Below, piece by piece: positions 1-64,000 of a stretch of DNA of 64,000 nucleotides. The stretch is from NCBI GenBank assembly GCA_010909165.1, contig MU008155.1, forward strand, positions 1,488,001 through 1,552,000. The letters are read 5' to 3'. The translations under genes were made by a program, and so were the position numbers. Within the stretch, counting starts at the first letter, position 1, and the number at the start of each line of letters is the position of its first letter. Origin of the DNA: Anthoceros angustus. Taxonomy: Eukaryota; Plantae; Anthocerotophyta. Below the pieces are notes generated by a model that saw only the letters and a program-made list of their open reading frames with translations, made no database searches and was not told where the DNA came from.

Positions 1-578
1 CGGCCGAGGCGAATCCGGAAGGCGAATCGCCCAAGCACCGATCCTTCCGATCCTCTTTCCAACCGCCACTGTGTGTTCATTCCATGAGGAGGGGTCTGGC
101 CCAAGGAGGGGTCTGTGGCCCAAGGGAAAAGGGGTCTGTGGCCCGTGAGACGAGGGAAGAGTTCATTGGGAAGGGAAAGGTTCCGGAGTAGTTGTGCTGA
201 GGGATTGTGAGAGTGTGTGAGGGAAAATCGGAAGCGTGAGGAGGAGGAAGTGTGGTAATCGCAGAAATTCGAAGTAAGGTGAGGCGATATAGGTATCCGT
301 CCATAGCCCCTAGGTCCGTGTTAGAGAAGCCGGTGACGAATAGACTCGCGAAGGCGGCGTGTGGTGGGACCCGCCAGGCCGAACTGCCACCGCGGCCGAG
401 TCTACCACTGGTGGGTTTGGGTAGTTGGAGAAGGTAGTGAGCGGCAGGTAGGTCTAGAATCCATAGATTTAGCACACCTTGACACAACACCATTCCCTTG
501 GGATCGAATCCTAGGACTATAACGACATAGAGGGTAAATGTGGCCTCTTTGCGTCTTGGATGCAAAACCCATTCCACA
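1..578 (+). repeat. LTR1 (partial), ends ...ATTCCACA
   Basis: Near-identical to the 3' parts of 9178-10035 and 10914-11774. Contains short GGGTCTGTGGCCCAAGG tandem units. Confidence 0.9.
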
Positions 579-580
579 TT

Positions 581-595
581 TTGGCCGCTGGGAAT
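581..595 (+). promoter_or_regulatory. Primer-binding site (TGGCGCTGTCGGGAA type; cleaner copies at about 10039 and 11778)
   Basis: Follows each LTR end CCACA after TTT and resembles Athila/Tat-type PBS. Confidence 0.7.
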
Positions 596-978
596 GAAAC
601 ATCAAGGTTATAGGGGACTAACCATAGCTTAGGTGTCTAGTTTTGGAGTGTATCTAGTTAGGTAGATGGATGCCACGGTTGAGTCGAGGGTTCGAGTCAA
701 GTCGGGACGGAAGGCCACACGAGAAGCGACAACGCCAAGCAATCGGAAAGGTTAAAAGGGTTGCAAAACCGCGAGTTGAGGAGGTCCAGGAAGACGCACC
801 TGGAAGGAGAAGGAGGTAAGGAAGCAACTGTGACGGGGTCCGATCTTGTTGGAGCAAGATCCCCAACCTCGGACTTGGACGAGGTACCACCGCCAAGGAA
901 CCTCGGACCAATTCCATCCACTGACCTCTCTTCCAAAAGTGTGCAGACTGTTGGAGATCAATCGACTCCGCAGAACCG

Positions 979-1600
979 TTGTTGGACCAACCACCGCCGA
1001 ATCAGAACGATGACCACCACCACGCCGTGGTGGTCACCACCAAGCAACCTTATCCAGTATGGAGAGGGAAGGGTATGAAGACCGATGAATTTGTTGAGCG
1101 TTTTGAGCACCATTTGCAAAACCAGAAGCGGAGATGCACAAGATTCAGATTGTTCTATGGAGTTCTTGGGGTCCAAAAGTGGTATAGGCGCTACCTCAAG
1201 TCACCACACCTCCAAAGAACCTATGAAGAATTAAAACCGCCTGTGAAAGGTTCGGGGCTTGACGTGGAGGGATACGTGTTGTCCAAGCTTGAAAAGCAGA
1301 GGAAAGAAGGAAACCTTGCAGCGTATGTGGAGAGGTTTCACCACGCGATCAAGTGGCCCTCACTCGAGTTGCACACGGTGGTTCGCTAAAGGCCTGGGTT
1401 CTAAGATGGGGAGACACGTAAGGTTACAAGCGGAGAAGAATTTGGGCAAGGCTATCAAGGCGCTAAACTATGAGGAATCCAACCCGCAAGGGAGGAGGAA
1501 GGCTAAGAAGGAGAAGAAGAAGCCCAGATCGGAAAAAGAAGGATTCCTCATCCTCCTAAGGAAGTTCATCGTGAAGAAAGCTCCACGAAGATTCCATGAA
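979..1600 (+). pseudogene. gag: Gypsy gag (frameshifted)
   Basis: DEFVERFEHH...KWYRRYLK...YVERF...WFAKGL retrotransposon gag pattern across ORFs 979-1389 and 1259-1609. Confidence 0.75.
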
Positions 1601-3039
1601 AGTTCCTGAGGAGGAAACGAGTGATGCTCGGAGGAAGGCCATCGATGAGGAGCGCCAAATGGAAAAAGAAAATGAAGGGTCGTGCACGGACAACAAGGAG
1701 CGGGCAAGGGCAAAACAGAGGCGATGTACGCAAAAAGGACGCGAAGCGAGGAGGGAGGCCGAGGTAGCCAAGAAAGTAGAACAACAGGGAACAAGATGGA
1801 GGAGATGATGGCAAAATTCGAGAAATTCCATCTTAATGCGGTCAAGGAACATGAGAGGCGGAGAGTCACACGAACCCACGAGCCAACCTCTTCTGCTCAA
1901 CGTGGGCAGGACACTCCAAAGCTAATTGTCCGACGACAAGGGTACACCGGGATATGAGGAAGAGGAGGAAGAGGGTCCGTGGAAGATACATACCGATCCG
2001 TGAGGTTCACCAACCCAAGTGTACCCAAAAGACCATGTACCCGCCAACCTACGTAATTCCACGGGGTAGGCGTCAGAATCACCGGGTAACAATCCAATGG
2101 GCACCGTCTTGTGCTATAAACGCAACCTTGACACTATGCGCACTGCCCTTATCCAACTCCAAGGCAATGGAGATTTTGATAAACTATGTCAAGATTGAGC
2201 AGCAGGGCATTTGGTGAAGTGTGCTCGCCAAAGCCCCAAAAGACGGTGAGGATCGCGCACCACCCGGAGTTCAACAGCCAAACCCAAGTCCGTCCGCCAT
2301 GCATGTTGAGGACGCACTTATGGCGGTATGGGAGGATGCCGAGATTGGAACCCCGAGGAGCTTGGAGGGATTAGACGAGGAAGCGATTATTATGGGGAAG
2401 CCTCCGCCATGGTCGTTAGAACAAGGAGCACAAAAGCAAAAGAGAGGCGACGGGGAAAAAGAAGAAAGGAGGCGGATACGACCACGGGATCGGATGAGGG
2501 AGAGAGTGTCGCCACCACTGGGAAATACCAACACCGGAACGTTGGCCAAAGACGAAAAAACAAGTCCCGCAGGGCTGGATGGACCATATGTGCAAAAGAG
2601 TGATGAGACTGAGTTCCGTTCCAAGGAAAGGTGAATGAAGGGTCCGAGGTCAGAAGGGGTGGAACCCACCGATTTCGAGAGTTACCGAACCGAGTTAGGG
2701 TTTCCACCGGACGACGGGCGAAGTCATGGATATGATACAAGAAGAATTGGCAAGGAGGCTACGGGGAAAAGGCGGGGTGTCGATTTCCACCACCCTGTGG
2801 GAGTCCACCACCCCACCGGAAGGGCCACCGCATCCAAGTCATGACGAACCGGGAACCCACACCAACCAAACTCGGATGGAAGGTCGGGCCACCGCTTCTT
2901 TCAATCTCGCCGAGGCCATCATGGACCAACATTTCATGATCACATTCGACAACTCCTCCGAGACAATCCATATAGGCAATGATCGAGGGCGTTAAAAGAG
3001 GCGCAACCCAAAAGAGGCGCAATGTTCCTATACCTGGCC

Positions 3040-6000
3040 GCTCATGTGAACTTGGTATCCATGGTGGATCAAGGCCCACCAACCTGTGGAAATTTCGGAT
3101 GTGTCATCAAAGGAGTGCCTCTCGACACGGGTGTGTAAATATTATGTAAGACACGGCTAGGAAATTGGGCTTGGATATTGAACATACTACCAAGGTTTTG
3201 AGGCTAGCCGACATGTCCGTAATGGTGCCGGTGGGGAACCGACAGGTGCTAACGACCATTGGAACCATCCCTACTTGATGGATTATGTAGTCATCCAAAA
3301 ATCGCTGTGGCACGACGCCCTAATTGGCCGAACATGGATGTACGCAATGCACGCCAAGTGGGGAAGGAAGTCGGTTTTAAACCGTTGGAATGGGATCCCA
3401 AGACCAAGGAGGGAAGGATGTGCCTATCGTGGAGTAAGGACATGTATGCAGTGAAACTCCAATCAAATGAAGGGTACACCTCGGAGGACACGTCCGGGAG
3501 ATGCAAGAGGAAGATAGGTTCCGTCGCACATCTCATGGTCTCGATGAGGAGCGGACTACCGCAGAGATATCCCATATACAATTAACCCGAGGATTACGGG
3601 TAACCGCCGAATGCTCCGGAAGGGGTCCGGTGGATTCAAGCAGTGGAGAAAGCGGAGGAGGCGCCACGCAGCTTCACGCCGGAGGATTTGTTTAGGGAAT
3701 GGGGCATGAGAGAAGAGGAACCGCGGAGCCGTAAGAAGGATTCGGGTTAGCACCGCACGAGAGCGAGTGGTACAGCCGATGAAGTCAAGGACGTTGAGGT
3801 TCTTCCGAAGGTGCTCAAATTCTCCGTAACAATGGATGCGGCGTTGGAGGAAGGAATGAAGCAAGCTGCGTAATTCATCGATGTTTTCGCCGAGGTAACA
3901 GACATGAAGGGATCCCCAAAGAATGGCGAGCATAGGATTGACTCGAACCGTGAGCAATCCGAAGGATTCCAAGACAAGTTAAATCCAAGTACTCCTCAAG
4001 GTAAAGGATCGCTTGGAGATGTACCTCAAGGCGACGTGATCTATCCTATAGTCAATACCGAATGGGTGGCTCCAATAGTGGTAGTACCTAAGAGGCGCAA
4101 AATCCGAGTTTGTCGATCGGAGAAGGTTGAATAAGGTCACCAAGAAGGATCACTTTCTACCCTTCATCGATAATATCCTCGGATCCGTCGCAGTGTAATG
4201 GCGATTCATTCCTAGACGGTACTGGGTATAATCACCGCACCTTAGGGAGAGCGATTGGCCTCGACCGCTTTTACAACCGATCGGGGACATATGCTTACAA
4301 GCGCGCGCATTTGGGTTGACGGAGCACTGGGTCCTTCATGCGAGCCATCACAAAATTTTCAAGGACTTCCTCGCGACTTTATGGAAGTTTTCCGACGACG
4401 ATTCGGGCCGCCAAGGACCATCCGCCGCACCGGCGCTCGGAGCGCCGAGCAACGCAATTATGCCCGCATCCGTAAAAGTGCTACTGCATGTCGAGGGAAT
4501 TCGGGGCATCAATTTCAAGCCGAGGTATAGAAGTAGATCCGGACAAGGTAAAGGTCATCGCCACCCTTAGAGCACCAATAACGCTAAAGGAACTCCGCGG
4601 GTTCCCGGGATGGTACATTATAGACGCTTGCTCCAAATTTCGCCAAGCGGCTGCCCCACTAACGAGCTTGTTAAGGAAGGATCGTGAGGAGTGGACGACG
4701 CAACGGGAGGAAGCATTTCGTGACTTACGCACCACATCGCTACAGCCCCACGCTAAAAGGACCGGATCGAGTAAGAAGTTCCACGCTGCTGATGTTTCAA
4801 AGATTTGCAATTGGGTCACCCCACGGATGAGAAGAAGAAGGATTTTCCGATCTACTATGCCGAGACAACTAACGGACGCGAGCGAAAGTATACCACCACG
4901 GAGCGCCAAGCAGGAATGGTTTACTCGGTCGAAATTCGACACTACCTCTCGTATGAATTTGTGTTCCATGTTGACCACTTTGCCTTGAAACACCTTGTGA
5001 ATAAACCCGACCTTTCGGACGATAGCACTGGATCTTGCCTGTGAGTTTACCTTCACAAAGGGAAACGAGAGAGGTAGGAAGCATATCAATGCCGACTTCA
5101 TATCTCGATTGAAAACAGGAAGGTGGAAGACCAGAAGACGACTTTCCCGATGAGACACGCTCGCAGGAGTTGCAAACCAACGAGTGAAGCCCGGTTCGGA
5201 AGGAGGGAGCCAAGATCGATTGAGAAGGGAGGGTGGCTTAAGACCAACATATCGAGATATACGATTATCTTGGCAGGCCAAATTCCTCCACATCTATCCA
5301 AGACATGATTCAAAGCGTTGTCCACTACTGCACTATCATTCACGGCACAATATGAATTTATACCGAGTCATCCGGACGGCAGGGAGCGGTTATGGTACGC
5401 ATCAAGGTGTGAGCGAGTCCCGAGCTCTTTACACGAAGAAGAGGCGGAGGTCATTATGCCGCATGTCACATGCGTGAAAATTTTGAGGTCGGCTATTGGT
5501 GGCCTACAATGTACAAGGATGCCGTGGAGTTCGTGAAGCGCGTGACGCTTGCCAAAGGGTCGGCAAGCCAACAGAACAACCCAATGGCCCCTTGTCCCCA
5601 TACTTGCACCGCACCATTCGAGAAATGGGGAATCGATTTTGTCGGTCCTATCCACCCCAAAACCAAGGCTCGCCAAAACCAATACATCCCGTGGCCACAG
5701 ACATCAGACGCGGATGGTAGAAGCACTGCACGCCAGATTCGCGACGTCAGCGATTCTGCTCGAGCAAATCATCACCGATATGGTCACTACCGGAGCCGGT
5801 CGATGAGGAACACATTTCGTCAATCGTAATTCCAACATGACCAACCACTTCAACGCCGCTGTGAAAGTCCACGCCTTATAACCCAAAAGCCAATGGGTCA
5901 CGGAAATGGCTTGTTGTGCAAGATCCTAACCAAACTCACCGCACTATGCGTATGATCGATATGAAACCGCATTCAAGACGGGCGACTGACCGCATGGAAA

Positions 6001-6440
6001 GTGACAACGCAGAAACCCGTATTATCTTACTTACGGCATTCATCATATGCCAATAGAATTCAAGTTCCACCACGAGAATACAGGAACCAAGTCGAATGCC
6101 GTGGAGGAAAGTCTTGGAAAGGTTGGTGGGTTTCAGACGACACACGGAGGAGAGAACAAGCCTCCAAGTTATGCGGATGTCCAAAGAAAGGAGGAAGGAG
6201 TGGCACGACAAGAGATTGAAGGCCAAGAATACGTTGTTCCCGGGATCCGCTTTACTATATGATAACCGATACATGCATTTTCCGTAAATTACATCTCGAT
6301 GGATGGGGCCCTTCGAGTTTGAAGTTTTCGACAACGGATCAATTCAACTCCAAGATTTTAGTGGCTCACCTTGCCAACGCCACAACGGTTGGCGGGTCAA
6401 GAAATATTACCAATAAGTTGGCGAGGACGCCAACAAATGA
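3040..6440 (+). pseudogene. pol: Gypsy pol (protease-RT-RNase H-integrase), heavily frameshifted
   Basis: Fragments ALIGRTW (protease), EWVAPIVVVPK (RT), GIEVDPDKVKVI, PIYYA (RNase H), GYWWPTMYKDA and PFEKWGIDFVGPI (integrase). Confidence 0.9.
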
Positions 6441-9177
6441 GAAGGGAGTATGTGGAAGACCACATGTGCACTAACCCCGCCTCAAGTGTCGGTGAACGAT
6501 TTTTTTTGTTTTGGGTGTGTTAGAATAGCAGAGTGCTTTGAGAATCGTCGAGTGTCTTTTATACGGAATGGTCCTTGGCCCTTGGAGATAATAATAATTT
6601 TTCGACCCTTAGGTTTGACCCGGAGGTGGGGTAGAAATAGAGTCCTTGGGTATTGGGAATTTTAGAATAAAAGGTGTCTATATATGCTAGGGATGCTCAC
6701 AATATGCCAGCCAGTAGTCAAGTGGGGTGGTGGCTAGTTCCACCACGGTAGAAACGGACGCATGCACTGTGGGAATTTACAACCCTAGTGGCGGACTACC
6801 ACCATACCGGAGAATCGAGGCACACCCAAAGATCACGAGGTCGCGACTTTCCGTGAGGGGCAATGGAGCGAGCGCGCAGCAAGAGGGCGCGATTTATCGT
6901 GACAGAAGGGCGCGCGGAGGAGAGAAATCGCCGCAAGTTCGCGAGGAGGCGTGGAAGGAGCGCGAGGGCGGCTCGATTTTTTTTCTCTTCCGACCGTAAC
7001 TGCAGGGTAGTCGAGGTTTTGTTTTGGGAAACAACGAGAGAAGGAGATGGCGCCCGAGCCGCGCCGAAATCTCACGCAGCGGGCCCAACATGGACCATCG
7101 GAAAGTGAGAGCCGTGCGTGTGGAGCCGGGTCAAGTTCATGGAGAAGAAATGGTGCTACGACATGCATTGGTGCAAGAGTGCGCCCGCAATTAAGGACCA
7201 AGTCGCAAGAGGGTGACGCGAGGAAAAGGCCGCAACTGGATTTGGCCTCTTCGAGCAAAGGTATGGGCGAAGCATCGAGGATGGGAGCTTGGTGATTGAC
7301 CCCAGTGAAGACCTTGAAAGCAGCGCCGCTCATGAAGCCTGGGAAGTGAGAGTGAACAATGGTGGGTGACTCGCCAACTCGTGTCTGCACAGGTGGGATT
7401 GGCCAAATGGATTTTGTGTTTCCTACGTAACCTAAGTCGGATCATATGGCGGATCACTTCTTGGTTTTTCTTCACGAGGTGGTCAAGGGTACACAAATTG
7501 ATTGGGGAGGATGATTTTAAAAGAGCCTGTGAGGAGAAGGCGAATTTACTCTTCCTCGGCCCTCCTTGATTTCGCCTTTTCCGATTCATGTATTTGCGCA
7601 TTCCGTGTTTAACGAGTTGAAGTCGGTCCGCCCCGCATGGTTGGAAGCCGGTCGGGGAACTCAAGGTAGAAGAGGAGGAATTGAAGGAGGATTCGCAAGG
7701 ATTCCAGCTTGGGAGTGCGCTCGAAGGTTCTAAGAGGGTGGGGAAGTTTCCAAGGGTAAGAAGCCAACGACGGCCTAACGGGGTCAAAAGGGGAGGGCAG
7801 AAGAGAGGAGGAACCCACACACACCTGTGGTCACCAGTCAAGACAGCAGAACGGGGTAAAGGAGGAGAAAATAAAGGGAAATGGCAAGTTGCTCCCTCCT
7901 GTGTGGGGATGAATCGCCGCTAGGGGAGAATGAAGCGGGAAGAGGCAAGGCGCACCAACCCCTAGGAGAGGAGGGGTTAACTTCACGAGACCGCAACGAG
8001 CTCCGGACATTTTGGCGACATTTCACCGAACCGTCCTACCGAGGTGGGGATAGGAGACACCGACACGAGAATTGTTGTGGAGGCGGATGGGCAAGGGACA
8101 GCCCAATTTGGGGATTTGCGGTTTGACTTCGCCATGGCATGAGCAGCGGATCTCCTCGATCACCCATGGCTCTCACTGGCCGAGTGTGCAAGGCCAGGAG
8201 AAGTTGCTCAAGGAGAAGTTGGAAAGCCCGAAGGCGAGAGCAAGGCCGAGGAGCGCAGACGGAGTGCGGCGGCCTTATGCAAGGCACAGTTAAGGACATG
8301 TCCACAAGAGCTTTAGTAAATCAGTCAAGGGGCGATGCTACAATTGAAGAGCTTCAAGATGAGGTCTCGAGTCCAGGAGGCGGTGGGCGATGGCGCCTTG
8401 GAGAAATTCAAGAAGTCATGAGAGGTACAAGCGGAAGAGACGGGTTAGCCGAGTCAAGAGAGAGGTGGCCAAACCAAGAAAGGCCGAGCAATGCCCACCG
8501 CAGAGCCAAACAACCACCGTGGAAGAACCACCACGGTGGCTAAACCAGCCACCGTGGAACGGGAACCGAGGTGGGGAAGTCACCGGCAGAGTGTCGCAGA
8601 TGGAGGATGATCTCGGAGAATCAACAGCACCGCCTGTGATTGTCCACGGAGGAGAGGTAAGGACCTCAGATAAGGGCGACAGTTACGGCCCGGATGAGGA
8701 TGCTCATGTCCCTCGCCGCATGGTGAGCGGTGCTCACTCTAAAGCGTGTATGTGGTTGTTGGGACAGAGGGGCGTAAACCATCGGGTCAGACATCTTGAC
8801 CGCCACAGTGCTACTGGTTCCTTCGAGTAGGAGGCGCCTATCCTCCGCAAGTGGTGCCGGAAGAGATGAGCGAGGCGCAGCGAGCATGGAGGGAGGAGCA
8901 CATTTATGGTTGTCCGAGGAGGAGCGGACAATGGACATAGAGGTCACAGGCAACGTCCGGGAAGGCGCGAGGGAAATTCAAAGGAGAGTGAGGTGGAGGT
9001 TGTGGGGAAAATCGCTCGGATCAGGCGAGGTCAAGAGCGAGAGGGGTCCCCATGGGCCGAGGGGCGAGGCAATCGCGGAGGCGCTGATTTTAGGGGAGTC
9101 GCGATAGCCTAGGACCGGGTTTTTCGGAGGATAGGGAGTTCCATCACCGAGAGCGTGTTGCTTAGATTGGGGGGCGC

Positions 9178-10035
9178 CGTGGTAGGAGCTACAATTTTAG
9201 ACACTAAAGAGAAGTGAGCCGGGACCACGCCGGATGTATAAGAGACCCTTTGGGTGTCTCTCAAGGCGACGATTTCGGTGTGAACTTCCGTATCGAACCG
9301 CCGAGTGGGGTTGATTGGAGACGCCCGTCAAGATCAAACGGGTTCGCGACCGCCTTCGTCACAAGAAGGCCGGAAGATCTCGGATGGTCGAGGCGGAGTG
9401 GCCAAGCTCCACGCCTGGGTAACGGAAGGTAGCGCGGCACGAAAGAGGTAGGAGCGGACGGCCGAGGCGAATCGCCGGAAGGCGAATCGCCAAGCACCGA
9501 CCGGGTTTTTCCCCGATCCTCTTTCCAACCGCCGCCACTGTGTGTTCATTCCATGAGGAGGGGTCTGTGGCCCAAGGAGGGGTCTGTGTGGCCCAAGGAG
9601 GGGTCTGTGAGACGAGGGAGAGAGTTCATTGGGAAGGGAAAGGTTCCTGAGGGGGTAGTTGTGCGCCGAGGGATTGTGAGAGTGTGAGGGAAAATCGGAA
9701 TGGAGGAGGAGTGCGTGGTGAATCGCAGAAATTCCGTAAGTAAGTGAGGCGATATAGGTGTCCGTATGCCCATAGCCCCTAGGTCCGTGTTAGAGGTGAT
9801 AAGACTCGGAAGGCGGCGGCTGTAGGGCCACGGAGAACTGCCACCGGTGGCCGAGTCTACCACTGGGTGGGGTGGTAGGGAGAAGGTGGGGTAGTGAGCG
9901 ACGGGTAGGTCTAGAATCCATAGATTTAGCACACCTTGACACAACACCATTCCCTTGGGATCGAATCCTAGGACTATAACGACATAGAGGGTAAATGTGG
10001 CCTCTTTGCGTCTTGGATGCAAAACCCATTCCACA
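9178..10035 (+). repeat. LTR2 (about 858 bp), shared between units 1 and 2
   Basis: Starts after a G-run, ends CCACA before the PBS, and matches LTR3. Start position is approximate. Confidence 0.88.
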
Positions 10036-10913
10036 TTTTGGCGCTGTCGGGAATGAAATCAAGGTTATAGGGGACTAACCATAGCTTAGGTGTCTAGTTT
10101 TGGAGTGTATCTAGTTAGGTAGATGGATGCCACGGGTTGAGCCGGTTCTGTGAGTCAAGTCGGGACGGAAGGCCACACGAGAAGCGACAACGCCAAGCAA
10201 TCGGAAAGGTTGAAAAGGGTTGCAAACCGCGAGTTGAGGAGGATCCAAAGACACACGCTGGGAGGAGAAGGGAAGCAACCACCACGGTGGCTAAACCAGC
10301 CCGTCGTGGAGCGGGGCGAGGTGGGGAAGTCACCGGCAGAGTGTCGCAGATGGAGGGATGATCCCCGGAGAATCAAGCGGCCCAGATTGTCCACGGGAGG
10401 AGAGGTAAGGACCTCTATCGGCGTATTGTGCTAGCGTCCGGATGAGGATGCTCATGTCCACACGCACGCATGGTGAGCGTGCTCACTCTAAAGCGTGTAT
10501 GTGGTTGTTGGGACGGAGGCGAAACTGGACATCTTGACCGCCACAGGCGTTTACGATGGTTCCTTCGAGTAGCGGGCGCCTATCCTCCGCAAGTGGTCTT
10601 TGGAAGAGATGAGAGCGAGGCGAGCATGGAGGAGCACGGTATGGTTGTCCGAGGAGGAGCGGGACAATGGACATAGAGGTCACAGGCGCAACGTCCGGGA
10701 AGGCGCGAGGGAAACTCGAGAGTGAGGTGGAGGTTGTGGGGAAAATCGCTCGGATCGAGGCGGGCGAGAGGGGTCCCCATGGGCCGTGGGCGAGGCAGCA
10801 ATCAGCGGAGGCGCTGATTTTAGGGGAGTCGCGATAGCCTAGGACCGGGTTTCCTTTTGTGAGGATAGGGAGTTCCATCACCGTAGGCATGTTGCTTAGA
10901 TTGGTAAGGCGCT
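10036..10913 (+). mobile_element. Internally deleted Gypsy unit between LTR2 and LTR3
   Basis: 10036-10280 matches the 5' leader (about 580-820). 10281-10913 matches about 8530-9177. Confidence 0.88.
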
Positions 10914-11774
10914 CGTGGTAGGAGCTACAATTTTAGACACTAAAGAGAAGTGAGCTGTGTTGGACCACAGCCAGATGTATAAGAGACCCTCTGGGTGTCT
11001 CTCAAGGCAGACGATTTCAGGTGTGAACTTCCGTGTATCGAACCGCCGAGTGGGGTTGATTGGAGACGCCCGTCAAGATCAAACGGGGTTGGGCGTCTTC
11101 GTCACAAGAAGGGGAAGATCTCGGATGGTCGAGAGCGGAGTGGCCAAGCTCCACGCTGGGGAGTAGCGGAAGGTGGCCGAAAGAGGTAGGACCGGCCGGA
11201 GGCTGAAGGCGAATCGCCCAAGCCGGGTTTTCTTCCGATCCTCTTTCCAACCGCTACTGTGTGTTCATTCCATGAGAGAGGGGTCTGTGGCCCAAGGAGG
11301 TCTGTGTGGCCCAAGGGAAAAGGTCTGTGGCCCGTGAGACGAGGAGAGTTCATTGGGAAGGGAAAGGTTCCGGAGGTAGTTGTGTGCTGGGAGGGATTGT
11401 GAGGTGTGAGGGAAAATCGGAAACGTGAGGAGGAGTGGGCGTGTGGTGGATCGAAATTCCAGTAAGGTGAGGCGTATATAGGTGTCCGTATGCCCATAGC
11501 CCCTAGGTCCGTGTTAGAAGCCGGTGACGATAGACTCCAGGCGGCCGGGTGGTGGGACCCCGCCACGGTGCGAACTGCCACCGGTGGCCGAGTCTACCAG
11601 TGGTGGGTTTGGGCGGGTAGCGGAGAAGGTGGGGTAGTGAGCGCGGGGGTCTAGAATCCATAGATTTAGCACACCTTGACACAACACCATTCCTTGGGAT
11701 CGAATCCTAGGACTATAACGACATAGAGGGTAAATGTGGCCTCTTTGCGTCTTGGATGCAAAACCCATTCCACA
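10914..11774 (+). repeat. LTR3 (about 861 bp)
   Basis: Copy of LTR2, followed by the PBS. Confidence 0.88.
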
Positions 11775-12975
11775 TTTTGGCGCTGTCGGGAATGAAATCA
11801 AGGTTATAGGGGACTAACCATAGCTTAGGTGTCTAGTTTTGGAGTGTATCTAGTTAGGTAGATGGATGCCACGGTTGAGCCGGTTCTGTGAGTCAAGTCG
11901 GGACGGAAGGCCACACGAGAAGCGACAACGCCAAGCAATCGGAAAGGTTGAAAAGGGTTGCAAACCGCGAGTTGAGGAGGATCCAAAGACACACGCTGGG
12001 AGGAGAAGGGAAGCAACCAGGGACGGGGTCCGATCTTGTTGGAGCAAGATCCCCAACCTCGGACTTGGACGAGGTACCACCGCCAAGGAACCTCGGACCA
12101 ATTCCATCCACGACCTCTCTTCCAAAAGTGTGCGCACTGGAGATCAATCGACTCGCAGGAACCGTTGTTGGACCAACCGCCGAATCAAGAACGATAGTCA
12201 TGACCACCACCACGGTGGTGGTCACCACCAAGCAACCTTATCCAGATGGAGAGGGAAGGGTATGAAGACCCGATGAATTTGTTGAGCGCTTTGAGCAATG
12301 ACATTTGCAAAACCAGAAGCGGAGATGCACAACAGATTCACTCTATGGAGTTCTTGGGGGTCCAAATAAGTGGTATAGGCGAATACCTCAAGTCGCCACA
12401 CCTCCAAAGAACCTATGAAGAGTTAAAACCGCCTGTGAGAGGTCTGTGGGCTTGACGGAGGGATACGTGTTGTCCAAGCTTGAAAAGTGCAGAGAGGAAA
12501 GAAGGAAACCTTGCAGCGTATGTGGAGAGGCCACCACGCGATCAAGTGGCCCTCACTGAGTTGCGTAACACGGTGGTTCGCTAAAGGCCCTGGGTTCTAA
12601 GATGGGGAGACACGTAAGGTTACAAGCGGAGAAGAATTTGGGCAAGGCTATCAAGGCGGCGCTAAACTATGAGGAATCCAACCCGCAAGGGAGGAGGAAG
12701 GCTAAGAAGGAGAAGAAGAAGCCCAGATCGAAAAAAGAAGGATCCTCATCCTCCTCGGAAGAAAGTTCATCGTGAAGAGAGCTCCATGAAGATTCTGAAA
12801 GTTCCTCGGAGGAGGAAACGAGTGATGCGAGGAAGCGCCATCGATGAGGAGCGCGCCAAATGGAAAAAGAAAATGAAGGGTCGTGGCACGGACAACAAGG
12901 AGCTGGCAAGGCAAACAGAGGCGGTACGCGAAAAGGACGCGAAAAGCGAGGAGGAGGCCGAGGTAGCGCTGAAAG
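11775..12975 (+). mobile_element. Third Gypsy unit: leader and gag, truncated
   Basis: Matches about 580-1780 and stops abruptly at the Copia junction. Confidence 0.88.
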
Positions 12976-15680
12976 TAGACCCCGGGGTAGGTCGGTCAAG
13001 ATCTGTTTTATTCGTAAGCAACCGATTTTAGATTTCTAGCTGCGGTCCATTCGAGGTTGGAAGGCTTCTTCAATTGATTGAGGCATCCACTGCATCTCAA
13101 TGGTATAGCTTGATATAGAGCCGAGTTAACGATGAGCTTTGGTTGTTGTTGTTGTTGCACATCTTCATCTATGGCGGGTGGCAGGAGGTAAGGTGCCGAG
13201 GTTGAAGCCCTCGCTGCTGGTGTTGTCCTTCCGGCTAGGCCGGAGGCGCGACCAGCAGAGGCTCGGCGGGAGGGCTCGGTACCGGTAAGGTTACTCCGGT
13301 CAGGTGAGGTTGGGCGGGGAAGTGGGTCAGGTCCGCACTTCCGTTGGAGAGGTGGCTGACCTATGGCTTGTGGTTGTCTGGTGCAGTTGTGTGCGCTGGA
13401 GGCGGTGGGTACGAATTGTGGTGTCAGGCGGAGCTATTGGTTGAGCAATTACTGCATTCATCTCGGCCTTGCAGCCAATGATTCGTAATCAGGGTTATAT
13501 GTGTCCCCCTCAAGGTCGAGAGGAAGAAGGAGAAACCATGCAGACTAGGAGCGGTGAGGGGTTTGAGTTTGCACATATTGCGAGATAAGTATTGAGCGAT
13601 TGGTGACTTCATGAAAAACCTTATTGCGTGAGAGGAATTACTCGTGGAGTGGGTCAAGTAATGTCTGTATGCCTTGGATTGGTCGAATAGCCGATGAATA
13701 AGAGCTTACCCTTATCGTCCCATTTCTTATGGCAGGTCATCGGGGATATGAGCGAATCACGGTGCCAAAAATCCTGAAGTGAGATATGCACGGGAGCCGG
13801 CCCGTCCACCATATGGTGTGATGTTGGGAAGCTCCTTCGTGGGCGATCGGTTTTAAGATAGTTGGTAGAAACGGCTTCCGCCAAGATCCTTATGTATAGC
13901 CCGACTGAGCAGAAGCGAGATATTTCCGCAATGATCCGTGACCCTTTACGCAAAAGGGTTTTGGGCTGGTGTATAAGGTACAGTAAGCTGCGTTTGATGC
14001 CTTGGTTGTGCGATTCTGGAAGGAGTGACTCGGTATTCTCGGCGTTGTTCCGATCATGTATATCCGCAGCGAAAAAGCTTTTGAATCTTACCATGATTCA
14101 CTGCAGACCAACATGTTCTCTTAGGAGCGATAGCGCCACGGCCGTAGTGGCAGTGCACCGCAACGCCTCTCACAGGCCGAATGGAGAATGTCTCCTTATC
14201 ACTGGAGTCCTGCATGTCCCCCGCATGACCAAGAACCTGCTGTCAGTCCGAAAGCTAGCCACGGAACACAACTTAGTCATCACCTTTCAGGGTAACCACT
14301 GCCTTATTCATAGATTCCGTGACCCATCCAAGACTATCCTAGCTCATGGCCTCCTTACAACGATCTCTATCTTCCTCAATATCCAACAACTTTGCTTTCG
14401 ACCCGTAAGTCACCACAGAACCCTCTCAAGTCGGCTCCCTCTTATGGCCCGGTGGTCACCTCGGCCGCTACTTGAATTCCCAGCCCAACCATGTATCGGG
14501 ACCCAATCTCGGAAAATATCTCCAGACTGAGCGAGATCCGTCAATACACCCTTGAACGCTACCTTTCAATGACCCCTTACCTACAAGAGCGAAGCGTTTG
14601 CTGCGAGAGTCGCCCACTCGGACATCTGGCCCAATGAGTACATCCTCTTTGGTGGTCCTTCTATTTTTGACATTCCTCGACGAATGGAGCCGCTTATTGC
14701 CGCGTATATACTCTCAAGCACAGACCAGGCCCTTCAATGCTTCCGGAGTATGTCACTGGAACGGCACACAGACTTGATTATGCCGAATCCGAGACCATTT
14801 GCTTTCATCGTTCTCGTGAGTGTTAAGCACGAAGAACAGAGGTTGGAGAAGTGACTTTGTGCTTGTGTAGTGGGATTCACGAGGTGCATCGAATCGGGTT
14901 CCCAGCCAAGTTTCTTCGCACTCATTTTCAAAGTGCCGTGAATACGGCACCAGCCATCGGGCCTTGGTCCTATGGCGCGTTGCTTGTTGATACTGAAAGA
15001 TGGTTGAGAAAAGGGCCTTCGCGCTTGGAAGTTGCCGCGGCCGCCACCTCTTCTGGCGTCGCGTCCTCTTGATGTGAAGAGTGCATGAGTGCTGGATGGG
15101 ACTGGCTTGTGGCTTGTGGATCTATTGGATTCCTCCTCAAGGAGAGCTGCAACCACCTCGGAAAGTGTGTAGTTGGGTTGCTGCCATATGCACAGTTGAT
15201 AGCGCTCTAATTGCTGGAATTTGAGCCGATGAATGTCTCAGACTAAGCAGAGAGATGTCGGTCGCTTGAAGCGATCTCGATCTCTAAACTCTGGTTGTAT
15301 TCACAATTTGAGCCATGAGTGTACTCTTCGTGCAAGACAGGTGAGTTTCGCAAGCAATTTGGTTGTATGAAAGCGGGAAATGGGGCACTCTTTGCTTCCG
15401 ATTCATTATTTGTGCATATGTGTTGGAAATGGCGACGAGGTGCCTCCATCTCGACGATTTGATTAGAAATCATGCCTCGAGATGGTCTTGGAGGAAAGCG
15501 AGGAGTTGATATGCGTCAGAAGCGTGCGGTGGCACGCTACCTTGCGAAGTCTTAGAGTACTTCTTGCATCCTGAAAATAGCCAAGCTAATCCAAAGAAAT
15601 ATGATGTTCTCGGTAGCGTCACCGCGCCGCCGCGGGCGAGTGAGGATTCCGGCATTTCCGCCGCATTTGTCAGGACTACT
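12976..15680 (-). mobile_element. Ty1-copia remnant (gag-protease-integrase-start of RT) with internal inversion
   Basis: Minus strand has gag with WCRIH knuckle, integrase (FKSFFAA, AEAVST, LLFIGYST) and RT start (PQSIEEA...NKT..LP.G). Plus strand 14090-14737 has ITGVLHVPRMTKNLLSVRKL and HSDIW. Confidence 0.85.
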
Positions 15681-15799
15681 TGACTTCCCTTGGGGTTAAG
15701 AACAGTAGGGTTTTGTTTTTTGTAGGAGCGAGGATAAAATAAGGCGGAAAAGGGAGGAATAAGCACTGGATAGCATTGGTGACCTGAGTATACCCGGAT

Positions 15800-18700
15800 G
15801 GGCAACGACCCTGACCTACTATGGCGCCGACTACGCCGTAACGGTGGATAAGTCCGGACCACCCAGTCCAAGCAGATAAGTACGCGGAAAGTAACTTAGA
15901 AGTTGAGCCGTGAGGACGACCAGGCGGCGCCACGTGGACCCCGAGTGGAGGTCGGCATGCACCGGCCAGACCGTAGCCGGGGGTCAAGGCAGTATTCACG
16001 CCTGGCGATCAGCAAGGCGGCGTAAGGCCGAGGCGGAGGCGTAAGGTCGCATTGCGCACCGCACACGATGTGGAAGAGGCGCCTTCCGCCCGCCGTTACT
16101 CCAAGGCGCGCCGGGAAGGTCCCGCGCAGCCTCGAGACACCGCAGCTCTGCGCCCGCAACCCTCGGCTATCTCTTTGAGCGCCCCACTCGAGCGTAGTTC
16201 ACCGCCGGGGTTGGAGAAGCGAACGCGAGGAGGGCGACGTGCTGCTGAACTCCGGGCCAGCCATGCCAAAGGGAGACGGGCGATGGCACCCAAAAGCCTG
16301 GAAGTTTGGGTGGAACCTCGTGGAGCGCAACATTGTGACCCGCCATCCGGACTTTGGGCCCGCCGGAGGAAGCGGGAGAATTAGTGAGGAGTGGCACTGG
16401 ATGCGCCGAGGTCCGACGCTCGACAGCCACCGGGTCCGGAGTTCGCCGAAGATGCGCAATCAAGGAGGTGCGGTCCAAGAACCTCCGGAGGACCGAGGCG
16501 ATGGACCTTGAGGTCCCGAGGCGCCTACAACCGCCCAAAGGAGGAAGAAGGGGAGGTGCCGAGCCCCTCAAGGCGGGGGAAGATAGGGCCGCCGCGGCGC
16601 CGAGGCTCGACGCAGGACCACCAACGGGTTGATATCCGACCCACCGGACAATGAGTAAGGGCGGTAGCCCGGATCATTGTCCATTGAACTCGCCACCAAG
16701 GTGGATCACCTTGGTGATAACTCGCTGGTATTCTCCGCGCGCGCTGGGGAAGAGGGCGGACTGGGAAGGATTATCTTCGCCTGTTTAGCCAGAGGCCCGC
16801 AAGCTGGACCGAGAAGCCTCGCCATCTGGCCGCCCCCATACCGATCCATGTATGGGGACATTTCGAGCTCAAGGAGGGAGAGCTTGAGCGGGCGCCCGGA
16901 AAGGACCGAGGCCCCGCCGGAAGTGGAGCTGCAAGGGCGCCCGAGGGGGAGGCCGACTCAAGGCCAAACGGACCCGGAGGAGGACGATCGAGGGATTCCT
17001 GACTCCATACGTCTGAACGGACCCCTCACCACCTGTGGAAGTATGGAGGAAATTCGCCTCCTCCTCCCCGGTGCCCCAACCGAGCAGTGCCAGCAGAAGC
17101 GGCCTGACCCCAATAGCCCCGCCCACCACAACCATACCAAGGAGCTCACGACTGTGAGGGAACCAAGAGACGCAAGACATGTATTAACGCACCTCGGGAC
17201 CAAGACTTACCCCCGCCACGAGTGGCAAGAAGCGGAGGAAGTGTAAGGAGGGCGAAGGGACGCCTGTGAGCAGGAGGACTGCAGCACTGCACGAGCCGGC
17301 CTCCGCCACAGAAGGCAAAAGGCTTGCTCTGACTCTCACCTCCTCCGAGCCCTGGAGAAAAAGGGCGAGAAGGAGCTCGCGCCAAAAGGGCCAAGGAGGG
17401 TGAAGCTCCGAGCCAAAGACTCGTGACCTAAGGGTCCCGATTAGGTCCGAGAACCCACCGACTTACTCCGACACATGGAGGTCCTCGGATCGGAAATGCC
17501 GGCTCCGCTACGGACTTTGTGGGAGCCTCACGCGGCCGTAAGTCAGCTGAAGAAACACGGCGCCATGGACAGAGATGCTTTGGGGTCTCATGGATGGCCG
17601 AGAAGACCTGTGGAGGTAGAAGCCACCCGTGAGGCGCATGGTACCTCCGTGAGCAGCTGAGGGGCCCAGGAGGCAGAAGGAAGGCCCGATTGAGGAAGGG
17701 AAACGCCGAGGCCGAGAGGGAAGTCCGTCCATCCGCAAGGACCGGACAAATTCCTTCACCGGAGGAGCAGCTGGCAAAGCAAGGAGGCCCAAGGCGGGCC
17801 GAGGACCTCAGCAGGGGGTAGCGCAGAAGCTAAGAGGCCCGCGAGCGAGGGCTCGGACGGCGGCACCAGACCGCCGTCGGAGCCAGAGGCCGAAGTGTGA
17901 AGGTGGCCAAGGAGGCGGGTTACCGCAGGCCGATCGCGATCACGCTGATCGAACCCTGGAGGGAGGCGGCCGGGTAGCCACGGCCAACTGGCCGAGCAAA
18001 GAAGCACGACGAGCCGTAACACTGAGGCCAAGACCCGGAAATCGGGACCCCTCAGCACTGGCAGGAGGTAGAAGGAGGCGCAGGAGCCGGAGGAAGGACA
18101 CCTTGGAGTTACAACCCAAGACGCTACGAGCAGCAAGGGGTTCTCAACGAGAATCTGAGGGAGATAGAGCGCCCAGCCTCAAGATGTGGAGGATGGAGCA
18201 AGCCACCAGCCTGTGAAGTTCGCGACAAGGAGATGGAGGATCTCCCTCCCCGGAGGTGGAGCAAAGAAGGTGAGATGGAAGACCGCAAGGAGACTTTGAG
18301 TCATTCAAACTACCATTGAGAGGAATGGTAGTCTGCAGACATGGTCGCGAACGCGAACGGAAATAGAGCGCCCGCCTGCTGGCGATGGCGGACGGGCGAT
18401 GGAACAGGAGCAGACGCCGCCGAGATGGAGAAGGGCTGGCGAAGCCCGCACCGCAGAAGTTGCCCGACCGTCGAGAGGGAGATGGCGGAGCGCCGTAATG
18501 GACAAAGAGAGCACCGAAGCGATAAGAAGTCCGGGTCCAGCTTGAGGAAGGCGGAAGGGGAACGCCGCGTTATGGCTGGGTGTCGGGCAAATGGAGGAAG
18601 CGGGAGTTGGAGCAACAAATGACTGGAGGTGACCGAGGCACTGCACAGAAGCAACCCGCCTCCATCAAACTCGGGAGGTGGTCGGGCAAAGACGCCACCC

Positions 18701-19950
18701 GAGCACCTATGGCGGGAGACGGGTGCCCGCACACGTGGAAGAGGCAATCCAACAAGTGGATTCGGACTTTGCCTATTACCGAGCTCCCTCCCGAAGGCTA
18801 GAGGCCTTCACGCAAATAGACGGACTGGAAGGCCCGGGGAAGAAGGGCATGGGGACAAGACAGGGACTCTAGGGCCCTGCTTGGAGACGACGCATGGGGA
18901 GAAGAGCCTCAAGAGGAGCGAGACGAACGGACCCTGTGGTAAGTTCACCGCAACCCGCCTGTGAGAAGGGAGGTGACGGGCCCGGGGCGCAAGGAGGGGA
19001 GCCAACCCGACCCAAGACAAGGGCTCTGGGTAGGGAAGGAGGACCCAGCAAGACGAGGTCCACAGGGGTCCGAGCTTGGGGACCGACCAGAATAAGTTCG
19101 ACCGAGGTCCGAACCTCAGAGACGAGGCCGACCCACCGCCGACTCAAAATAAGCCACTTGGAGTTCGACCGGAGTCGAGACCACCTCGAGGTCCTGACCA
19201 AGAAGGAGGAGCCCCTCTCGACTTACGCTTAGGGGAGCAGCCGGTGCCCCGGGAGGCCGGAGGATGACGGTAACGGCCGCCGCACCGCCGCCAGAGCCAA
19301 CCTCGACAGTGATTCCGGAGAGGAGGGTCCCGCCTCGCCGGATCATCCGATTGCGCCAGAATGCCGACGGGAGATTGACCACCAATCCTAAGGAACCCGG
19401 ACCTTCCCCCACCGTCACGGAAGGAGATAGGGGGATGGTAGGCGTCGATAGTATACCACCGAAATGGCCATCGCCGTATAGGGTGTAAAGACGATCGGCG
19501 AGTATAAGAGGGTCAGGGCCGCCTCAATTAAATCATCTTTCTTGGTGTTGATGCCGCTCTGCACTTTGTGTGTCTTCTGCTAACGTGAGTCCCGAGTCAC
19601 CGAAAGGTGCACGATACCTCCGGAGATTGAATGTGGTCCCGTGACTGACCTAACGGGTGGTGTGTGTGGGAGGTGACTGCCCGGTGGCTGTAGTCACTGA
19701 CCACCCAGCAGGAGCCGGAGGACTGTGAGGCCAAGCCGCAGAGTCTTGACGGAGAGGTCTTAGAACGACGGAGGAGGTCCTGATCAGTAACCCAAGGCCT
19801 TTTCCTAAGACCGATAAGTGTAGTGTGAGTGGAGAGGAGCAGACGGGCGTGAGTGGCGAGCGTGAGCAACAGACGACAGGTCCTTAAGCGTTTGGCCATC
19901 ACAAGACTGTCGGTGATTTTGCGGTAGTTAGATGTGAAGCGATAAATGTG
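15800..19950 (+). mobile_element. Probable non-autonomous LTR-retroelement remnant (GC-rich, gag-like, no pol seen)
   Basis: PBS-like TGGCGCCGAC at about 15822, degenerate gag-like stretch near 16600-16850, purine tract at about 19422-19436. No LTR pair found. Confidence 0.35.
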
Positions 19951-20399
19951 TGCGTGGAACTAAAGTAAGGAGGATCGCTGAAGCAGCGCAAGAGCTGTCA
20001 TTCCCTTGAGCGGACTCCTCCCGACACGGGATTGTCTTGGCCGGTGGCCGTCGGTAGTCAGCGCGCGCGGGGTGCGGCCGAGGCATGGCAAGGGTTGCCT
20101 AGGATCGTTGAAGCTTGCTTGAGCCGCTCGGTGCGCATCATTACAGTGGTGAAGAAAGCCCGGCCGCGAGCGTCTGTGGCCGACGGCAAGACTCCTCCGC
20201 TCACGATACCATAAAGTGCATACGAATTTCGTAAGAGAGTGTTTTGTGATTAAGGGTATCGGTACATTTATACACGTATTGGTGGTTATGTTCGGTAATA
20301 AGCTCACGGTGAATAATCGATAAAGCTATTAACCGATCTTAATTTACGTAATTGCCACATGTGCGAAACGTGCCCTAAACGAGTCCTGCCCAGTGTAGC

Positions 20400-20620
20400 C
20401 GGCGCATGGTGCACAACAAGGCAATACACAGCGAACGCCTCTTGGCCTTGTCCTTGCTCTCAAAAACCAGGTGTGCATCTGCAGGTTGTCACATTTCACA
20501 TACATGTCCACAAGGCAAGCCGATATCCACCACTACGCCATCCAGCATCCCGTGACAATCTTTACAGGCTGCTGGCCCCTGTGCAGGCACCAATGCTTCC
20601 ACTATGATATTGAAAGTAAA
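20400..20620 (-). pseudogene. PLS-class PPR gene fragment
   Basis: Minus-strand translation gives LVDMYVKCDNL then, after a frameshift, DAHLVFES. This is the typical PLS-PPR motif. Confidence 0.65.
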
Positions 20621-21602
20621 TACAATGACACACAAAAAAACCAACACTAAAAATTATTTAACAAAAATAATAAAAACAATTTAGACAAAATAAAAAACCT
20701 CCATGGATTGGATCCCCGCCGTCATGGGCATGGGGCGTGAGAAGTTCCCTCTACAAATTTTATTTAAGTCCACTAAGGATGGATTTCCATTTTATTTAAG
20801 TTCACTAAGGATGAATTTCCGTTATGGAACTTGGTACTTAACAACTTGTACCATGGTGTGTGTCTAAGCTACTTACACCACCAAGGTATTCATTCCCTTT
20901 AGGCACCCCATCCAAAACATTCATTCCCTTTAGCACCCCATCTAAGTACCGATCTAAGCTCATGATGCTTGATCATAACGTTCTTATAAATGTGTGTCCA
21001 TTTGGCCTAAGCCATTTGAACCGCTCGTGCACGTACTCTATATAAATATAAAATAAATTAAAAATAAATTAATTCTTCAACATCATCGTTGTTATGCACC
21101 CAATGACGATTTACATTCAAGAAGCATTCAAGAAGGACAGGGACTCATGGCATTTCCTCAATGTGATATGTAGAATGGCACGCAGATGAAGTGGTTCTTG
21201 GTGCCACGTGGGCAATGATACCGGGGTTTCCACAAGTTGCCCGCTCTCAGGTCGACTCAATCTAAAAGACTCCTAACAATTTACAAGAAGCGCGTTCATC
21301 ATAGAGTGCGCGCCACAGTCCAGCTAGATACTAAACAACGACCGATGTACAACTCCGCAGAGTGAAGAGTCGTCTCCAACTCTGCATGAGCTAGGAACAG
21401 TTTGGACACTCATTCCAGCAGCATTTGTCACCAATGGGTAGACAGGAAGTAAACAGGCCGCCTCTTGACACTCCTACATATCCGATCGGGTCCCACGAGC
21501 TTGAAACAGACTACATCCATTCGGCACTTGATCCCCGAGTGTGTGACCCAGCGTGGCCACTCTAGCAAAACTCCCGAGACAGCTGCAGAGCTGATCACAT
21601 GT

Positions 21603-23121
21603 TTACTGTGACTTACCAGCTTGCAGTGCATCGCTGAGGCGCTTCAGACCATCACCTATGTTGTTCAGGGCGGCGATATAGCCGGTTCCAAGCTGTGATG
21701 TGATAGTGATGAAGTCCTTGTGCCTCTTATCTTTCCTCTCTTCTGCTTCTTGCAATACGGCAATGAGCTTGCCATTATTTTTCTCCATAAGAGACGCAAT
21801 TCCCTCTGGAGCTTTCGGGGTAAACTTCCTCTTTTTCCCTGTTGCTAACCCGTTCTCCGCATCGTTGCCAGCTTCCAAGTCTGATTGGTCTCCAGGACTG
21901 CCCACAACATTGTGTGATCCACCTGCAGCTGCCCACACACTTTGATCAGCTCCCTTGTTCCTGGTCAGAACCAAAAAGCATCACGAACATGGACTCTCCT
22001 ACGAGGGTTCCTCCCAGATTCTCTAGCCTAACTCAGGACCAAACCCCTGTACGAGTCGACTTCTAATGCTTGAGAAATGCTGCTAATAAGGCACTAACCA
22101 TACAGCAGGAGTCTATGAGAAATGCATTCTAGAGCTGAAGGCAAGAATGAAATTGGGCTTTCAAAGAAGCAGAAAGAACAATGCAACAAACTGATGCCCC
22201 TTGAAGCAGAAAGAGCTATGCAACAAATTGATGACACAATACCTGTCGCCCCAGCAGGTGTCGAAGTATCCACGAGCAAATCGCTGGGATCAACTGCTCT
22301 GCTCCGGATGAACCACTTACCCAAAGCATTGTAGACCTCCCTATGAAAATTGGGAGGTAACCTCTTCTTCTTTCTGTCGTCGTTAGTCATATCCCAGTAC
22401 GATTTCTGTCCCGAAGTGACTCCCCTTTCATAGTCCTTCACTTTTTTGAAGTCAGCACCGATGCTCTCCCACTTATCCTGGCATTGCTGTGCACTTCTTT
22501 GCACAGAGTGAGCCCAGCAATGATCCTCTATCGCTTGCCACCTTTCCTGCGCAGTCTTATGCTTTTCCTTGGGGCCACCTTTCAGCTGCCTGTCTTCGTC
22601 TTCCTTCCTAGCTGCCTGGAGGACTAACACCTCATTCACCTGCTAAGCGCCAAACGTTTGCAATTAACCAGCAGCTCTGCACTTGCCATTCCGGTGCACA
22701 CAACATGCGGCTGTGACCTACAAATGCAAAAGCTCGTCTCAACATGCATGAAGAAGTCGGAAGCAAAAAGCACATACATCCAGCAGTTCGATCAGCAAAA
22801 TATAGTTCAATCCACCAATGACCCCTCACAGATAACACAGAAACCAAGATAGTGGACCACGGCGTGTGGTCAGACTCAGAATACCAGGGTGGGCTATCAT
22901 GACAAGTACTTGCCCCTCCAGCAGGCTTTCTGGATCTAGACAAAACAGCAAGAAGTGCTGCTCACCTGCCAATTGGCTTTCTTATAGATACGACCATTCC
23001 GGGAGCCTTGGCGCTCACCCATGAGGACATGGTCCTCACCTTCATTAGCCGAATCGTTCGACTGATGGTGTTGATCAGGGTCCAGCTCAGCCATCATCCG
23101 TCCTTGCGATTCGACCATCAT
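21603..23121 (-). CDS. Myb/SANT trihelix DNA-binding protein (SH4/ASR3-like), spliced; Harbinger ORF1-type
   Basis: Exon 1 ...RIYKKANWQ, GT-AG intron 22965-22640, exon 2 VNEVLVLQAARKE...WQAIEDHCW...QCQDKWESIGADFKKVKDYE...SYWDM...LPPNF. C-terminal exon KKRK...EERKDKRHK is coiled-coil-like. The start codon and the middle splice are uncertain. Confidence 0.85.
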
Positions 23122-24429
23122 GGTTCCCGACCAGGCCGGGCCTGGGCCCCGGTGGTGTACGGATGCCAGGAAACCGAGCCTTGTGACAGCAAGGCGAAGT
23201 AAAGCTGCAGCGTTCCACCCGAGCCTGTCAAAGCAAGCCGGAGCCAGACAACCCAAAGCTGCTCCCGATACCCTGAACTAAATCGGACACCACCATCCTG
23301 ACGCCACACAGGAGGCCATTAGACCTAACCGAACAGTGCAAGGCCCCATTTCCGCAACGGGCCCTAAACCACACGAGCAGCAATTGCTCCGCTAGTGCGG
23401 CCGGTCCATCCCAACCGCACTTCCTACACCCCGGACAAAGACTACTCTCCAAGAAGCTGGCTCCGGCAGGCAGCCAGCAGAGTACTAGAACACCTCCCAA
23501 CTCCGGTCCGGCAAGAGCATCGGACAAGAAAGAAGCGCCCCCGAAATGAGGCCCGGCCGCGGCACCCCAGCAGCGACCGCAAGAGCCAACAGCCCAGCAC
23601 TAAGATAATCCGTCACCAGGGGGCAGCAAGAACACGGCGCATGCCACCACCCCAGCTCCGCATCCCGCAAAAACCTGCAAACCCCGCCAAGGCCCGACAA
23701 GAAGGCCTGCCCGCAGAATTGAAAGGGAAATTGGCAAAGGCAACAGGCAGGCGACAACCACCCCCGCGAGAAGGCCAGCAGGCTCACGGCCAGCAGGCGG
23801 GAAGTGAAGGCGAGGCTGGACGGGCGGGGCGAAGGGAGAGAGGGGAGAGGAGAGAGGCAGGGGCGATGTCCCAGCGGCCGGACCCGGAACAGGAGGAAGA
23901 GGCAGGCAGGCAGGCAGGGGGAAGCCCAGGATGCCTGGCCGCGGCTGAGAGGAGGGCAAAGCGGGGCGAGGCGGGGCGAGACGGGGCGGCCGCGCTCCAG
24001 CGGCTCCGAGATGGGAACAGAACTCGCAACAAGGGTGGCGGGTGCGGGTGCCGGGCGGCGAGGCAGACAAGAGAGATGGAAGATGCGATGCCCTCGCACC
24101 TCGCATTGTTTGCACATCTGCTAACGTAGTTTCGGATTGTCTAACTTAGAGCTAACGACCTAACTTTGCACGACTAAGGAGCTAAGGATGGATTTTAGTG
24201 AGGTTAGCTAGTTCGGGCTTAGGAAAGGTGGTGGCGAGGTTTGAGTTTGTGATGGAGTTGCAGTGTGAAGACAGGATAAAGCGAAACGAAGGGGGAAGCG
24301 AGTGTACTCCGTGACCTGCTGGGCAGCGAGCTGCGGACGGCGACGGGGATGTGCGAGGTGCGGGAGGCTGCGGAGGGATTCGGGGCGTAGTGTGGATGGG
24401 GCGGTGAGGGGGAGCCTGCGGGGAGGACC

Positions 24430-25870
24430 ATGGACGGGCCGCCGATGCAGTCCAGCCTGGCCCCCGAAACGCAGGAGGCTATGGTGGGGGCGCTGATGGC
24501 CACAGCGGCCGCTATCAATGTGGCGACGCAGTTTTTGGCGGGGAATTCTACCACCAATCCGGTGGCGTTGGCCAAGATGATTGAGGAGCAGGAGGAGAGC
24601 AGCACGGACCTGATCGCCACCGTGGTGAATGGATATGTGAATGACCCCCTGCTGGTGCACATGACGGACATGCTGCCGAGCACGCAGCTTTTCGGGACGC
24701 GGCGGATGTCGTCGCAGTGGTACATCAAGCCGCGGTCCAAGATGGAGATTGCGGTGCAGAACGAGGATATGGCGCTGTGGAAGCAGTTTTTCAGGGTTTC
24801 GAAGAGTTGCTTTGAGTACATATGCTCGCTGGTGGCGCCGGATTTGCAGTCCAGGACTCCGGACTCGTTCAAGTTCATCGGTGGCAGGGTTATCACTGTC
24901 GATAAGCAGGTGAGGGGTTGGGGTGTTGTGTGAGCTGGTTTCGGGGTGAGGTTGTGAGGGCTCACGATGTGGTGTGTTGGATTAGGTTGCGATTGCTTTA
25001 AGGAGGCTGTCGCACGGGGAGGGGACTAATACTATTGGCGATATGTTCGGTGTTGCCAAGAATACGGTGAGTAAGATCACTTGGCGGTTTGTGAAAGCCA
25101 TAACGAGGGCAGGGGGCCACCACCTGCAGTGGCCTCATGGAGCTGACATGGATATGGTGAAGGAGGGCATCAGAAGCATGCATGGTTTCCCCAACTGCTG
25201 TGGTGTTATGGACGTTACGCACATACAGATCGAGCTTCCAGCTGGAAATGCTGCTGCTGATTGGGAGGACAGGGAGCACAACTACAGTATGATTTTGCAA
25301 GCTATCGTGGATGCCAACTTCAGGTTTTTGGACGTTTTTGCTGGCTGCCCTGGGAGTGTGTATGATTCCCGGGTCCTTCGAATATCTGGGTTTTACAGGG
25401 ATTGTGAGAACGGGGTGCGTTTGAACGGCCCTCAGGAGGTGATTCACGGCTTCCCGCTGAACGAATATGTCATCGGGGACGCTGCGTTTCCTCTTCTACC
25501 ATGGCTCATCACTCCCTACACGCCGGCAGAAATATGCTTCTCCCAGTTCAGGCATGAATTTAACTTGAAGCATGCCGCCACCCGAGTTGTTGTGGATGAT
25601 GCTTTTGCAAGGTTGAAAGGCGCTTGGCGAATTCTACATGGCCTGTTGCGCCACCCTGATATTCAGAAGTTGTCGCACATCATTTACGTCTGCTGCCTGC
25701 TTCATAACATCATGATTGACACAGGGGAGGAGTTTGACGAGAATACTTGTCCACTGGTCGGCCACCATGATGAGGGCTACTTTCAGCAGATTTCATTGAC
25801 AGCTGAGGAACGGGGCAAGCACAAGAGGGCTGTTCTCACGGACTACCTTGCCGCAGCAGATTTTGCCTGA
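24430..25870 (+). CDS. Harbinger/PIF-type DDE nuclease, ALP1/HARBI1-like (2 exons, about 454 aa)
   Basis: Exon 24430-24909, phase-0 intron, exon 24986-25870. Motifs DKQ|VAIALRRL, NCCGVMDVTHI, YSMILQAIVD, GDAAFPLLPWLITPY, CCLLHNIMID, HHDEGY. Confidence 0.93.
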
Positions 25871-26311
25871 CTTGTCACTACTTTTTTCTGGGTGGAAAAC
25901 TAACACAAATCAGCACTGACATCCGCAGCAACAAGGAAGTCTAAGACACTGTACATATTGCCCGTTTTATCAAACGCTGTGGCGCTGCTTTTGCTCCATC
26001 CGGTGATGTGATAATCTAGGGCCTTTTAGAGTTTTTGTCAGAGCTTGCCTATCTGAGTTGTCAGGTGGGTGATATTTTCCTTTCTTGAACCTTAGACGGA
26101 GGGTATTGATTTTCCTAACAATGAAGGTTTAGTTTTCCCCTCATACTTTTCCTCCTTTTGAACTAACGCATGCAACACTTCTCATGAGATGTTCACCAAC
26201 CTTGAAACTTGTGTTATGTTGGAAGAGGTACGTCCACCAGGTCAGCGTCACCCACTTGGAAATCGAAAAGATGTCCTAGAATCTCGGCAGACGATATACT
26301 CTCGTATTGAA

Positions 26312-26367
26312 CTCGTTTTCCTTCTGAAGGGTTGCTCGGCCTCGTTTTCCTTCTGAAGGGTTGCTCG
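26312..26367 (+). repeat. 27-bp direct repeat x2 (CTCGTTTTCCTTCTGAAGGGTTGCTCG)
   Basis: Two identical copies with 29-bp period. Confidence 0.9.
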
Positions 26368-27199
26368 TCCCCGTCGTCGACGGGACAGATAGCATAGATT
26401 ACGACGAAGTTTGTGTAAAAACGGTATTGTGTTGATGGAACGAATGACCCTTGGAATTGTTGCCTACAAAGCCGATTTTCAGCACCCTTTCCTCAGAAGA
26501 CGTGATTTGCTTGATTTTAGCCTTAATCATCTCGGTGCACCACAATGCTTCTATACTTTTCCGCCCTATGCAGCAACCGAAACACCCAATCACTCCCGAA
26601 AAAGAAAGAAGTAAAAACTTCGATAAAAAGAAAATTCTGTAGAAACCCGAGTAGAAAAATCCCGGCCCCCCTAGTAGCCATGCCCGCTGACACCGCGACG
26701 GGCAGACCCTGGCTACCGTGGGCTTGCAAATGGATACCCGATGGCCATTAAGGCCGGCACGTATGTCCCGGCCTCGGCCACGACATATGTACCTATGTCT
26801 TGCCCATCACCATGCTATGGTGAGTCATGCATAATCCGAACCGGCTGAAAGTTTTGGCGCCCGTACGCTCACCAACACGGACATGAGAGAAACCGCTCGT
26901 CCCTACCCACATTACTAATAATACTTGTTTAAGGCTCCAAGTGCATCCCGGCTCACAAGCTTATGGTATGTGAACTCCGTCATTTGCATAGCGTAGATCT
27001 GCGAGTTTAGAGCGGCATGTTCAATCTTTGTTTTCAAGCGCTCTTATGATTAGGGATAGGGATTTTGGTTAAAGGTTGAGATTAGGGTTAGGGTTAAGGT
27101 TTTTTCTCTTTGGGATAGGGTAATGTGATTTACGGATAATAATATGGATTTGAGTTCTTGTATTAACTTAGAAGAGTTACCAACTAACACCCCTTTTGT

Positions 27200-28140
27200 G
27201 GTGCAGCTTCCTAAATTAGGGTTATTTAATCATCTTGACCTAAAGCGGGTTTCTTCTCAATATGACCATTCTAGGGCACCGGTAAAAAACATGTGAAGGT
27301 GGCTCACATACTCTTTTCTAGAGTGGGAGACTTTATTGGGGAATGAGTGCTATAAGTTCCCATCCTACGAACTTCTACAAGAAGGATTCTAAGGGGGAGT
27401 TTACCTCGCCTGCATCTCAAGCAGTGCAAACAACGCATCATATGTTAGGTAAGAAGGTTTGAAGTATGAAATTGTTTTATTACTTAGGAGGCATTAACAT
27501 TGTGATGGCTTGCGGTGTATTCTTCTGACCGGAAGACTTTCGCCAAAAGGAGGTGGGAGTGTCACGTGGTGCTATCTGACTAAATGTAAGGTCCTCCGTG
27601 GAGAGAGTGTCAAGCATGGTTGCCAAGCAAATTTTAGGGTGAAGAAACTTCTCACATGGCCTAAGTTCTTTGAGATTGGTCTTTTGAACATAGGCATCTT
27701 GACCTTTCAAATGCTATATGTCATGGGCAGTAAGGCTTACCCCATGATGTCAGAGCAGCATGGCTTTCACAGGAAAAGAAGGATTGGATCAGGCATTGCC
27801 TATACTGCAAAGTTCCTGTTGATGAAATAATCCTGTTGATGAAATAATGCGTCGGCATCAAGATGCATTGTATGCTCGAATCAACAATCAGACATAGGTA
27901 TATGAGCTAGTAAGAGATGATTATATGCAAAGATATGATGTTCTCAATATACTTACACAAGTTGAAGTTGGTGAATGGAAGCTAGCCGGATGATGCCACA
28001 TCGGTGTCCACATGGTTGGAGCAAAATCGTCTATAGTCTTCCACCAATCAAGCGAGAATCAACCTTTCGCTTTGGGTATTCAAACTCCTTTTATGTTAAA
28101 TTGCATGTTGCTTTATGGGAATGGTAATGTGCTAGCGACT
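27200..28140 (+). pseudogene. SWIM/MULE-like transposase, 5' fragment
   Basis: RGESVKHGCQANFRVKKL and LGIQTPFMLNCMLLYGNGNVL resemble SWIM-type Mutator-like transposases. Confidence 0.55.
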
Positions 28141-28332
28141 TAACCACCGATTGTCCTCGAGCAACAGATAATCCCTGCACGGGGCGTTCAGACACGAGGA
28201 GCCGGCAGCAGCTGGAATCATCACACGCCTTCATGCAAAACGCAGCCACGCCCCATCCTAGGCGGCCAAAAGTCCGACACGCTAGGGCCTAGCAGTGCGA
28301 CCGGGAGCGTACAAACACCTTACTTCTCAAAG

Positions 28333-28815
28333 ATGACGTTCAACTTTGTTACAGCTGTGGCAGGAGTCGAACTGGTTATCTTCTTGCTTGCAAACCTGCT
28401 CAGCTTAGCCACCATGAGAACTCGCAGTGGGAAGTGCTATCAACGTGTGGAGACTCCGAGCAAGAGAAGAGCACCGCGAAGGTCTGCCGGAGCCGCTAAG
28501 GAGGACCTGCCCAAGGACTTGTCCGATTCTTCTATCTCAGCCGCGGAAAGGAGAGAGGATGATGCCCGCGGCTGGGACTGGGATTACAAGACCGGATGGG
28601 GGCAAAGGGTCCACATAGGGGCCTTCAATCTTGAGGTGAATGTGAACTTGATCTTCGGAGTCGTGAGAACTGGAAAGACACGAACTAACCTTCCCCCACA
28701 CGCTGTTGGGGAAGCTGGGAGGCAAACCCTCATTCAGCGGCTAGAGGAAATTGTGAAACTGCTTGAAAAGATCAAGGACGTGATGCCCAGGGAGGTTGAA
28801 GAGGAGGAGGTCTGA
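28333..28815 (+). CDS. Hypothetical 160-aa protein next to the Copia 3' end
   Basis: Uninterrupted ORF with hydrophobic N-terminus and acidic tail. No family recognised. Confidence 0.35.
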   Translation: MTFNFVTAVAGVELVIFLLANLLSLATMRTRSGKCYQRVETPSKRRAPRRSAGAAKEDLPKDLSDSSISAAERREDDARGWDWDYKTGWGQRVHIGAFNLEVNVNLIFGVVRTGKTRTNLPPHAVGEAGRQTLIQRLEEIVKLLEKIKDVMPREVEEEEV

Positions 28816-28989
28816 CGAGAGGAGCCACTGCTAGGTGATTAGATTTTTCCATAAGCTTCATCCACATAACCTGGCCCCAGGGTTTCTTTACTGCTGACTT
28901 CTTCATTTTACCTGATGACAGACTGGGAAGGGAGCCTGCTGGACCAGAAGGCAGTAGCACAAGGTTATAATACAACTGTGTACCACATC

Positions 28990-31900
28990 CGTCTGCATCC
29001 ACGAGAGTCCCCCTCTGCCAGATAAGTCACTGATCAAAGTGGACTGTGAAGTCATGTAGGCCTAGGCCCTCCATGTGAGGATAGTGTTTGTTCTTAGGAA
29101 GGCCCTTCGTCAGAATATCAGCTGTGTTATCGTCTGTATTAATGTAATCAACCTTGATAACTCCACGAGCTACAACATCTCGTATGTAATGATGCTGCAC
29201 CTCGATGTGCTTAGTACGTGCATGGAAGGTGGGCTTAGCCACTAATTCAAGAGCTCCTGTATTGTCGCAGAGTATCGTGGTTGATCAGCCGCATGTCCGA
29301 GGTCAAAGGCGAAGCCGTTCATCTCCGCCTCCAGCGCAGCCATGGACTTGTACTCAGCCTCTGTTGAGCTTAAAGCTATCGTAGGCTGTTTCTTGCTGCT
29401 CCAATTCAGAGCGGCTGAGGCAAGGAGAAAACAGTATGTCGAAAGGCTCCGCCTTGAGTATGAATCCGAGCCCCAATCCGCATCTGTGAAGCCAGTAAGG
29501 GTAAGCTTGGATTCACCACTACGTCTGTACATGAGTCCATATTTGACTGTGCCCTTCAAGTAACGAAACACCCTCTTTACAACTGTCCAATGAGCTCTCC
29601 CGGGGTTCTCCAGGTATTGGGAAGCTATGCAAACCGCATATTGGATATCGGGTCTTGTCCAGTTCGCTACGAACAAAGGCTGCCAACACCATGCCTGTAA
29701 GGTACGTCCTGCATGTCTTTGATTTCTTCTTCTGTCCGGGGCATTGTGAACGTGTAAGTTTTGTCCCTGTGGCATAAGGGGTGGTTGCAGGTCTGGCCTG
29801 ATCGAGGTTGAACTTCCTCAAGATTTCATTAACGTACTTGTACTGGTGAATGATCATCAGGCCCTTAGCTCGAACTCGCAACAATTGTATGCCGAGACAG
29901 AACTTGAGCTCGCCAATATCCTTCATATCGAATCTGGTGCTCAGCTGTTCCTTGACGACTAACAACAGCTTCTGATCGTTCGTGGCAAAGATTACATCGT
30001 CAACATAAAGAGCCAGTAGGACAATGGAGGATCCTTGGGTAAGCTTATAGACATTGGTGTCAGCATTGTTTTGAACAAATTTAATGCTGAGCAGGTATAA
30101 GTGCATGGTTATGTACCATACTCGCCCGCTCTGCTTAAGGCCATAAATACACTTCAAAAGCTTCAGCACTTTGTGTGGGTGTTGCAGGGTCTTCATAGCC
30201 TTCAGGCTGATACATATACAGCTCTTCATCGAGCACTGTACAAGAAAGCCGTGCAAACGTCCATCTGCTGGAGGTCCAGATCATACTCCGAGGCATAAGC
30301 TAGGAGGATCCGAATCGACTGGGTCCTCACAACAGGTGAGAAAGTCTCTTGATAGTCAATACCCTCAACCTGTGCGAAACCACGGGCTACTAGCCTAGCC
30401 TTGTATCGTGCTACCTCACCCTTGGCGTTTAACTTAAGCTTGAATACCCATTTGCAGGAAATAGCCTTGCGTCCTGATGGGAGGTCTGAAAGCTGCCAAG
30501 TTTTATTCTTCAAGAGAGACTGGTATTCTTCCTCCACAGCAACCTTCCACTGTGCGGACTGTGGGCCTGAGAAGGCTTGAGTTAAGGTGGTTGGCTCATC
30601 AGGAAGAGAAGGGCTAACTGCAAGGTGAGTGCGAAAATCGATAGACCGAGCAGCGGGTGCATTCCATTCTCGTGGGGTCGATAACGTGGAACGCGTAGCA
30701 GTGAGCCGCTTCACATCTTCCGGATCGGAGGCGTTGTCTGAAAATAGTAATGCTCATCTTCATGAACAAGATTCGAGGTACCTTCCCCTCTCTCAAAATC
30801 GGTAGATCATTGTCCATCATCCAAAATAGCATGTTGATGAACTTTACCCTGAACAGGTGCAGCTGGAGGGATGGCATGACCAGGCGGGACTGGAAAAACT
30901 TCAGGATCAGGGGCAGCAGGCTCTGTGTCATCTAAGGGGTATTCTGCAGCTATATCTGTCCGGGTGTCCGAAACAGGATCCGCAGGTACTGATTCAACAG
31001 CTCGGGAAGGAGCTTGTGGTTCAATAAATGTAACACTCCTGGCAAACACGATAGATGCCGTTTCTGGGCTGTACAGCTTATATGCCTTGGCCTGCTCGCT
31101 ATAGCCCACAAAAATAAGGGCCTGTGCACGCTGATCAAGCTTCTTACGCTTCTCAACTGGGATATAGGCAAAAGCCTTGGAGCCAAAAACCTTGAGATGA
31201 AGCAAGCTGGGCTTCTTGCGCCAGTACACCTCGAAAGGAGTCCTCTGTGGAACTAAACTGGTCAGCACCCTGTTGAGGATGTATGTGGTTGCTACAACTG
31301 CTTCAGCCCAATAGCCTTGAGGTAAGCCTGCCCAAAGTAACATGCTTCTTGTCATGCTGAGTAGCGTTTGATTCTTGTGTTCTGACACGCCATTTTGCTG
31401 GGGCGTGTAGGGAACTGTGAGTTGTCGCAAGATACCAGCCTCTTGGAGAAGATTATCAAAAGATGAGTTAACAAACTCCCATTGTTCTGCCCGAGGATCT
31501 TCAAGAACTTGCTCGCCTCGAAAGAGCAAGAATGAGCCACCGAAAGTAGCTAAAGGTATCACTTTTGGCACGCATTGGAAAGGTCCATGTGTAGCGATCT
31601 GCATCATCGCGAGGGTGAAGTAGCGAGCCTGGGGAGGGCTCATGGATTTTCCGCATATATCAAGATGCACTTCCCACTTCGTCCTGTAGCAGTGCATTTG
31701 GAAAAGATGACTCCTTTTGTTTAGCCAGTATGCACGACTCGCAGACAGGTAAATGCTTGAAACATTTAGGAAGAGGCTCCTTGTGACATTCGGTGACGGA
31801 CATGTCAATGAGCTTAGCCCTATTAACGTGACCTAGTCTAGCGTGCCATAACACTGCCTCCTGTTGTGCACTAACTGTATTCATTGTTGTTGAGTGTGCG

Positions 31901-32728
31901 ACAGGCTGGGGAATAGCAGCAGAGCCGCAACTGATATTCAACCTATACAGATCGTGATCTAAAATACCTTTGAAGACACATGTATCCGGTATGTCTCCTC
32001 AGAGAAGGAGCAAGTGTTAGAATCAAAGACGCATGCGTATAAAGGTATGGAGGAGCTGGCTCATGGACATGAGATTTTTAGCCATACTTGGGACATACAA
32101 GACATCACTCAACTTAAGGTGTATGCCGTCCTGCAGCCTAAATATGCAAGTACCTCTGCCATCAATGTGCAAACTGGTTGTACTTTGCTCGTCTCCGAGT
32201 AGCACCTTGTCACTAACATGACCAAGGTTAAGGGTAGTAAACAACTCCCTGTCCTTGCAGATATGAGTCGTGGCTCCGGAATCCATGTAGCAGCTGCCAT
32301 CATCATTCAAGGAACTGGACAAGCACGCAGTAAGAATCTTAACTGGCGCCTTTGTTTCTCCAGAGTTCTTTTCCTTGACAGCAGAGTTTGCCTTGTCACT
32401 GTAGCTCACCCTTCTTTCTTGGCATTCTCTTGCCCAATGGCCAGGGGTGCCACACCAGTGATCCTGGTCTCTTAGTTGAACTGCTGGATGAATCAGTGCG
32501 CCCAGAAGAGCCTCCAGTCCCTGGTTACTTCCCTTTCCTTGCGAGAATTCCACATTGCTAACACGCTCGCCTTATTCTTAGGAACATGACCAGAGAGGGT
32601 GCGAGCCTGTTCTTCCTGGTAGAGAGCGCCAATGATGTCCTCAACAGTGGGGGCAGCAGTGGCGACAGCTCCAGCAGCAGCAGGCTTGACAGGGCCATTC
32701 TGGGTTGTGACGAAATTCTGATATGAGG
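28990..32728 (-). mobile_element. Ty1-copia, 3' part (gag C-terminus, protease, integrase, RT, RNase H, PPT)
   Basis: YMDSGATTHIC, LWHARLGH, YTPQQNGVSE, YKARLVARGF, LALYVDD, GFTDADW, TKHIEVQHHYIRD. PPT complement CCCCCTCT at about 29010. Confidence 0.93.
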
Positions 32729-32754
32729 AACAAGGTCTCCTAAGACCTGGAGAC
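32729..32754 (+). repeat. Left TIR (17 bp perfect, 23/26 bp extended)
   Basis: AACAAGGTCTCCTAAGA-CCT-GGAGAC, preceded by GAGG at 32725-32728. Confidence 0.9.
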
Positions 32755-35076
32755 ACACCCCTCTTTTTAGAGACAGAGGTCGAAATGACCAAATTTTACA
32801 TTTGAAATCAAATCAAATCGTGATTTCGTGGGTTTTCGAACCTGGTCAAAAACACACATCGCAGATAACCAGGGTTTTCATAACACCATTTCTAGCTTTA
32901 TCATGCCATTTGATCTTGCAAATAATGGTCCTCGGTTGGATCAAGTTTGAAAATACCGCGTTTTGCACTTTCAAGGACACTTTTCCAAAATCGGTTAGTC
33001 TTTCAAAATCGCCAAGTTTGTGACGCTTTTGAATATATGTACTAAGGGTCAAAGTCCAGAGACTAATGTTGTGGATACATTTCATTTCCTTCACATGCCC
33101 CTCATGTCCGGACATCCCGACGGTGTCTTTAAATATGTGGCAACGTGAAAGTTCAAGTTCAATATGTCTCTACATGTCACTATACATAATACAACAAATG
33201 CATCAACACATGTCATTTGGTATCCAAGTGGTGAATTAGATGTATAATTTAGCCAAATGTAAACTAACTAATCGCCTTCTACGCATTTGCCATCCGAAAT
33301 ACACGACACAAGGCGAGCTTAAAACCCCAACACATCACTAGACCAGACAGTAGGAGCCAGTGATTTACTTCACTTATAAAAAGGGGATAGCTTAAACACC
33401 GCCAAGTCTGTCATGAGCAAGAAAGTCGAGGCGAAGAAAGCAGTTGGCCAAAACCCGGATGTCCGGTGAGCACCAGCCCACACAATGCCCATATTGACCA
33501 TGCTTTAAACGATGTACCCCACGTTAAAGACCAAAGTGTGTGTAAAGGATTCAACAAAAGCACTATTCGATTGAGTGAGCATCATTGCGAAACCAAAACC
33601 AATAGTGCTCATTCCTAGGCTAGTCTCAGTACACTCTATGCTGAATGCACCACACAAGAAACCAACACTAGCGGCGGTCAAACCGGATGTGCCATTTAGC
33701 ACTGCATCAACACCATCAAATATCCGCAAGAGAACACAACCACAAGCAGATGGCGAAACATCGATTCTGATCTCGAAGGCGAAACCATACTTGCCATCCT
33801 CACTCGGGCTCAGCCTTCACGGTCGCTCCCTCCACTGCTGCCAAGGCCTTCGCGGCTGTTTCTGCTGCGACCATCACCAGGGCTAGCTCCCTCTGCCTCC
33901 TTCTCGCGGGCCATACGTCGTCTTCGGCATCCAACTCCTCTGTAGACAACTCCCGCATCTCCGGCTTCACTGCCAAATATGGTCTGAATCTTCGTAGCTC
34001 CCTTTCAGCTGTCTTCACCTCCTCCCCGGCAAGTGAGAGGTCACGGGTTATATCCCTTGGCTTTCCACCCTCATCCCCTCGGGAAGGGTCCACACCCCTA
34101 GCGGCTCCCTTAAGGCCACCACACCCACCTCCCCTTGGAACCAACAACAGGCTTGGGGTGAGGAAAAGCAGGTGCCATGGGCGGATCGCTTCCAGCGACA
34201 TTGCCTCGCGTGTTGGACCCCTGAGGCCCCAGAGGAGGTCTTCCTCCTAGCCCTCTTGACTGCGATGTCGAGATGTCACCCGTGGGGGTGACTGTAGCCG
34301 CCTCGTTCTCATCGCAATCGTGGAGAACTAGCACACAAAGGCGGGTGCCACAAGTCCGAGGTTAGTAGCCGGCCGGCTGCTGCACCAGCCAGGCGAAGCG
34401 AGCACCAGGCGAGCGGCGGCGCCAGCAGCACCGGCCAGGCGAAGCCTTTTATGTTCCAATCTCCGATAGCGCCGCAAATGGCGGTCCTCCTCAACCAACA
34501 CGCACCTCGCCACCCAGGCCACCACGCCCGCTCACCCCGGTGGCACTCGTGAGCGCCAGATCGCCAACCACGGCGCGGGCTCTTGGAGCGTGATGGAAAA
34601 TAAAAGAAGAGTGAGGGCAGAGAGTACCGGCCGGAGGAGGGTTTACGTCTCTCCCCATTCCTTCCCATCCTACATACAATTGTCGAGAAGCAGCCACGCA
34701 GCCGAAAAAAGCAGTACACGGGCCATACACCGACAAGTGTGAAACCTTACAAAAACATGATCGTGTTGTGCCGGATGTCCGGTGGAAGCCATAGAGACTC
34801 AACCACATTGCCAACACTCCAAAAGAGGAGCACACATCCTAATAAAACAAACCACCTTCACATAACTAGGAAATCACGTCTGACCTCGCTCTCTCAACAT
34901 CAAAATTAATTCTAGGTGGGTTAGGATCGCTCCTCGCGAGTCCACACCGCCATCAAGTCCACCAAATAATCACAGATGCATCGGAGGATTCAATGTTGTC
35001 CAGTCTTAGAATCAATCCGCTCATCACCGGTTTCATCACCATCAACAGGAGGAAGCCGGTAGCTTCCTCACTCTAC

Positions 35077-38000
35077 TCAGTCAAAGACCTTCCTCTTCAA
35101 CATATCCATGGTGTTTTTGCTTAAAGTCCTGTTCCTCGTCAACACAAAATCGTAACCCATGATCGTGGTCTCCAAAAGCTTGATGGCTTGGACATGTTTC
35201 TTCAAAGGATTCCGGCGCCTACCTTTCCTGTGACATGCTGGTGGGGTACTCGGCACCCATTCCTCTGAGTACCTACCCTCAAGTGCATTAGGGTTTTCTG
35301 TGCGCCACCAGTGGATTTGTGCTAGCGGGTCAGCAGCTTCATGGTCCACCTCCACAACCTTGCCTAGCGGAAGGGCCCTCGGGGTCATCTGCGGCTGGAC
35401 CGCAATCATCATGCCCGCTTGGATCTCGATAATAGATCCTCGGCTTGTTGTTCCAACGTTCCGCCTAGCGGCGATCCTGCGGGCACCGTATAAATCTCGG
35501 TCTGTCCAAATATTCGTCTTGCTAGTGCATCCACCACTACTTGTCCGAAACATCACGGAGGTTCTTGAGCATGCGCTTCCGGTTATACCATGTCCATGCT
35601 GGTTTCCAATGGACGAAGATGACTGGCGCTACTAAACCCGCTATTGCCAATTGCTCCTCCCAAAACCATCCCACCAAGATAGTAGCGCATTGAAGATTTG
35701 TGGAAGTTCTTAACATTGTCTGTCTTCCACTCCAGCCATAGCCACGCCGACATACATGTGGATGCTCCTTGCTCCTTCTGCCCTCACATGCAAGTGGTAC
35801 CGGTGGAGCCGCAACAATCTCCCTCTCGCACTCCATCCCGTAATGAACACCACCATCGGGGTCCAGTGCAGTGGAAAATTGCTTGCACCTCAAAGACCGC
35901 CACAAACTCATGACTAGGCAACTCCTCCAGTGACCTTAAATTGATGTTGAAAAGCGTGGTTGTGTAGACATGCGTTGCGGGGAGAACCTCGGGCGCCATA
36001 AATATTGCTTAAAATCGCACCTCCTTCATGAGATGGACCTTGGTAGGAGTATAAGCCCTCCAAGCAAGCAATCAACTCCGGCAATGTGTATGCCTCTTTC
36101 AAGTTCAAGACAACTGTAAAACGGAAAACATTTGATCAATCGATCATGGGTATGGCCAACAATGAGAAACCCCACTTTAACCTTCTTAAAATACCAATGG
36201 ACACCAACATCGCGCCCACCTCCACGGTTCTTGTTACAGCAGTATTGTCCATCCGGTAAAGAGTTTGCAATTGCCCTCCCACAAATTAATCACATGCGGA
36301 TTACGCAATTGTGCCGTTAGGATCATTCCGAATATTGGGGTAGCTCGGTACACATAAGTGCGCATGAATTTGTTGAACACCAAAACCCCAACCACATGGA
36401 GAGATTAGCGGCTATCCACATCTTTGGGCACTCTACGGAAATGAGGCAACTCGGTTTTTCGTCCATACCATCTATCGCAATCCCTATGTACTTGGTCGGT
36501 TGAGCCATACACTTCCGCGATGCGCCATTTTCCTCCGCTCCATCTTGTTGATCCGGTGATAATTGAGGAGTTCTCTGTTTATCTCGCACATACAAGGGCC
36601 ACCATCGGTACACCGCGCAACAAGCAAGTGTTCTGCTGTGTAAAGTCATCGTGCCAAACCCTAAGTCTCCTAAGGCCATAGGGTTTGCACTCTACCGATT
36701 GCGGCCATCCAATCACCGGACATCCGGTGCTTACGATGATAAGGTAGAGGGATTCTCGGTTGTACCTTGCTCTCTCGTTCCGGCGTTTTTATTTTAGCTT
36801 TTAACTTCTCACAGACGATGAGACGGAGTGGTTGGATCTTAATTTTGACACAGTGCCGTATCCACAACTTGCGAAATAGTCTAACATACATGCAATCGCT
36901 CTTGCCTGTTGTCTAGCATACTCAATATAAATCTCCTCCTTCGTGAATGTCAGGCGTTAAAGACTTCCCTATTGGGTAGCCTTTCCACATTTCCTTTGAA
37001 AACAAATCCATCCACATTACACAGTAGACCATACGGTAGGTATTTTTCCGGCACAGGCTCAGCTCGTCCCCTTCAGTACGGGTGCATTCCGTCGGTGCCC
37101 CAATGCAAAACACACGGCAAAATGCCCTCACACACACCGAAACCTTTCCGTGTGGTAGCTTGTTCAACCATCCGGTCCACAGTCATCTTCTTGATCACAT
37201 CAATCGTCCGCAAATGCTGTTCTGCTCCCCTTACTCATCGAAAAAAAGGCCACGCGACAGGCTTTTAGCCTGCAATGTCCCAACTTTCCTATGCACTTTC
37301 TCCCACAAGCCTCCTCAGTGCACGCACATAGCCGCCTACGATGCTTGCCAAAACATTGTCCACCTTATTCCTTGCGGCATGGTTCTTGGTGGAACACATA
37401 ACCCCATCCATAGTGCAACTCCAACCCCTCGACTTGGGATTAGCAGGAGGCGGATTTCGCAGTGCGGAGGCCTCGTCGCCTCCTCTCCAAACAAAGGCAA
37501 TCGGATCTCGTACCACATTTGGTCTCCCCGCCTTCCACTCCCGTAACCTCCTTCACCCACTCGCAAACTCCAAACCAAAATCAACAATGCCATGGACCTT
37601 CTCACCACACCGGCGACTCAAAGAACACTCTGCTTCGATTCCTATTTTGGCCAGCGGTGAAACACAACGTTGAAAATACTCCTGCGACCCACATGGATCT
37701 GTTGTAGGCGCCACCTTGTCTCCCTCTGGCCGGGACACACCGCTTGGCCGGATTTGGATCTGGGCAAAACATCCTCGCCAACTTCTTCGCACCCGGACTT
37801 GAACAAGCCGGTAAATGGTACTGGCGCAGTGCCGAGGCGGGCCAAGAGGATATCGGGGAGGGATATCGAGGCGCCGCCTCTTTCACGGCGGCGGCACGAG
37901 CTACCGCCGATCCACATGGTCTGCAATTTCTTCGATCGCGCGCTCGTTCGTGTCCAGATCGAACAAAAACAAGTCTCCATCGCTTGCGACCTCGTCCGCT

Positions 38001-38277
38001 ATACCACCGCAGGGTGTCTGTCAAATCGATGTGCCCAGGTCTTCGACTACGGGCAGACATTCACCGGACGTCCGCGGTTCCCTTGGTTGTCCACTCAGCG
38101 CTGCCGCCAAGTCCACGATGTCGGACTCGGACACATGCCCGAGATCTTCATCGTGATCACTAGTCCGTTCACCAAATCAAAGAACTCTTCCTCGAGGTCA
38201 CGCCATTGTGCGCTACCAAAGAGTAGAAGAAAGTGCTGCTCACAATGTGCTCGGCGAAGGCAGCGTAGCTAGACATG
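35077..38277 (-). pseudogene. Sola-like (DUF7869-type) DDD/E transposase, frameshifted
   Basis: Acidic N-terminus, VCVRAFCRVFCI, FRKLW..HCVKI...C, KYIGIAIDGMD, MDN, VGFLIVGHTHD-IDQMFS-FTVVL, and a C-terminal beta-barrel-like segment (GMMIAV...LGKVVEV...IHWW). Start approximate. Confidence 0.75.
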
Positions 38278-40299
38278 TTCAAACTTGTATCCGCTCTCGT
38301 GGCCCGCTCGTAATCAATTATGACGATTGGCGGATGTCCGAATTGCGGCTCTGAGATCCTGGCGGTCAAGTCTCGTTAATTGCCTTAGATTGCAAGGATC
38401 GAGGAGCGAGGTTATGCAAAGGCGAAACATGTTTAGCCGATGGCAAAACATGGAATATTCTCATAAATATGCTTTACTACTTGTTTTGCCGGATGTGCCT
38501 TTGGGCGGCGAATGAAGGCTAAACTTGGCGGATCGAGCATTGGATGATTTCCCATGCGGGGAGTGGAATTGCGAATTGCTGACGATGCCGGCGTCTCTTG
38601 CACATCGTGACCCCACATAGTCATACTACCTTCCTCCTGCTGGAAGACCGATTTTGGCGCCAACGAGTGAGATGGTGGATATATTGAGCGAGAGGGACAA
38701 AGCGATGATTTGTCTCTTATCCCTCGTATTCGACCGCGGAATCGGAGTGTCTTTCGAATTGCGTGGTTTCATTGAAGGTCAACACCGCTCCAACCTCACA
38801 GCCATCCGTGTTTCACGAAGAACATACCGGGGTCCGGTTGTTGATGTCGCCGCCTTTGACAATCCTTAATGCTTGCGATCAATTATGTGCTTCCCTCATG
38901 TTATACTTGCTAATATGTCCAATGATCTCCTTGCTACAATGGGTTGTTTGGCAGATGGGCCCTCAAAGCAGGAGCAAAGGCGCCAAACCCATGGAGCGCT
39001 AGCGGGGAGAAAACGGACCGGGCAGCCTTTGATTCGCAGGGCCCCATGGAGACTGACCGGTCCGGATCCGGCATCAAGATGCATACCGACACCGTGAACC
39101 CGCGCCCCGACAACGTCCCCAACTAGAGCAACTTTCCAAAGTCCTTACAAGCAAGCGGACGACATGATCGGAATGATGCTTGAGACAACTCTCCTTTCGA
39201 TATATCCGGGGAGTTGGATCGCAACAACGTCTGCGGGGCGGTTGGTATTCATACCTCTTGGGTGCTGGACAAGCCTTCAAAGCCCTCATGTCTTGGCTTT
39301 TGTTCACGCATTGTGGAGAAGGATGACCAAGGGTATGTCATTTTTGTGTACATCAAGACAAACCGACAAACGACCCCAATGTCGTCCAGTCTACTCACCG
39401 TGATCAAGAATTTTGACATTTTGCACCGGTAGGAAGCGTCGTGAAGAAGCTGCTGCAGGCTTGCGAAAAATGATGGGCACGAGTTTTCCACAAGGTAATG
39501 CACCAAGTATGTTTAGAAGGCGTTAGGCTGCGGTACTCTGTCAGTTCGGAACCCGTCGCGCGATGGGTGGTAGTGGATCATCGGCCGGTGAAAGCGGCAT
39601 AGACGGCATCGACTTGACGGAATTCAAAGCATCCAAGCGGTGCATCCAAGCCACACCAGTGCATCCGCCAGAAGCAACAGAGCCGCATCGGAAGCATCTT
39701 CAAGATGGCGGAATCATTTCACAAGGGCATCTGCAGGAAAGCAACCATGCTTCTCGATGCAACCGAGCGATGCATCCGAGGGAAGCATCCCCGCAATGCC
39801 ATGGTGGGGAAACATCCTAGCACCGCATCCGTTGGTCCAATACAACCAATTGCAAATGATCCAGAATATCGGTTTGAGGCCGATCGTCTGGTGTGCACCG
39901 GACGTCCGGGTTTTGACTCGGAGACTTTGTGATTCTTCAAGGCTCTGAGGAAGCTAGCTTGACCGGGTATGACGAGGATATGGAGAACGACGGTGAGGAC
40001 ACAGAGGACTATGGATGGCGTCCTACCCGGGGAGGACGAAGATGATCAAGACGGTGAAGATGGCTCATGGGAAGGAGACTGCGAGGCTAATGGCGATGAG
40101 CATGACCTCGAGGTCCTGTCCCTGCATGATTGCTCGCGGTCTTGAGGCTTGTCCTGGATCGCAGGAGGGTGCAGCAGCCGCCCGTGGGGAATGCATCAAA
40201 GGCGACGGAGGAGGCGGAGATGGCAAACCAATCGATGAGAAGGCGAGGCCAGCAGTAGTGGCAAAGCCAAGAAGGCAAGGGCAAACGAGAAGCCTGCAA

Positions 40300-41000
40300 T
40301 TGCAATTGGGAAAGAGTCGGAGGAGGAGGATGAACCGCTTGTGTTTGTGGAGATTGCCAAGGATAGCGCGGTGGCTGAGACGATGAGCTTCGCCATCAAA
40401 GCGTATGCAAGCCGGGTGGAAAGGGACGTATCGCAATGAAGAGTGTGGAGTCTACTCAGCGCCAATCAAGTGTTGCGGACCCAGGAATTGTGTCGAGCCG
40501 GTGAGGAAGTTGGATCTCGCATGGGTAGAGGCTTTGATGCAAAAGATGAAGCATTGTCCCCTGGGTGGGCGGTGTGTTGCCCATGGTTGTGGTTGTGGAT
40601 CCGTCACAATGTGCTACAAGAGAATTTCACGTTAAGGTGGACGGGGGATTACATTTTTTCGTCTTAGGGGAAACCATTCCTTCCGCAAGGTCCATTGTCT
40701 CATCTACCGTGGAAGAGTACAAGTGGATGGATGCATATGTGCTCACTGGACTCGAGGACGAGATGAGGATCGTAGCCACGGACCACAACACCATAGCGTG
40801 CCAGAAGACATTTACCTTCATGGACCGTGTGCGTTACATCGTGAGTTCCTCGGAGGTCAAGGGTTTGAAGTGTGACGTGGATTGGAAGCTAGATGTGTAT
40901 GCACGATTAGGCGGGATCCCCAAGTGGGATGCAGCCAAGCATAAGGTGCGATATCACCGTGGACAATAGGACCGGATTATTGTGTGGCTAAAGTTGACGA
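40300..41000 (+). pseudogene. ParB/Sulfiredoxin-like domain
   Basis: PVRKLDLAWVEALMQKMKH...LPMVVVVDP...HFFVLG(G)NHS...AYVLTGLED.EMRIVATDHN, read across 1-bp frameshifts. Confidence 0.7.
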
Positions 41001-41529
41001 AGAAGTGTGGAGGTATGTGGAGATTTTCAGAAGTGGGAATGTAAGCAACTAGCGGATAGATGTTTTGACTAGCAGCGGTGAAGGCTACAAGGAAGTCGAG
41101 GAAATCTGCAGCGAGAGATCTTGTGGTCATCGATGTGAAGGAATCGGATGTTCTGTGAGAGTGTGGAAGTGTTTTCGGGGTATCGAGCACTCGGCAGAGC
41201 AACAACAATTTGAAGGCAGCATGCATGAAGGTTTTGGCTGGAGAAATGAGCTTGAAGCAAATGCAAGAGTGGGTGGAGAAGGCCAAAAATTGAACCTCAT
41301 TCACATCACCCTTGCGAAGAACATTGTGAGACTTTCCAGGTTAGGGATCGATACCCTCAATACGACGGTGGAGCAGATCGAACTTTCAACGCATTCAAAA
41401 ATATGGTAAGTGACATGGCAAGCAAGCCACCGTGCATGTGATATGTACTAAGCAAATATGCTTGTTTGCGCATGGTTTGTTTCCACGTCGGCTTGGAACT
41501 TTGCCATTGCGCTGCGGCCAATGCCATCT

Positions 41530-42560
41530 CGAGTGGAGTGCACTCACGACAATTTCAAGGAACATGTTTTGAAAGCCAAAGCTTGGAGGATAATGGCGGA
41601 TGGCGACAATTGTTGGAGGCCTCGATCAAAAGTTACAGACTTTCGGGGATGACGCCGGAGAACCCGGTATAGTATGTATGTCAACATCGCGGATGGCCCG
41701 TTCTAGAACCCGTCCGTTTGCCATGATTCCTTGGACTTGCCCCGGGGTTGAATTTGGATCTAGGGAGTATGACACGCGGTTCACTCGTCGAATTTGAGAA
41801 GATCATAATGACATTCCGGGCATCACAATCGAGGTTTTTCGAGTCGTGGTATTCCATTCGCACGATGATATGTCCATGGTTCGTGAAGTTTTGCTTGCGC
41901 ATGTAAAGGTGGTGTCACGTCTACGGCACAAAACTAATGTGGCATCCTCCAGATAAGTCAGATGATGCGGTGATTACATCACCACGGCGCAGCTCCTTAA
42001 AGCGGGATTGTTTGCCTCAACATTTCTCCCTCGATTACATCGGTGATGTTGACTTGCCGGGTTGAATTTGGATCGAACTCAGGTATGACACGCTTCACTC
42101 GTGAATTTGAAGATCATAATGACATTCCAGCATCCTAGCGTGAGGTTTTTACGTGGTATTCCATTCCGATGATATGTCCATGGTTCGGAAGTTTTGATGA
42201 TGTAAAGGTGGTGTCCGTCATGGCACAAAACTAATGTGATCCTAGATTGATGATGGTGATTACATCACCACGGCGCGTTGCGAATGTGATTTCTCCTCGA
42301 TGCATCGATGTTATGAATAGCAGGGTTGACTTGCTTTCAGAAGATGGAACATAAGCTATGTTACAACACGAGATGATAGGGTTTCACCGTAAGCCCATTA
42401 GATTGTTGAGGAAGTTGATTGAGCGTATACAATGGAAGGCGAGTGGATCCTAGATGTGGGAGCTCGTTGGGTGGCGACAAGTCGGCATGTCATTTCGATA
42501 GGCGTAGATCCCAGCGGTGCAATTCATGGTTTGCGGCTCAATCGATGGACAAGCGGCGAG
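41530..42560 (+). pseudogene. Beta-class N6-adenine/N4-cytosine DNA methyltransferase domain (N6_N4_Mtase-like)
   Basis: Motif IV-like VNIADGPF (41680-41703), VVVFHS, WHKTN, then motif X-I FHRKPIRLLRKLIER-(Y)TMEGEWILDVGA (42382-42463). The order is that of beta-class amino-MTases. Confidence 0.8.
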
Positions 42561-43988
42561 GAGGAGGAGGTGGGAGGCGTTGGCGTGCGCACAAGGCGCG
42601 CATGGTGAACAACATCGCGGTGGAGAGGTGGGCGAAGGCGTGAGACAAGGCGCGATGCACAATTGGGCGTGTGAGATCCACTTTCGTGTTGGACAGTCGA
42701 CAAGTGCGAGGTTAGTGAGAAAGACGCAGACATTGGCGAGATGGGCCAAGAGGCTTTTCTGCAACATTGGGGCGATGGATCGGTCCATCCCTTGAGACGC
42801 CGACGAGAAGTATGATGGCGATTGACTCTCCAGACAACCAACGGCCAAAACAAACTTGTAGCATCCGAATGCAGGATTGGGAGAGAGTTGTGAGGGCTAG
42901 GAAATCTGCAGACGACCAGTTGGGTTAACGTTGCTTTTGTGTTGGACTCAAAGCTTTGAGACAACTTGCGATGCGACCACATGTCTTGCACAACCGGGAC
43001 CCGGTGATAAAGGCTGTTCGGTGTCCATTGTGTCCGATTGATCCAAGCTCGGCTTGCGAACCATTTTTGTTCACGATGGTAGGGCAAGGGAGAAACATGG
43101 TCGGCGCAACAACATTGCATCAATGAGCATCCTCATGCATATCCTTCAATCGAACACCGGAAGGGATTGAGAACTCGTCACGCCGCCCCAATCGCCATTT
43201 CGAGCCTTTGCCGTCACGCGCCGCATTGGTGTGCATGAGTTGGCCCCTGCGAGGCGGCGTAGGGAAGGCGTGGTAGCACCCGATTCCGAGCCCATGTGCG
43301 TGAAGTGTCATGGCCGAGACCTTATCGGAATTGCAAATCGCATATCGACCATGGCGGGCGCTTATACCGGACCAGCGAATAGCGAAATGCATTGCTATAA
43401 ATTGGTCGAACACGGCCACACGGGTCATTGTGGTGGAAAGCCTTCGCGGTGATTAGTCGCGGACATGATGAATGCATTCATCATATGCATGTAAAGGACG
43501 ATGTCACGATGCGTAAATACGACCGCATTGAACCCGCAATTGTAAATAGATTGCCGCGGTGTGTCCGAAGGCCGGTATGAAGTTGATTTCATCCAATTTC
43601 GGTAGTGCAACCTCGGGCTGCACCGGCTAAAATGGATTCATACCATTCGCACATTCACCGGATGTCCGGGTCATACAAGTCTGATCAATGTCGCTCTTTT
43701 TCGGTCGGTCGGACCCTTAAACTCATTTTGTGGACCTTTTTAATATCCATTTTATGCGGCCTATAAATTGCATATGTATCTTAAAGAATTGGCGAAATTC
43801 ATGAGAACTTGGAGGTGTAGACCATGTGAAGGTCTTATTACCTTAAAACCATTGAAATGCATGGTTTCATTCTTAAAGTCACATCTTTATCATGCAATTT
43901 TTTTAAAAAATTCTGCAAATTATGAAATTCAAGCTTTTTTGTTTCCAGGTCCCAAATTTCACCCCCTCAAAACCAGAGACGAGGAGCC

Positions 43989-44014
43989 GTCTCCCACTCT
44001 TAGGAGACCTTGTT
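43989..44014 (-). repeat. Right TIR
   Basis: GTCTCC-CAC-TCTTAGGAGACCTTGTT followed by GAGG at 44015-44018. Confidence 0.9.
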
Positions 44015-44541
44015 GAGGTGGGAGACTGATAAGGAGCTGGGATACAGCTTCGACTTCAGGCATCTTATTTCCAGTCAGTGACGTGATCACGCAGATGTCG
44101 GAACTTGCTGGTATGGACAGCAATCTTCTCTCCCTCCTTCATTTTCACGGCGTAAAATTCCATTCTTATAGCAGATAGGGACATCATGTTAGTAGAATGA
44201 TAAGTGGTTTCTAACTGATGCCATATCGCCTCTGCTGCGTCCAAGAACTCAACATCAGGCACAAGATCTCCATCCAGGCCATTGATAAGGAGAGCCATGG
44301 CAATTCCATTGTGATGTAGCCACTTGGCATAGTCGTCAGGGTCTGTGGTCGGATCAGGTTTCTTGAACGTGCCATCCAGGGCTGGCCAGAATCCACGAGC
44401 CGACATGATGGCTTTCATGCGGACTCTCCAAATAAGGTAACCACTTCCCTTGAAACGATCCTTCTCTTTTAACTCAGAAGTAAAAGTTAAGGCAGGGTGT
44501 GCAGGGCTTGGAGCAGCCATCACAGATGAAGGGGAAAACAA
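44015..44541 (-). pseudogene. gag: Copia gag N-terminal part (continues at 32728)
   Basis: FKGSGYLIWRVRMKAIM...AEAIWHQLETTY...MKEGE...QLLISLP joins to SYQNFVTTQ across the insertion. Confidence 0.88.
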
Positions 44542-44859
44542 TCAGGAGAAGTAGTCGTCAATGTCAAAATCACGATAGGACATATATGACTACCTTACAG
44601 AGAAGAATCTTGACCTGATCCTGCCCTGCATTGTTATTTTTCATGCAATAATCTGAAAAGCTGACTAGTGTAGTGTAGGAGAGGAGGTTGGGGGGTTTAA
44701 CAAGAGGCGGGGATAGTACGAAATTATGCCCTCCTCATGTTGAACTCCTCAACTTCTTTTCAGACACTAGTAAACTGCTGCGCTTATAAGCATAACCCTA
44801 AAACACATGTCGTTTCGAGAAACTAAAATGAAAATTAGGGTTGAAGCTAACCACCACCT

Positions 44860-45911
44860 CCTTGTTTGATGAATAGTCATACAGGTGGACAAATCAGGAG
44901 ACAAGCAAGCACACTAGGTGAGGAGGTGCGTTTCTCATCGCGCCTCTTCAGATCCTGGTCGGAATTGCTCCTGCGCCAGGACGCTCCGCTCGACTACAGC
45001 GGAAATTCTCAGGATTCTTCAGCCTTTGATCCAACAGCAGAGGAGCTGCAGCCAGTTTCAAGTTTTTGCAATCTCAGGCTCATCATTTGCAGAGAATAAG
45101 TCACGAAATTTAAATCCTGCTTGATCTCCTGTTTGCATTCTGATATGGCCAATTCTGCGTTGCGATTTAGGCTGTTTGCCCTGTTCCTCACAGATTCCTG
45201 GTTGGCTAAGGCCAACGTGAGCACCTTCTCCGCACGAGCCAAGGTAACAGATGTGCGTTGCGCGCTGTTACTGCTACTCAATGGTGGAGAATTTCTGTTG
45301 ATGCTGTTTGTGTATTGATGTGGCACAGGGGGTCTAAGGCAAGGTGAGGGTACTCCAGTCCTATTGCTATAAAACAATTCAAGATTCTGTCCTCTCTTGC
45401 GTCAGCGCTCCTTATACAGGCGATCAGTCTCAAGATTTCTGTTGCGGACATGAGCCGGTCTAGGGGGGTTGCGATGCTGTGCCACAAAACGTCTCAACCA
45501 GAGTGTAGGGTAGTCGTGCTCGTAGAGGTCCAGCAAAGTGTCAATAGGGACGCTTGCTGTCTGTCTTCGTGGGTGGAACTCCCTCCTAGTATTTCTTGGG
45601 AGTGCACCACGTTGACCCCCCCTACAGCCGCCCTGCCTCGGCATCCTTAGAGTCTGTAGATAGGAAACAGAGCATCATGCTCTGATACCATGTAAATTGC
45701 CGAGCGGAAGCGAGAATATTTGCTTAATCTCTTGGTAGATCAATTGAACAATAAATGTCAACAAACAAAAAGTTTTAATACCTTTCTAGGTGACGCTTGG
45801 CTAAAGGTCACCTCTGTTAACCTAACAACCACAGTCTACTTGACCTAATCTATAGGTTAAGGTTTATTACAATATATATATATGACCTATATATGTATAT
45901 CTAACTCAACA
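44860..45911 (-). mobile_element. Separate LTR-element 5' fragment: LTR 45691-45911, tRNA-Met PBS 45679-45690, gag-like remnant
   Basis: TGT...ACA 221-bp AT-rich block adjacent to GCTCTGATACCA (reverse complement TGGTATCAGAGC). Confidence 0.7.
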
Positions 45912-45914
45912 GTG

Positions 45915-46769
45915 TTTCCATAGGAAGAAGTATGCTATACAATGTTTATGACAAGTGGGGAACAAGAGAAGGAGACTTTGTGAGATATATGAAGATCCAA
46001 TGGGGAGAGACTATAGATATGTGGTTGTGTAATGCTAGAATGTTGCCTCATGCAGGGCAACATAGAATGGTTACTACACCAATTAGTGAATGTGGTTGTC
46101 TGACATTATTGGTACCAGCACTTCACGAAAGAAGGGGGATACAGGCATAACAAGAAGCTGGAGGCTTTGGAACAAAGCGCTATGAAGGGTGCAAAAACTA
46201 TTTCTATGAGCTCAGTTATTTTACCGCATGCCGAAAATGTTGCTGCACATTGTTTGTCTTCATCGACCCCTAACTTGTGGTATGTGATTGAACATGTTTA
46301 TTCTCCTTGGGCTACATGCTCATGTCCAATGGGGAACAAAGGTTTCATCTGCAAGCATGTGGTGAAAGTTCAACAACTCCTTGGCATACACAAGGATGGT
46401 GCAGCAGCAGCTAGGCAAAATGGAAGAACAAATGGAGCGTATGTTGCTGAAAGTAGTGATACCAACAACTTGGCTATGGCTTTTTGGATGCAGGATCAAG
46501 AAGCTCCACACATTGTATTGCCTAGTAACCCCTTGGTGGCACCAATATGTAAGACACAATTGGAGATGGCAAAAGAAAAACGGTTGGATTTCACTAAAAC
46601 GGCATGTGCTAAAGTAAATGATACCGCATTTGAGCGTTCAGATTTAGCTTTTGGGATAGCCTGCATTATGGAGCAAACTCAGCGGGGGCGATTAGTAGCG
46701 CGGTCGAAGAACCTCAACGGAAACAAGTGTTGGAAACTTTTGGTGAGAATGAGGGCACGAACAGACTGA
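45915..46769 (+). pseudogene. SWIM zinc-finger MULE-like transposase, 3' fragment
   Basis: YMKIQWGETIDMW...LPHAGQ and the SWIM motif ATCSCPMGNKGFICKHV. Confidence 0.75.
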
Positions 46770-47065
46770 AACGATATGTTGGTTTGGAGGAAATTGTGTG
46801 TAAGAAGAAAAAGACGGTGAGGTGGAACATAGGCAGTTGATAAAGGGTGGATTGAATGATGGTGAAATAGGCTTTTGGTTTTAGAAGTGACCAATCCACT
46901 TTTGTAGGGTCTTTGAGAGGAGATAGCGAGATAGCACTCGGTTTGATCGGGTCAATTCGCTTTCGTCTTAGAAGGTCGAATCCACTCTTACGGTTTTAGA
47001 AGGTGAGAATTGCTCAATGCCAGAAGATGCACTATGTGACAACTCCTCCAAACCCGTGAGGAAAC

Positions 47066-47872
47066 TTAAGCACTAAACCACATTGTAAGAGGTGCCCATT
47101 CCTACCACCACCGATCATGTCGATCGAACATGCTTCGCCGCAGCCGCCACCTTCTCGGACCGAACCCAAAGTTGCACATGTTTGTGAAGGATCGCATGTG
47201 CTTCATGCCATACTGGGTTAGCGAGCCACACTCACTCTCGTAAGCCCGCACCTGCATTCATGCATCCAGACATCCAGATTAACCTCAAATCTTTATGAAA
47301 GAGAAAACGAAACATTACGAAGACTCCACCGCCGGCCACTTACCACGGCCTTGAGGCACTGCCAGTCGTCGACAAGAGGCAAGGCTGGCTTTCGTAATGC
47401 CGCCAACATTTCAGGCCCCCACTCAGACCCGAAGACCAGCTTCCCCATCAAGTTGACACTGGAGTCGATGTGTGCATGCTGAGACATCATTCTTGCCATG
47501 TTCTGAGCAGCTTTCACTTTGTTCGTCGGCCCTTTTGGTGAATGCTTATACTGGAAAATCAGTCGCAAAGGGGACAAGGAAGAGAAGGATCGATGTCAGA
47601 CATGCAAAAACCAATTACCCTTGTCCCTTCCAAAGTTCACTGCAAATCCACATGAAGAGTAATGATGCTTGTACCTTGTGCCAATAATACAGCAAATCAA
47701 CATGATGTTGATTCACAGATGACTCCCAATGATTGTTCCAAATGCCCATGTCCACAAGTTAGACTCACGTGCTCAGATTCAAAGGGTCATAGCCTAAGAA
47801 GAGATAATTTGTCGACAGCATCACATGTGAGCCAGATCTGTAAGTGTTGTCATTCGAGGTCCTCTTCTTCAC
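47066..47872 (-). pseudogene. VPE: Legumain/vacuolar processing enzyme, 3' exons only
   Basis: VKKRTSNDNTYRSGSHVM; HIDSSVNLMGKLVFG...PLVDDWQCLK; [20 protein letters not shown]. No catalytic 5' exons were found. Confidence 0.85.
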
Positions 47873-49902
47873 CTGTCAAAGAAGAGGAACACCAACAAGG
47901 ACATGAGCGCAAATGAGTCCTACAATTGAAGGAACAGTATCGTGTCTCTCAAAACTAACAAGAGGACATGAGATGCGAGTTTCTGCACTCACTATGAGGT
48001 ACTGATCTACATGAGGCGTGAATCCACATGGTCTCTCATGAACATAGTTTTAGGCCTGGTCTCCGTGATCCGCACCAAAAGAATTGGGCGTCTTGTCGCA
48101 TCTGCACCGCTTTTAGATCGGTTCACCGCGATGAGAAGTGCATAGCTTTGAAAACCGATTTGAAACTCGGACTTCAAACCGACGGGTTTGAAACCTTTCA
48201 TCCGGGTATGGAAAGCCGGGTATGGAAATGGGCATGTAGAACGGGTAAAACCCGAGTATGCAACGGGAACCACAAAACTGATGTTGCTGCTATGTCGTGT
48301 ATGTCGATATGAAGCCACGGTACATCGGGTTGCGCATCCGCACGGTCGGCCAATCAGATTTTTAATGGCCATCGGGTATCGATGGGAAAGCCTATCATGG
48401 AGCCCTCACCTAGGCTGCCATACGCGCAAGAGGCCGATCGCATAACGGGCCCAAAAGGGCCTCTAATGCCCCGGCCGACTGCATCCCGGAGACGGGCAGC
48501 CGAAAGCCGGAGCTTGGGGAGCCCCGAGCATGCCCGGGCAAGAGGCCCTGAACACGGCGGGGCAGGACAGCCCCTCAGAGAAGCGCCCCCCTTGCAACCG
48601 GGCCCCACCTCATGCACACATGGGCATGCGAATTAGCAAATCCGCCCGCGACACCCGGCCCCGCCTGCACGCGAACACCCGACCGTCAGCACATCTGAGC
48701 TCCTCCGTTACCACCGCTCCGCTTTTCCCCGCTGAACAATGACATAAAAAAAAAAGGAGGTCCCAAGAGGATAACAAGGTGGAGGGTTGGTTTCCAAACC
48801 TGACTCTAACAAGGGGCCCAAAAAGTATAACAAGATACCAAAATTTCAACATAATTGCAACATCAAAGGGTCCAAATTTGAACATACAGTGTAACATGGC
48901 TGCCTTTTTTTAATAGGACCTAAATTTAAAGCAAAACCATGCGATGACAGCTGAAACAATTCCCTTCCACATACCGCTTCCACTCTCACAACACAAAACC
49001 TTCCTCTGCATCTGCTCCGGAGGAGGAGGCAAAACAGCTCCATTGTTAGCCGGCTTGCTTATATCCTCCTCCGCGAAGGTGTAGAGGCCGTTAATCTTGC
49101 CTCCCTCGTACGCTTAGAAGATCTTGCCATCATGCTCGTCGTTGGAGAAATCGAGCCCTTCGTTGAAGTCGAGCCCTTAGTGGCCGAAGGGCGAGTGCAG
49201 ACCATCGGGCTCCATAAGATGGTCCGTGGTCTCTGGGAACCAATATGGAGTGCTATGAAGGATTCAAATCGGCCAGATGGTTGCCGCGATCCTTCGGATA
49301 CGAGCCCGAGCTGACCGTCGTGTAGGTCGCCATGCCCGCACATGGCGTCACAGCCAGCTCCTGCTCGCGGTTGTGAGCCCCGGTCACGTGCCGACCTGGG
49401 GCTCCAGTTGGCTGTGTCGGCCACGCTGGAGTTTCAACTCCGTGAACACAGCCAGCTGGAATGTCCCTATCTGGACTTAACCAGCTGGAGTGTCAAGTAC
49501 GGACATCACAGAAAAACGAAGGGGGGTGAAACTTGTGGATGTCCCAAACGGCACGCCATACGCTACCTTGTGCCTAACTTTCTTGTTTCTTCTCAGGAGT
49601 CTTTGCCTGGTGTAGTGTCGTCACTACTGTCCAAACTCTGAACTTCTGACCTCCGGTGAAAGCTTCCGTGGGTGACTCGCAACCCCAGACCTCGTCTGCG
49701 ATTAGATTTATGCAGCGTCTAGACCTTGTTTGTAATCGCGAAGCTGCTTACAAGATGGTCTCGTGGAAAGTGTGTGGCACCTACTTCACCAGCTCCGAGG
49801 AAATGGAGGAGGCAGGACCATACAGGCTCGGCCTCCAGGCAAGCTTAAATGGGAGGAGGAGTTTCTGTATTTTCACACCGAGCAGCAGGAGGCCAAGGCA
49901 GA

Positions 49903-51312
49903 ATGGCTTCAGCTCCAGCAGTCCTGTCCTTCAAGCTTAATTCCGGCGAACTAATCCCAGCCATCGGGCTAGGGATGGGTCTTGACGTTGGAGGAACCGC
50001 GGATGCGGAGGCTGTGGCTCAGGGTATCTTGTCTGCCATTGAGGTAACAACGGAACCATCCAACCACTCTCTTCTTAGCATCCGGAAATCGTCTGCTGCA
50101 AATGACTTGACGGTTAGTTTGTGTCTGCAAGGCGGGGAGATTTGCTGAATTGATGATGTGACTGTGGGAGATGGGGTTTGGCTGTTCCAAGGTTGGGTAC
50201 AGGCACATCGACACTGCAGCCATGTACGGTACTGAGGCAGGAATCGGTCAAGGCTTAGCTGAAGCCTTCCGCAGGGGCCTTGTGAAGCGGGAGGATGTTT
50301 TTGTGACCACAAAACTTCACATGAGGGACTTCGAGCCAGAGGATGCTCGAATAGCCTTGAACACATCTCTTGCGTAAGCTTCCAAGTGAATGTTCTACAA
50401 GTTCCCGTTCATGATATGACGCTTTTCCTAATTTGTTGACTGGGTTGGCAGCAAGCTTCAGCTGGATTATGTGGACCTTTACTTGATGCATTGGCCACTG
50501 AAGCTCAAAAAGGAGTTCCAATTTCCACTGAAAACAGAGCACCTTCCCCCAGACAATGACCTGCTTCCGACTTGGAGAGCCTTAGAGAGCTTTCAGCGGG
50601 AAGGGCTGGTGAAATCCATTGGAGTGTCCAATTTCACTGTGGAAAAGCTTGAGGCGTTGCATCCCCATGTCAGCATCGTACCAGCTGTGAACCAGGTCCA
50701 CACGCTTGATGGCCCCCCCCCCTCCATCTGCTATTATTTATGCAGTCCTGAAGGCTTATGCTTCGCTAGCTAGCGTTCCTAGATTCCTGACCCTCTCAGG
50801 TGCTGACATGAAGGTTGAGCTCAGCACAAACTGGCAGCAGAGGAAGCTGAAGGAGTACTGCGACCGAAAGGGGATTCACCTCACTGGCTACTCCCCGCTT
50901 GGTGCACCTGGAAAGCGGTACGGAAAATCCGCACTGGACAACCCTGTTGTCAAGGAGCTGGCAGAAAAGCATCACAAGACTCCCGCTCAGGTATAACGCA
51001 TGTCAATTACTGTAACCAGGTGCCTGGCATGGTTTGGTCATGTGACGTACCTTTCACTAATCGGTTTCGCTTGTGTAATTTGATCAGGTGGTTCTGCGGT
51101 GGGCTGTGACATATGGGGTCTCTGTGGTGCCCCATAGCTCCAAGAAGCACAGGCTGATTGAAAACTTTGGCATCTTCGACTGGAATTTGTCAGACGAAGA
51201 TCTTGATAGAATAGCCAGCTTGGAGCAGAAACGAATGCTGTTGGGGGACTTTTTTCTCCACCCGGACGGTCCCTACAAGACGCTTGAGCAACTGTGGGAT
51301 GGGGACCTCTGA
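49903..51312 (+). CDS. Aldo-keto reductase (plant AKR4-like), 5 exons
   Basis: [58 protein letters not shown]. The D-Y-K-H tetrad is intact and introns are GT-AG. Confidence 0.95.
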
Positions 51313-52029
51313 TGAGACAAGACTCGAGTCGACAACACGTAGAGATTTTTGTCTCTGTACAAAAAGGGTCCGTACATGCTGTTATGCATGTATGGACATC
51401 CATCATCCTGGTATCGAAGTTTAGTAAAAATTGTTTTCCTGTCCATTTGTTACACACTTTGAAACGACTGCATACGTTCGGTTCCCGCCAATAAACAAAA
51501 CTCGAGTAGCGGCGGGGCATCTTCTAGGGAAGAAAATGAAGACATACGTGCCGCTGCCGAAGGATGTGACGACCTAAGACGGATGCGTGGAGCTGGAAGT
51601 ATGTAGGCGGAGACGCTTTTGCTGCCCCCTGTGTGTTGGTGAGGGACTAGCTATTCATTATAAGGACAATTCGGCATTTGGCAGAGAAAGGGCACAGCGG
51701 GGTCGGAGAGATACCTTGAACATAGATGGACCCTGGCAGGCTGATGGCCGGCCTGGATTCTCGAATCCTTGGCGGAGGGGAGTGTGACGCAGAAATTGCA
51801 GCCTGCCCTAGCTAGCGCAGGAGGAGCACGCTGTCCGTCGACAAATGGCACGCCCCGTTCTCTGCGGAAGAGGAGCACTGCCGGTGTGGATGTCATGGAA
51901 GCCTTTGCAACTCATGTCCGCGCATCTGGTTTAATGTGCTTTTGAAGCAACAGCCGTACGCTACTACAGTATGAGGTTTCGTCACGCTGGCTTGCTTATG
52001 TGAGCTGAGGGGTCGTGGTCCGGTTGGTC

Positions 52030-53010
52030 AGAGGAGATGGTTATTACCGGCCGCACCACCGAATTGGAGGAAGTGAAAGTTGAAGCTGTTTTTGAGACTC
52101 GTAAATACTTGGAAAGCAAGAATGTTTGAGGCCACTTTTGAGTCGCTCTGCTGTACAAAGAGCGGGCTAAGCTTGAGCAGTTTGCAGGTATTGCATTTGT
52201 CGTTTCTGTATCTGGGAATGCTGGTTAGTGGCAGGCGGCAAGAAGTGCGCCATGACCATGGTGCTGCCAAGCTTTTGGCTTAATCTCGTGGGGCATCTGG
52301 CAGTTGGAAATGTTTGTAGAACGATACTGCACTGTGCTTCTGGAAGCACATTCTATTCTCAGCAAGTCCCATTTCCTTGGTCAGTGTGTCTGAAACCACA
52401 GGTCGTGGCCTCGTGTCGTTGGTTTCGTGGAAGTGCATCTATTGGGCCCACTGTGTCAGCAAGTCCCATTTCCTTGGCCTCCGTGTCTGAAACCACAGCT
52501 CGTCGCCTCGTGTCGTCGGCTTCGTGCACTCTTGGTTGTGTGCTTCTTTCTGTCCCAGGCTGCGTCGGTTGGTTACTGTGGAGTCTCCAAGTTGTACTTG
52601 GACACACAACCAAGAGTTCTTGAAGAAGCGCTTTTGGAACTGCATCAGAAAGGTCTGAGGAATTGAAGCAGCATTGGTGCCTCACACAGAGATGAGTCTT
52701 TTTTACATACTTGCCCGATCATTTCCATGACGGAAATCCGTCCTGACGTTTGCCCCGTGTGAGACGGAAGCCTGTGACAAATCTCTCTCCACAGTGCTAG
52801 CCCAGGCATTGTCAGAGTTCCAGTACAACAACCGCTCCAGGACAGGACTGCAGACGAACAGGAGGACAAATACCTGGAACAGGTTAGAGGGAAGTTCTGT
52901 GGAATCGGATGACAAAAGTTGACAAACTCGTCCTGAAAGTAAATCCAGACTGCAAGTTCCCAGCTGCATTTACGATGTCCATGTGGTGCTAGCAGCACGT
53001 GCTCTTGCAC
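52030..53010 (-). pseudogene. Degenerate LRR-like gene fragments
   Basis: Patterns such as ELPSNLF and LAFQVFTSLKNSF. Related copies at about 55737-56000 and 61350-61620. Confidence 0.35.
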
Positions 53011-53200
53011 GCCCTTCTCGCCAGAAGAATGGGAGGAAGCTTCTGTAGAACTACGAGTGCTGTGTGACGTTAGGTTCCTTTTTGTCTCTAGTCAATGTTT
53101 TGCCAACGATGCCGAGATGTTGACTCATCGAGTATTATATCACTGGGGCTGAAGCGGGACTTTGTGCCGAGGGAAAGAGCCGCCAGGAGCAAAAAAGAAG

Positions 53201-55261
53201 ATGGATGGGTCACAATTGCACGGGCTGCTTCCATCTGCCACAACACTTCTTTTCTTGGCCTGCGCCGGGCTGGTGATATGGGTGTTTGCGAGGACCGTGG
53301 TGACTCCATGGAGGGAGTGGATTTTCTACAGGAAGCAGGGAATCAAGGGCCCCCCCTTCAGACCGCTCCTGGGCAACTTTCTGGAGCTGCGCAAAATCCG
53401 AGGAGCACCCCGTCCTCCCAGTTCCATCGACCACACTCGGTTCGTGGAGGCATCCAGCCCGTACCTGATTCACTGGGCTAACACATATGCCCCAGGTGTC
53501 CTCGAGCTTGCAGACTCCAAACCGAGCAATCAGCACAGACTGTCCGTGGTTGGATGATCGTGTTGTGAAGCTTACATGTTTGCCGTTCATGCGCAGGACA
53601 ACAGCGCTTGCTGTTTCAGACTCTGAACACTACGAATGTCATCCTGTGGGATGCCAGTTTGGCGAGGGACTTTCTCTCAAAACACAGTCTCTACAAGAAG
53701 TCTGCCCTGTCAAAGCTAGTGACAGAGAAATTAACAGGGAAGGGTCTCGTGGTGCTGGACACAGATGAGTGGGCACTGCACCGCAAAATTCTGAACCCCG
53801 GCTTCCGCCTCCACTTCCTGAAGGTACTTTGCAAGTGCCTGCTTCTCCTGAGTGCCAAGTTGGTATGATGGAGAAGCACTGACTGTTTGCAGGGGAACTT
53901 GTGCATATTTGCCCTTGCCCATTCTCTACTGGTTTCAGGGATTTCATGACTACATGACAGAGGCAGGCAAGGAGCTGGTGCAGGACTGGTTGCAAGAAGT
54001 GCATAAAGGGGATGGCTCTGCAGAGCTCCAGATCAGCGCCGGAGTCAGGAAGGCATCTCTGGACATCATAGCGCGGGCGGTATTTGGTGCAAATGTGGCT
54101 GGCAGCATACCTGTGAGCATTGCTCGGAAGGTCTTCGAGACTCTTCAGGAACGCGTGGACGTTATAGTGCGTAACGTATTCACTTTGAGTACCTTGGTCC
54201 CAGCACTCCGGTAAAGACGGTCAAGACTTCGAAGAATGTATCAATTCATTCTACATTTCAAGATTCTGCAGGGACATCTCTGTGGATTCAGACTCATGAC
54301 CATCGCTGGCTGGTGCTGCAGACTGTTCTTAGAGACAAAGGAAGAGAAGAAGTCAGCCAGAGATAATCGCTTCATCGATGACCTACTCAAGGAGATTGTG
54401 GATGCTCGTATCAAAGCTGTTGAGTCGGCTTACACAAAGGACAGCCCAGCCCTTGACAGCGAAGAGAACCATGGCGGCCATGATCTGCTGGGGCTCATGG
54501 TGGACGCCATGTTGAGGGGCAGCAAGACCATGGCCAGGGCACAGGTGCTGGAAGAGTGTCGGACCCTTTTTGTGGCTGGACAGGCCACAACAGCCGCTCT
54601 TGTTACATGGACTCTGCTGATGCTTGCTCATCACCCAGACTGGCAGCACAAGGTCCGGGAGGAAGTGATACAAGTCACTGGCAACACTGGCGTACTTGAG
54701 GCCCACAGCATGGACAAGCTCCGCATTGTAAGTTGCGCTTGAAAACAATGGACCCATCATCCCCGTGGCCACGTGCAGATTCTCTGTGCTTACCTGGTAG
54801 GATCCTGTCTGACATGGACTTGGACAACGCAGATGGGAATGGTCCTGAACGAGGTGCTCCGGCTGTTCCCCCCAGCAAGTACGGTGCCACGGGAGGCTGT
54901 TGTAAGGCACAAGATTGGCGACCTCGAGATCTTGCCTGGGACCGACGTCACCTTCCACTTAGCCTTGATCCATGGATGCGAAAAGTACTGGGAGGATCCT
55001 TGTGCATTCAAGCCGGAGCGGTTCGAACGCGGAATCGCTGCAGCCGCTCTGAACAAAGCCGATGCTTTCTTCCCTTTCAGTGGAGGTGGTCGAGTCTGCA
55101 TTGGACAGAACTTCGCTTTGTTGGCAGCCAAGAATCTTGTGGCCTCTGTTGTGCATCGGTTCAGCCTTCGTGTGTCCCCCAATTATCAGCATATCATTAG
55201 CGATGGTTCCCTTTCAGGCAGCAGCTTTGTGTGTCTGGTGGTACAAGAGTTGAAGAGTTGA
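53201..55261 (+). CDS. Cytochrome P450, CYP72-clan-like (copy A)
   Basis: GIKGPPFRPLLGN, WALHRKILNPGF, ECRTLFVAGQATT, EVLRLFPP, KPERF and the heme motif FSGGGRVCIGQNFA. Multi-exon; some splice sites unresolved. Confidence 0.92.
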
Positions 55262-57480
55262 TTGTCTGGCCAGGTCGTATCATGAACGTGAACGTCAATT
55301 CATCTCTGCAGCAAAGTGCATAAATCAGAGGACATCTGTTGTCAGAGCCTGCTCTGATCGTGAAAGAATGGAGGCTACGCTTCCAACTGAAGACAAGTTT
55401 CTCTAATGCTGAGGAGGTCATACAAAATTCCTACATGCATCTGTACGTTGCAACGGCGTGAGGCGAGTGGGACTTTTTACTTTAGGAAAGGGTGTTCTCA
55501 CGCAGCCATGGATACATGGATGCCTTAGTTGTTCTTTCTTTTAGAGACGTTTCCGGGGCTTTATAGATGAGGAGATACAGCCCAGCCCCGTCTCAATAGT
55601 TCTTTCCATTCATAATGCACGCAACGTTTGCTTCTCTACACAGAGTACGTGGGACTTTCAAGCTTCCACGGATTAGGGCCACGGTACAATGGCAATTGAA
55701 AACAAACATCCACAGCAGAGGTCAGGTAGGTCAGTTTCAGGAGCGACGGTGAAGATTGTGTCTACTTGCTACGCATAAACTCGCAATGTGGTGGCAGCTT
55801 CTTCCAGCCGCACCAACGGATTGCAGGAACTGAAAGTTGAAGCTGTTTTTGAGACTTGTAAATTCTTGGAAAGCAGGAATGTTGGATAGCAATTTTGAGT
55901 TGCCCAGCGATCCAAAGAGCGGGCTAAGCTTAAGCATGCAGGTATTGCGTTTGTGGTTCTGCCCCTGGAAATGAGGTGGTAAGTGGCTGGCGGGAAGAAG
56001 TGCACCACGGGCATGGTGCTGACAAGGATCAGCAGCCGAAGAAAGGGGGAAAACGCATCCAGGACCAATACCGTGGACATCGGTACCGAAGTTTTCGAGG
56101 GTCTGAGCGCTTCTTGTTGCTAGCAGCCCAACCGCAGATTGTTGCTCCCAGTTATTGGCCAGTGAGACTGCTGTCTAACCTCAAGGGAAGCATGTCCAAG
56201 TTATTGAGAACTTTCGGATGTTGGGAACGTCCAGATTCTGAAGCCATTTAAATGTCTTAATTGCCACTGCAGTGTGCAGCGAAGTACAGAAGTCGAGAGG
56301 AATGCACGATGCTGGTCCTCTGTCTCTTTTAGGTACCTACTTACAAGTTGAGCACAGCTTGCCAGAGGACGGCTTCACAAATCAATCAGCTCATCCTGCT
56401 CCCGCTTTCAAACAAGAGGCTCCTACACCTCCATCACGTAGGCTTTTAAAACATCTAAGAACTGCAGCTGGAAACGATTGTGGGCAAGAAATGATGCCCT
56501 GCATCGTCACTGTCTTGTGTTGCAGGATATTCTTAGAGACAAAGGAAGAGAAGAAGTCAGCCAGAGACGATCGCTTCATCGATGACCTACTCTAGGAGAT
56601 TGTGGATGCTCGCATCAAAGCTGTTGAGTCAGCTTACACAGGCAGCCCAGCACGATCTGCCGGGGCTCATGGTGGACGCCATGTTGAGGCGAGACCATGA
56701 CCAGGGTACAGGTGCTGCACGAGCGTCGGGCCCTTTTGAGAGGAGGCGTACTTGAGGCCCACAGCATGGACAAGCTCCGCATTGTAAACAATGGACCCAT
56801 CATTCCTGTGGCCATGTGCAGATTCTAGTAGGATCCTGTCTGACATGTTCTTGAACAACGCAGATGGAATGGTCCTGAACGAGGTGCTCCGGCTGTTACC
56901 TCCTGCAAGCACGGTGCCACGGGAGGCTGTTGTAAGGCACAAGATTGGCGGCCTCAGATTTTGCTTGGGACCGACGTCACCTTCTTCATAGCGTTGATGC
57001 ATGTGTGAGAAGCATTGGGACGATCCTCTTGCATTCAAGCCGGAACGGTTCCAGCACGGAATCGCTGCAGTCCATCGACAGCAGTTCCCACCAGGGGTTT
57101 ACTGGTTGACAGAATGGACCCAACAGGTGTGCTTCTGGAAGCACATCTACTGGGCCCACTCTGTCAGCAAGTTCCATCTCCTGTACGAACTTGGGACGCA
57201 ACCTGGGACCCATTGCGGCTATTATCTCGAGACGTCCAACATTTCGGCAGCGTCGACACATTGGGTGGGACATAGAACCAATCGTCACCAGCACATTCGT
57301 CGTTCCGTATTACAACCCACAACACAAGCGAAGCTTCCCTGTTTCTTCTAGCGAGCCGGGAGTACAAGAGCACAGCATTACGTGGACCTCGTAAACTCAC
57401 AGTTTGGATTTACTCCAAGCACGTGTTTGTCTCGTCCACAACACTTCCCTCCGGACTGTTCAGGTTTTATATCCTCCTGT
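54690..57480 (+). repeat. Segmental duplication unit, repeated at about 60320-63130
   Basis: P450 3' end, flank, LRR-like piece and P450 pseudogene recur near-identically about 5.6 kb downstream. Confidence 0.9.
56526..57075 (+). pseudogene. P450 3'-half pseudogene with internal deletions
   Basis: In-frame TAG after DDLL; EVLRLLPP and KPERF remain; heme motif absent. Confidence 0.85.
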
Positions 57481-57551
57481 TCTCTGCTCTCTGTGGTGAA
57501 GGTTGAAGTGGAACTCTGTGGTTTCTTGGGCTAGAATTGTATGGGAAGGAG

Positions 57552-58350
57552 ATGGATGGGTCACGGTTGCACGGGCTGCTTCCATCTGAGGGAACACTTC
57601 TCTTCTGGGCCTGCGCCTGGCTGGTGATATGGGTCTTTGTGAGGACCGTGGTGTCTCCATGGAGGCATTGGATTTTCTACCGCAAGCAAGGAATCAAGGG
57701 CCCTCAGTTCAGGCCACTCGTGGGCAACCTTCTGGAACTGCGCAAAATCCGAGCAGCATCCCGTCCTCCCAGTTCCATCGACAAAGAGAAGAGAAGAAGT
57801 CAGCCAGAGACGATCGCTTCATCGATGACCTACTCTAGGAGATTGTGGATGCTCGCATCAAAGCTGTTGAGTCGGCTTACACAAAGGGCAGCCCAGCACG
57901 ATCTGCCGGGGCTCATGGTGGACGCCATGTTGAGGGGCAGCGAGACCATGACCAGGGTACAGGTGCTGCACGAGCGTCAGGCCCTTTTTGAGAGGAGGCG
58001 TACTTGAGGCCCACAGCATGGACAAGCTCCGCATTGTAAACAATGGACCCATCATTCCTGTGGCCATGTGCAGATTCTAGTAGGATCCTGTCTGACATGT
58101 TCTTGAACAACGCAGATGGGAATGGTCCTGAACGAGGTGCTCCGGCTGTTACCTCCTGCAAGCACGGTGCCACGGTAGGCTGTTGTAAGGCACAAGATTG
58201 GCGGCCTCGAGATTTTGCTTGGGACCGACGTCACCTTCTTCATAGCGTTGATGCATGTGTGAGAGAAGCATTGGGACGATCCTCTTGCATTCAAGCCGGA
58301 ACGGTTCCAGCACGGAATCGCTGCAGTGCCCCTGAACAAAGCCGATGCTG
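57552..58350 (+). pseudogene. P450 pseudogene: exon 1 fused directly to the 3'-half pseudogene
   Basis: ...PPSSID joins KEKRRSQ at about 57782. Confidence 0.85.
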
Positions 58351-58819
58351 TCAACTTGTGGGTTTACTTGCTGACAGAATGGACCCAACAGGTGTGCTTC
58401 TGGAAGCACATCTACTGGGCCCACTCTGTCAGCAAGTTCCATCTCCCTGTACGAACTTGGGACGCAACCTGGGACCCATTGCGGCTATTATCTCGAGACG
58501 TCCAACATTTCGGCAGCGTCGACACACATTGGGTGGGACATAGAACCAATCGTCACCAGCACATTCGTCGTTCCGTATTACAACCCACAACACAAGCGAA
58601 GCTTCCCTGTTTCTTCTAGCGAGCCGGGAGTACAAGAGCACAGCATTACGTGGACCTCGTAAACTCACAGTTTGGATTTACTCCAAGCACGTGTTTGTCT
58701 CGTCCACAACACTTCCCTCCGGACTGTTCAGGTTTTATATCCTCCTGTTCTCTGCTCTCTGTGGTGAAGGTTGAAGTGGAACTCTGTGGTTTCTTGGGCT
58801 AGAATTGTATGGGAAGGAG

Positions 58820-60885
58820 ATGGATGGGTCACGGTTGCACGGGCTGCTTCCATCTGAGGGAACACTTCTCTTCTGGGCCTGCGCCTGGCTGGTGATATGG
58901 GTCTTTGTGAGGACCGTGGTGTCTCCATGGAGGCATTGGATTTTCTACCGCAAGCAAGGAATCAAGGGCCCTCAGTTCAGGCCACTCGTGGGCAACCTTC
59001 TGGAACTGCGCAAAATCCGAGCAGCATCCCGTCCTCCCAGTTCCATCGACAACACTCGGTTCGCGGAGGTCTCCAGCCCTCACATGGTTTACTGGGCCAA
59101 CACATATGCCCCAGGTGCCCAGGAGCTCCAATTTCTGCTCTCGAGAGCTTACGGACTCCAAGCCCGTCGTATAGGACAAACTGGCAGTGTGGCTGGCTGA
59201 TTGTGTTGTGATGCTTACATGGTTGCCACTCATGCGCAGGACAACAGCGCTTGCTGTTTCAAACTCTGACTACTACGTCTGTGGTCCTGTGGGACGCTAG
59301 TTTGGTGAGGGAGTTCCTCACAAAACACAGTCTCTACAGGAGGTCCGCTATGTCTAAACTAGTGACAGAGAGATTGACAGGGAAGGGTCTTGTGATGCTG
59401 GACACAGCTGAGTGGGCACCGCAACGCAAACTTCTGAACCCCGGCTTCCGCCTCCACTTCCTCAAGGTACTTTGCAAGTGCCTGCTTCTCTTGAATGCCA
59501 AGCTGGTATGATGAAGAAGCACTGACTGTATTCAGGGAACTTGTGCATATATGCACTTGCCCTTTCTCTACTGGTTTCAGGGATTTCATGACCACATGAC
59601 ACAGGCAGGCAAGGAGCTGGTGCAGAACTGGTTGCAAGACGTGCACCAAGGGGATGGCGCTGCCGGACTCCTGATCAGCCCTGGAGTCAGGAAGGCATCT
59701 ATGGACATCATAGCGCGGGCGGTATTTGGTGCAAATGTGGCTGGCAGCATACCTGTAAGCATTGCTAGGAAGGTCTTCGAGACTCTTCAGCAACTTGTAG
59801 ATGTTATAGGGCGTACCAGATTCAATCTGGGTACCTTGGTCCCAGCACTCCGGTAAAGACTACCCAAACGGAATTGATCATCTCATTCTTGAAGGCAAGG
59901 TTGGGAGGACATCTCGTTGGCTCAAGACCGTCACTTTCTTGTATTGCAGGATATTCCTAGAGACAAAGGAAGAGAAGAAGTCAGCCAGAGATAATCGCTT
60001 CATCGATGACCTACTCAAGGAGATTGTGGATGCTCGTATCAAAGCTGTTGAGTCGGCTTACACAAAGGACAGCCCAGCCCTTGTCAGCGAAGAGAACCAT
60101 GGCGGCCATGATCTGCTGGGGCTCATGGTGGACGCCATGTTGAGGGGCAGCAAGACCATGGCCAGGGCACAGGTGTTGCACGAGTGTCGGACCCTTTTGT
60201 GGCTGGGCAGGCCACAACAGCCGCTCTTGTGACATGGACTCTGCTGCTGCTTGCTCATCACCCAGACTGGCAGCACAAGGTCCGGGAGGAAGTGAGGCAA
60301 GTCACTGGCAACACAGGCGTACTTGAGGCCCACAGCATGGACAAGCTCCGCATTGTAAGTTGCGCTTGAAAACAATGGACCCATCATCCCCGTGGCCACG
60401 TGCAGATTCTCTGTGCTTACCTGGTAGGATCCTGTCTGACATGGACTTGGACAACGCAGATGGGAATGGTCCTGAACGAGGTGCTCCGGCTGTTCCCCAG
60501 CAAGTACGGTGCCACGGGAGGCTGTTGTAAGGCACAAGATTGGCGACCTCGAGATCTTGCCTGGGACCGACGTCACCTTCCACTTAGCCTTGATCCATGG
60601 ATGCGAAAAGTACTGGGAGGATCCTTGTGCATTCAAGCCGGAGCGGTTCGAACGCGGAATCGCTGCAGCCGCTCTGAACAAAGCCGATGCTTTCTTCCCT
60701 TTCAGTGGAGGTGGTCGAGTCTGCATTGGACAGAACTTCGCTTTGTTGGCAGCCAAGAATCTTGTGGCCTCTGTTGTGCATCGGTTCAGCCTTCGTGTGT
60801 CCCCAATTATCAGCATATCATTAGCGATGGTTCCCTTTCAGGCAGCAGCTTTGTGTGTCTGGTGGTACAAGAGTTGAAGAGTTGA
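58820..60885 (+). CDS. Cytochrome P450, CYP72-clan-like (copy B; 1-bp indels, possibly assembly errors)
   Basis: Same exon structure as copy A with intact heme motif. Frameshifts at about 60195 and 60495. Confidence 0.8.
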
Positions 60886-62141
60886 TTGTCTGGCCAGGTC
60901 GTATCATGAACGTGAACGTCAATTCATCTCTGCAGCAAAGTGCATAAATCAGAGGACATCTGTTGTCAGAGCCTGCTCTGATCGTGAAAGAATGAGGCTA
61001 CGCTTCCAACTGAAGACAAGTTTCTCTAATGCTGAGGAGGTCATACAAAATTCCTACATGCATCTGTACGTTGCAACGGCGTGAGGCGAGTGGGACTTTA
61101 CTTTAGGAAAGGGTGTTCTCACGCAGCCATGGATACATGGATGCCTTAGTTGTTCTTTCTTTTAGAGACGTTTCCGGGGCTTTATAGATGAGGAGATACA
61201 GCCCCGTCTCAATAGTTCTTTCCATTCATAATGCACGCAACGTTTGCTTCTCTACACAGAGTACGTGGGACTTTCAAGCTTCCACGGATTAGGGCCACGG
61301 TACAATGGCAATTGAAAACAAACATCCACAGCAGAGGTCAGGTAGGTCAGTTTCAGGAGCGACGGTGAAGATTGTGTCTACTTGCTACGCATAAACTCGC
61401 AATGTGGTGGCAGCTTCTTCCCGGCCGCACCAACGGATTGCAGGAACTGAAAGTTGAAGCTGTTTTTGAGACTTGTAAATTCTTGGAAAGCAGGAATGTT
61501 GGATAGCAATTTTGAGTTGCCCAGCGATCCAAAGAGCGGGCTAAGCTTAAGCAGCATGCAGGTATTGCGTTTGTGGTTCTGCCCCTGGAAATGAGGTGGT
61601 AAGTGGCTGGCGGGAAGAAGTGCACCACGGGCATGGTGCTGACAAGGATCAGCAGCCGAAGAAAGGGGGAAAACGCATCCAGGACCAATACCGTGGACAT
61701 CGGTACCGAAGTTTTCGAGGGTCTGAGCGCTTCTTGTTGCTAGCAGCCCAACCGCAGATTGTTGCTCCCAGTTATTGGCCAGTGAGACTGCTGTCTAACC
61801 TCAAGGGAAGCATGTCCAAGTTATTGAGAACTTTCGGATGTTGGGAACGTCCAGATTCTGAAGCCATTTAAATGTCTTAATTGCCACTGCAGTGTGCAGC
61901 GAAGTACAGAAGTCGAGAGGAATGCACGATGCTGGTCCTCTGTCTCTTTTAGGTACCTACTTACAAGTTGAGCACAGCTTGCCAGAGGACGGCTTCACAA
62001 ATCAATCAGCTCATCCTGCTCCCGCTTTCAAACAAGAGGCTCCTACACCTCCATCACGTAGGCTTTTAAAACATCTAAGAACTGCAGCTGGAAACGATTG
62101 TGGGCAATGATGCCCTGCATCGTCACTGTCTTGTGTTGCAG

Positions 62142-62720
62142 GATATTCTTAGAGACAAAGGAAGAGAAGAAGTCAGCCAGAGACGATCGCTTCATCGATG
62201 ACCTACTCTAGGAGATTGTGGATGCTCGCATCAAAGCTGTTGAGTCGGCTTACACAAAGGGCAGCCCAGCACGATCTGCCGGGGCTCATGGTGGACGCCA
62301 TGTTGAGGGGCGGCGAGACCATGACCAGGGTACAGGTGCTGCACGAGCGTCGGGCCCTTTTTGAGAGGAGGCGTACTTGAGGCCCACAGCATGGACAAGC
62401 TCCGCATTGTAAACAATGGACCCATCATTCCTGTGGCCATGTGCAGATTCTAGTAGGATCCTGTCTGACATGTTCTTGAACAACGCAGATGGAATGGTCC
62501 TGAACGAGGTGCTCCGGCTGTTACCTCCTGCAAGCACGGTGCCACGGTAGGCTGTTGTGGCACAAGATTGGCGGCCTCGAGATTTTGCTTGGGACCGACG
62601 TCACCTTCTTCATAGCGTTGATGCATGTGAGAGAAGCATTGGGACGATCCTCTTGCATTCAAGCCGGAACGGTTCCAGCACGGAATCGCTGCAGTGCCCC
62701 TGAACAAAGCCGATGCTGTC
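62142..62720 (+). pseudogene. P450 3'-half pseudogene (duplicate of 56526-57075)
   Basis: Same stop and deletions as the upstream copy. Confidence 0.85.
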
Positions 62721-63189
62721 AACTTGTGGGTTTACTTGCTGACAGAATGGACCCAACAGGTGTGCTTCTGGAAGCACATCTACTGGGCCCACTCTGTCAG
62801 CAAGTTCCATCTCCCTGTACGAACTTGGGACGCAACCTGGGACCCATTGCGGCTATTATCTCGAGACGTCCAACATTTCGGCAGCGTCGACACACATTGG
62901 GTGGGACATAGAACCAATCGTCACCAGCACATTCGTCGTTCCGTATTACAACCCACAACACAAGCGAAGCTTCCCCTGTTTCTTCTAGCGAGCCGGGAGT
63001 ACAAGAGCACAGCATTACGTGGACCTCGTAAACTCACAGTTTGGATTTACTCCAAGCACGTGTTTGTCTCGTCCACAACACTTCCCTCCGGACTGTTCAG
63101 GTTTTTATATCCTCCTGTTCTCTGCTCTCTGTGGTGAAGGTTGAAGTGGAACTCTGTGGTTTCTTGGGCTAGAATTGTATGGGAAGGAG

Positions 63190-64000
63190 ATGGATGGGTC
63201 ACGGTTGCACGGGCTGCTTCCATCTGAGGGAACACTTCTCTTCTGGGCCTGCGCCTGGCTGGTGATATGGGTCTTTGTGAGGACCGTGGTGTCTCCATGG
63301 AGGCATTGGATTTTCTACCAAGCAAGGAATCAAGGGCCCTCAGTTCAGGCCACTCGTGGGCAACCTTCTGGAACTGCGCAAAATCCGAGCAGCATCCCGT
63401 CCTCCCAGTTCCATCGACAACACTCGGTTCGCGGAGGTCTCCAGCCCTCACATGGTTTACTGGGCCAACACATATGCCCCAGGTGCCCAGGAGCTCCAAT
63501 TTCTGCTCTCGAGAGCTTACGGACTCCAAGCCCGTCGTATAGGACAAACTGGCAGTGTGGCTGGCTGATTGTGTTGTGATGCTTACATGGTTGCCACTCA
63601 TGCGCAGGACAACAGCGCTTGCTGTTTCAAACTCTGACTACTACGTCTGTGGTCCTGTGGGACGCTAGTTTGGTGAGGGAGTTCCTCACAAAACACAGTC
63701 TCTACAGGAGGTCCGCTATGTCTAAACTAGTGACAGAGAGATTGACAGGGAAGGGTCTTGTGATGCTGGACACAGCTGAGTGGGCACCGCAACGCAAACT
63801 TCTGAACCCCGGCTTCCGCCTCCACTTCCTCAAGGTACTTTGCAAGTGCCTGCTTCTCTTGAATGCCAAGCTGGTATGATGAAGAAGCACTGACTGTATT
63901 CAGGGGAACTTGTGCATATATGCACTTGCCCTTTCTCTACTGGTTTCAGGGATTTCATGACCACATGACACAGGCAGGCAAGGAGCTGGTGCAGAACTGG
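63190..64000 (+). CDS. Cytochrome P450 copy C, 5' part (runs off window)
   Basis: Near-identical to 58820-59635. Confidence 0.8.

Follow-up and report, generated by a model that had tools for sequence, protein, structure and literature searches.

Does this locus hold a DNA transposon equipped with its own DNA-modification gene, and could such an element have told its own DNA from that of its host? The initial annotation described a mobile epigenetic system, in which a transposase is paired with a divergent ParB-like plus methyltransferase gene. In the window (the whole 64-kb stretch of DNA analysed here), we find the underlying arrangement, a transposase and a divergent methyltransferase-type gene bounded by terminal inverted repeats (TIRs). 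The epigenetic part of the proposal fares less well, since the copy is dead, the catalytic motif reads DLPR in the relatives and GLAP in the window, and ParB is without statistical support. We estimate a probability of roughly 0.72 that the locus is a decayed Sola1-type cut-and-paste transposon whose ancestor carried, head to head, a transposase gene and a methyltransferase-type accessory gene.

Element boundaries and insertion site

The element is 11,286 bp long, has the termini AAC…GTT and is flanked by a 4-bp target duplication. It interrupts gag in a Ty1/copia element that lies on the minus strand.

29519..32724 (-): Ty1/copia downstream of the insertion, with the gag remainder including a zinc knuckle, protease DSG, integrase region and RT
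29519-30256: RVT_2 (Pfam)
30807-31808: SH3_retrovirus, integrase-associated (Pfam)
32725..32728 (no strand): left target duplication copy GAGG, identical to 44015-44018
32729..32754 (+): left TIR, perfect over 17 bp (32729-32745) and 88% over 26 nt; terminus AACAAGG
43989..44014 (-): right TIR, perfect part 43998-44014
44015..44018 (no strand): right target duplication copy GAGG
44019..44560 (-): Copia gag upstream of the insertion

Both boundary features of the initial annotation hold. The perfect 17-bp TIRs match at 17 of 17 positions (AACAAGGTCTCCTAAGA at 32729-32745, its reverse complement at 43998-44014), and the GAGG target duplication is present at 32725-32728 and 44015-44018. When the 13-kb region was shuffled 300 times, one shuffle held an inverted pair of 17-mers; the number expected analytically is 0.005. 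No second TIR-bounded copy was found in the 64-kb window or in the other sequence collections searched. Rfam and tRNA scans gave no hit, and no record identical to any of three window ORFs was found.

Excision of the element together with one GAGG joins the gag as LISLPP followed by a one-base frame shift, while retention of both GAGG copies gives LISLPPPSYQNF. The earlier description of a rejoined Copia gag, "allowing for one homopolymer base", is therefore accurate. The rejoining is nevertheless little proof of the insertion, because other frameshifts are already present in the same gag.

Minus-strand transposase remnants

The closest published architecture is that of Sola1-1_Ec32 from the brown alga Ectocarpus, reported in 2025, in which a Sola1 transposase lies opposite a ParB-plus-methyltransferase gene (PMC12477816). 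In the window element, the transposase on the minus strand survives as broken pieces only.

36326..36691 (-): transposase remnant with IAIDGMDEK, placed by eye like MMDGANQS of the Sola1-1_Ec32 transposase
36029..36289 (-): transposase remnant reading PDGQYCCNKNR, 23 aa, LIVGHTHDRLIKCF; sub-threshold match to Pfam DUF7869
35917..36135 (-): transposase remnant in another frame, NHAFQHQFKVTGG, compared by eye with NFQAFKIYKEG of Sola1-1_Ec32
35080..35628 (-): 183 aa, the longest uninterrupted reading frame of the element

The remnant at 36029..36289 matches DUF7869, a family that may not equal Sola, with an E-value of 1.7e-4 and 21.7 bits, below the cut-off of 26; this sub-threshold hit was the only one when some 40 open stretches from the two strands of the element were searched with Pfam. 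The same remnant has the D-x5-NKN ... VGHTH layout of Sola1-1_Ec32. For the remnant at 36326..36691 Pfam returned no match, and a protein homologue search with the 183-aa piece, narrowed by a length window and a word filter, found no relatives. Judged by eye, three transposase motifs follow one another in the order seen in the transposase published for Sola1-1_Ec32. The transposase claim of the initial annotation thus keeps its sub-threshold DUF7869 match and its three colinear motifs, but in broken pieces only, and together these weakly suggest a Sola1-like transposase.

A decayed accessory gene on the plus strand

Within the same TIRs, and on the strand opposite to the transposase remnants at 35.9-36.7 kb, a plus-strand pseudogene spans about 39.2-42.6 kb.

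39184..39429 (+): possible remnant of the accessory protein's N-terminal domain (weak, E 0.19)
40164..40373 (+): basic/acidic linker …EEEDEPLVFVEIAKDSAV, interrupted by an in-frame stop (E 0.004 in tblastn with P0008)
40504..40966 (+): conserved domain, the "ParB-like" region of the initial annotation; frameshift at 40557/40562
40975..41330 (+): middle region with DYCVAKVDEEVWRYV, VRVWKCFRGIEHSA, ACMKVLAGEMSLKQMQEWVEKAK and KLNLIHITL; three frame changes, one stop
41554..41947 (+): methyltransferase domain, N-terminal half; two frame changes
42051..42276 (+): second, directly oriented copy of 41734-41990, shifted by about 317 bp and 80% identical to it
42357..42584 (+): methyltransferase domain, C-terminal half (tblastn with L003:2709-3260, E 0.036, colinear)

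An HMM built from the N-terminal domain of the relatives scored best, of all places in the window, at the N-terminal piece, though weakly (E-value 0.19). The conserved domain reads RKLDLAWVEALMQKMKHC / WVGGVLPMVVVVD … VLG… / EMRIVATDHN … DWKLDVYARLG, and matches P0002-P0004 in phmmer (E 1e-15 to 1e-11) and the relatives in tblastn (E 1e-20 to 1e-25). Further downstream, the N-terminal half of the methyltransferase domain carries FKEHVLKAKAW, the motif IV position, EFEKIIMTF, VVVFHSHDDMSMVREVL and HKTNV, and is colinear with L013:633-1046 and L003:2709-3260 (tblastn E 1e-4 to 1e-3). The direct duplicate repeats the segment from motif IV to WHKTNV, with stops within it. In the C-terminal half, stops destroy the QKP box (SP*AH*IV) and motif I is shortened, reading EWILD----VGARWVA against EWVVDGCCGSGSGLVAG.

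Both genes are pseudogenes in the window copy: reading frames are shifted or cut by in-frame stops, the SAM-binding motif I is damaged, and part of the methyltransferase region is duplicated. Introns were rejected as the cause of the broken frames, because the frame changes fall in contiguous homologous sequence and the stops in aligned blocks. With both genes reduced to pseudogenes, the element is now a dead insertion with no present function. We note that the pseudogene state of the two genes is absent from the initial annotation.

Relatives in one other organism

The plus-strand region is homologous to P0002/3/4/8/10, and the only detectable relatives of the accessory gene are five diverged copies, all defective or incomplete, on contigs from two runs of one other organism (SRR33208241 and SRR33208242). 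None is demonstrably intact: most have stops or frameshifts, and the remainder are short partial contigs. A phmmer search of a library of 1.8 billion protein representatives with the conserved-domain piece of the window returned three real relatives only, all from these two runs. A profile search with alignment A1 likewise returned Logan contigs from the same runs only, and scans of metagenome and viral contigs gave no match to the family. On the relatives' contigs, we found neither the TIR of the element nor a transposase near the accessory genes; one of them, L001, adjoins a ubiquilin gene.

Comparison of the relatives' copies with one another gives a dN/dS of 0.09-0.2 at dS values above 1, and the accessory gene has therefore long been under selection. 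One relative has a GT-AG intron spliced out, and is consequently transcribed.

Methyltransferase assignment and motif IV

The assignment of the plus-strand gene to the methyltransferases runs through its relatives. L003:2709-3260 matches Pfam N6_N4_Mtase (PF01555) with 27.7 bits, above the cut-off of 26.7 (E 3e-6), and the reading unit of L003 that is homologous to the window runs on into this piece. The L003 piece also matches 393 phage records, with best tblastn E-values of about 3e-6, and the matches listed are annotated as DNA methylases. Since the window is homologous to L003 and L013, and L003 matches both PF01555 and phage methylases, the window gene probably belongs to the same group.

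The methyltransferase of the initial annotation is thus retained by a chain of homology through L003 and L013, whereas Pfam found no match to any family in the plus-strand window pieces themselves. Similarly, an HMM of phage methyltransferases gave nothing significant against the six-frame window, and a regular expression for DPPY-type motifs hit no plausible place in the six frames. With the L003 methyltransferase piece as query, a protein homologue search (again narrowed by length window and word filter) and a tblastn search against plasmids gave no match.

The motifs could be placed with alignment A4. Motif IV precedes motif I, with LLDLPRG upstream of VVDGCCGSGSG, and the window remnants keep the same order. 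Motif I (D-x-C-x-GSG; DGCCGSGSG) and the QKP box are intact in L003. Motif IV itself reads LLDLPRGLNLD in L003 and L013, the only relatives that extend over it, and LGLAPGLNLD in the window. In the same columns, the nearest phage enzymes read D[LIV]PY (DIPY/DLPY/DVPY), and their aromatic residue is absent from both DLPR and GLAP. Nearly all active amino-methyltransferases have an aromatic residue in motif IV. Methyltransferase activity of the family is accordingly doubtful on sequence grounds, and with no aromatic residue in motif IV, it is unsafe to conclude that 6mA or 4mC was written.

The fold of the conserved domain

The "ParB-like" label found no support from Pfam, a PDB sequence search, two AlphaFold models, Foldseek or hhalign. 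With E-values allowed up to 10, Pfam still showed no ParB match in the pieces of the window or in P0002, P0008 and P0009; a PDB profile search returned no match, and hhalign against an F-plasmid ParB_N protein gave a probability of 0.2%. Foldseek with the two AlphaFold models (pLDDT 47.5 and 44.9) also returned no match. ParB proteins require the arginine of Box II, and fusions of a ParB fold with an N6_N4 methyltransferase are enriched in phages (bioRxiv 10.1101/2025.10.10.680097). In this family the arginine-rich Box II (GxRR) is absent, and every relative has VLGGNHS(L/F/W)xAR at the corresponding place. The null results may still be compatible with a very divergent ParB fold, the family members being few.

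The phage and plasmid methylases that we fetched were all stand-alone and offered no ParB-methyltransferase fusion as a comparator. Two candidates were rejected: Streptomyces phage gp47, which combines methylase and restriction-endonuclease-like domains, and Ruminococcus phage gp46, which carries DUF4317, not ParB.

A near-palindromic motif confined to the element

The near-palindromic 12-14-mer CACCGGACRTCCGG occurs six times in the window, always within the element.

33455..33468 (-): copy 1, CACCGGACATCCGG, 726 bp from the left end
34771..34784 (-): copy 2
36714..36729 (+): copy 3, full 16-mer CACCGGACATCCGGTG with both flanks
38062..38075 (+): copy 4, CACCGGACGTCCGC
38331-38340: weaker motif core
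39896..39909 (+): copy 5, containing the perfect 12-bp palindrome CCGGACGTCCGG
43656..43669 (+): copy 6, 345 bp from the right end

With at most one mismatch, the 12-mer is found six times in the element and nowhere in the 52.7 kb outside it, where several other transposons lie; shuffles of the element held a mean of 0.024 copies and at most one. A symmetric variant, CACAGGACATCCTGTG, with both half-sites changed, is present in L003 and L005. At up to three mismatches, the relatives hold about 5 sites against about 1.4 expected, modestly above chance.

Because the motif spans both gene halves, we treat them as one unit. CACCGGACRTCCGG is a candidate binding site for a protein of the element, and its confinement to the element and its recurrence in the relatives would favour some form of self-recognition. 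The sequence CACAGGACATCCTG is a variant form of the CACCGGACRTCCGG motif. Changes of the central CG to TG/CA were at first taken as deamination of a perfect palindrome; as the relatives also carry CA/TG, that form may be the functional one.

Proposed mechanism and alternative explanations

The following sequence of events is consistent with these observations. The element would have landed in a Ty1/copia gag, creating the 4-bp target duplication. When active, it would have encoded a Sola1-like DDE transposase on the minus strand and, head to head on the plus strand, an accessory protein of about 1,100 aa, ordered as an N-terminal domain followed by a charged linker, then a conserved domain whose fold is unproven, a helical middle and a C-terminal beta-class N6_N4 methyltransferase, which probably goes back to the phage D[LIV]PY group. 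The CACCGGACRTCCGG sites scattered through this ancestral element may have been recognised by its accessory protein or by its transposase. Such recognition would concentrate a SAM-binding module on the DNA of the element itself. Given DLPR, the putative module could either have written 6mA/4mC or only have bound DNA. The linkage of the two genes rests on the single copy, the shared motif and the Ectocarpus precedent.

That single TIR-bounded copy leaves room for another reading, in which the plus-strand gene is cargo that played no part in the transposon's biology, as a captured host or foreign fragment (Pack-type capture) or as part of a separate element nested beside the transposase. Giant transposons frequently bear unrelated genes (PMC12477816), the relatives' contigs show no nearby transposase, and L001 sits beside the ubiquilin gene. 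Several of these contigs are, however, apparently transcript-derived, so that a divergent neighbouring gene would not show on them anyway. The relatives moreover comprise at least five diverged, multi-copy and mostly defective lineages, as expected of a transposon-borne gene, the motif reaches from 726 bp off the left end to 345 bp off the right end with a variant in the relatives' gene, and the same opposite-strand pairing exists in Ectocarpus Sola1-1_Ec32 (PMC12477816). We regard the cargo reading as improbable. The motif may also have a more mundane origin than a site for an element protein, as a host transcription-factor site or the relic of an internal short repeat. Its core GACGTC contains ACGT, as in C-box-type ACGT elements, its copies are spaced at 1.3-3.8 kb and show no constant placement relative to the ends or gene starts, and in L003 it falls in coding sequence, reading HRTSG. 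Against this stand the six copies in the element and none in the remaining 52.7 kb with its several other transposons, the unrelated flanks of the copies, which argue against a dispersed longer repeat, and the symmetric alteration of both half-sites in the other organism. Such an origin seems to us rather unlikely, less so than the cargo reading.

Within the preferred reading of a Sola1-type transposon with an accessory gene, the methyltransferase-like domain may never have been active in the eukaryotic family, serving instead as a degenerate SAM- or DNA-binding module comparable to METTL14 or to the inactive methyltransferase domain of DIRS1. The protein would then have been a DNA-binding or regulatory partner of transposition that wrote no 6mA/4mC. 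We give this somewhat less than even odds. The phage D[LIV]PY is replaced by GLAP in the window and by DLPR in two lineages only 56% identical (dS above 2), and an inactive transposon-borne methyltransferase domain is documented in DIRS1. On the other hand, L003 retains motif I (D-x-C-x-GSG) and the QKP box, the dN/dS of 0.14 over the motif IV half signals constraint, which does not show catalysis, and DLPR is known from only two lineages of one organism, both defective copies. A bolder and distinctly speculative version would make the accessory family a eukaryotic, transposon-borne analogue of parS/ParB that binds, through a sequence-specific DNA-binding domain, the CAC-N-GGACRTCC-N-GTG sites dispersed in its own element, with a phage-derived methyltransferase fold rebuilt at motif IV (DLPR). 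Were this so, the rebuilt fold would either deposit an unusual mark or work as a SAM-dependent switch, and a Sola1 transposon would tell its own DNA from the host's, for which no parallel is known in the lineage (possibly a non-seed plant).

Comparison with known systems

Transposons with DNA-modification genes form a recent, small class that includes Plavaka/KDZ elements with TET/JBP, the red-algal PAG genes and the Ectocarpus Sola1; this locus would add to it another Sola1-type element, the second, which is very divergent and comes from a different genome. The idea of an epigenetic transposon is not new, since the Sola1-1_Ec32 architecture is published and its authors proposed that the accessory protein binds and modifies the DNA of its own element (PMC12477816). 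Relative to that description, the element-confined near-palindromic site makes own-DNA binding testable, and the changed catalytic motif cautions against presuming that 6mA/4mC is written.

The window element shares with Sola1-1_Ec32 the TIRs, a 4-bp target duplication (listed for both Sola1-1_Ec32 and Sola2-1_Ec32), AAC termini and the transposase pattern D-x5-NKN … VGHTH. Both have an opposite-strand gene of about 1,100 aa (1,104 aa in Sola1-1_Ec32) ending in an N4C/N6A-type methyltransferase. In contrast, the window element is smaller (11.3 kb against 21.5 kb), its TIRs are shorter (17-26 bp against 282 bp), and both of its genes are dead. The Ectocarpus accessory protein was not among the matches of the whole-library phmmer search with the conserved-domain piece, and as that search found only three relatives, the accessory genes of the two elements may be very distant from each other or stem from separate acquisitions.

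With the beta-class N6_N4 methyltransferases of phages and prophages (PF01555), the family has in common the order of motif IV before motif I, D-[LIV]-P, the QKP box and the GSG of motif I. It departs from them in the R that replaces the motif IV tyrosine, its long N-terminal extensions and its introns. Unlike the phage ParB fusions, its upstream domain is without an arginine-rich Box II and reads VLGGNHS.

Among red-algal Plavaka accessory genes, PAG2 joins an N6A methylase to SET and PAG3 joins ParB to a 2OG oxygenase; inverted-repeat arrays lie beside the ParB-type gene, and on these the authors based a proposal that the element's own DNA is bound (bioRxiv 10.1101/2025.02.11.637652). As there, a DNA transposon carries a gene of DNA-modification type, and the window motif would have the same proposed role. 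The superfamily and the domain combinations differ, and the Plavaka repeats form tandem arrays, whereas the window sites are dispersed singly.

Finally, the N4C methyltransferases Marchantia DN4MT1 and rotifer N4CMT also place a bacterial-type amino-methyltransferase domain in a eukaryotic genome. Both have been domesticated by their hosts, where each is an intact gene in single copy; their motif IV is of the canonical TSPPY type and their activity is proven. The family described here is transposon-borne, multi-copy and decayed, and carries DLPR.

An inverted-repeat transposon within Copia

The locus is a new, dead member of the already described Sola1 plus accessory-methyltransferase type. 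Its two-gene layout is real, and so is the insertion, a TIR transposon of 11,286 bp bounded by the following arms:

32729-32745: left TIR, 17-mer AACAAGGTCTCCTAAGA
43998-44014: right TIR, exact reverse complement of the left

The arms extend to 26 nt at 88% identity, and no third copy of the 17-mer (up to 3 mismatches) occurs across the whole 64 kb. When the 13-kb region was shuffled 300 times, a 17-mer inverted pair arose once (analytic expectation 0.005). Both ends are flanked by GAGG, and the perfect TIRs and target duplication described in the initial annotation are therefore present. The flanking DNA is minus-strand Copia, with gag upstream of the insertion. On the downstream side are the remainder of gag, which includes a zinc knuckle, the DSG motif of a protease, and matches to SH3_retrovirus (integrase-associated) and RVT_2 (reverse transcriptase). 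Excision of the element with one GAGG gives LISLPP and then a one-base frame slip, so that the earlier statement that gag rejoins allowing for one homopolymer base is accurate; retaining both GAGG copies gives LISLPPPSYQNF. This rejoining counts for little, because gag already contains other frameshifts.

Transposase remnants

All reading frames within the element are broken into pieces. The sole Pfam match is to DUF7869, in the minus-strand piece 36029-36289 (E 1.7e-4; 21.7 bits, below the cut-off of 26), and spans LIVGHTHDRLIKCF. An Ectocarpus transposon survey describes the 21.5-kb Sola1-1_Ec32 (PMC12477816), whose transposase carries, in order, MMDGANQS; VDNTVAENKNN, 26 residues and MMVGHTHIQIDQIFSCF; and NFQAFKIYKEG (PMC12477816 supplement). 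Compared by eye, the minus strand of the window presents in matching order IAIDGMDEK; PDGQYCCNKNR, 23 residues and LIVGHTHDRLIKCF; and NHAFQHQFKVTGG. Sola1-1_Ec32, whose best BLAST match is a moss Sola1, has a 4-bp TSD and AACCG…CGGTT termini (PMC12477816 supplement); the element shares the TSD length, and its termini are AACAAGG…CCTTGTT. We therefore regard the element as Sola1-like with moderate confidence only, since the motifs were matched by eye. The minus-strand transposase of the initial annotation thus survives as colinear pieces with a sub-threshold domain match, not as an intact gene, and the stops and frame change between the pieces indicate that it is dead. Neither relatives nor domains were detected for the longest open stretch of the element (35080-35628, minus strand, 183 aa, …HWWRTENPNALEGRYSEEW…), which may represent the C-terminal end of the transposase or a third gene.

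Probable methyltransferase ancestry of the accessory gene

For the plus strand, a methyltransferase had been proposed. The window's plus-strand pieces gave zero matches in a Pfam scan and lack a DPPY-type motif in any plausible place, and a phage-methylase profile found nothing significant in the window. Because these pieces are themselves unmatched, the assignment is a two-step chain through relatives, every one of them found in the Logan assemblies of runs SRR33208241 and SRR33208242. When 40550-40966 was searched against the whole library with phmmer, three real relatives emerged (P0002, P0003 and P0004; E 1e-15 to 1e-11). Three further matches were discounted as repeat proteins, and a profile search brought in P0008, P0009 and P0010. 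In contig L003, positions 2709-3260, downstream of the P0007 frame and truncated by the contig end, match Pfam N6_N4_Mtase (E 3.1e-6; 27.7 bits, cut-off 26.7) over profile positions 75-213. By tblastn the same segment matches 393 phage records (best E 3e-6), and the matches listed fall in genes annotated as DNA methylase.

Alignment of L003 and a second contig, L013, with five phage enzymes places motif IV (LLLLDLPRG versus LIIADIPY, LILCDLPY or LIIADVPY in phage) ahead of motif I (VVDGCCGSGSG versus VIDPCAGSGTT), the beta-class order originally suggested, and SPYQKP of the relative aligns with HPTQKP of the phage enzymes. Methyltransferase ancestry is thus supported through the relatives, while the window pieces remain without a match of their own. 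Motif IV is DLPR in both diverged relatives (L003:2404-2709, L013:633-1046) and GLAP in the window (41730-41760); in contrast to the nearest phage enzymes (D[LIV]PY), all three family copies covering this motif miss the aromatic catalytic residue. The relatives' DLPR likewise differs from the canonical TSPPY of Marchantia DN4MT1. Given DLPR, the catalytic competence of the family appears doubtful.

Decay of the window copy and of its relatives

Tracing with the relatives, by tblastn and, for the N-terminal domain, by a profile search, recovered colinear plus-strand matches in the window:

39184-39429, +: possible surviving N-terminal domain (weak match, E 0.19)
40164-40373, +: linker
40504-40966, +: conserved domain (E 1e-20 to 1e-25)
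40975-41330, +: middle region
41554-41601, +: FKEHVLKAKAW
41730-41822, +: motif IV region, LGLAPGLNLD
41831-41947, +: VVVFHSHDDMSMVREVL…HKTNV
42357-42584, +: motif I region

The accessory gene is a pseudogene, with about 10 frame changes, most within contiguous homologous sequence, and at least 6 in-frame stops. Its QKP box reads SP*AH*, its motif I glycine loop is shortened, and its methyltransferase region contains a direct duplication (41734-41990 to 42051-42276; 80% identical, offset about 317 bp). This copy of the element is non-functional.

Among the relatives, contigs L005 and L003 are 100% identical save for 266 bp (L005:1890-2155) that L003 misses; as read from L005, this segment starts with GTAAGT and ends with CAG. 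L003 is therefore the spliced transcript of L005. Both contain an in-frame stop and frameshifts, so a defective gene copy is transcribed and spliced in the relatives' organism. An in-frame stop also occurs in L001, the short contigs L004, L012 and L013 have open but partial frames, and none of the copies seen is demonstrably intact. That organism holds at least five diverged lineages of the gene, with dN/dS between them of 0.09-0.2 where dS (above 1) is estimable, indicating long purifying selection before the copies decayed; such a history fits a transposon-borne gene. One relative, in L001, adjoins an opposite-strand ubiquilin/ubiquitin-domain gene (L001:5408-7290, minus strand), with no recognisable TIR between them.

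The ParB question

The conserved domain follows the pattern R-K-L-D…W-V…L-M-x-K-M, L-P-M-V-V-V, V-L-G-G-N-H-S…A-R, and the order of its predicted strands and helices bears a loose resemblance to ParB/Srx. Every test of the original ParB-like label came out against it or empty: Pfam gave no ParB match even with E relaxed to 10, a profile run against PDB sequences found none, an hhalign comparison with an F-plasmid protein whose ParB_N domain is verified returned a probability of 0.2%, two AlphaFold runs (pLDDT 47.5 and 44.9) left a ParB fold unsupported, and Foldseek found no ParB similarity. The ParB Box II arginines are also missing. The label is thus unproven by sequence and predicted structure, although a very divergent ParB would be beyond the power of these tools to exclude because the family is too small.

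Related combinations are known. Plavaka accessory genes in Bostrychia encode an N6A methylase or, in others, ParB with an oxygenase, the latter adjoined by inverted-repeat arrays (bioRxiv 10.1101/2025.02.11.637652), and phages are enriched in ParB-fold and N6_N4 fusions (bioRxiv 10.1101/2025.10.10.680097). The idea of a self-marking transposon is not new, having been published for the Sola1 superfamily in Ectocarpus; the points worth following up here are the altered motif IV and an element-specific motif.

An element-confined near-palindrome

Within the 64-kb window, matches to the 14-mer CACCGGACATCCGG (up to 2 mismatches) are confined to the element. The 12-mer CCGGACGTCCGG (up to 1 mismatch) has six sites in the element and zero in the other 52.7 kb; shuffled versions of the element average 0.024 sites and never exceed 1.

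33455, 34771, 36714, 38062, 39896, 43656: near-palindromic 12-14-mer CACCGGACRTCCGG, element only
33455, 34771, 36716, 38064, 39898, 43658: 12-mer starts
38331: weaker motif core

The copies' flanks are mutually unrelated. The outermost sites lie 726 bp inside the left end and 345 bp inside the right end, so that the series covers both gene halves. Homologous loci of the relatives carry a symmetric variant, CACAGGACATCCTG(TG), twice in one intron; compared with the window motif, one half-site has A in place of C and the other has T in place of G. The linker coding region of L003/L005 contains CACAGGACATCCGG (L003:763), and the L005 intron has TGCACAGGA(C/T)(A/G)TCCTGTGCA twice, at a spacing of 48 bp (L005:2034, 2082). 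By count alone these sites are only modestly above chance; their symmetry and location are suggestive. The motif is a candidate binding site for an element protein, either the accessory protein or the transposase.

Surroundings of the element

The window looks almost wholly repeat-derived. An unbroken 275-aa ORF at 25043-25870 (plus strand; strong DDE_Tnp_4/Plant_tran match, E 1e-33) is a PIF/Harbinger transposase, seemingly better preserved than any gene of the element. Just past Copia gag, a 200-aa ORF (46167-46769, plus strand) encodes a SWIM zinc finger and is possibly a MULE-type transposase fragment. Large direct repeats (53195-57784 versus 58814-63420, 94% identity; 57780-59631 versus 62154-64000, 99.3%; 18-1780 versus 11205-12979, 89%) are probably LTRs or tandem/nested retroelement copies. 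CpG observed/expected reaches 0.90 in the element, despite its many frameshifts and stops, compared with 0.77 and 0.63 in the two flanking 20-kb stretches.

What the first reader, a model, noticed from the sequence alone, without database searches (positions are those of the whole stretch)
41530..42560. Beta-class methyltransferase with a variant catalytic motif (IADGPF)
Seen: motif IV-like VNIADGPF, followed by VVVFHS and WHKTN, then KPIRLLRKLIER-TMEGEWILDVGA (motif X then SAM-binding motif I). Known: this IV-then-X/I order defines beta-class enzymes; DPPY usually indicates 6mA and SPPY 4mC. Inference: D-G-P-F could be an active variant, an altered specificity or a dead enzyme. A TAG follows immediately, which may be decay or a consensus error.
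Basis: partly seen in the sequence, partly recalled or inferred. Interest (0 to 1): 0.85.

Follow-up and report, generated by a model that had tools for sequence, protein, structure and literature searches.

The report
Plant transposon's own methylase-like gene
The odd motif that was flagged is an off-frame misreading of gap-riddled sequence; the stretch belongs to a gene inside an 11-kb plant jumping element whose protein is predicted to fold like a bacterial DNA methylase, carries a different unusual active-site motif shared by its relatives, and likely acts on the element's own DNA.

Summary
The peptides are present but lie in three reading frames, one of them in a duplicated copy. IADGPF is not motif IV. 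Frameshift-aware alignment to unnamed homologues places it at the strand before motif IV, read off-frame. The TAG is off-frame too. The true motif IV is DLPRG (41734-41748). It is the same in 3 of 3 independent homologues and aligns to DLPYG/DPPYN in 50 of 50 phage enzymes, so Arg replaces the base-stacking aromatic. A homologue model matches beta-class methyltransferases (Z 20). The gene has an intron and an upstream, possibly ParB-like domain. It lies head-to-head with a DUF7869-type transposase inside an 11,286-bp DNA transposon (32729-44014; perfect 17-bp terminal repeats, 4-bp target duplication). The transposon is inserted in a Copia gag of a plant genome and carries dispersed palindromes. 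This is the layout of Ectocarpus Sola1-1_Ec32. About 41 frame breaks with only one stop point to sequencing error rather than decay, but this is not proven. Activity is untested: about 45% an active DNA methylase, 35% a SAM-binding pseudo-enzyme. Verdict: a variant of a recently described kind of transposon accessory gene; interest 0.42.

The parts
32725..32728 (.). Left target-site duplication (GAGG)
   Evidence: same 4 bases follow the right terminal repeat
32729..32745 (+). Left terminal inverted repeat, 17 bp perfect (imperfect match runs to about 32786, 73% over 64 columns)
   Evidence: 1 of 200 shuffles of 28000-50000 reached 17 bp
34950..37200 (-). Frameshifted transposase-like gene (IDGMD and VGHTH motifs); limits approximate
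   Evidence: Pfam DUF7869 E 1.7e-4, 21.7 bits, below the 26-bit cut-off, on 36029-36289; motifs by eye; assignment to Sola is recalled, not tested
37700..40270 (+). Unidentified protein-like fragments and an acidic low-complexity stretch; 5' part of the same gene or a third gene
   Evidence: seen by eye; no Pfam hit; unresolved
40274..40910 (+). N-terminal domain, possibly ParB/Srx-like (GNHS at 40669-40680; homologues GGNHS)
   Evidence: 105 of 201 aligned residues identical to P0002; ESM Atlas lead only
40865..41387 (+). Helical linker region
   Evidence: 94 of 170 identical to P0011
41406..41530 (+). Intron (GTAAGT donor at 41406; 3' end approximate)
   Evidence: unaligned insert at the point where P0001/P0010 diverge from their continuous cluster-mates P0007/P0011
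41554..42033 (+). Methyltransferase domain, first part (motif III strand, IV, VI, VII, VIII)
   Evidence: 80 of 154 identical to P0011
41680..41706 (+).
41734..41748 (+). True motif IV, DLPRG
   Evidence: identical in P0005/P0011, P0006, P0012; aligns to phage DLPYG/DPPYG
42051..42276 (+). Degraded tandem copy of 41734-41990, likely an assembly artefact
   Evidence: 5 mismatches against 23 gap events
42344..42540 (+). Methyltransferase domain, second part (motifs X, I, II), broken by frameshifts
   Evidence: 31 of 64 identical to P0012
33108..43669 (.). Dispersed palindromes CCGGA-YR-TCCGG: exact at 33455, 34771, 36716, 39898, 43658; one mismatch at 33108, 38064 (and a weak one at 33953)
   Evidence: 8 of 9 window matches lie inside the element; 5 exact against at most 3 for any such palindrome in 300 shuffles
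43998..44014 (-). Right terminal inverted repeat
44015..44018 (.). Right target-site duplication (GAGG)
44068..44541 (-). Host Copia gag, 5' half (outside the element)
   Evidence: PF14223 E 1.4e-19, profile positions 1-112 of 172
32026..32571 (-). Host Copia gag zinc knuckle and protease region (outside the element)
   Evidence: PF00098 and PF22936

Best explanation
This is the methyltransferase-fold half of an intron-containing accessory gene inside an 11.3-kb cut-and-paste transposon of a plant, and its protein likely binds the element's dispersed palindromes and likely still uses SAM to methylate the element's own DNA through a DLPRG active site. Shown: the element's ends, target duplication and insertion into a Copia gag; the head-to-head transposase-like gene; homology of 40274-42540 to unnamed proteins at about 52% identity; and the position and conservation of DLPRG. 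Predicted from a homologue: the beta-class fold. Inferred: (1) the N-terminal domain is ParB-like and, with the helical linker, recognises CCGGA-YR-TCCGG; (2) the retained Asp-x-Pro would still hold an exocyclic amine (adenine more likely than cytosine, as Asp comes first), and Arg would take the place of the stacking Tyr/Phe; (3) the mark, or the binding itself, would help the element stay transcribed or mobile; (4) most frame breaks in this copy are sequencing errors. My odds: identity as a transposon accessory gene with this fold 0.9; breaks mostly sequencing error 0.65; active DNA methylase 0.45.
For: Element: 17/17 terminal repeats, GAGG on both sides, gag halves in order on either side. 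Fold: P0006 hits PF01555 at E 4.4e-13. A two-sequence profile of homologues alone finds beta-class enzymes as the 8 best of 16 PDB hits. The model of P0006 (pLDDT 63, pTM 0.63) matches M.BceJIV (Z 20.0, rmsd 3.4, 201 aligned), M.MboIIA, CcrM, M.RsrI and M.PvuII. SAM-pocket positions are kept in 2 of 2 homologues that cover them: motif III Asp, motif X SPYQKP against phage HPTQKP, motif I DGCSGSGS against DNCMGSGT/DPCAGSGS, motif II acid. DLPRG is invariant in 3 of 3 independent homologues that are only 36-57% identical, which implies selection. FHSPDD at motif VI is a second family-specific conserved patch. P0007 and P0011 run continuously across the intron position, as spliced transcripts would (source runs not given, so this is inferred). 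Error pattern: 32 deletions, 9 insertions and 1 stop over about 590 codons, with DNA 7-15% shorter than the homologues, against about 11 stops expected and none of 1000 simulations giving 1 or fewer. Duplicate copy: 5 mismatches to 23 gap events, against 157 to 19 for P450 paralogues in the same window. All 6 listed X1 contig pieces inside the element are 4-17 bases longer than the window (8 of 147 pieces were shown). Precedent: Ectocarpus Sola1-1_Ec32 (PMC12477816, passages and supplement row).
Against: No activity data. The last motif-IV residue is [YFW] and stacks on the target base in this class (PMC4738411, passage; PMC10406627, passage), so Arg may mean loss of base methylation. The one X1 contig over the motif keeps the frame breaks upstream of it and lacks 2 bases at 41743, so it does not confirm the Arg codon in this copy and reads DLPG in that frame. 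X1's library type is not on record, so real small-deletion decay is not excluded. ParB is only a lead: no Pfam ParB_N hit, Atlas rank 24 at 0.92 with ParB_N on 35% of members, and the motif is GGNHS, lacking the GxxR arginine that nucleotide binding needs (PMC12704722, passages). The beta-class model was built from an alignment with 50 phage beta-class rows among 53, so its fold match is partly circular. Palindrome binding is untested. Other palindromes reach 4-5 copies in the larger flanks, which contain duplicated segments, and the motif was picked after looking. Only three independent homologues cover motif IV, all unnamed. The DUF7869 score is below its cut-off.
Confidence: 0.45

Rival explanations
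1. Same element and gene, but the domain is a pseudo-methyltransferase. It binds SAM and DNA or dimerises, transfers no methyl group, and acts as a scaffold that protects or organises the element.
For: The stacking aromatic is lost in 3 of 3 homologues and kept in 50 of 50 phage rows. The upstream domain also lacks the GxxR arginine. DIRS1 methyltransferase domains are described as likely inactive (PMC4738411, passage). Several earlier scan notes report eroded motifs in similar genes (unchecked).
Against: The catalytic Asp, the second Pro and motifs X, I, II and III are all kept at 36-57% overall identity. The replacement is an invariant Arg rather than drift.
Confidence: 0.35
2. The domain is an active methyltransferase with a rebuilt pocket that acts on a different acceptor (RNA, protein, or a non-amino position of a base).
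For: Family-specific FHSPDD at motif VI, where phage enzymes have A/S-Q-x-P-F-like residues. A DPPR-type motif IV occurs in uracil-5 RNA methyltransferases (recalled; my paper search found none).
Against: No conserved Cys at motif VI, which those enzymes use (recalled). The fold and motif order are those of DNA amino-methyltransferases, and the gene sits in a DNA transposon.
Confidence: 0.12
3. This copy is a truly decayed pseudogene with real small deletions and a real internal duplication. It does nothing in this genome, whatever the family does. (This can hold together with any of the readings above.)
For: The X1 contig shares the window's sequence over 41700-41729, including the TAG and the frame breaks. 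The Bostrychia paper says most Plavaka copies are degenerate (passage).
Against: 1 stop in about 590 codons, gaps outnumbering mismatches, perfect terminal repeats and target duplication, and three different homopolymer lengths at the same motif in copy 1, copy 2 and X1.
Confidence: 0.35
4. One reading: an enzyme whose catalytic motif is DGPF.
For: The letters are in the sequence.
Against: 0 of 3 homologues have it. The position aligns to the 'gD' strand before motif IV, and DLPRG lies 11 codons further on at the conserved D-x-P column.
Confidence: 0.02

Closest known systems
Sola1-1_Ec32 of Ectocarpus and its ParB-like + N4C/N6A methyltransferase accessory gene (PMC12477816; passages and one supplement row seen, figure and protein sequence not seen)
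   Same: Accessory gene on the strand opposite the transposase; N-terminal ParB-like plus methyltransferase domain; 4-bp target duplication; termini begin AAC (AACCG there, AACAA here).
   Different: Plant rather than brown-algal host; 11.3 kb against 21.5 kb; 17-bp perfect repeat against a 282-bp imperfect one. Motif IV here is DLPRG; the Ectocarpus motif is unknown to me. Direct homology not tested.
Plavaka accessory genes PAG2 (N6-adenine methylase + SET) and PAG3 (ParB-like + 2OG oxygenase) of Bostrychia (10.1101/2025.02.11.637652; passages seen, supplements closed)
   Same: Transposon-borne ParB-like and PF01555 domains; inverted-repeat units proposed as ParB binding sites.
   Different: There the ParB-like and methylase domains are in separate genes and the repeats form tandem arrays. 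Here the two are fused and the palindromes are dispersed 0.3-3.8 kb apart; Tandem Repeats Finder shows no such array.
Beta-class DNA amino-methyltransferases, PF01555 (M.RsrI, M.MboIIA, CcrM, M.BceJIV, M.PvuII; phage DLPYG enzymes; phage ParB-N6_N4 fusions in PMC12704722, passages)
   Same: Motif order III-IV...X-I-II, predicted fold, SAM-pocket residues, catalytic Asp.
   Different: Arg for Tyr/Phe/Trp at motif IV; intron; about 13-22% identity; no restriction partner.
Domesticated eukaryotic 4mC enzymes: Marchantia MpDN4MT1 (TSPPY; 10.1101/2021.02.12.428880, passages) and rotifer N4CMT (SPPY; PMC8885841 and PMC10406627, passages)
   Same: Bacterial-type beta-class domain in a eukaryote.
   Different: Those are host genes with canonical SPPY and shown activity. 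This one is transposon cargo with Asp first and Arg last.

Membership tests
Beta-class amino-methyltransferase (PF01555) | Motif IV lies N-terminal to motifs X and I | tested here: met
   Homologues P0006 and P0012 in one frame; same order in the window across frame breaks
Beta-class amino-methyltransferase (PF01555) | Permuted Rossmann fold | tested here: met
   P0006 model Z 20.0, rmsd 3.4, 201 aligned to M.BceJIV; partly circular, but the homologue-only profile also ranks beta-class enzymes first
Beta-class amino-methyltransferase (PF01555) | Motif IV [DNSH]-P-P-[YFW] with an aromatic last residue | tested here: not met
   DLPRG in the window and 3 of 3 homologues; Y/F in 50 of 50 phage rows
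Beta-class amino-methyltransferase (PF01555) | SAM-binding motifs I, II, III and X | tested here: met
   Kept in 2 of 2 homologues covering them; motif I unreadable in the window copy
Beta-class amino-methyltransferase (PF01555) | Methyl transfer to N6-adenine or N4-cytosine | not testable with these tools
   needs an assay
ParB/Srx fold | Profile or fold match | tested here: inconclusive
   No ParB_N Pfam hit; Atlas lead 0.92; model too poor to search
ParB-CTPase | GxxR arginine in Box II | tested here: not met
   GGNHS in P0001, P0002 and P0007 and GNHS in the window, if this is Box II (definition from PMC12704722)
Cut-and-paste DNA transposon | Terminal inverted repeats and target-site duplication | tested here: met
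   17-bp perfect repeats, 4-bp GAGG duplication, inserted in Copia gag
Sola1 superfamily | 4-bp target duplication, as listed for Sola1-1_Ec32 | tested here: met
   a 4-bp duplication alone is not diagnostic
Sola1 superfamily | Transposase homologous to Sola1 transposases | tested here: inconclusive
Transposon-borne ParB-like + methyltransferase accessory genes | Fusion gene inside the element, opposite strand to the transposase | tested here: met
   P0011 and P0007 overlap and span from the N-terminal domain into the methyltransferase domain; orientation
Transposon-borne ParB-like + methyltransferase accessory genes | Sequence homology to the Ectocarpus protein | not tested

The most novel reading that the evidence does not exclude
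A family of plant DNA transposons encodes an active, sequence-specific DNA adenine methyltransferase that uses arginine instead of the otherwise standard aromatic stacking residue. It is loaded by a ParB-like domain onto parS-like palindromes spread along the element, and it writes 6mA on its own copies as an anti-silencing mark in a lineage thought to have lost host 6mA.
Probability: 0.2. Interest if true: 0.8.

Novelty: new variant of a known kind. Interest (0 to 1): 0.42.

Why it matters
Transposon-borne ParB-methyltransferase genes were proposed in 2025 to bind and mark their own elements, but in the passages I read none was tested. This locus extends the design to a plant element with defined ends. 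It supplies a candidate binding site (CCGGA-YR-TCCGG) and shows a conserved non-aromatic motif IV beside an intact SAM pocket. Together these make the self-marking idea directly testable with one protein and one oligonucleotide. A positive result would show a plant transposon writing its own bacterial-type mark with new active-site chemistry. A negative result would define a widespread pseudo-enzyme. The specific claim handed to me (a DGPF enzyme) is an artefact and has no interest of its own.

Tried and rejected
No whole genome is held, so other copies could not be collected and no within-genome consensus of motif IV exists. Word-indexed searches with window pieces found nothing (0 of 227 and 0 of 662 candidates), and neither did a PDB search with the motif-X piece. 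P0003/P0008/P0009 (Nymphon repeat proteins) were dropped as spurious. Family-pattern scans found no relative in viral contigs, prokaryote genomes or metagenomes. The single metagenome locus L001 is an off-frame VFHSPDD match and was dropped. The N-terminal domain model failed (pLDDT 45.8) and its fold search gave no match at E<=0.001. An attempt to collect ParB sequences for a profile comparison found none. A suspected TET/JBP dioxygenase on the minus strand near 38300-38900 got no Pfam support and was rejected. The short gag pieces next to the element give no Pfam hit on their own (0 of 2). No RNA holder was listed. X1 does not cover 41625-41699, so most of IADGPF could not be compared. No tree was built: the phage set comes from two seeds and cannot name a donor. 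No complex prediction was run. Not found in print by these searches: DUF7869 (0 papers); DPPR + motif IV (0); DLPR + methyltransferase (2, unrelated by title); ParB + methyltransferase + DNA transposons + accessory + alga from 2021 (2 papers, both read in passages). Passages of PMC4455052, PMC5751038 and PMC10294476 gave no Sola terminus definition. Iyer 2011 (ref. 50 of the Ectocarpus paper) and Bao 2009 were not read and may already describe this family. The first of five parts of 10.64898/2026.05.21.726589 concerns DAM enzymes in retrotransposons, a different class.

Full report
Setting. The window is plant DNA. The legumain fragment at 47296-47595 has 14 PDB hits, nearly all named as plant-type vacuolar processing enzymes or asparaginyl endopeptidases/ligases, and the aldo-keto reductase's two best hits include chalcone reductase. 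It is rich in Copia, Gypsy-like, Harbinger and SWIM-bearing elements. No genome is held. The lineage within plants was not determined.

The observation. WHKTN lies in a second, degraded copy of 41734-41990 at 42051-42276. No open fragment hits a methyltransferase in Pfam (0 of 30).

Homologues. A full HMMER search with one frame of 40550-42046 gave 6 hits, of which 5 are genuine (P0003 is a repeat protein). Cluster look-up and a profile search added P0007, P0010-P0013. All genuine ones are unnamed Logan proteins. A frameshift-aware alignment maps them along 40274-42540 at about 52% identity: 105/201, 94/170, 80/154 and 31/64 residues for four segments. The P0012 score is 265 against 33-43 in 6 shuffles. 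P0011 runs in one frame from the end of the N-terminal domain into the methyltransferase domain, so the two are one protein. An insert starting GTAAGT at 41406 sits where P0001 and P0010 diverge from their continuous cluster-mates P0007 and P0011. I read this as an intron, and the continuous forms as spliced transcripts (inferred).

The motif. The conserved D-x-P column is DLPRG at 41734-41748. It is DLPRG in P0005/P0011, P0006 and P0012 (3 of 3 independent sequences). It has Y or F in 50 of 50 phage rows of alignment A8: 37 DLPYG, 8 DIPYN, 2 DLPFG, 2 DPPYN, 1 DIPYG. Those 50 were chosen from 70 dereplicated proteins, out of 125 ORFs from 160 loci seeded by two phage genes. A pattern scan of all 160 loci found Y/F in 155 and no match in 5. 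The class definition is [DNSH]PP[YFW], with the aromatic stacking on the base (PMC4738411, passage). The variant is therefore real, but it is Arg for Tyr, not Gly for Pro. Motifs X, I, II and III are kept in both homologues that cover them. P0006 hits PF01555 (E 4.4e-13). Its model matches beta-class enzymes with Z 16-20, above the METTL3 group at 13-14. The model used a phage-rich alignment, so this match is partly circular.

Are the breaks real? With symmetric penalties there are 32 deletions, 9 insertions and 1 stop in about 590 codons, and the DNA is 7-15% shorter than the homologues. Decay at the 8:1 mismatch-to-gap ratio seen in the window's P450 paralogues would give about 11 stops, and 0 of 1000 simulations gave 1 or fewer. 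The internal duplicate differs by 5 mismatches and 23 gap events. The six listed contig pieces of run X1 inside the element are all 4-17 bases longer than the window (8 of 147 pieces shown). Against this, the X1 contig over 41700-41800 is identical to the window at 41700-41729, keeps the frame breaks, lacks 2 bases at 41743 and has 7 extra after 41758. It therefore does not confirm the Arg codon in this copy. Its library type is not on record. The C/G run at the motif has three different lengths in copy 1, copy 2 and X1, as noisy long reads would give (inference). I put sequencing error at 0.65.

The element. A perfect 17-bp inverted repeat occurs at 32729-32745 and 43998-44014 and nowhere else in the window at up to 3 mismatches. 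It is flanked by GAGG on both sides, and 1 of 200 shuffles reached that length. The 11,286-bp interval splits a Copia gene: the gag 5' half lies at 44068-44541 and the zinc knuckle and protease at 32026-32571, both on the minus strand. The two gag halves are one base out of frame across the site. Inside, a broken minus-strand gene at about 34950-37200 has IDGMD and VGHTH motifs and a DUF7869 hit below cut-off. It lies head-to-head with the methyltransferase gene. The palindrome CCGGA-NN-TCCGG has 9 matches in the window at up to 1 mismatch, 8 of them inside the element (expected 2.1; 0 of 100 shuffles reach 9). The 5 exact copies are all inside, against at most 3 for any comparable palindrome in 300 shuffles of the element. 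Other palindromes reach 4-5 in the larger, partly duplicated flanks. CpG observed/expected is 0.90 in the element, 0.57 in the host Copia, and 0.82 and 0.63 in the left and right flanks. That fits either recent arrival or escape from 5mC and is weak evidence.

The N-terminal domain. The ESM Atlas places P0002 55-237 near unnamed eukaryotic clusters (0.96-0.97), DUF3723 (0.95) and a ParB_N cluster (0.92, family on 35% of members). The strand-GGNH-helix pattern resembles ParB/Srx Box II (recalled) but lacks the GxxR arginine (PMC12704722). Pfam gives no ParB_N hit. It remains a lead.

Mechanism. I favour an accessory protein that binds the dispersed palindromes and still methylates the element's DNA (0.45), because the catalytic Asp and the whole SAM pocket are kept while the changed residue is invariant. 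A SAM-binding pseudo-enzyme (0.35) and a different acceptor (0.12) are the rivals. None is tested.

Comparison. Ectocarpus Sola1-1_Ec32 has a ParB-like plus N4C/N6A methyltransferase gene opposite its transposase, a 4-bp target duplication and AACCG termini (PMC12477816, passages and supplement row). Bostrychia Plavaka elements carry related domains in separate genes beside inverted-repeat arrays (10.1101/2025.02.11.637652, passages; supplements closed). Earlier scan notes, unchecked, report similar genes in other plants and animals, so the design is probably widespread. They led me to these papers and to look for element ends. The locus works like a beta-class methyltransferase fused into a transposon accessory gene, but fails the canonical motif-IV test, so I do not file it as a canonical member. 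My paper searches did not find the DLPR motif or a plant example. Iyer 2011 and unseen supplements could bear on that.

Verdict. Observation partly confirmed; interpretation partly supported; new variant of a known kind; interest 0.42.

Noticed in passing
window 37700-40270: Protein-like plus-strand fragments between the transposase and the N-terminal domain have no Pfam hit; they may be a third accessory gene or the 5' part of the fusion gene.
   Followed up: partly
window 43465-43484: A perfect 20-bp palindrome inside the element, about 0.5 kb from the right end, unrelated to the dispersed motif.
   Followed up: no
window 53195-64000: Tandemly repeated cytochrome P450 gene segments at 94-99% identity, some with stops; real duplication or assembly repeat.
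   Followed up: partly
window 1-1780 and 8521-12979: LTR-like direct repeats differing mainly by gaps (17 mismatches, 45 gap events for 1-813 against 9459-10271), the same error pattern as the methyltransferase region.
   Followed up: partly
window 22097-25867: Harbinger-type pair: Myb/SANT gene and DDE_Tnp_4 transposase with a 294-codon open frame.
   Followed up: no
window 46104-46766: SWIM zinc-finger fragment, covered in part by a high-depth X1 contig; probably a Mutator-like transposase remnant.
   Followed up: no
window 47296-47595 and 50432-50770: Host genes: legumain/vacuolar processing enzyme prodomain and an aldo-keto reductase.
   Followed up: partly
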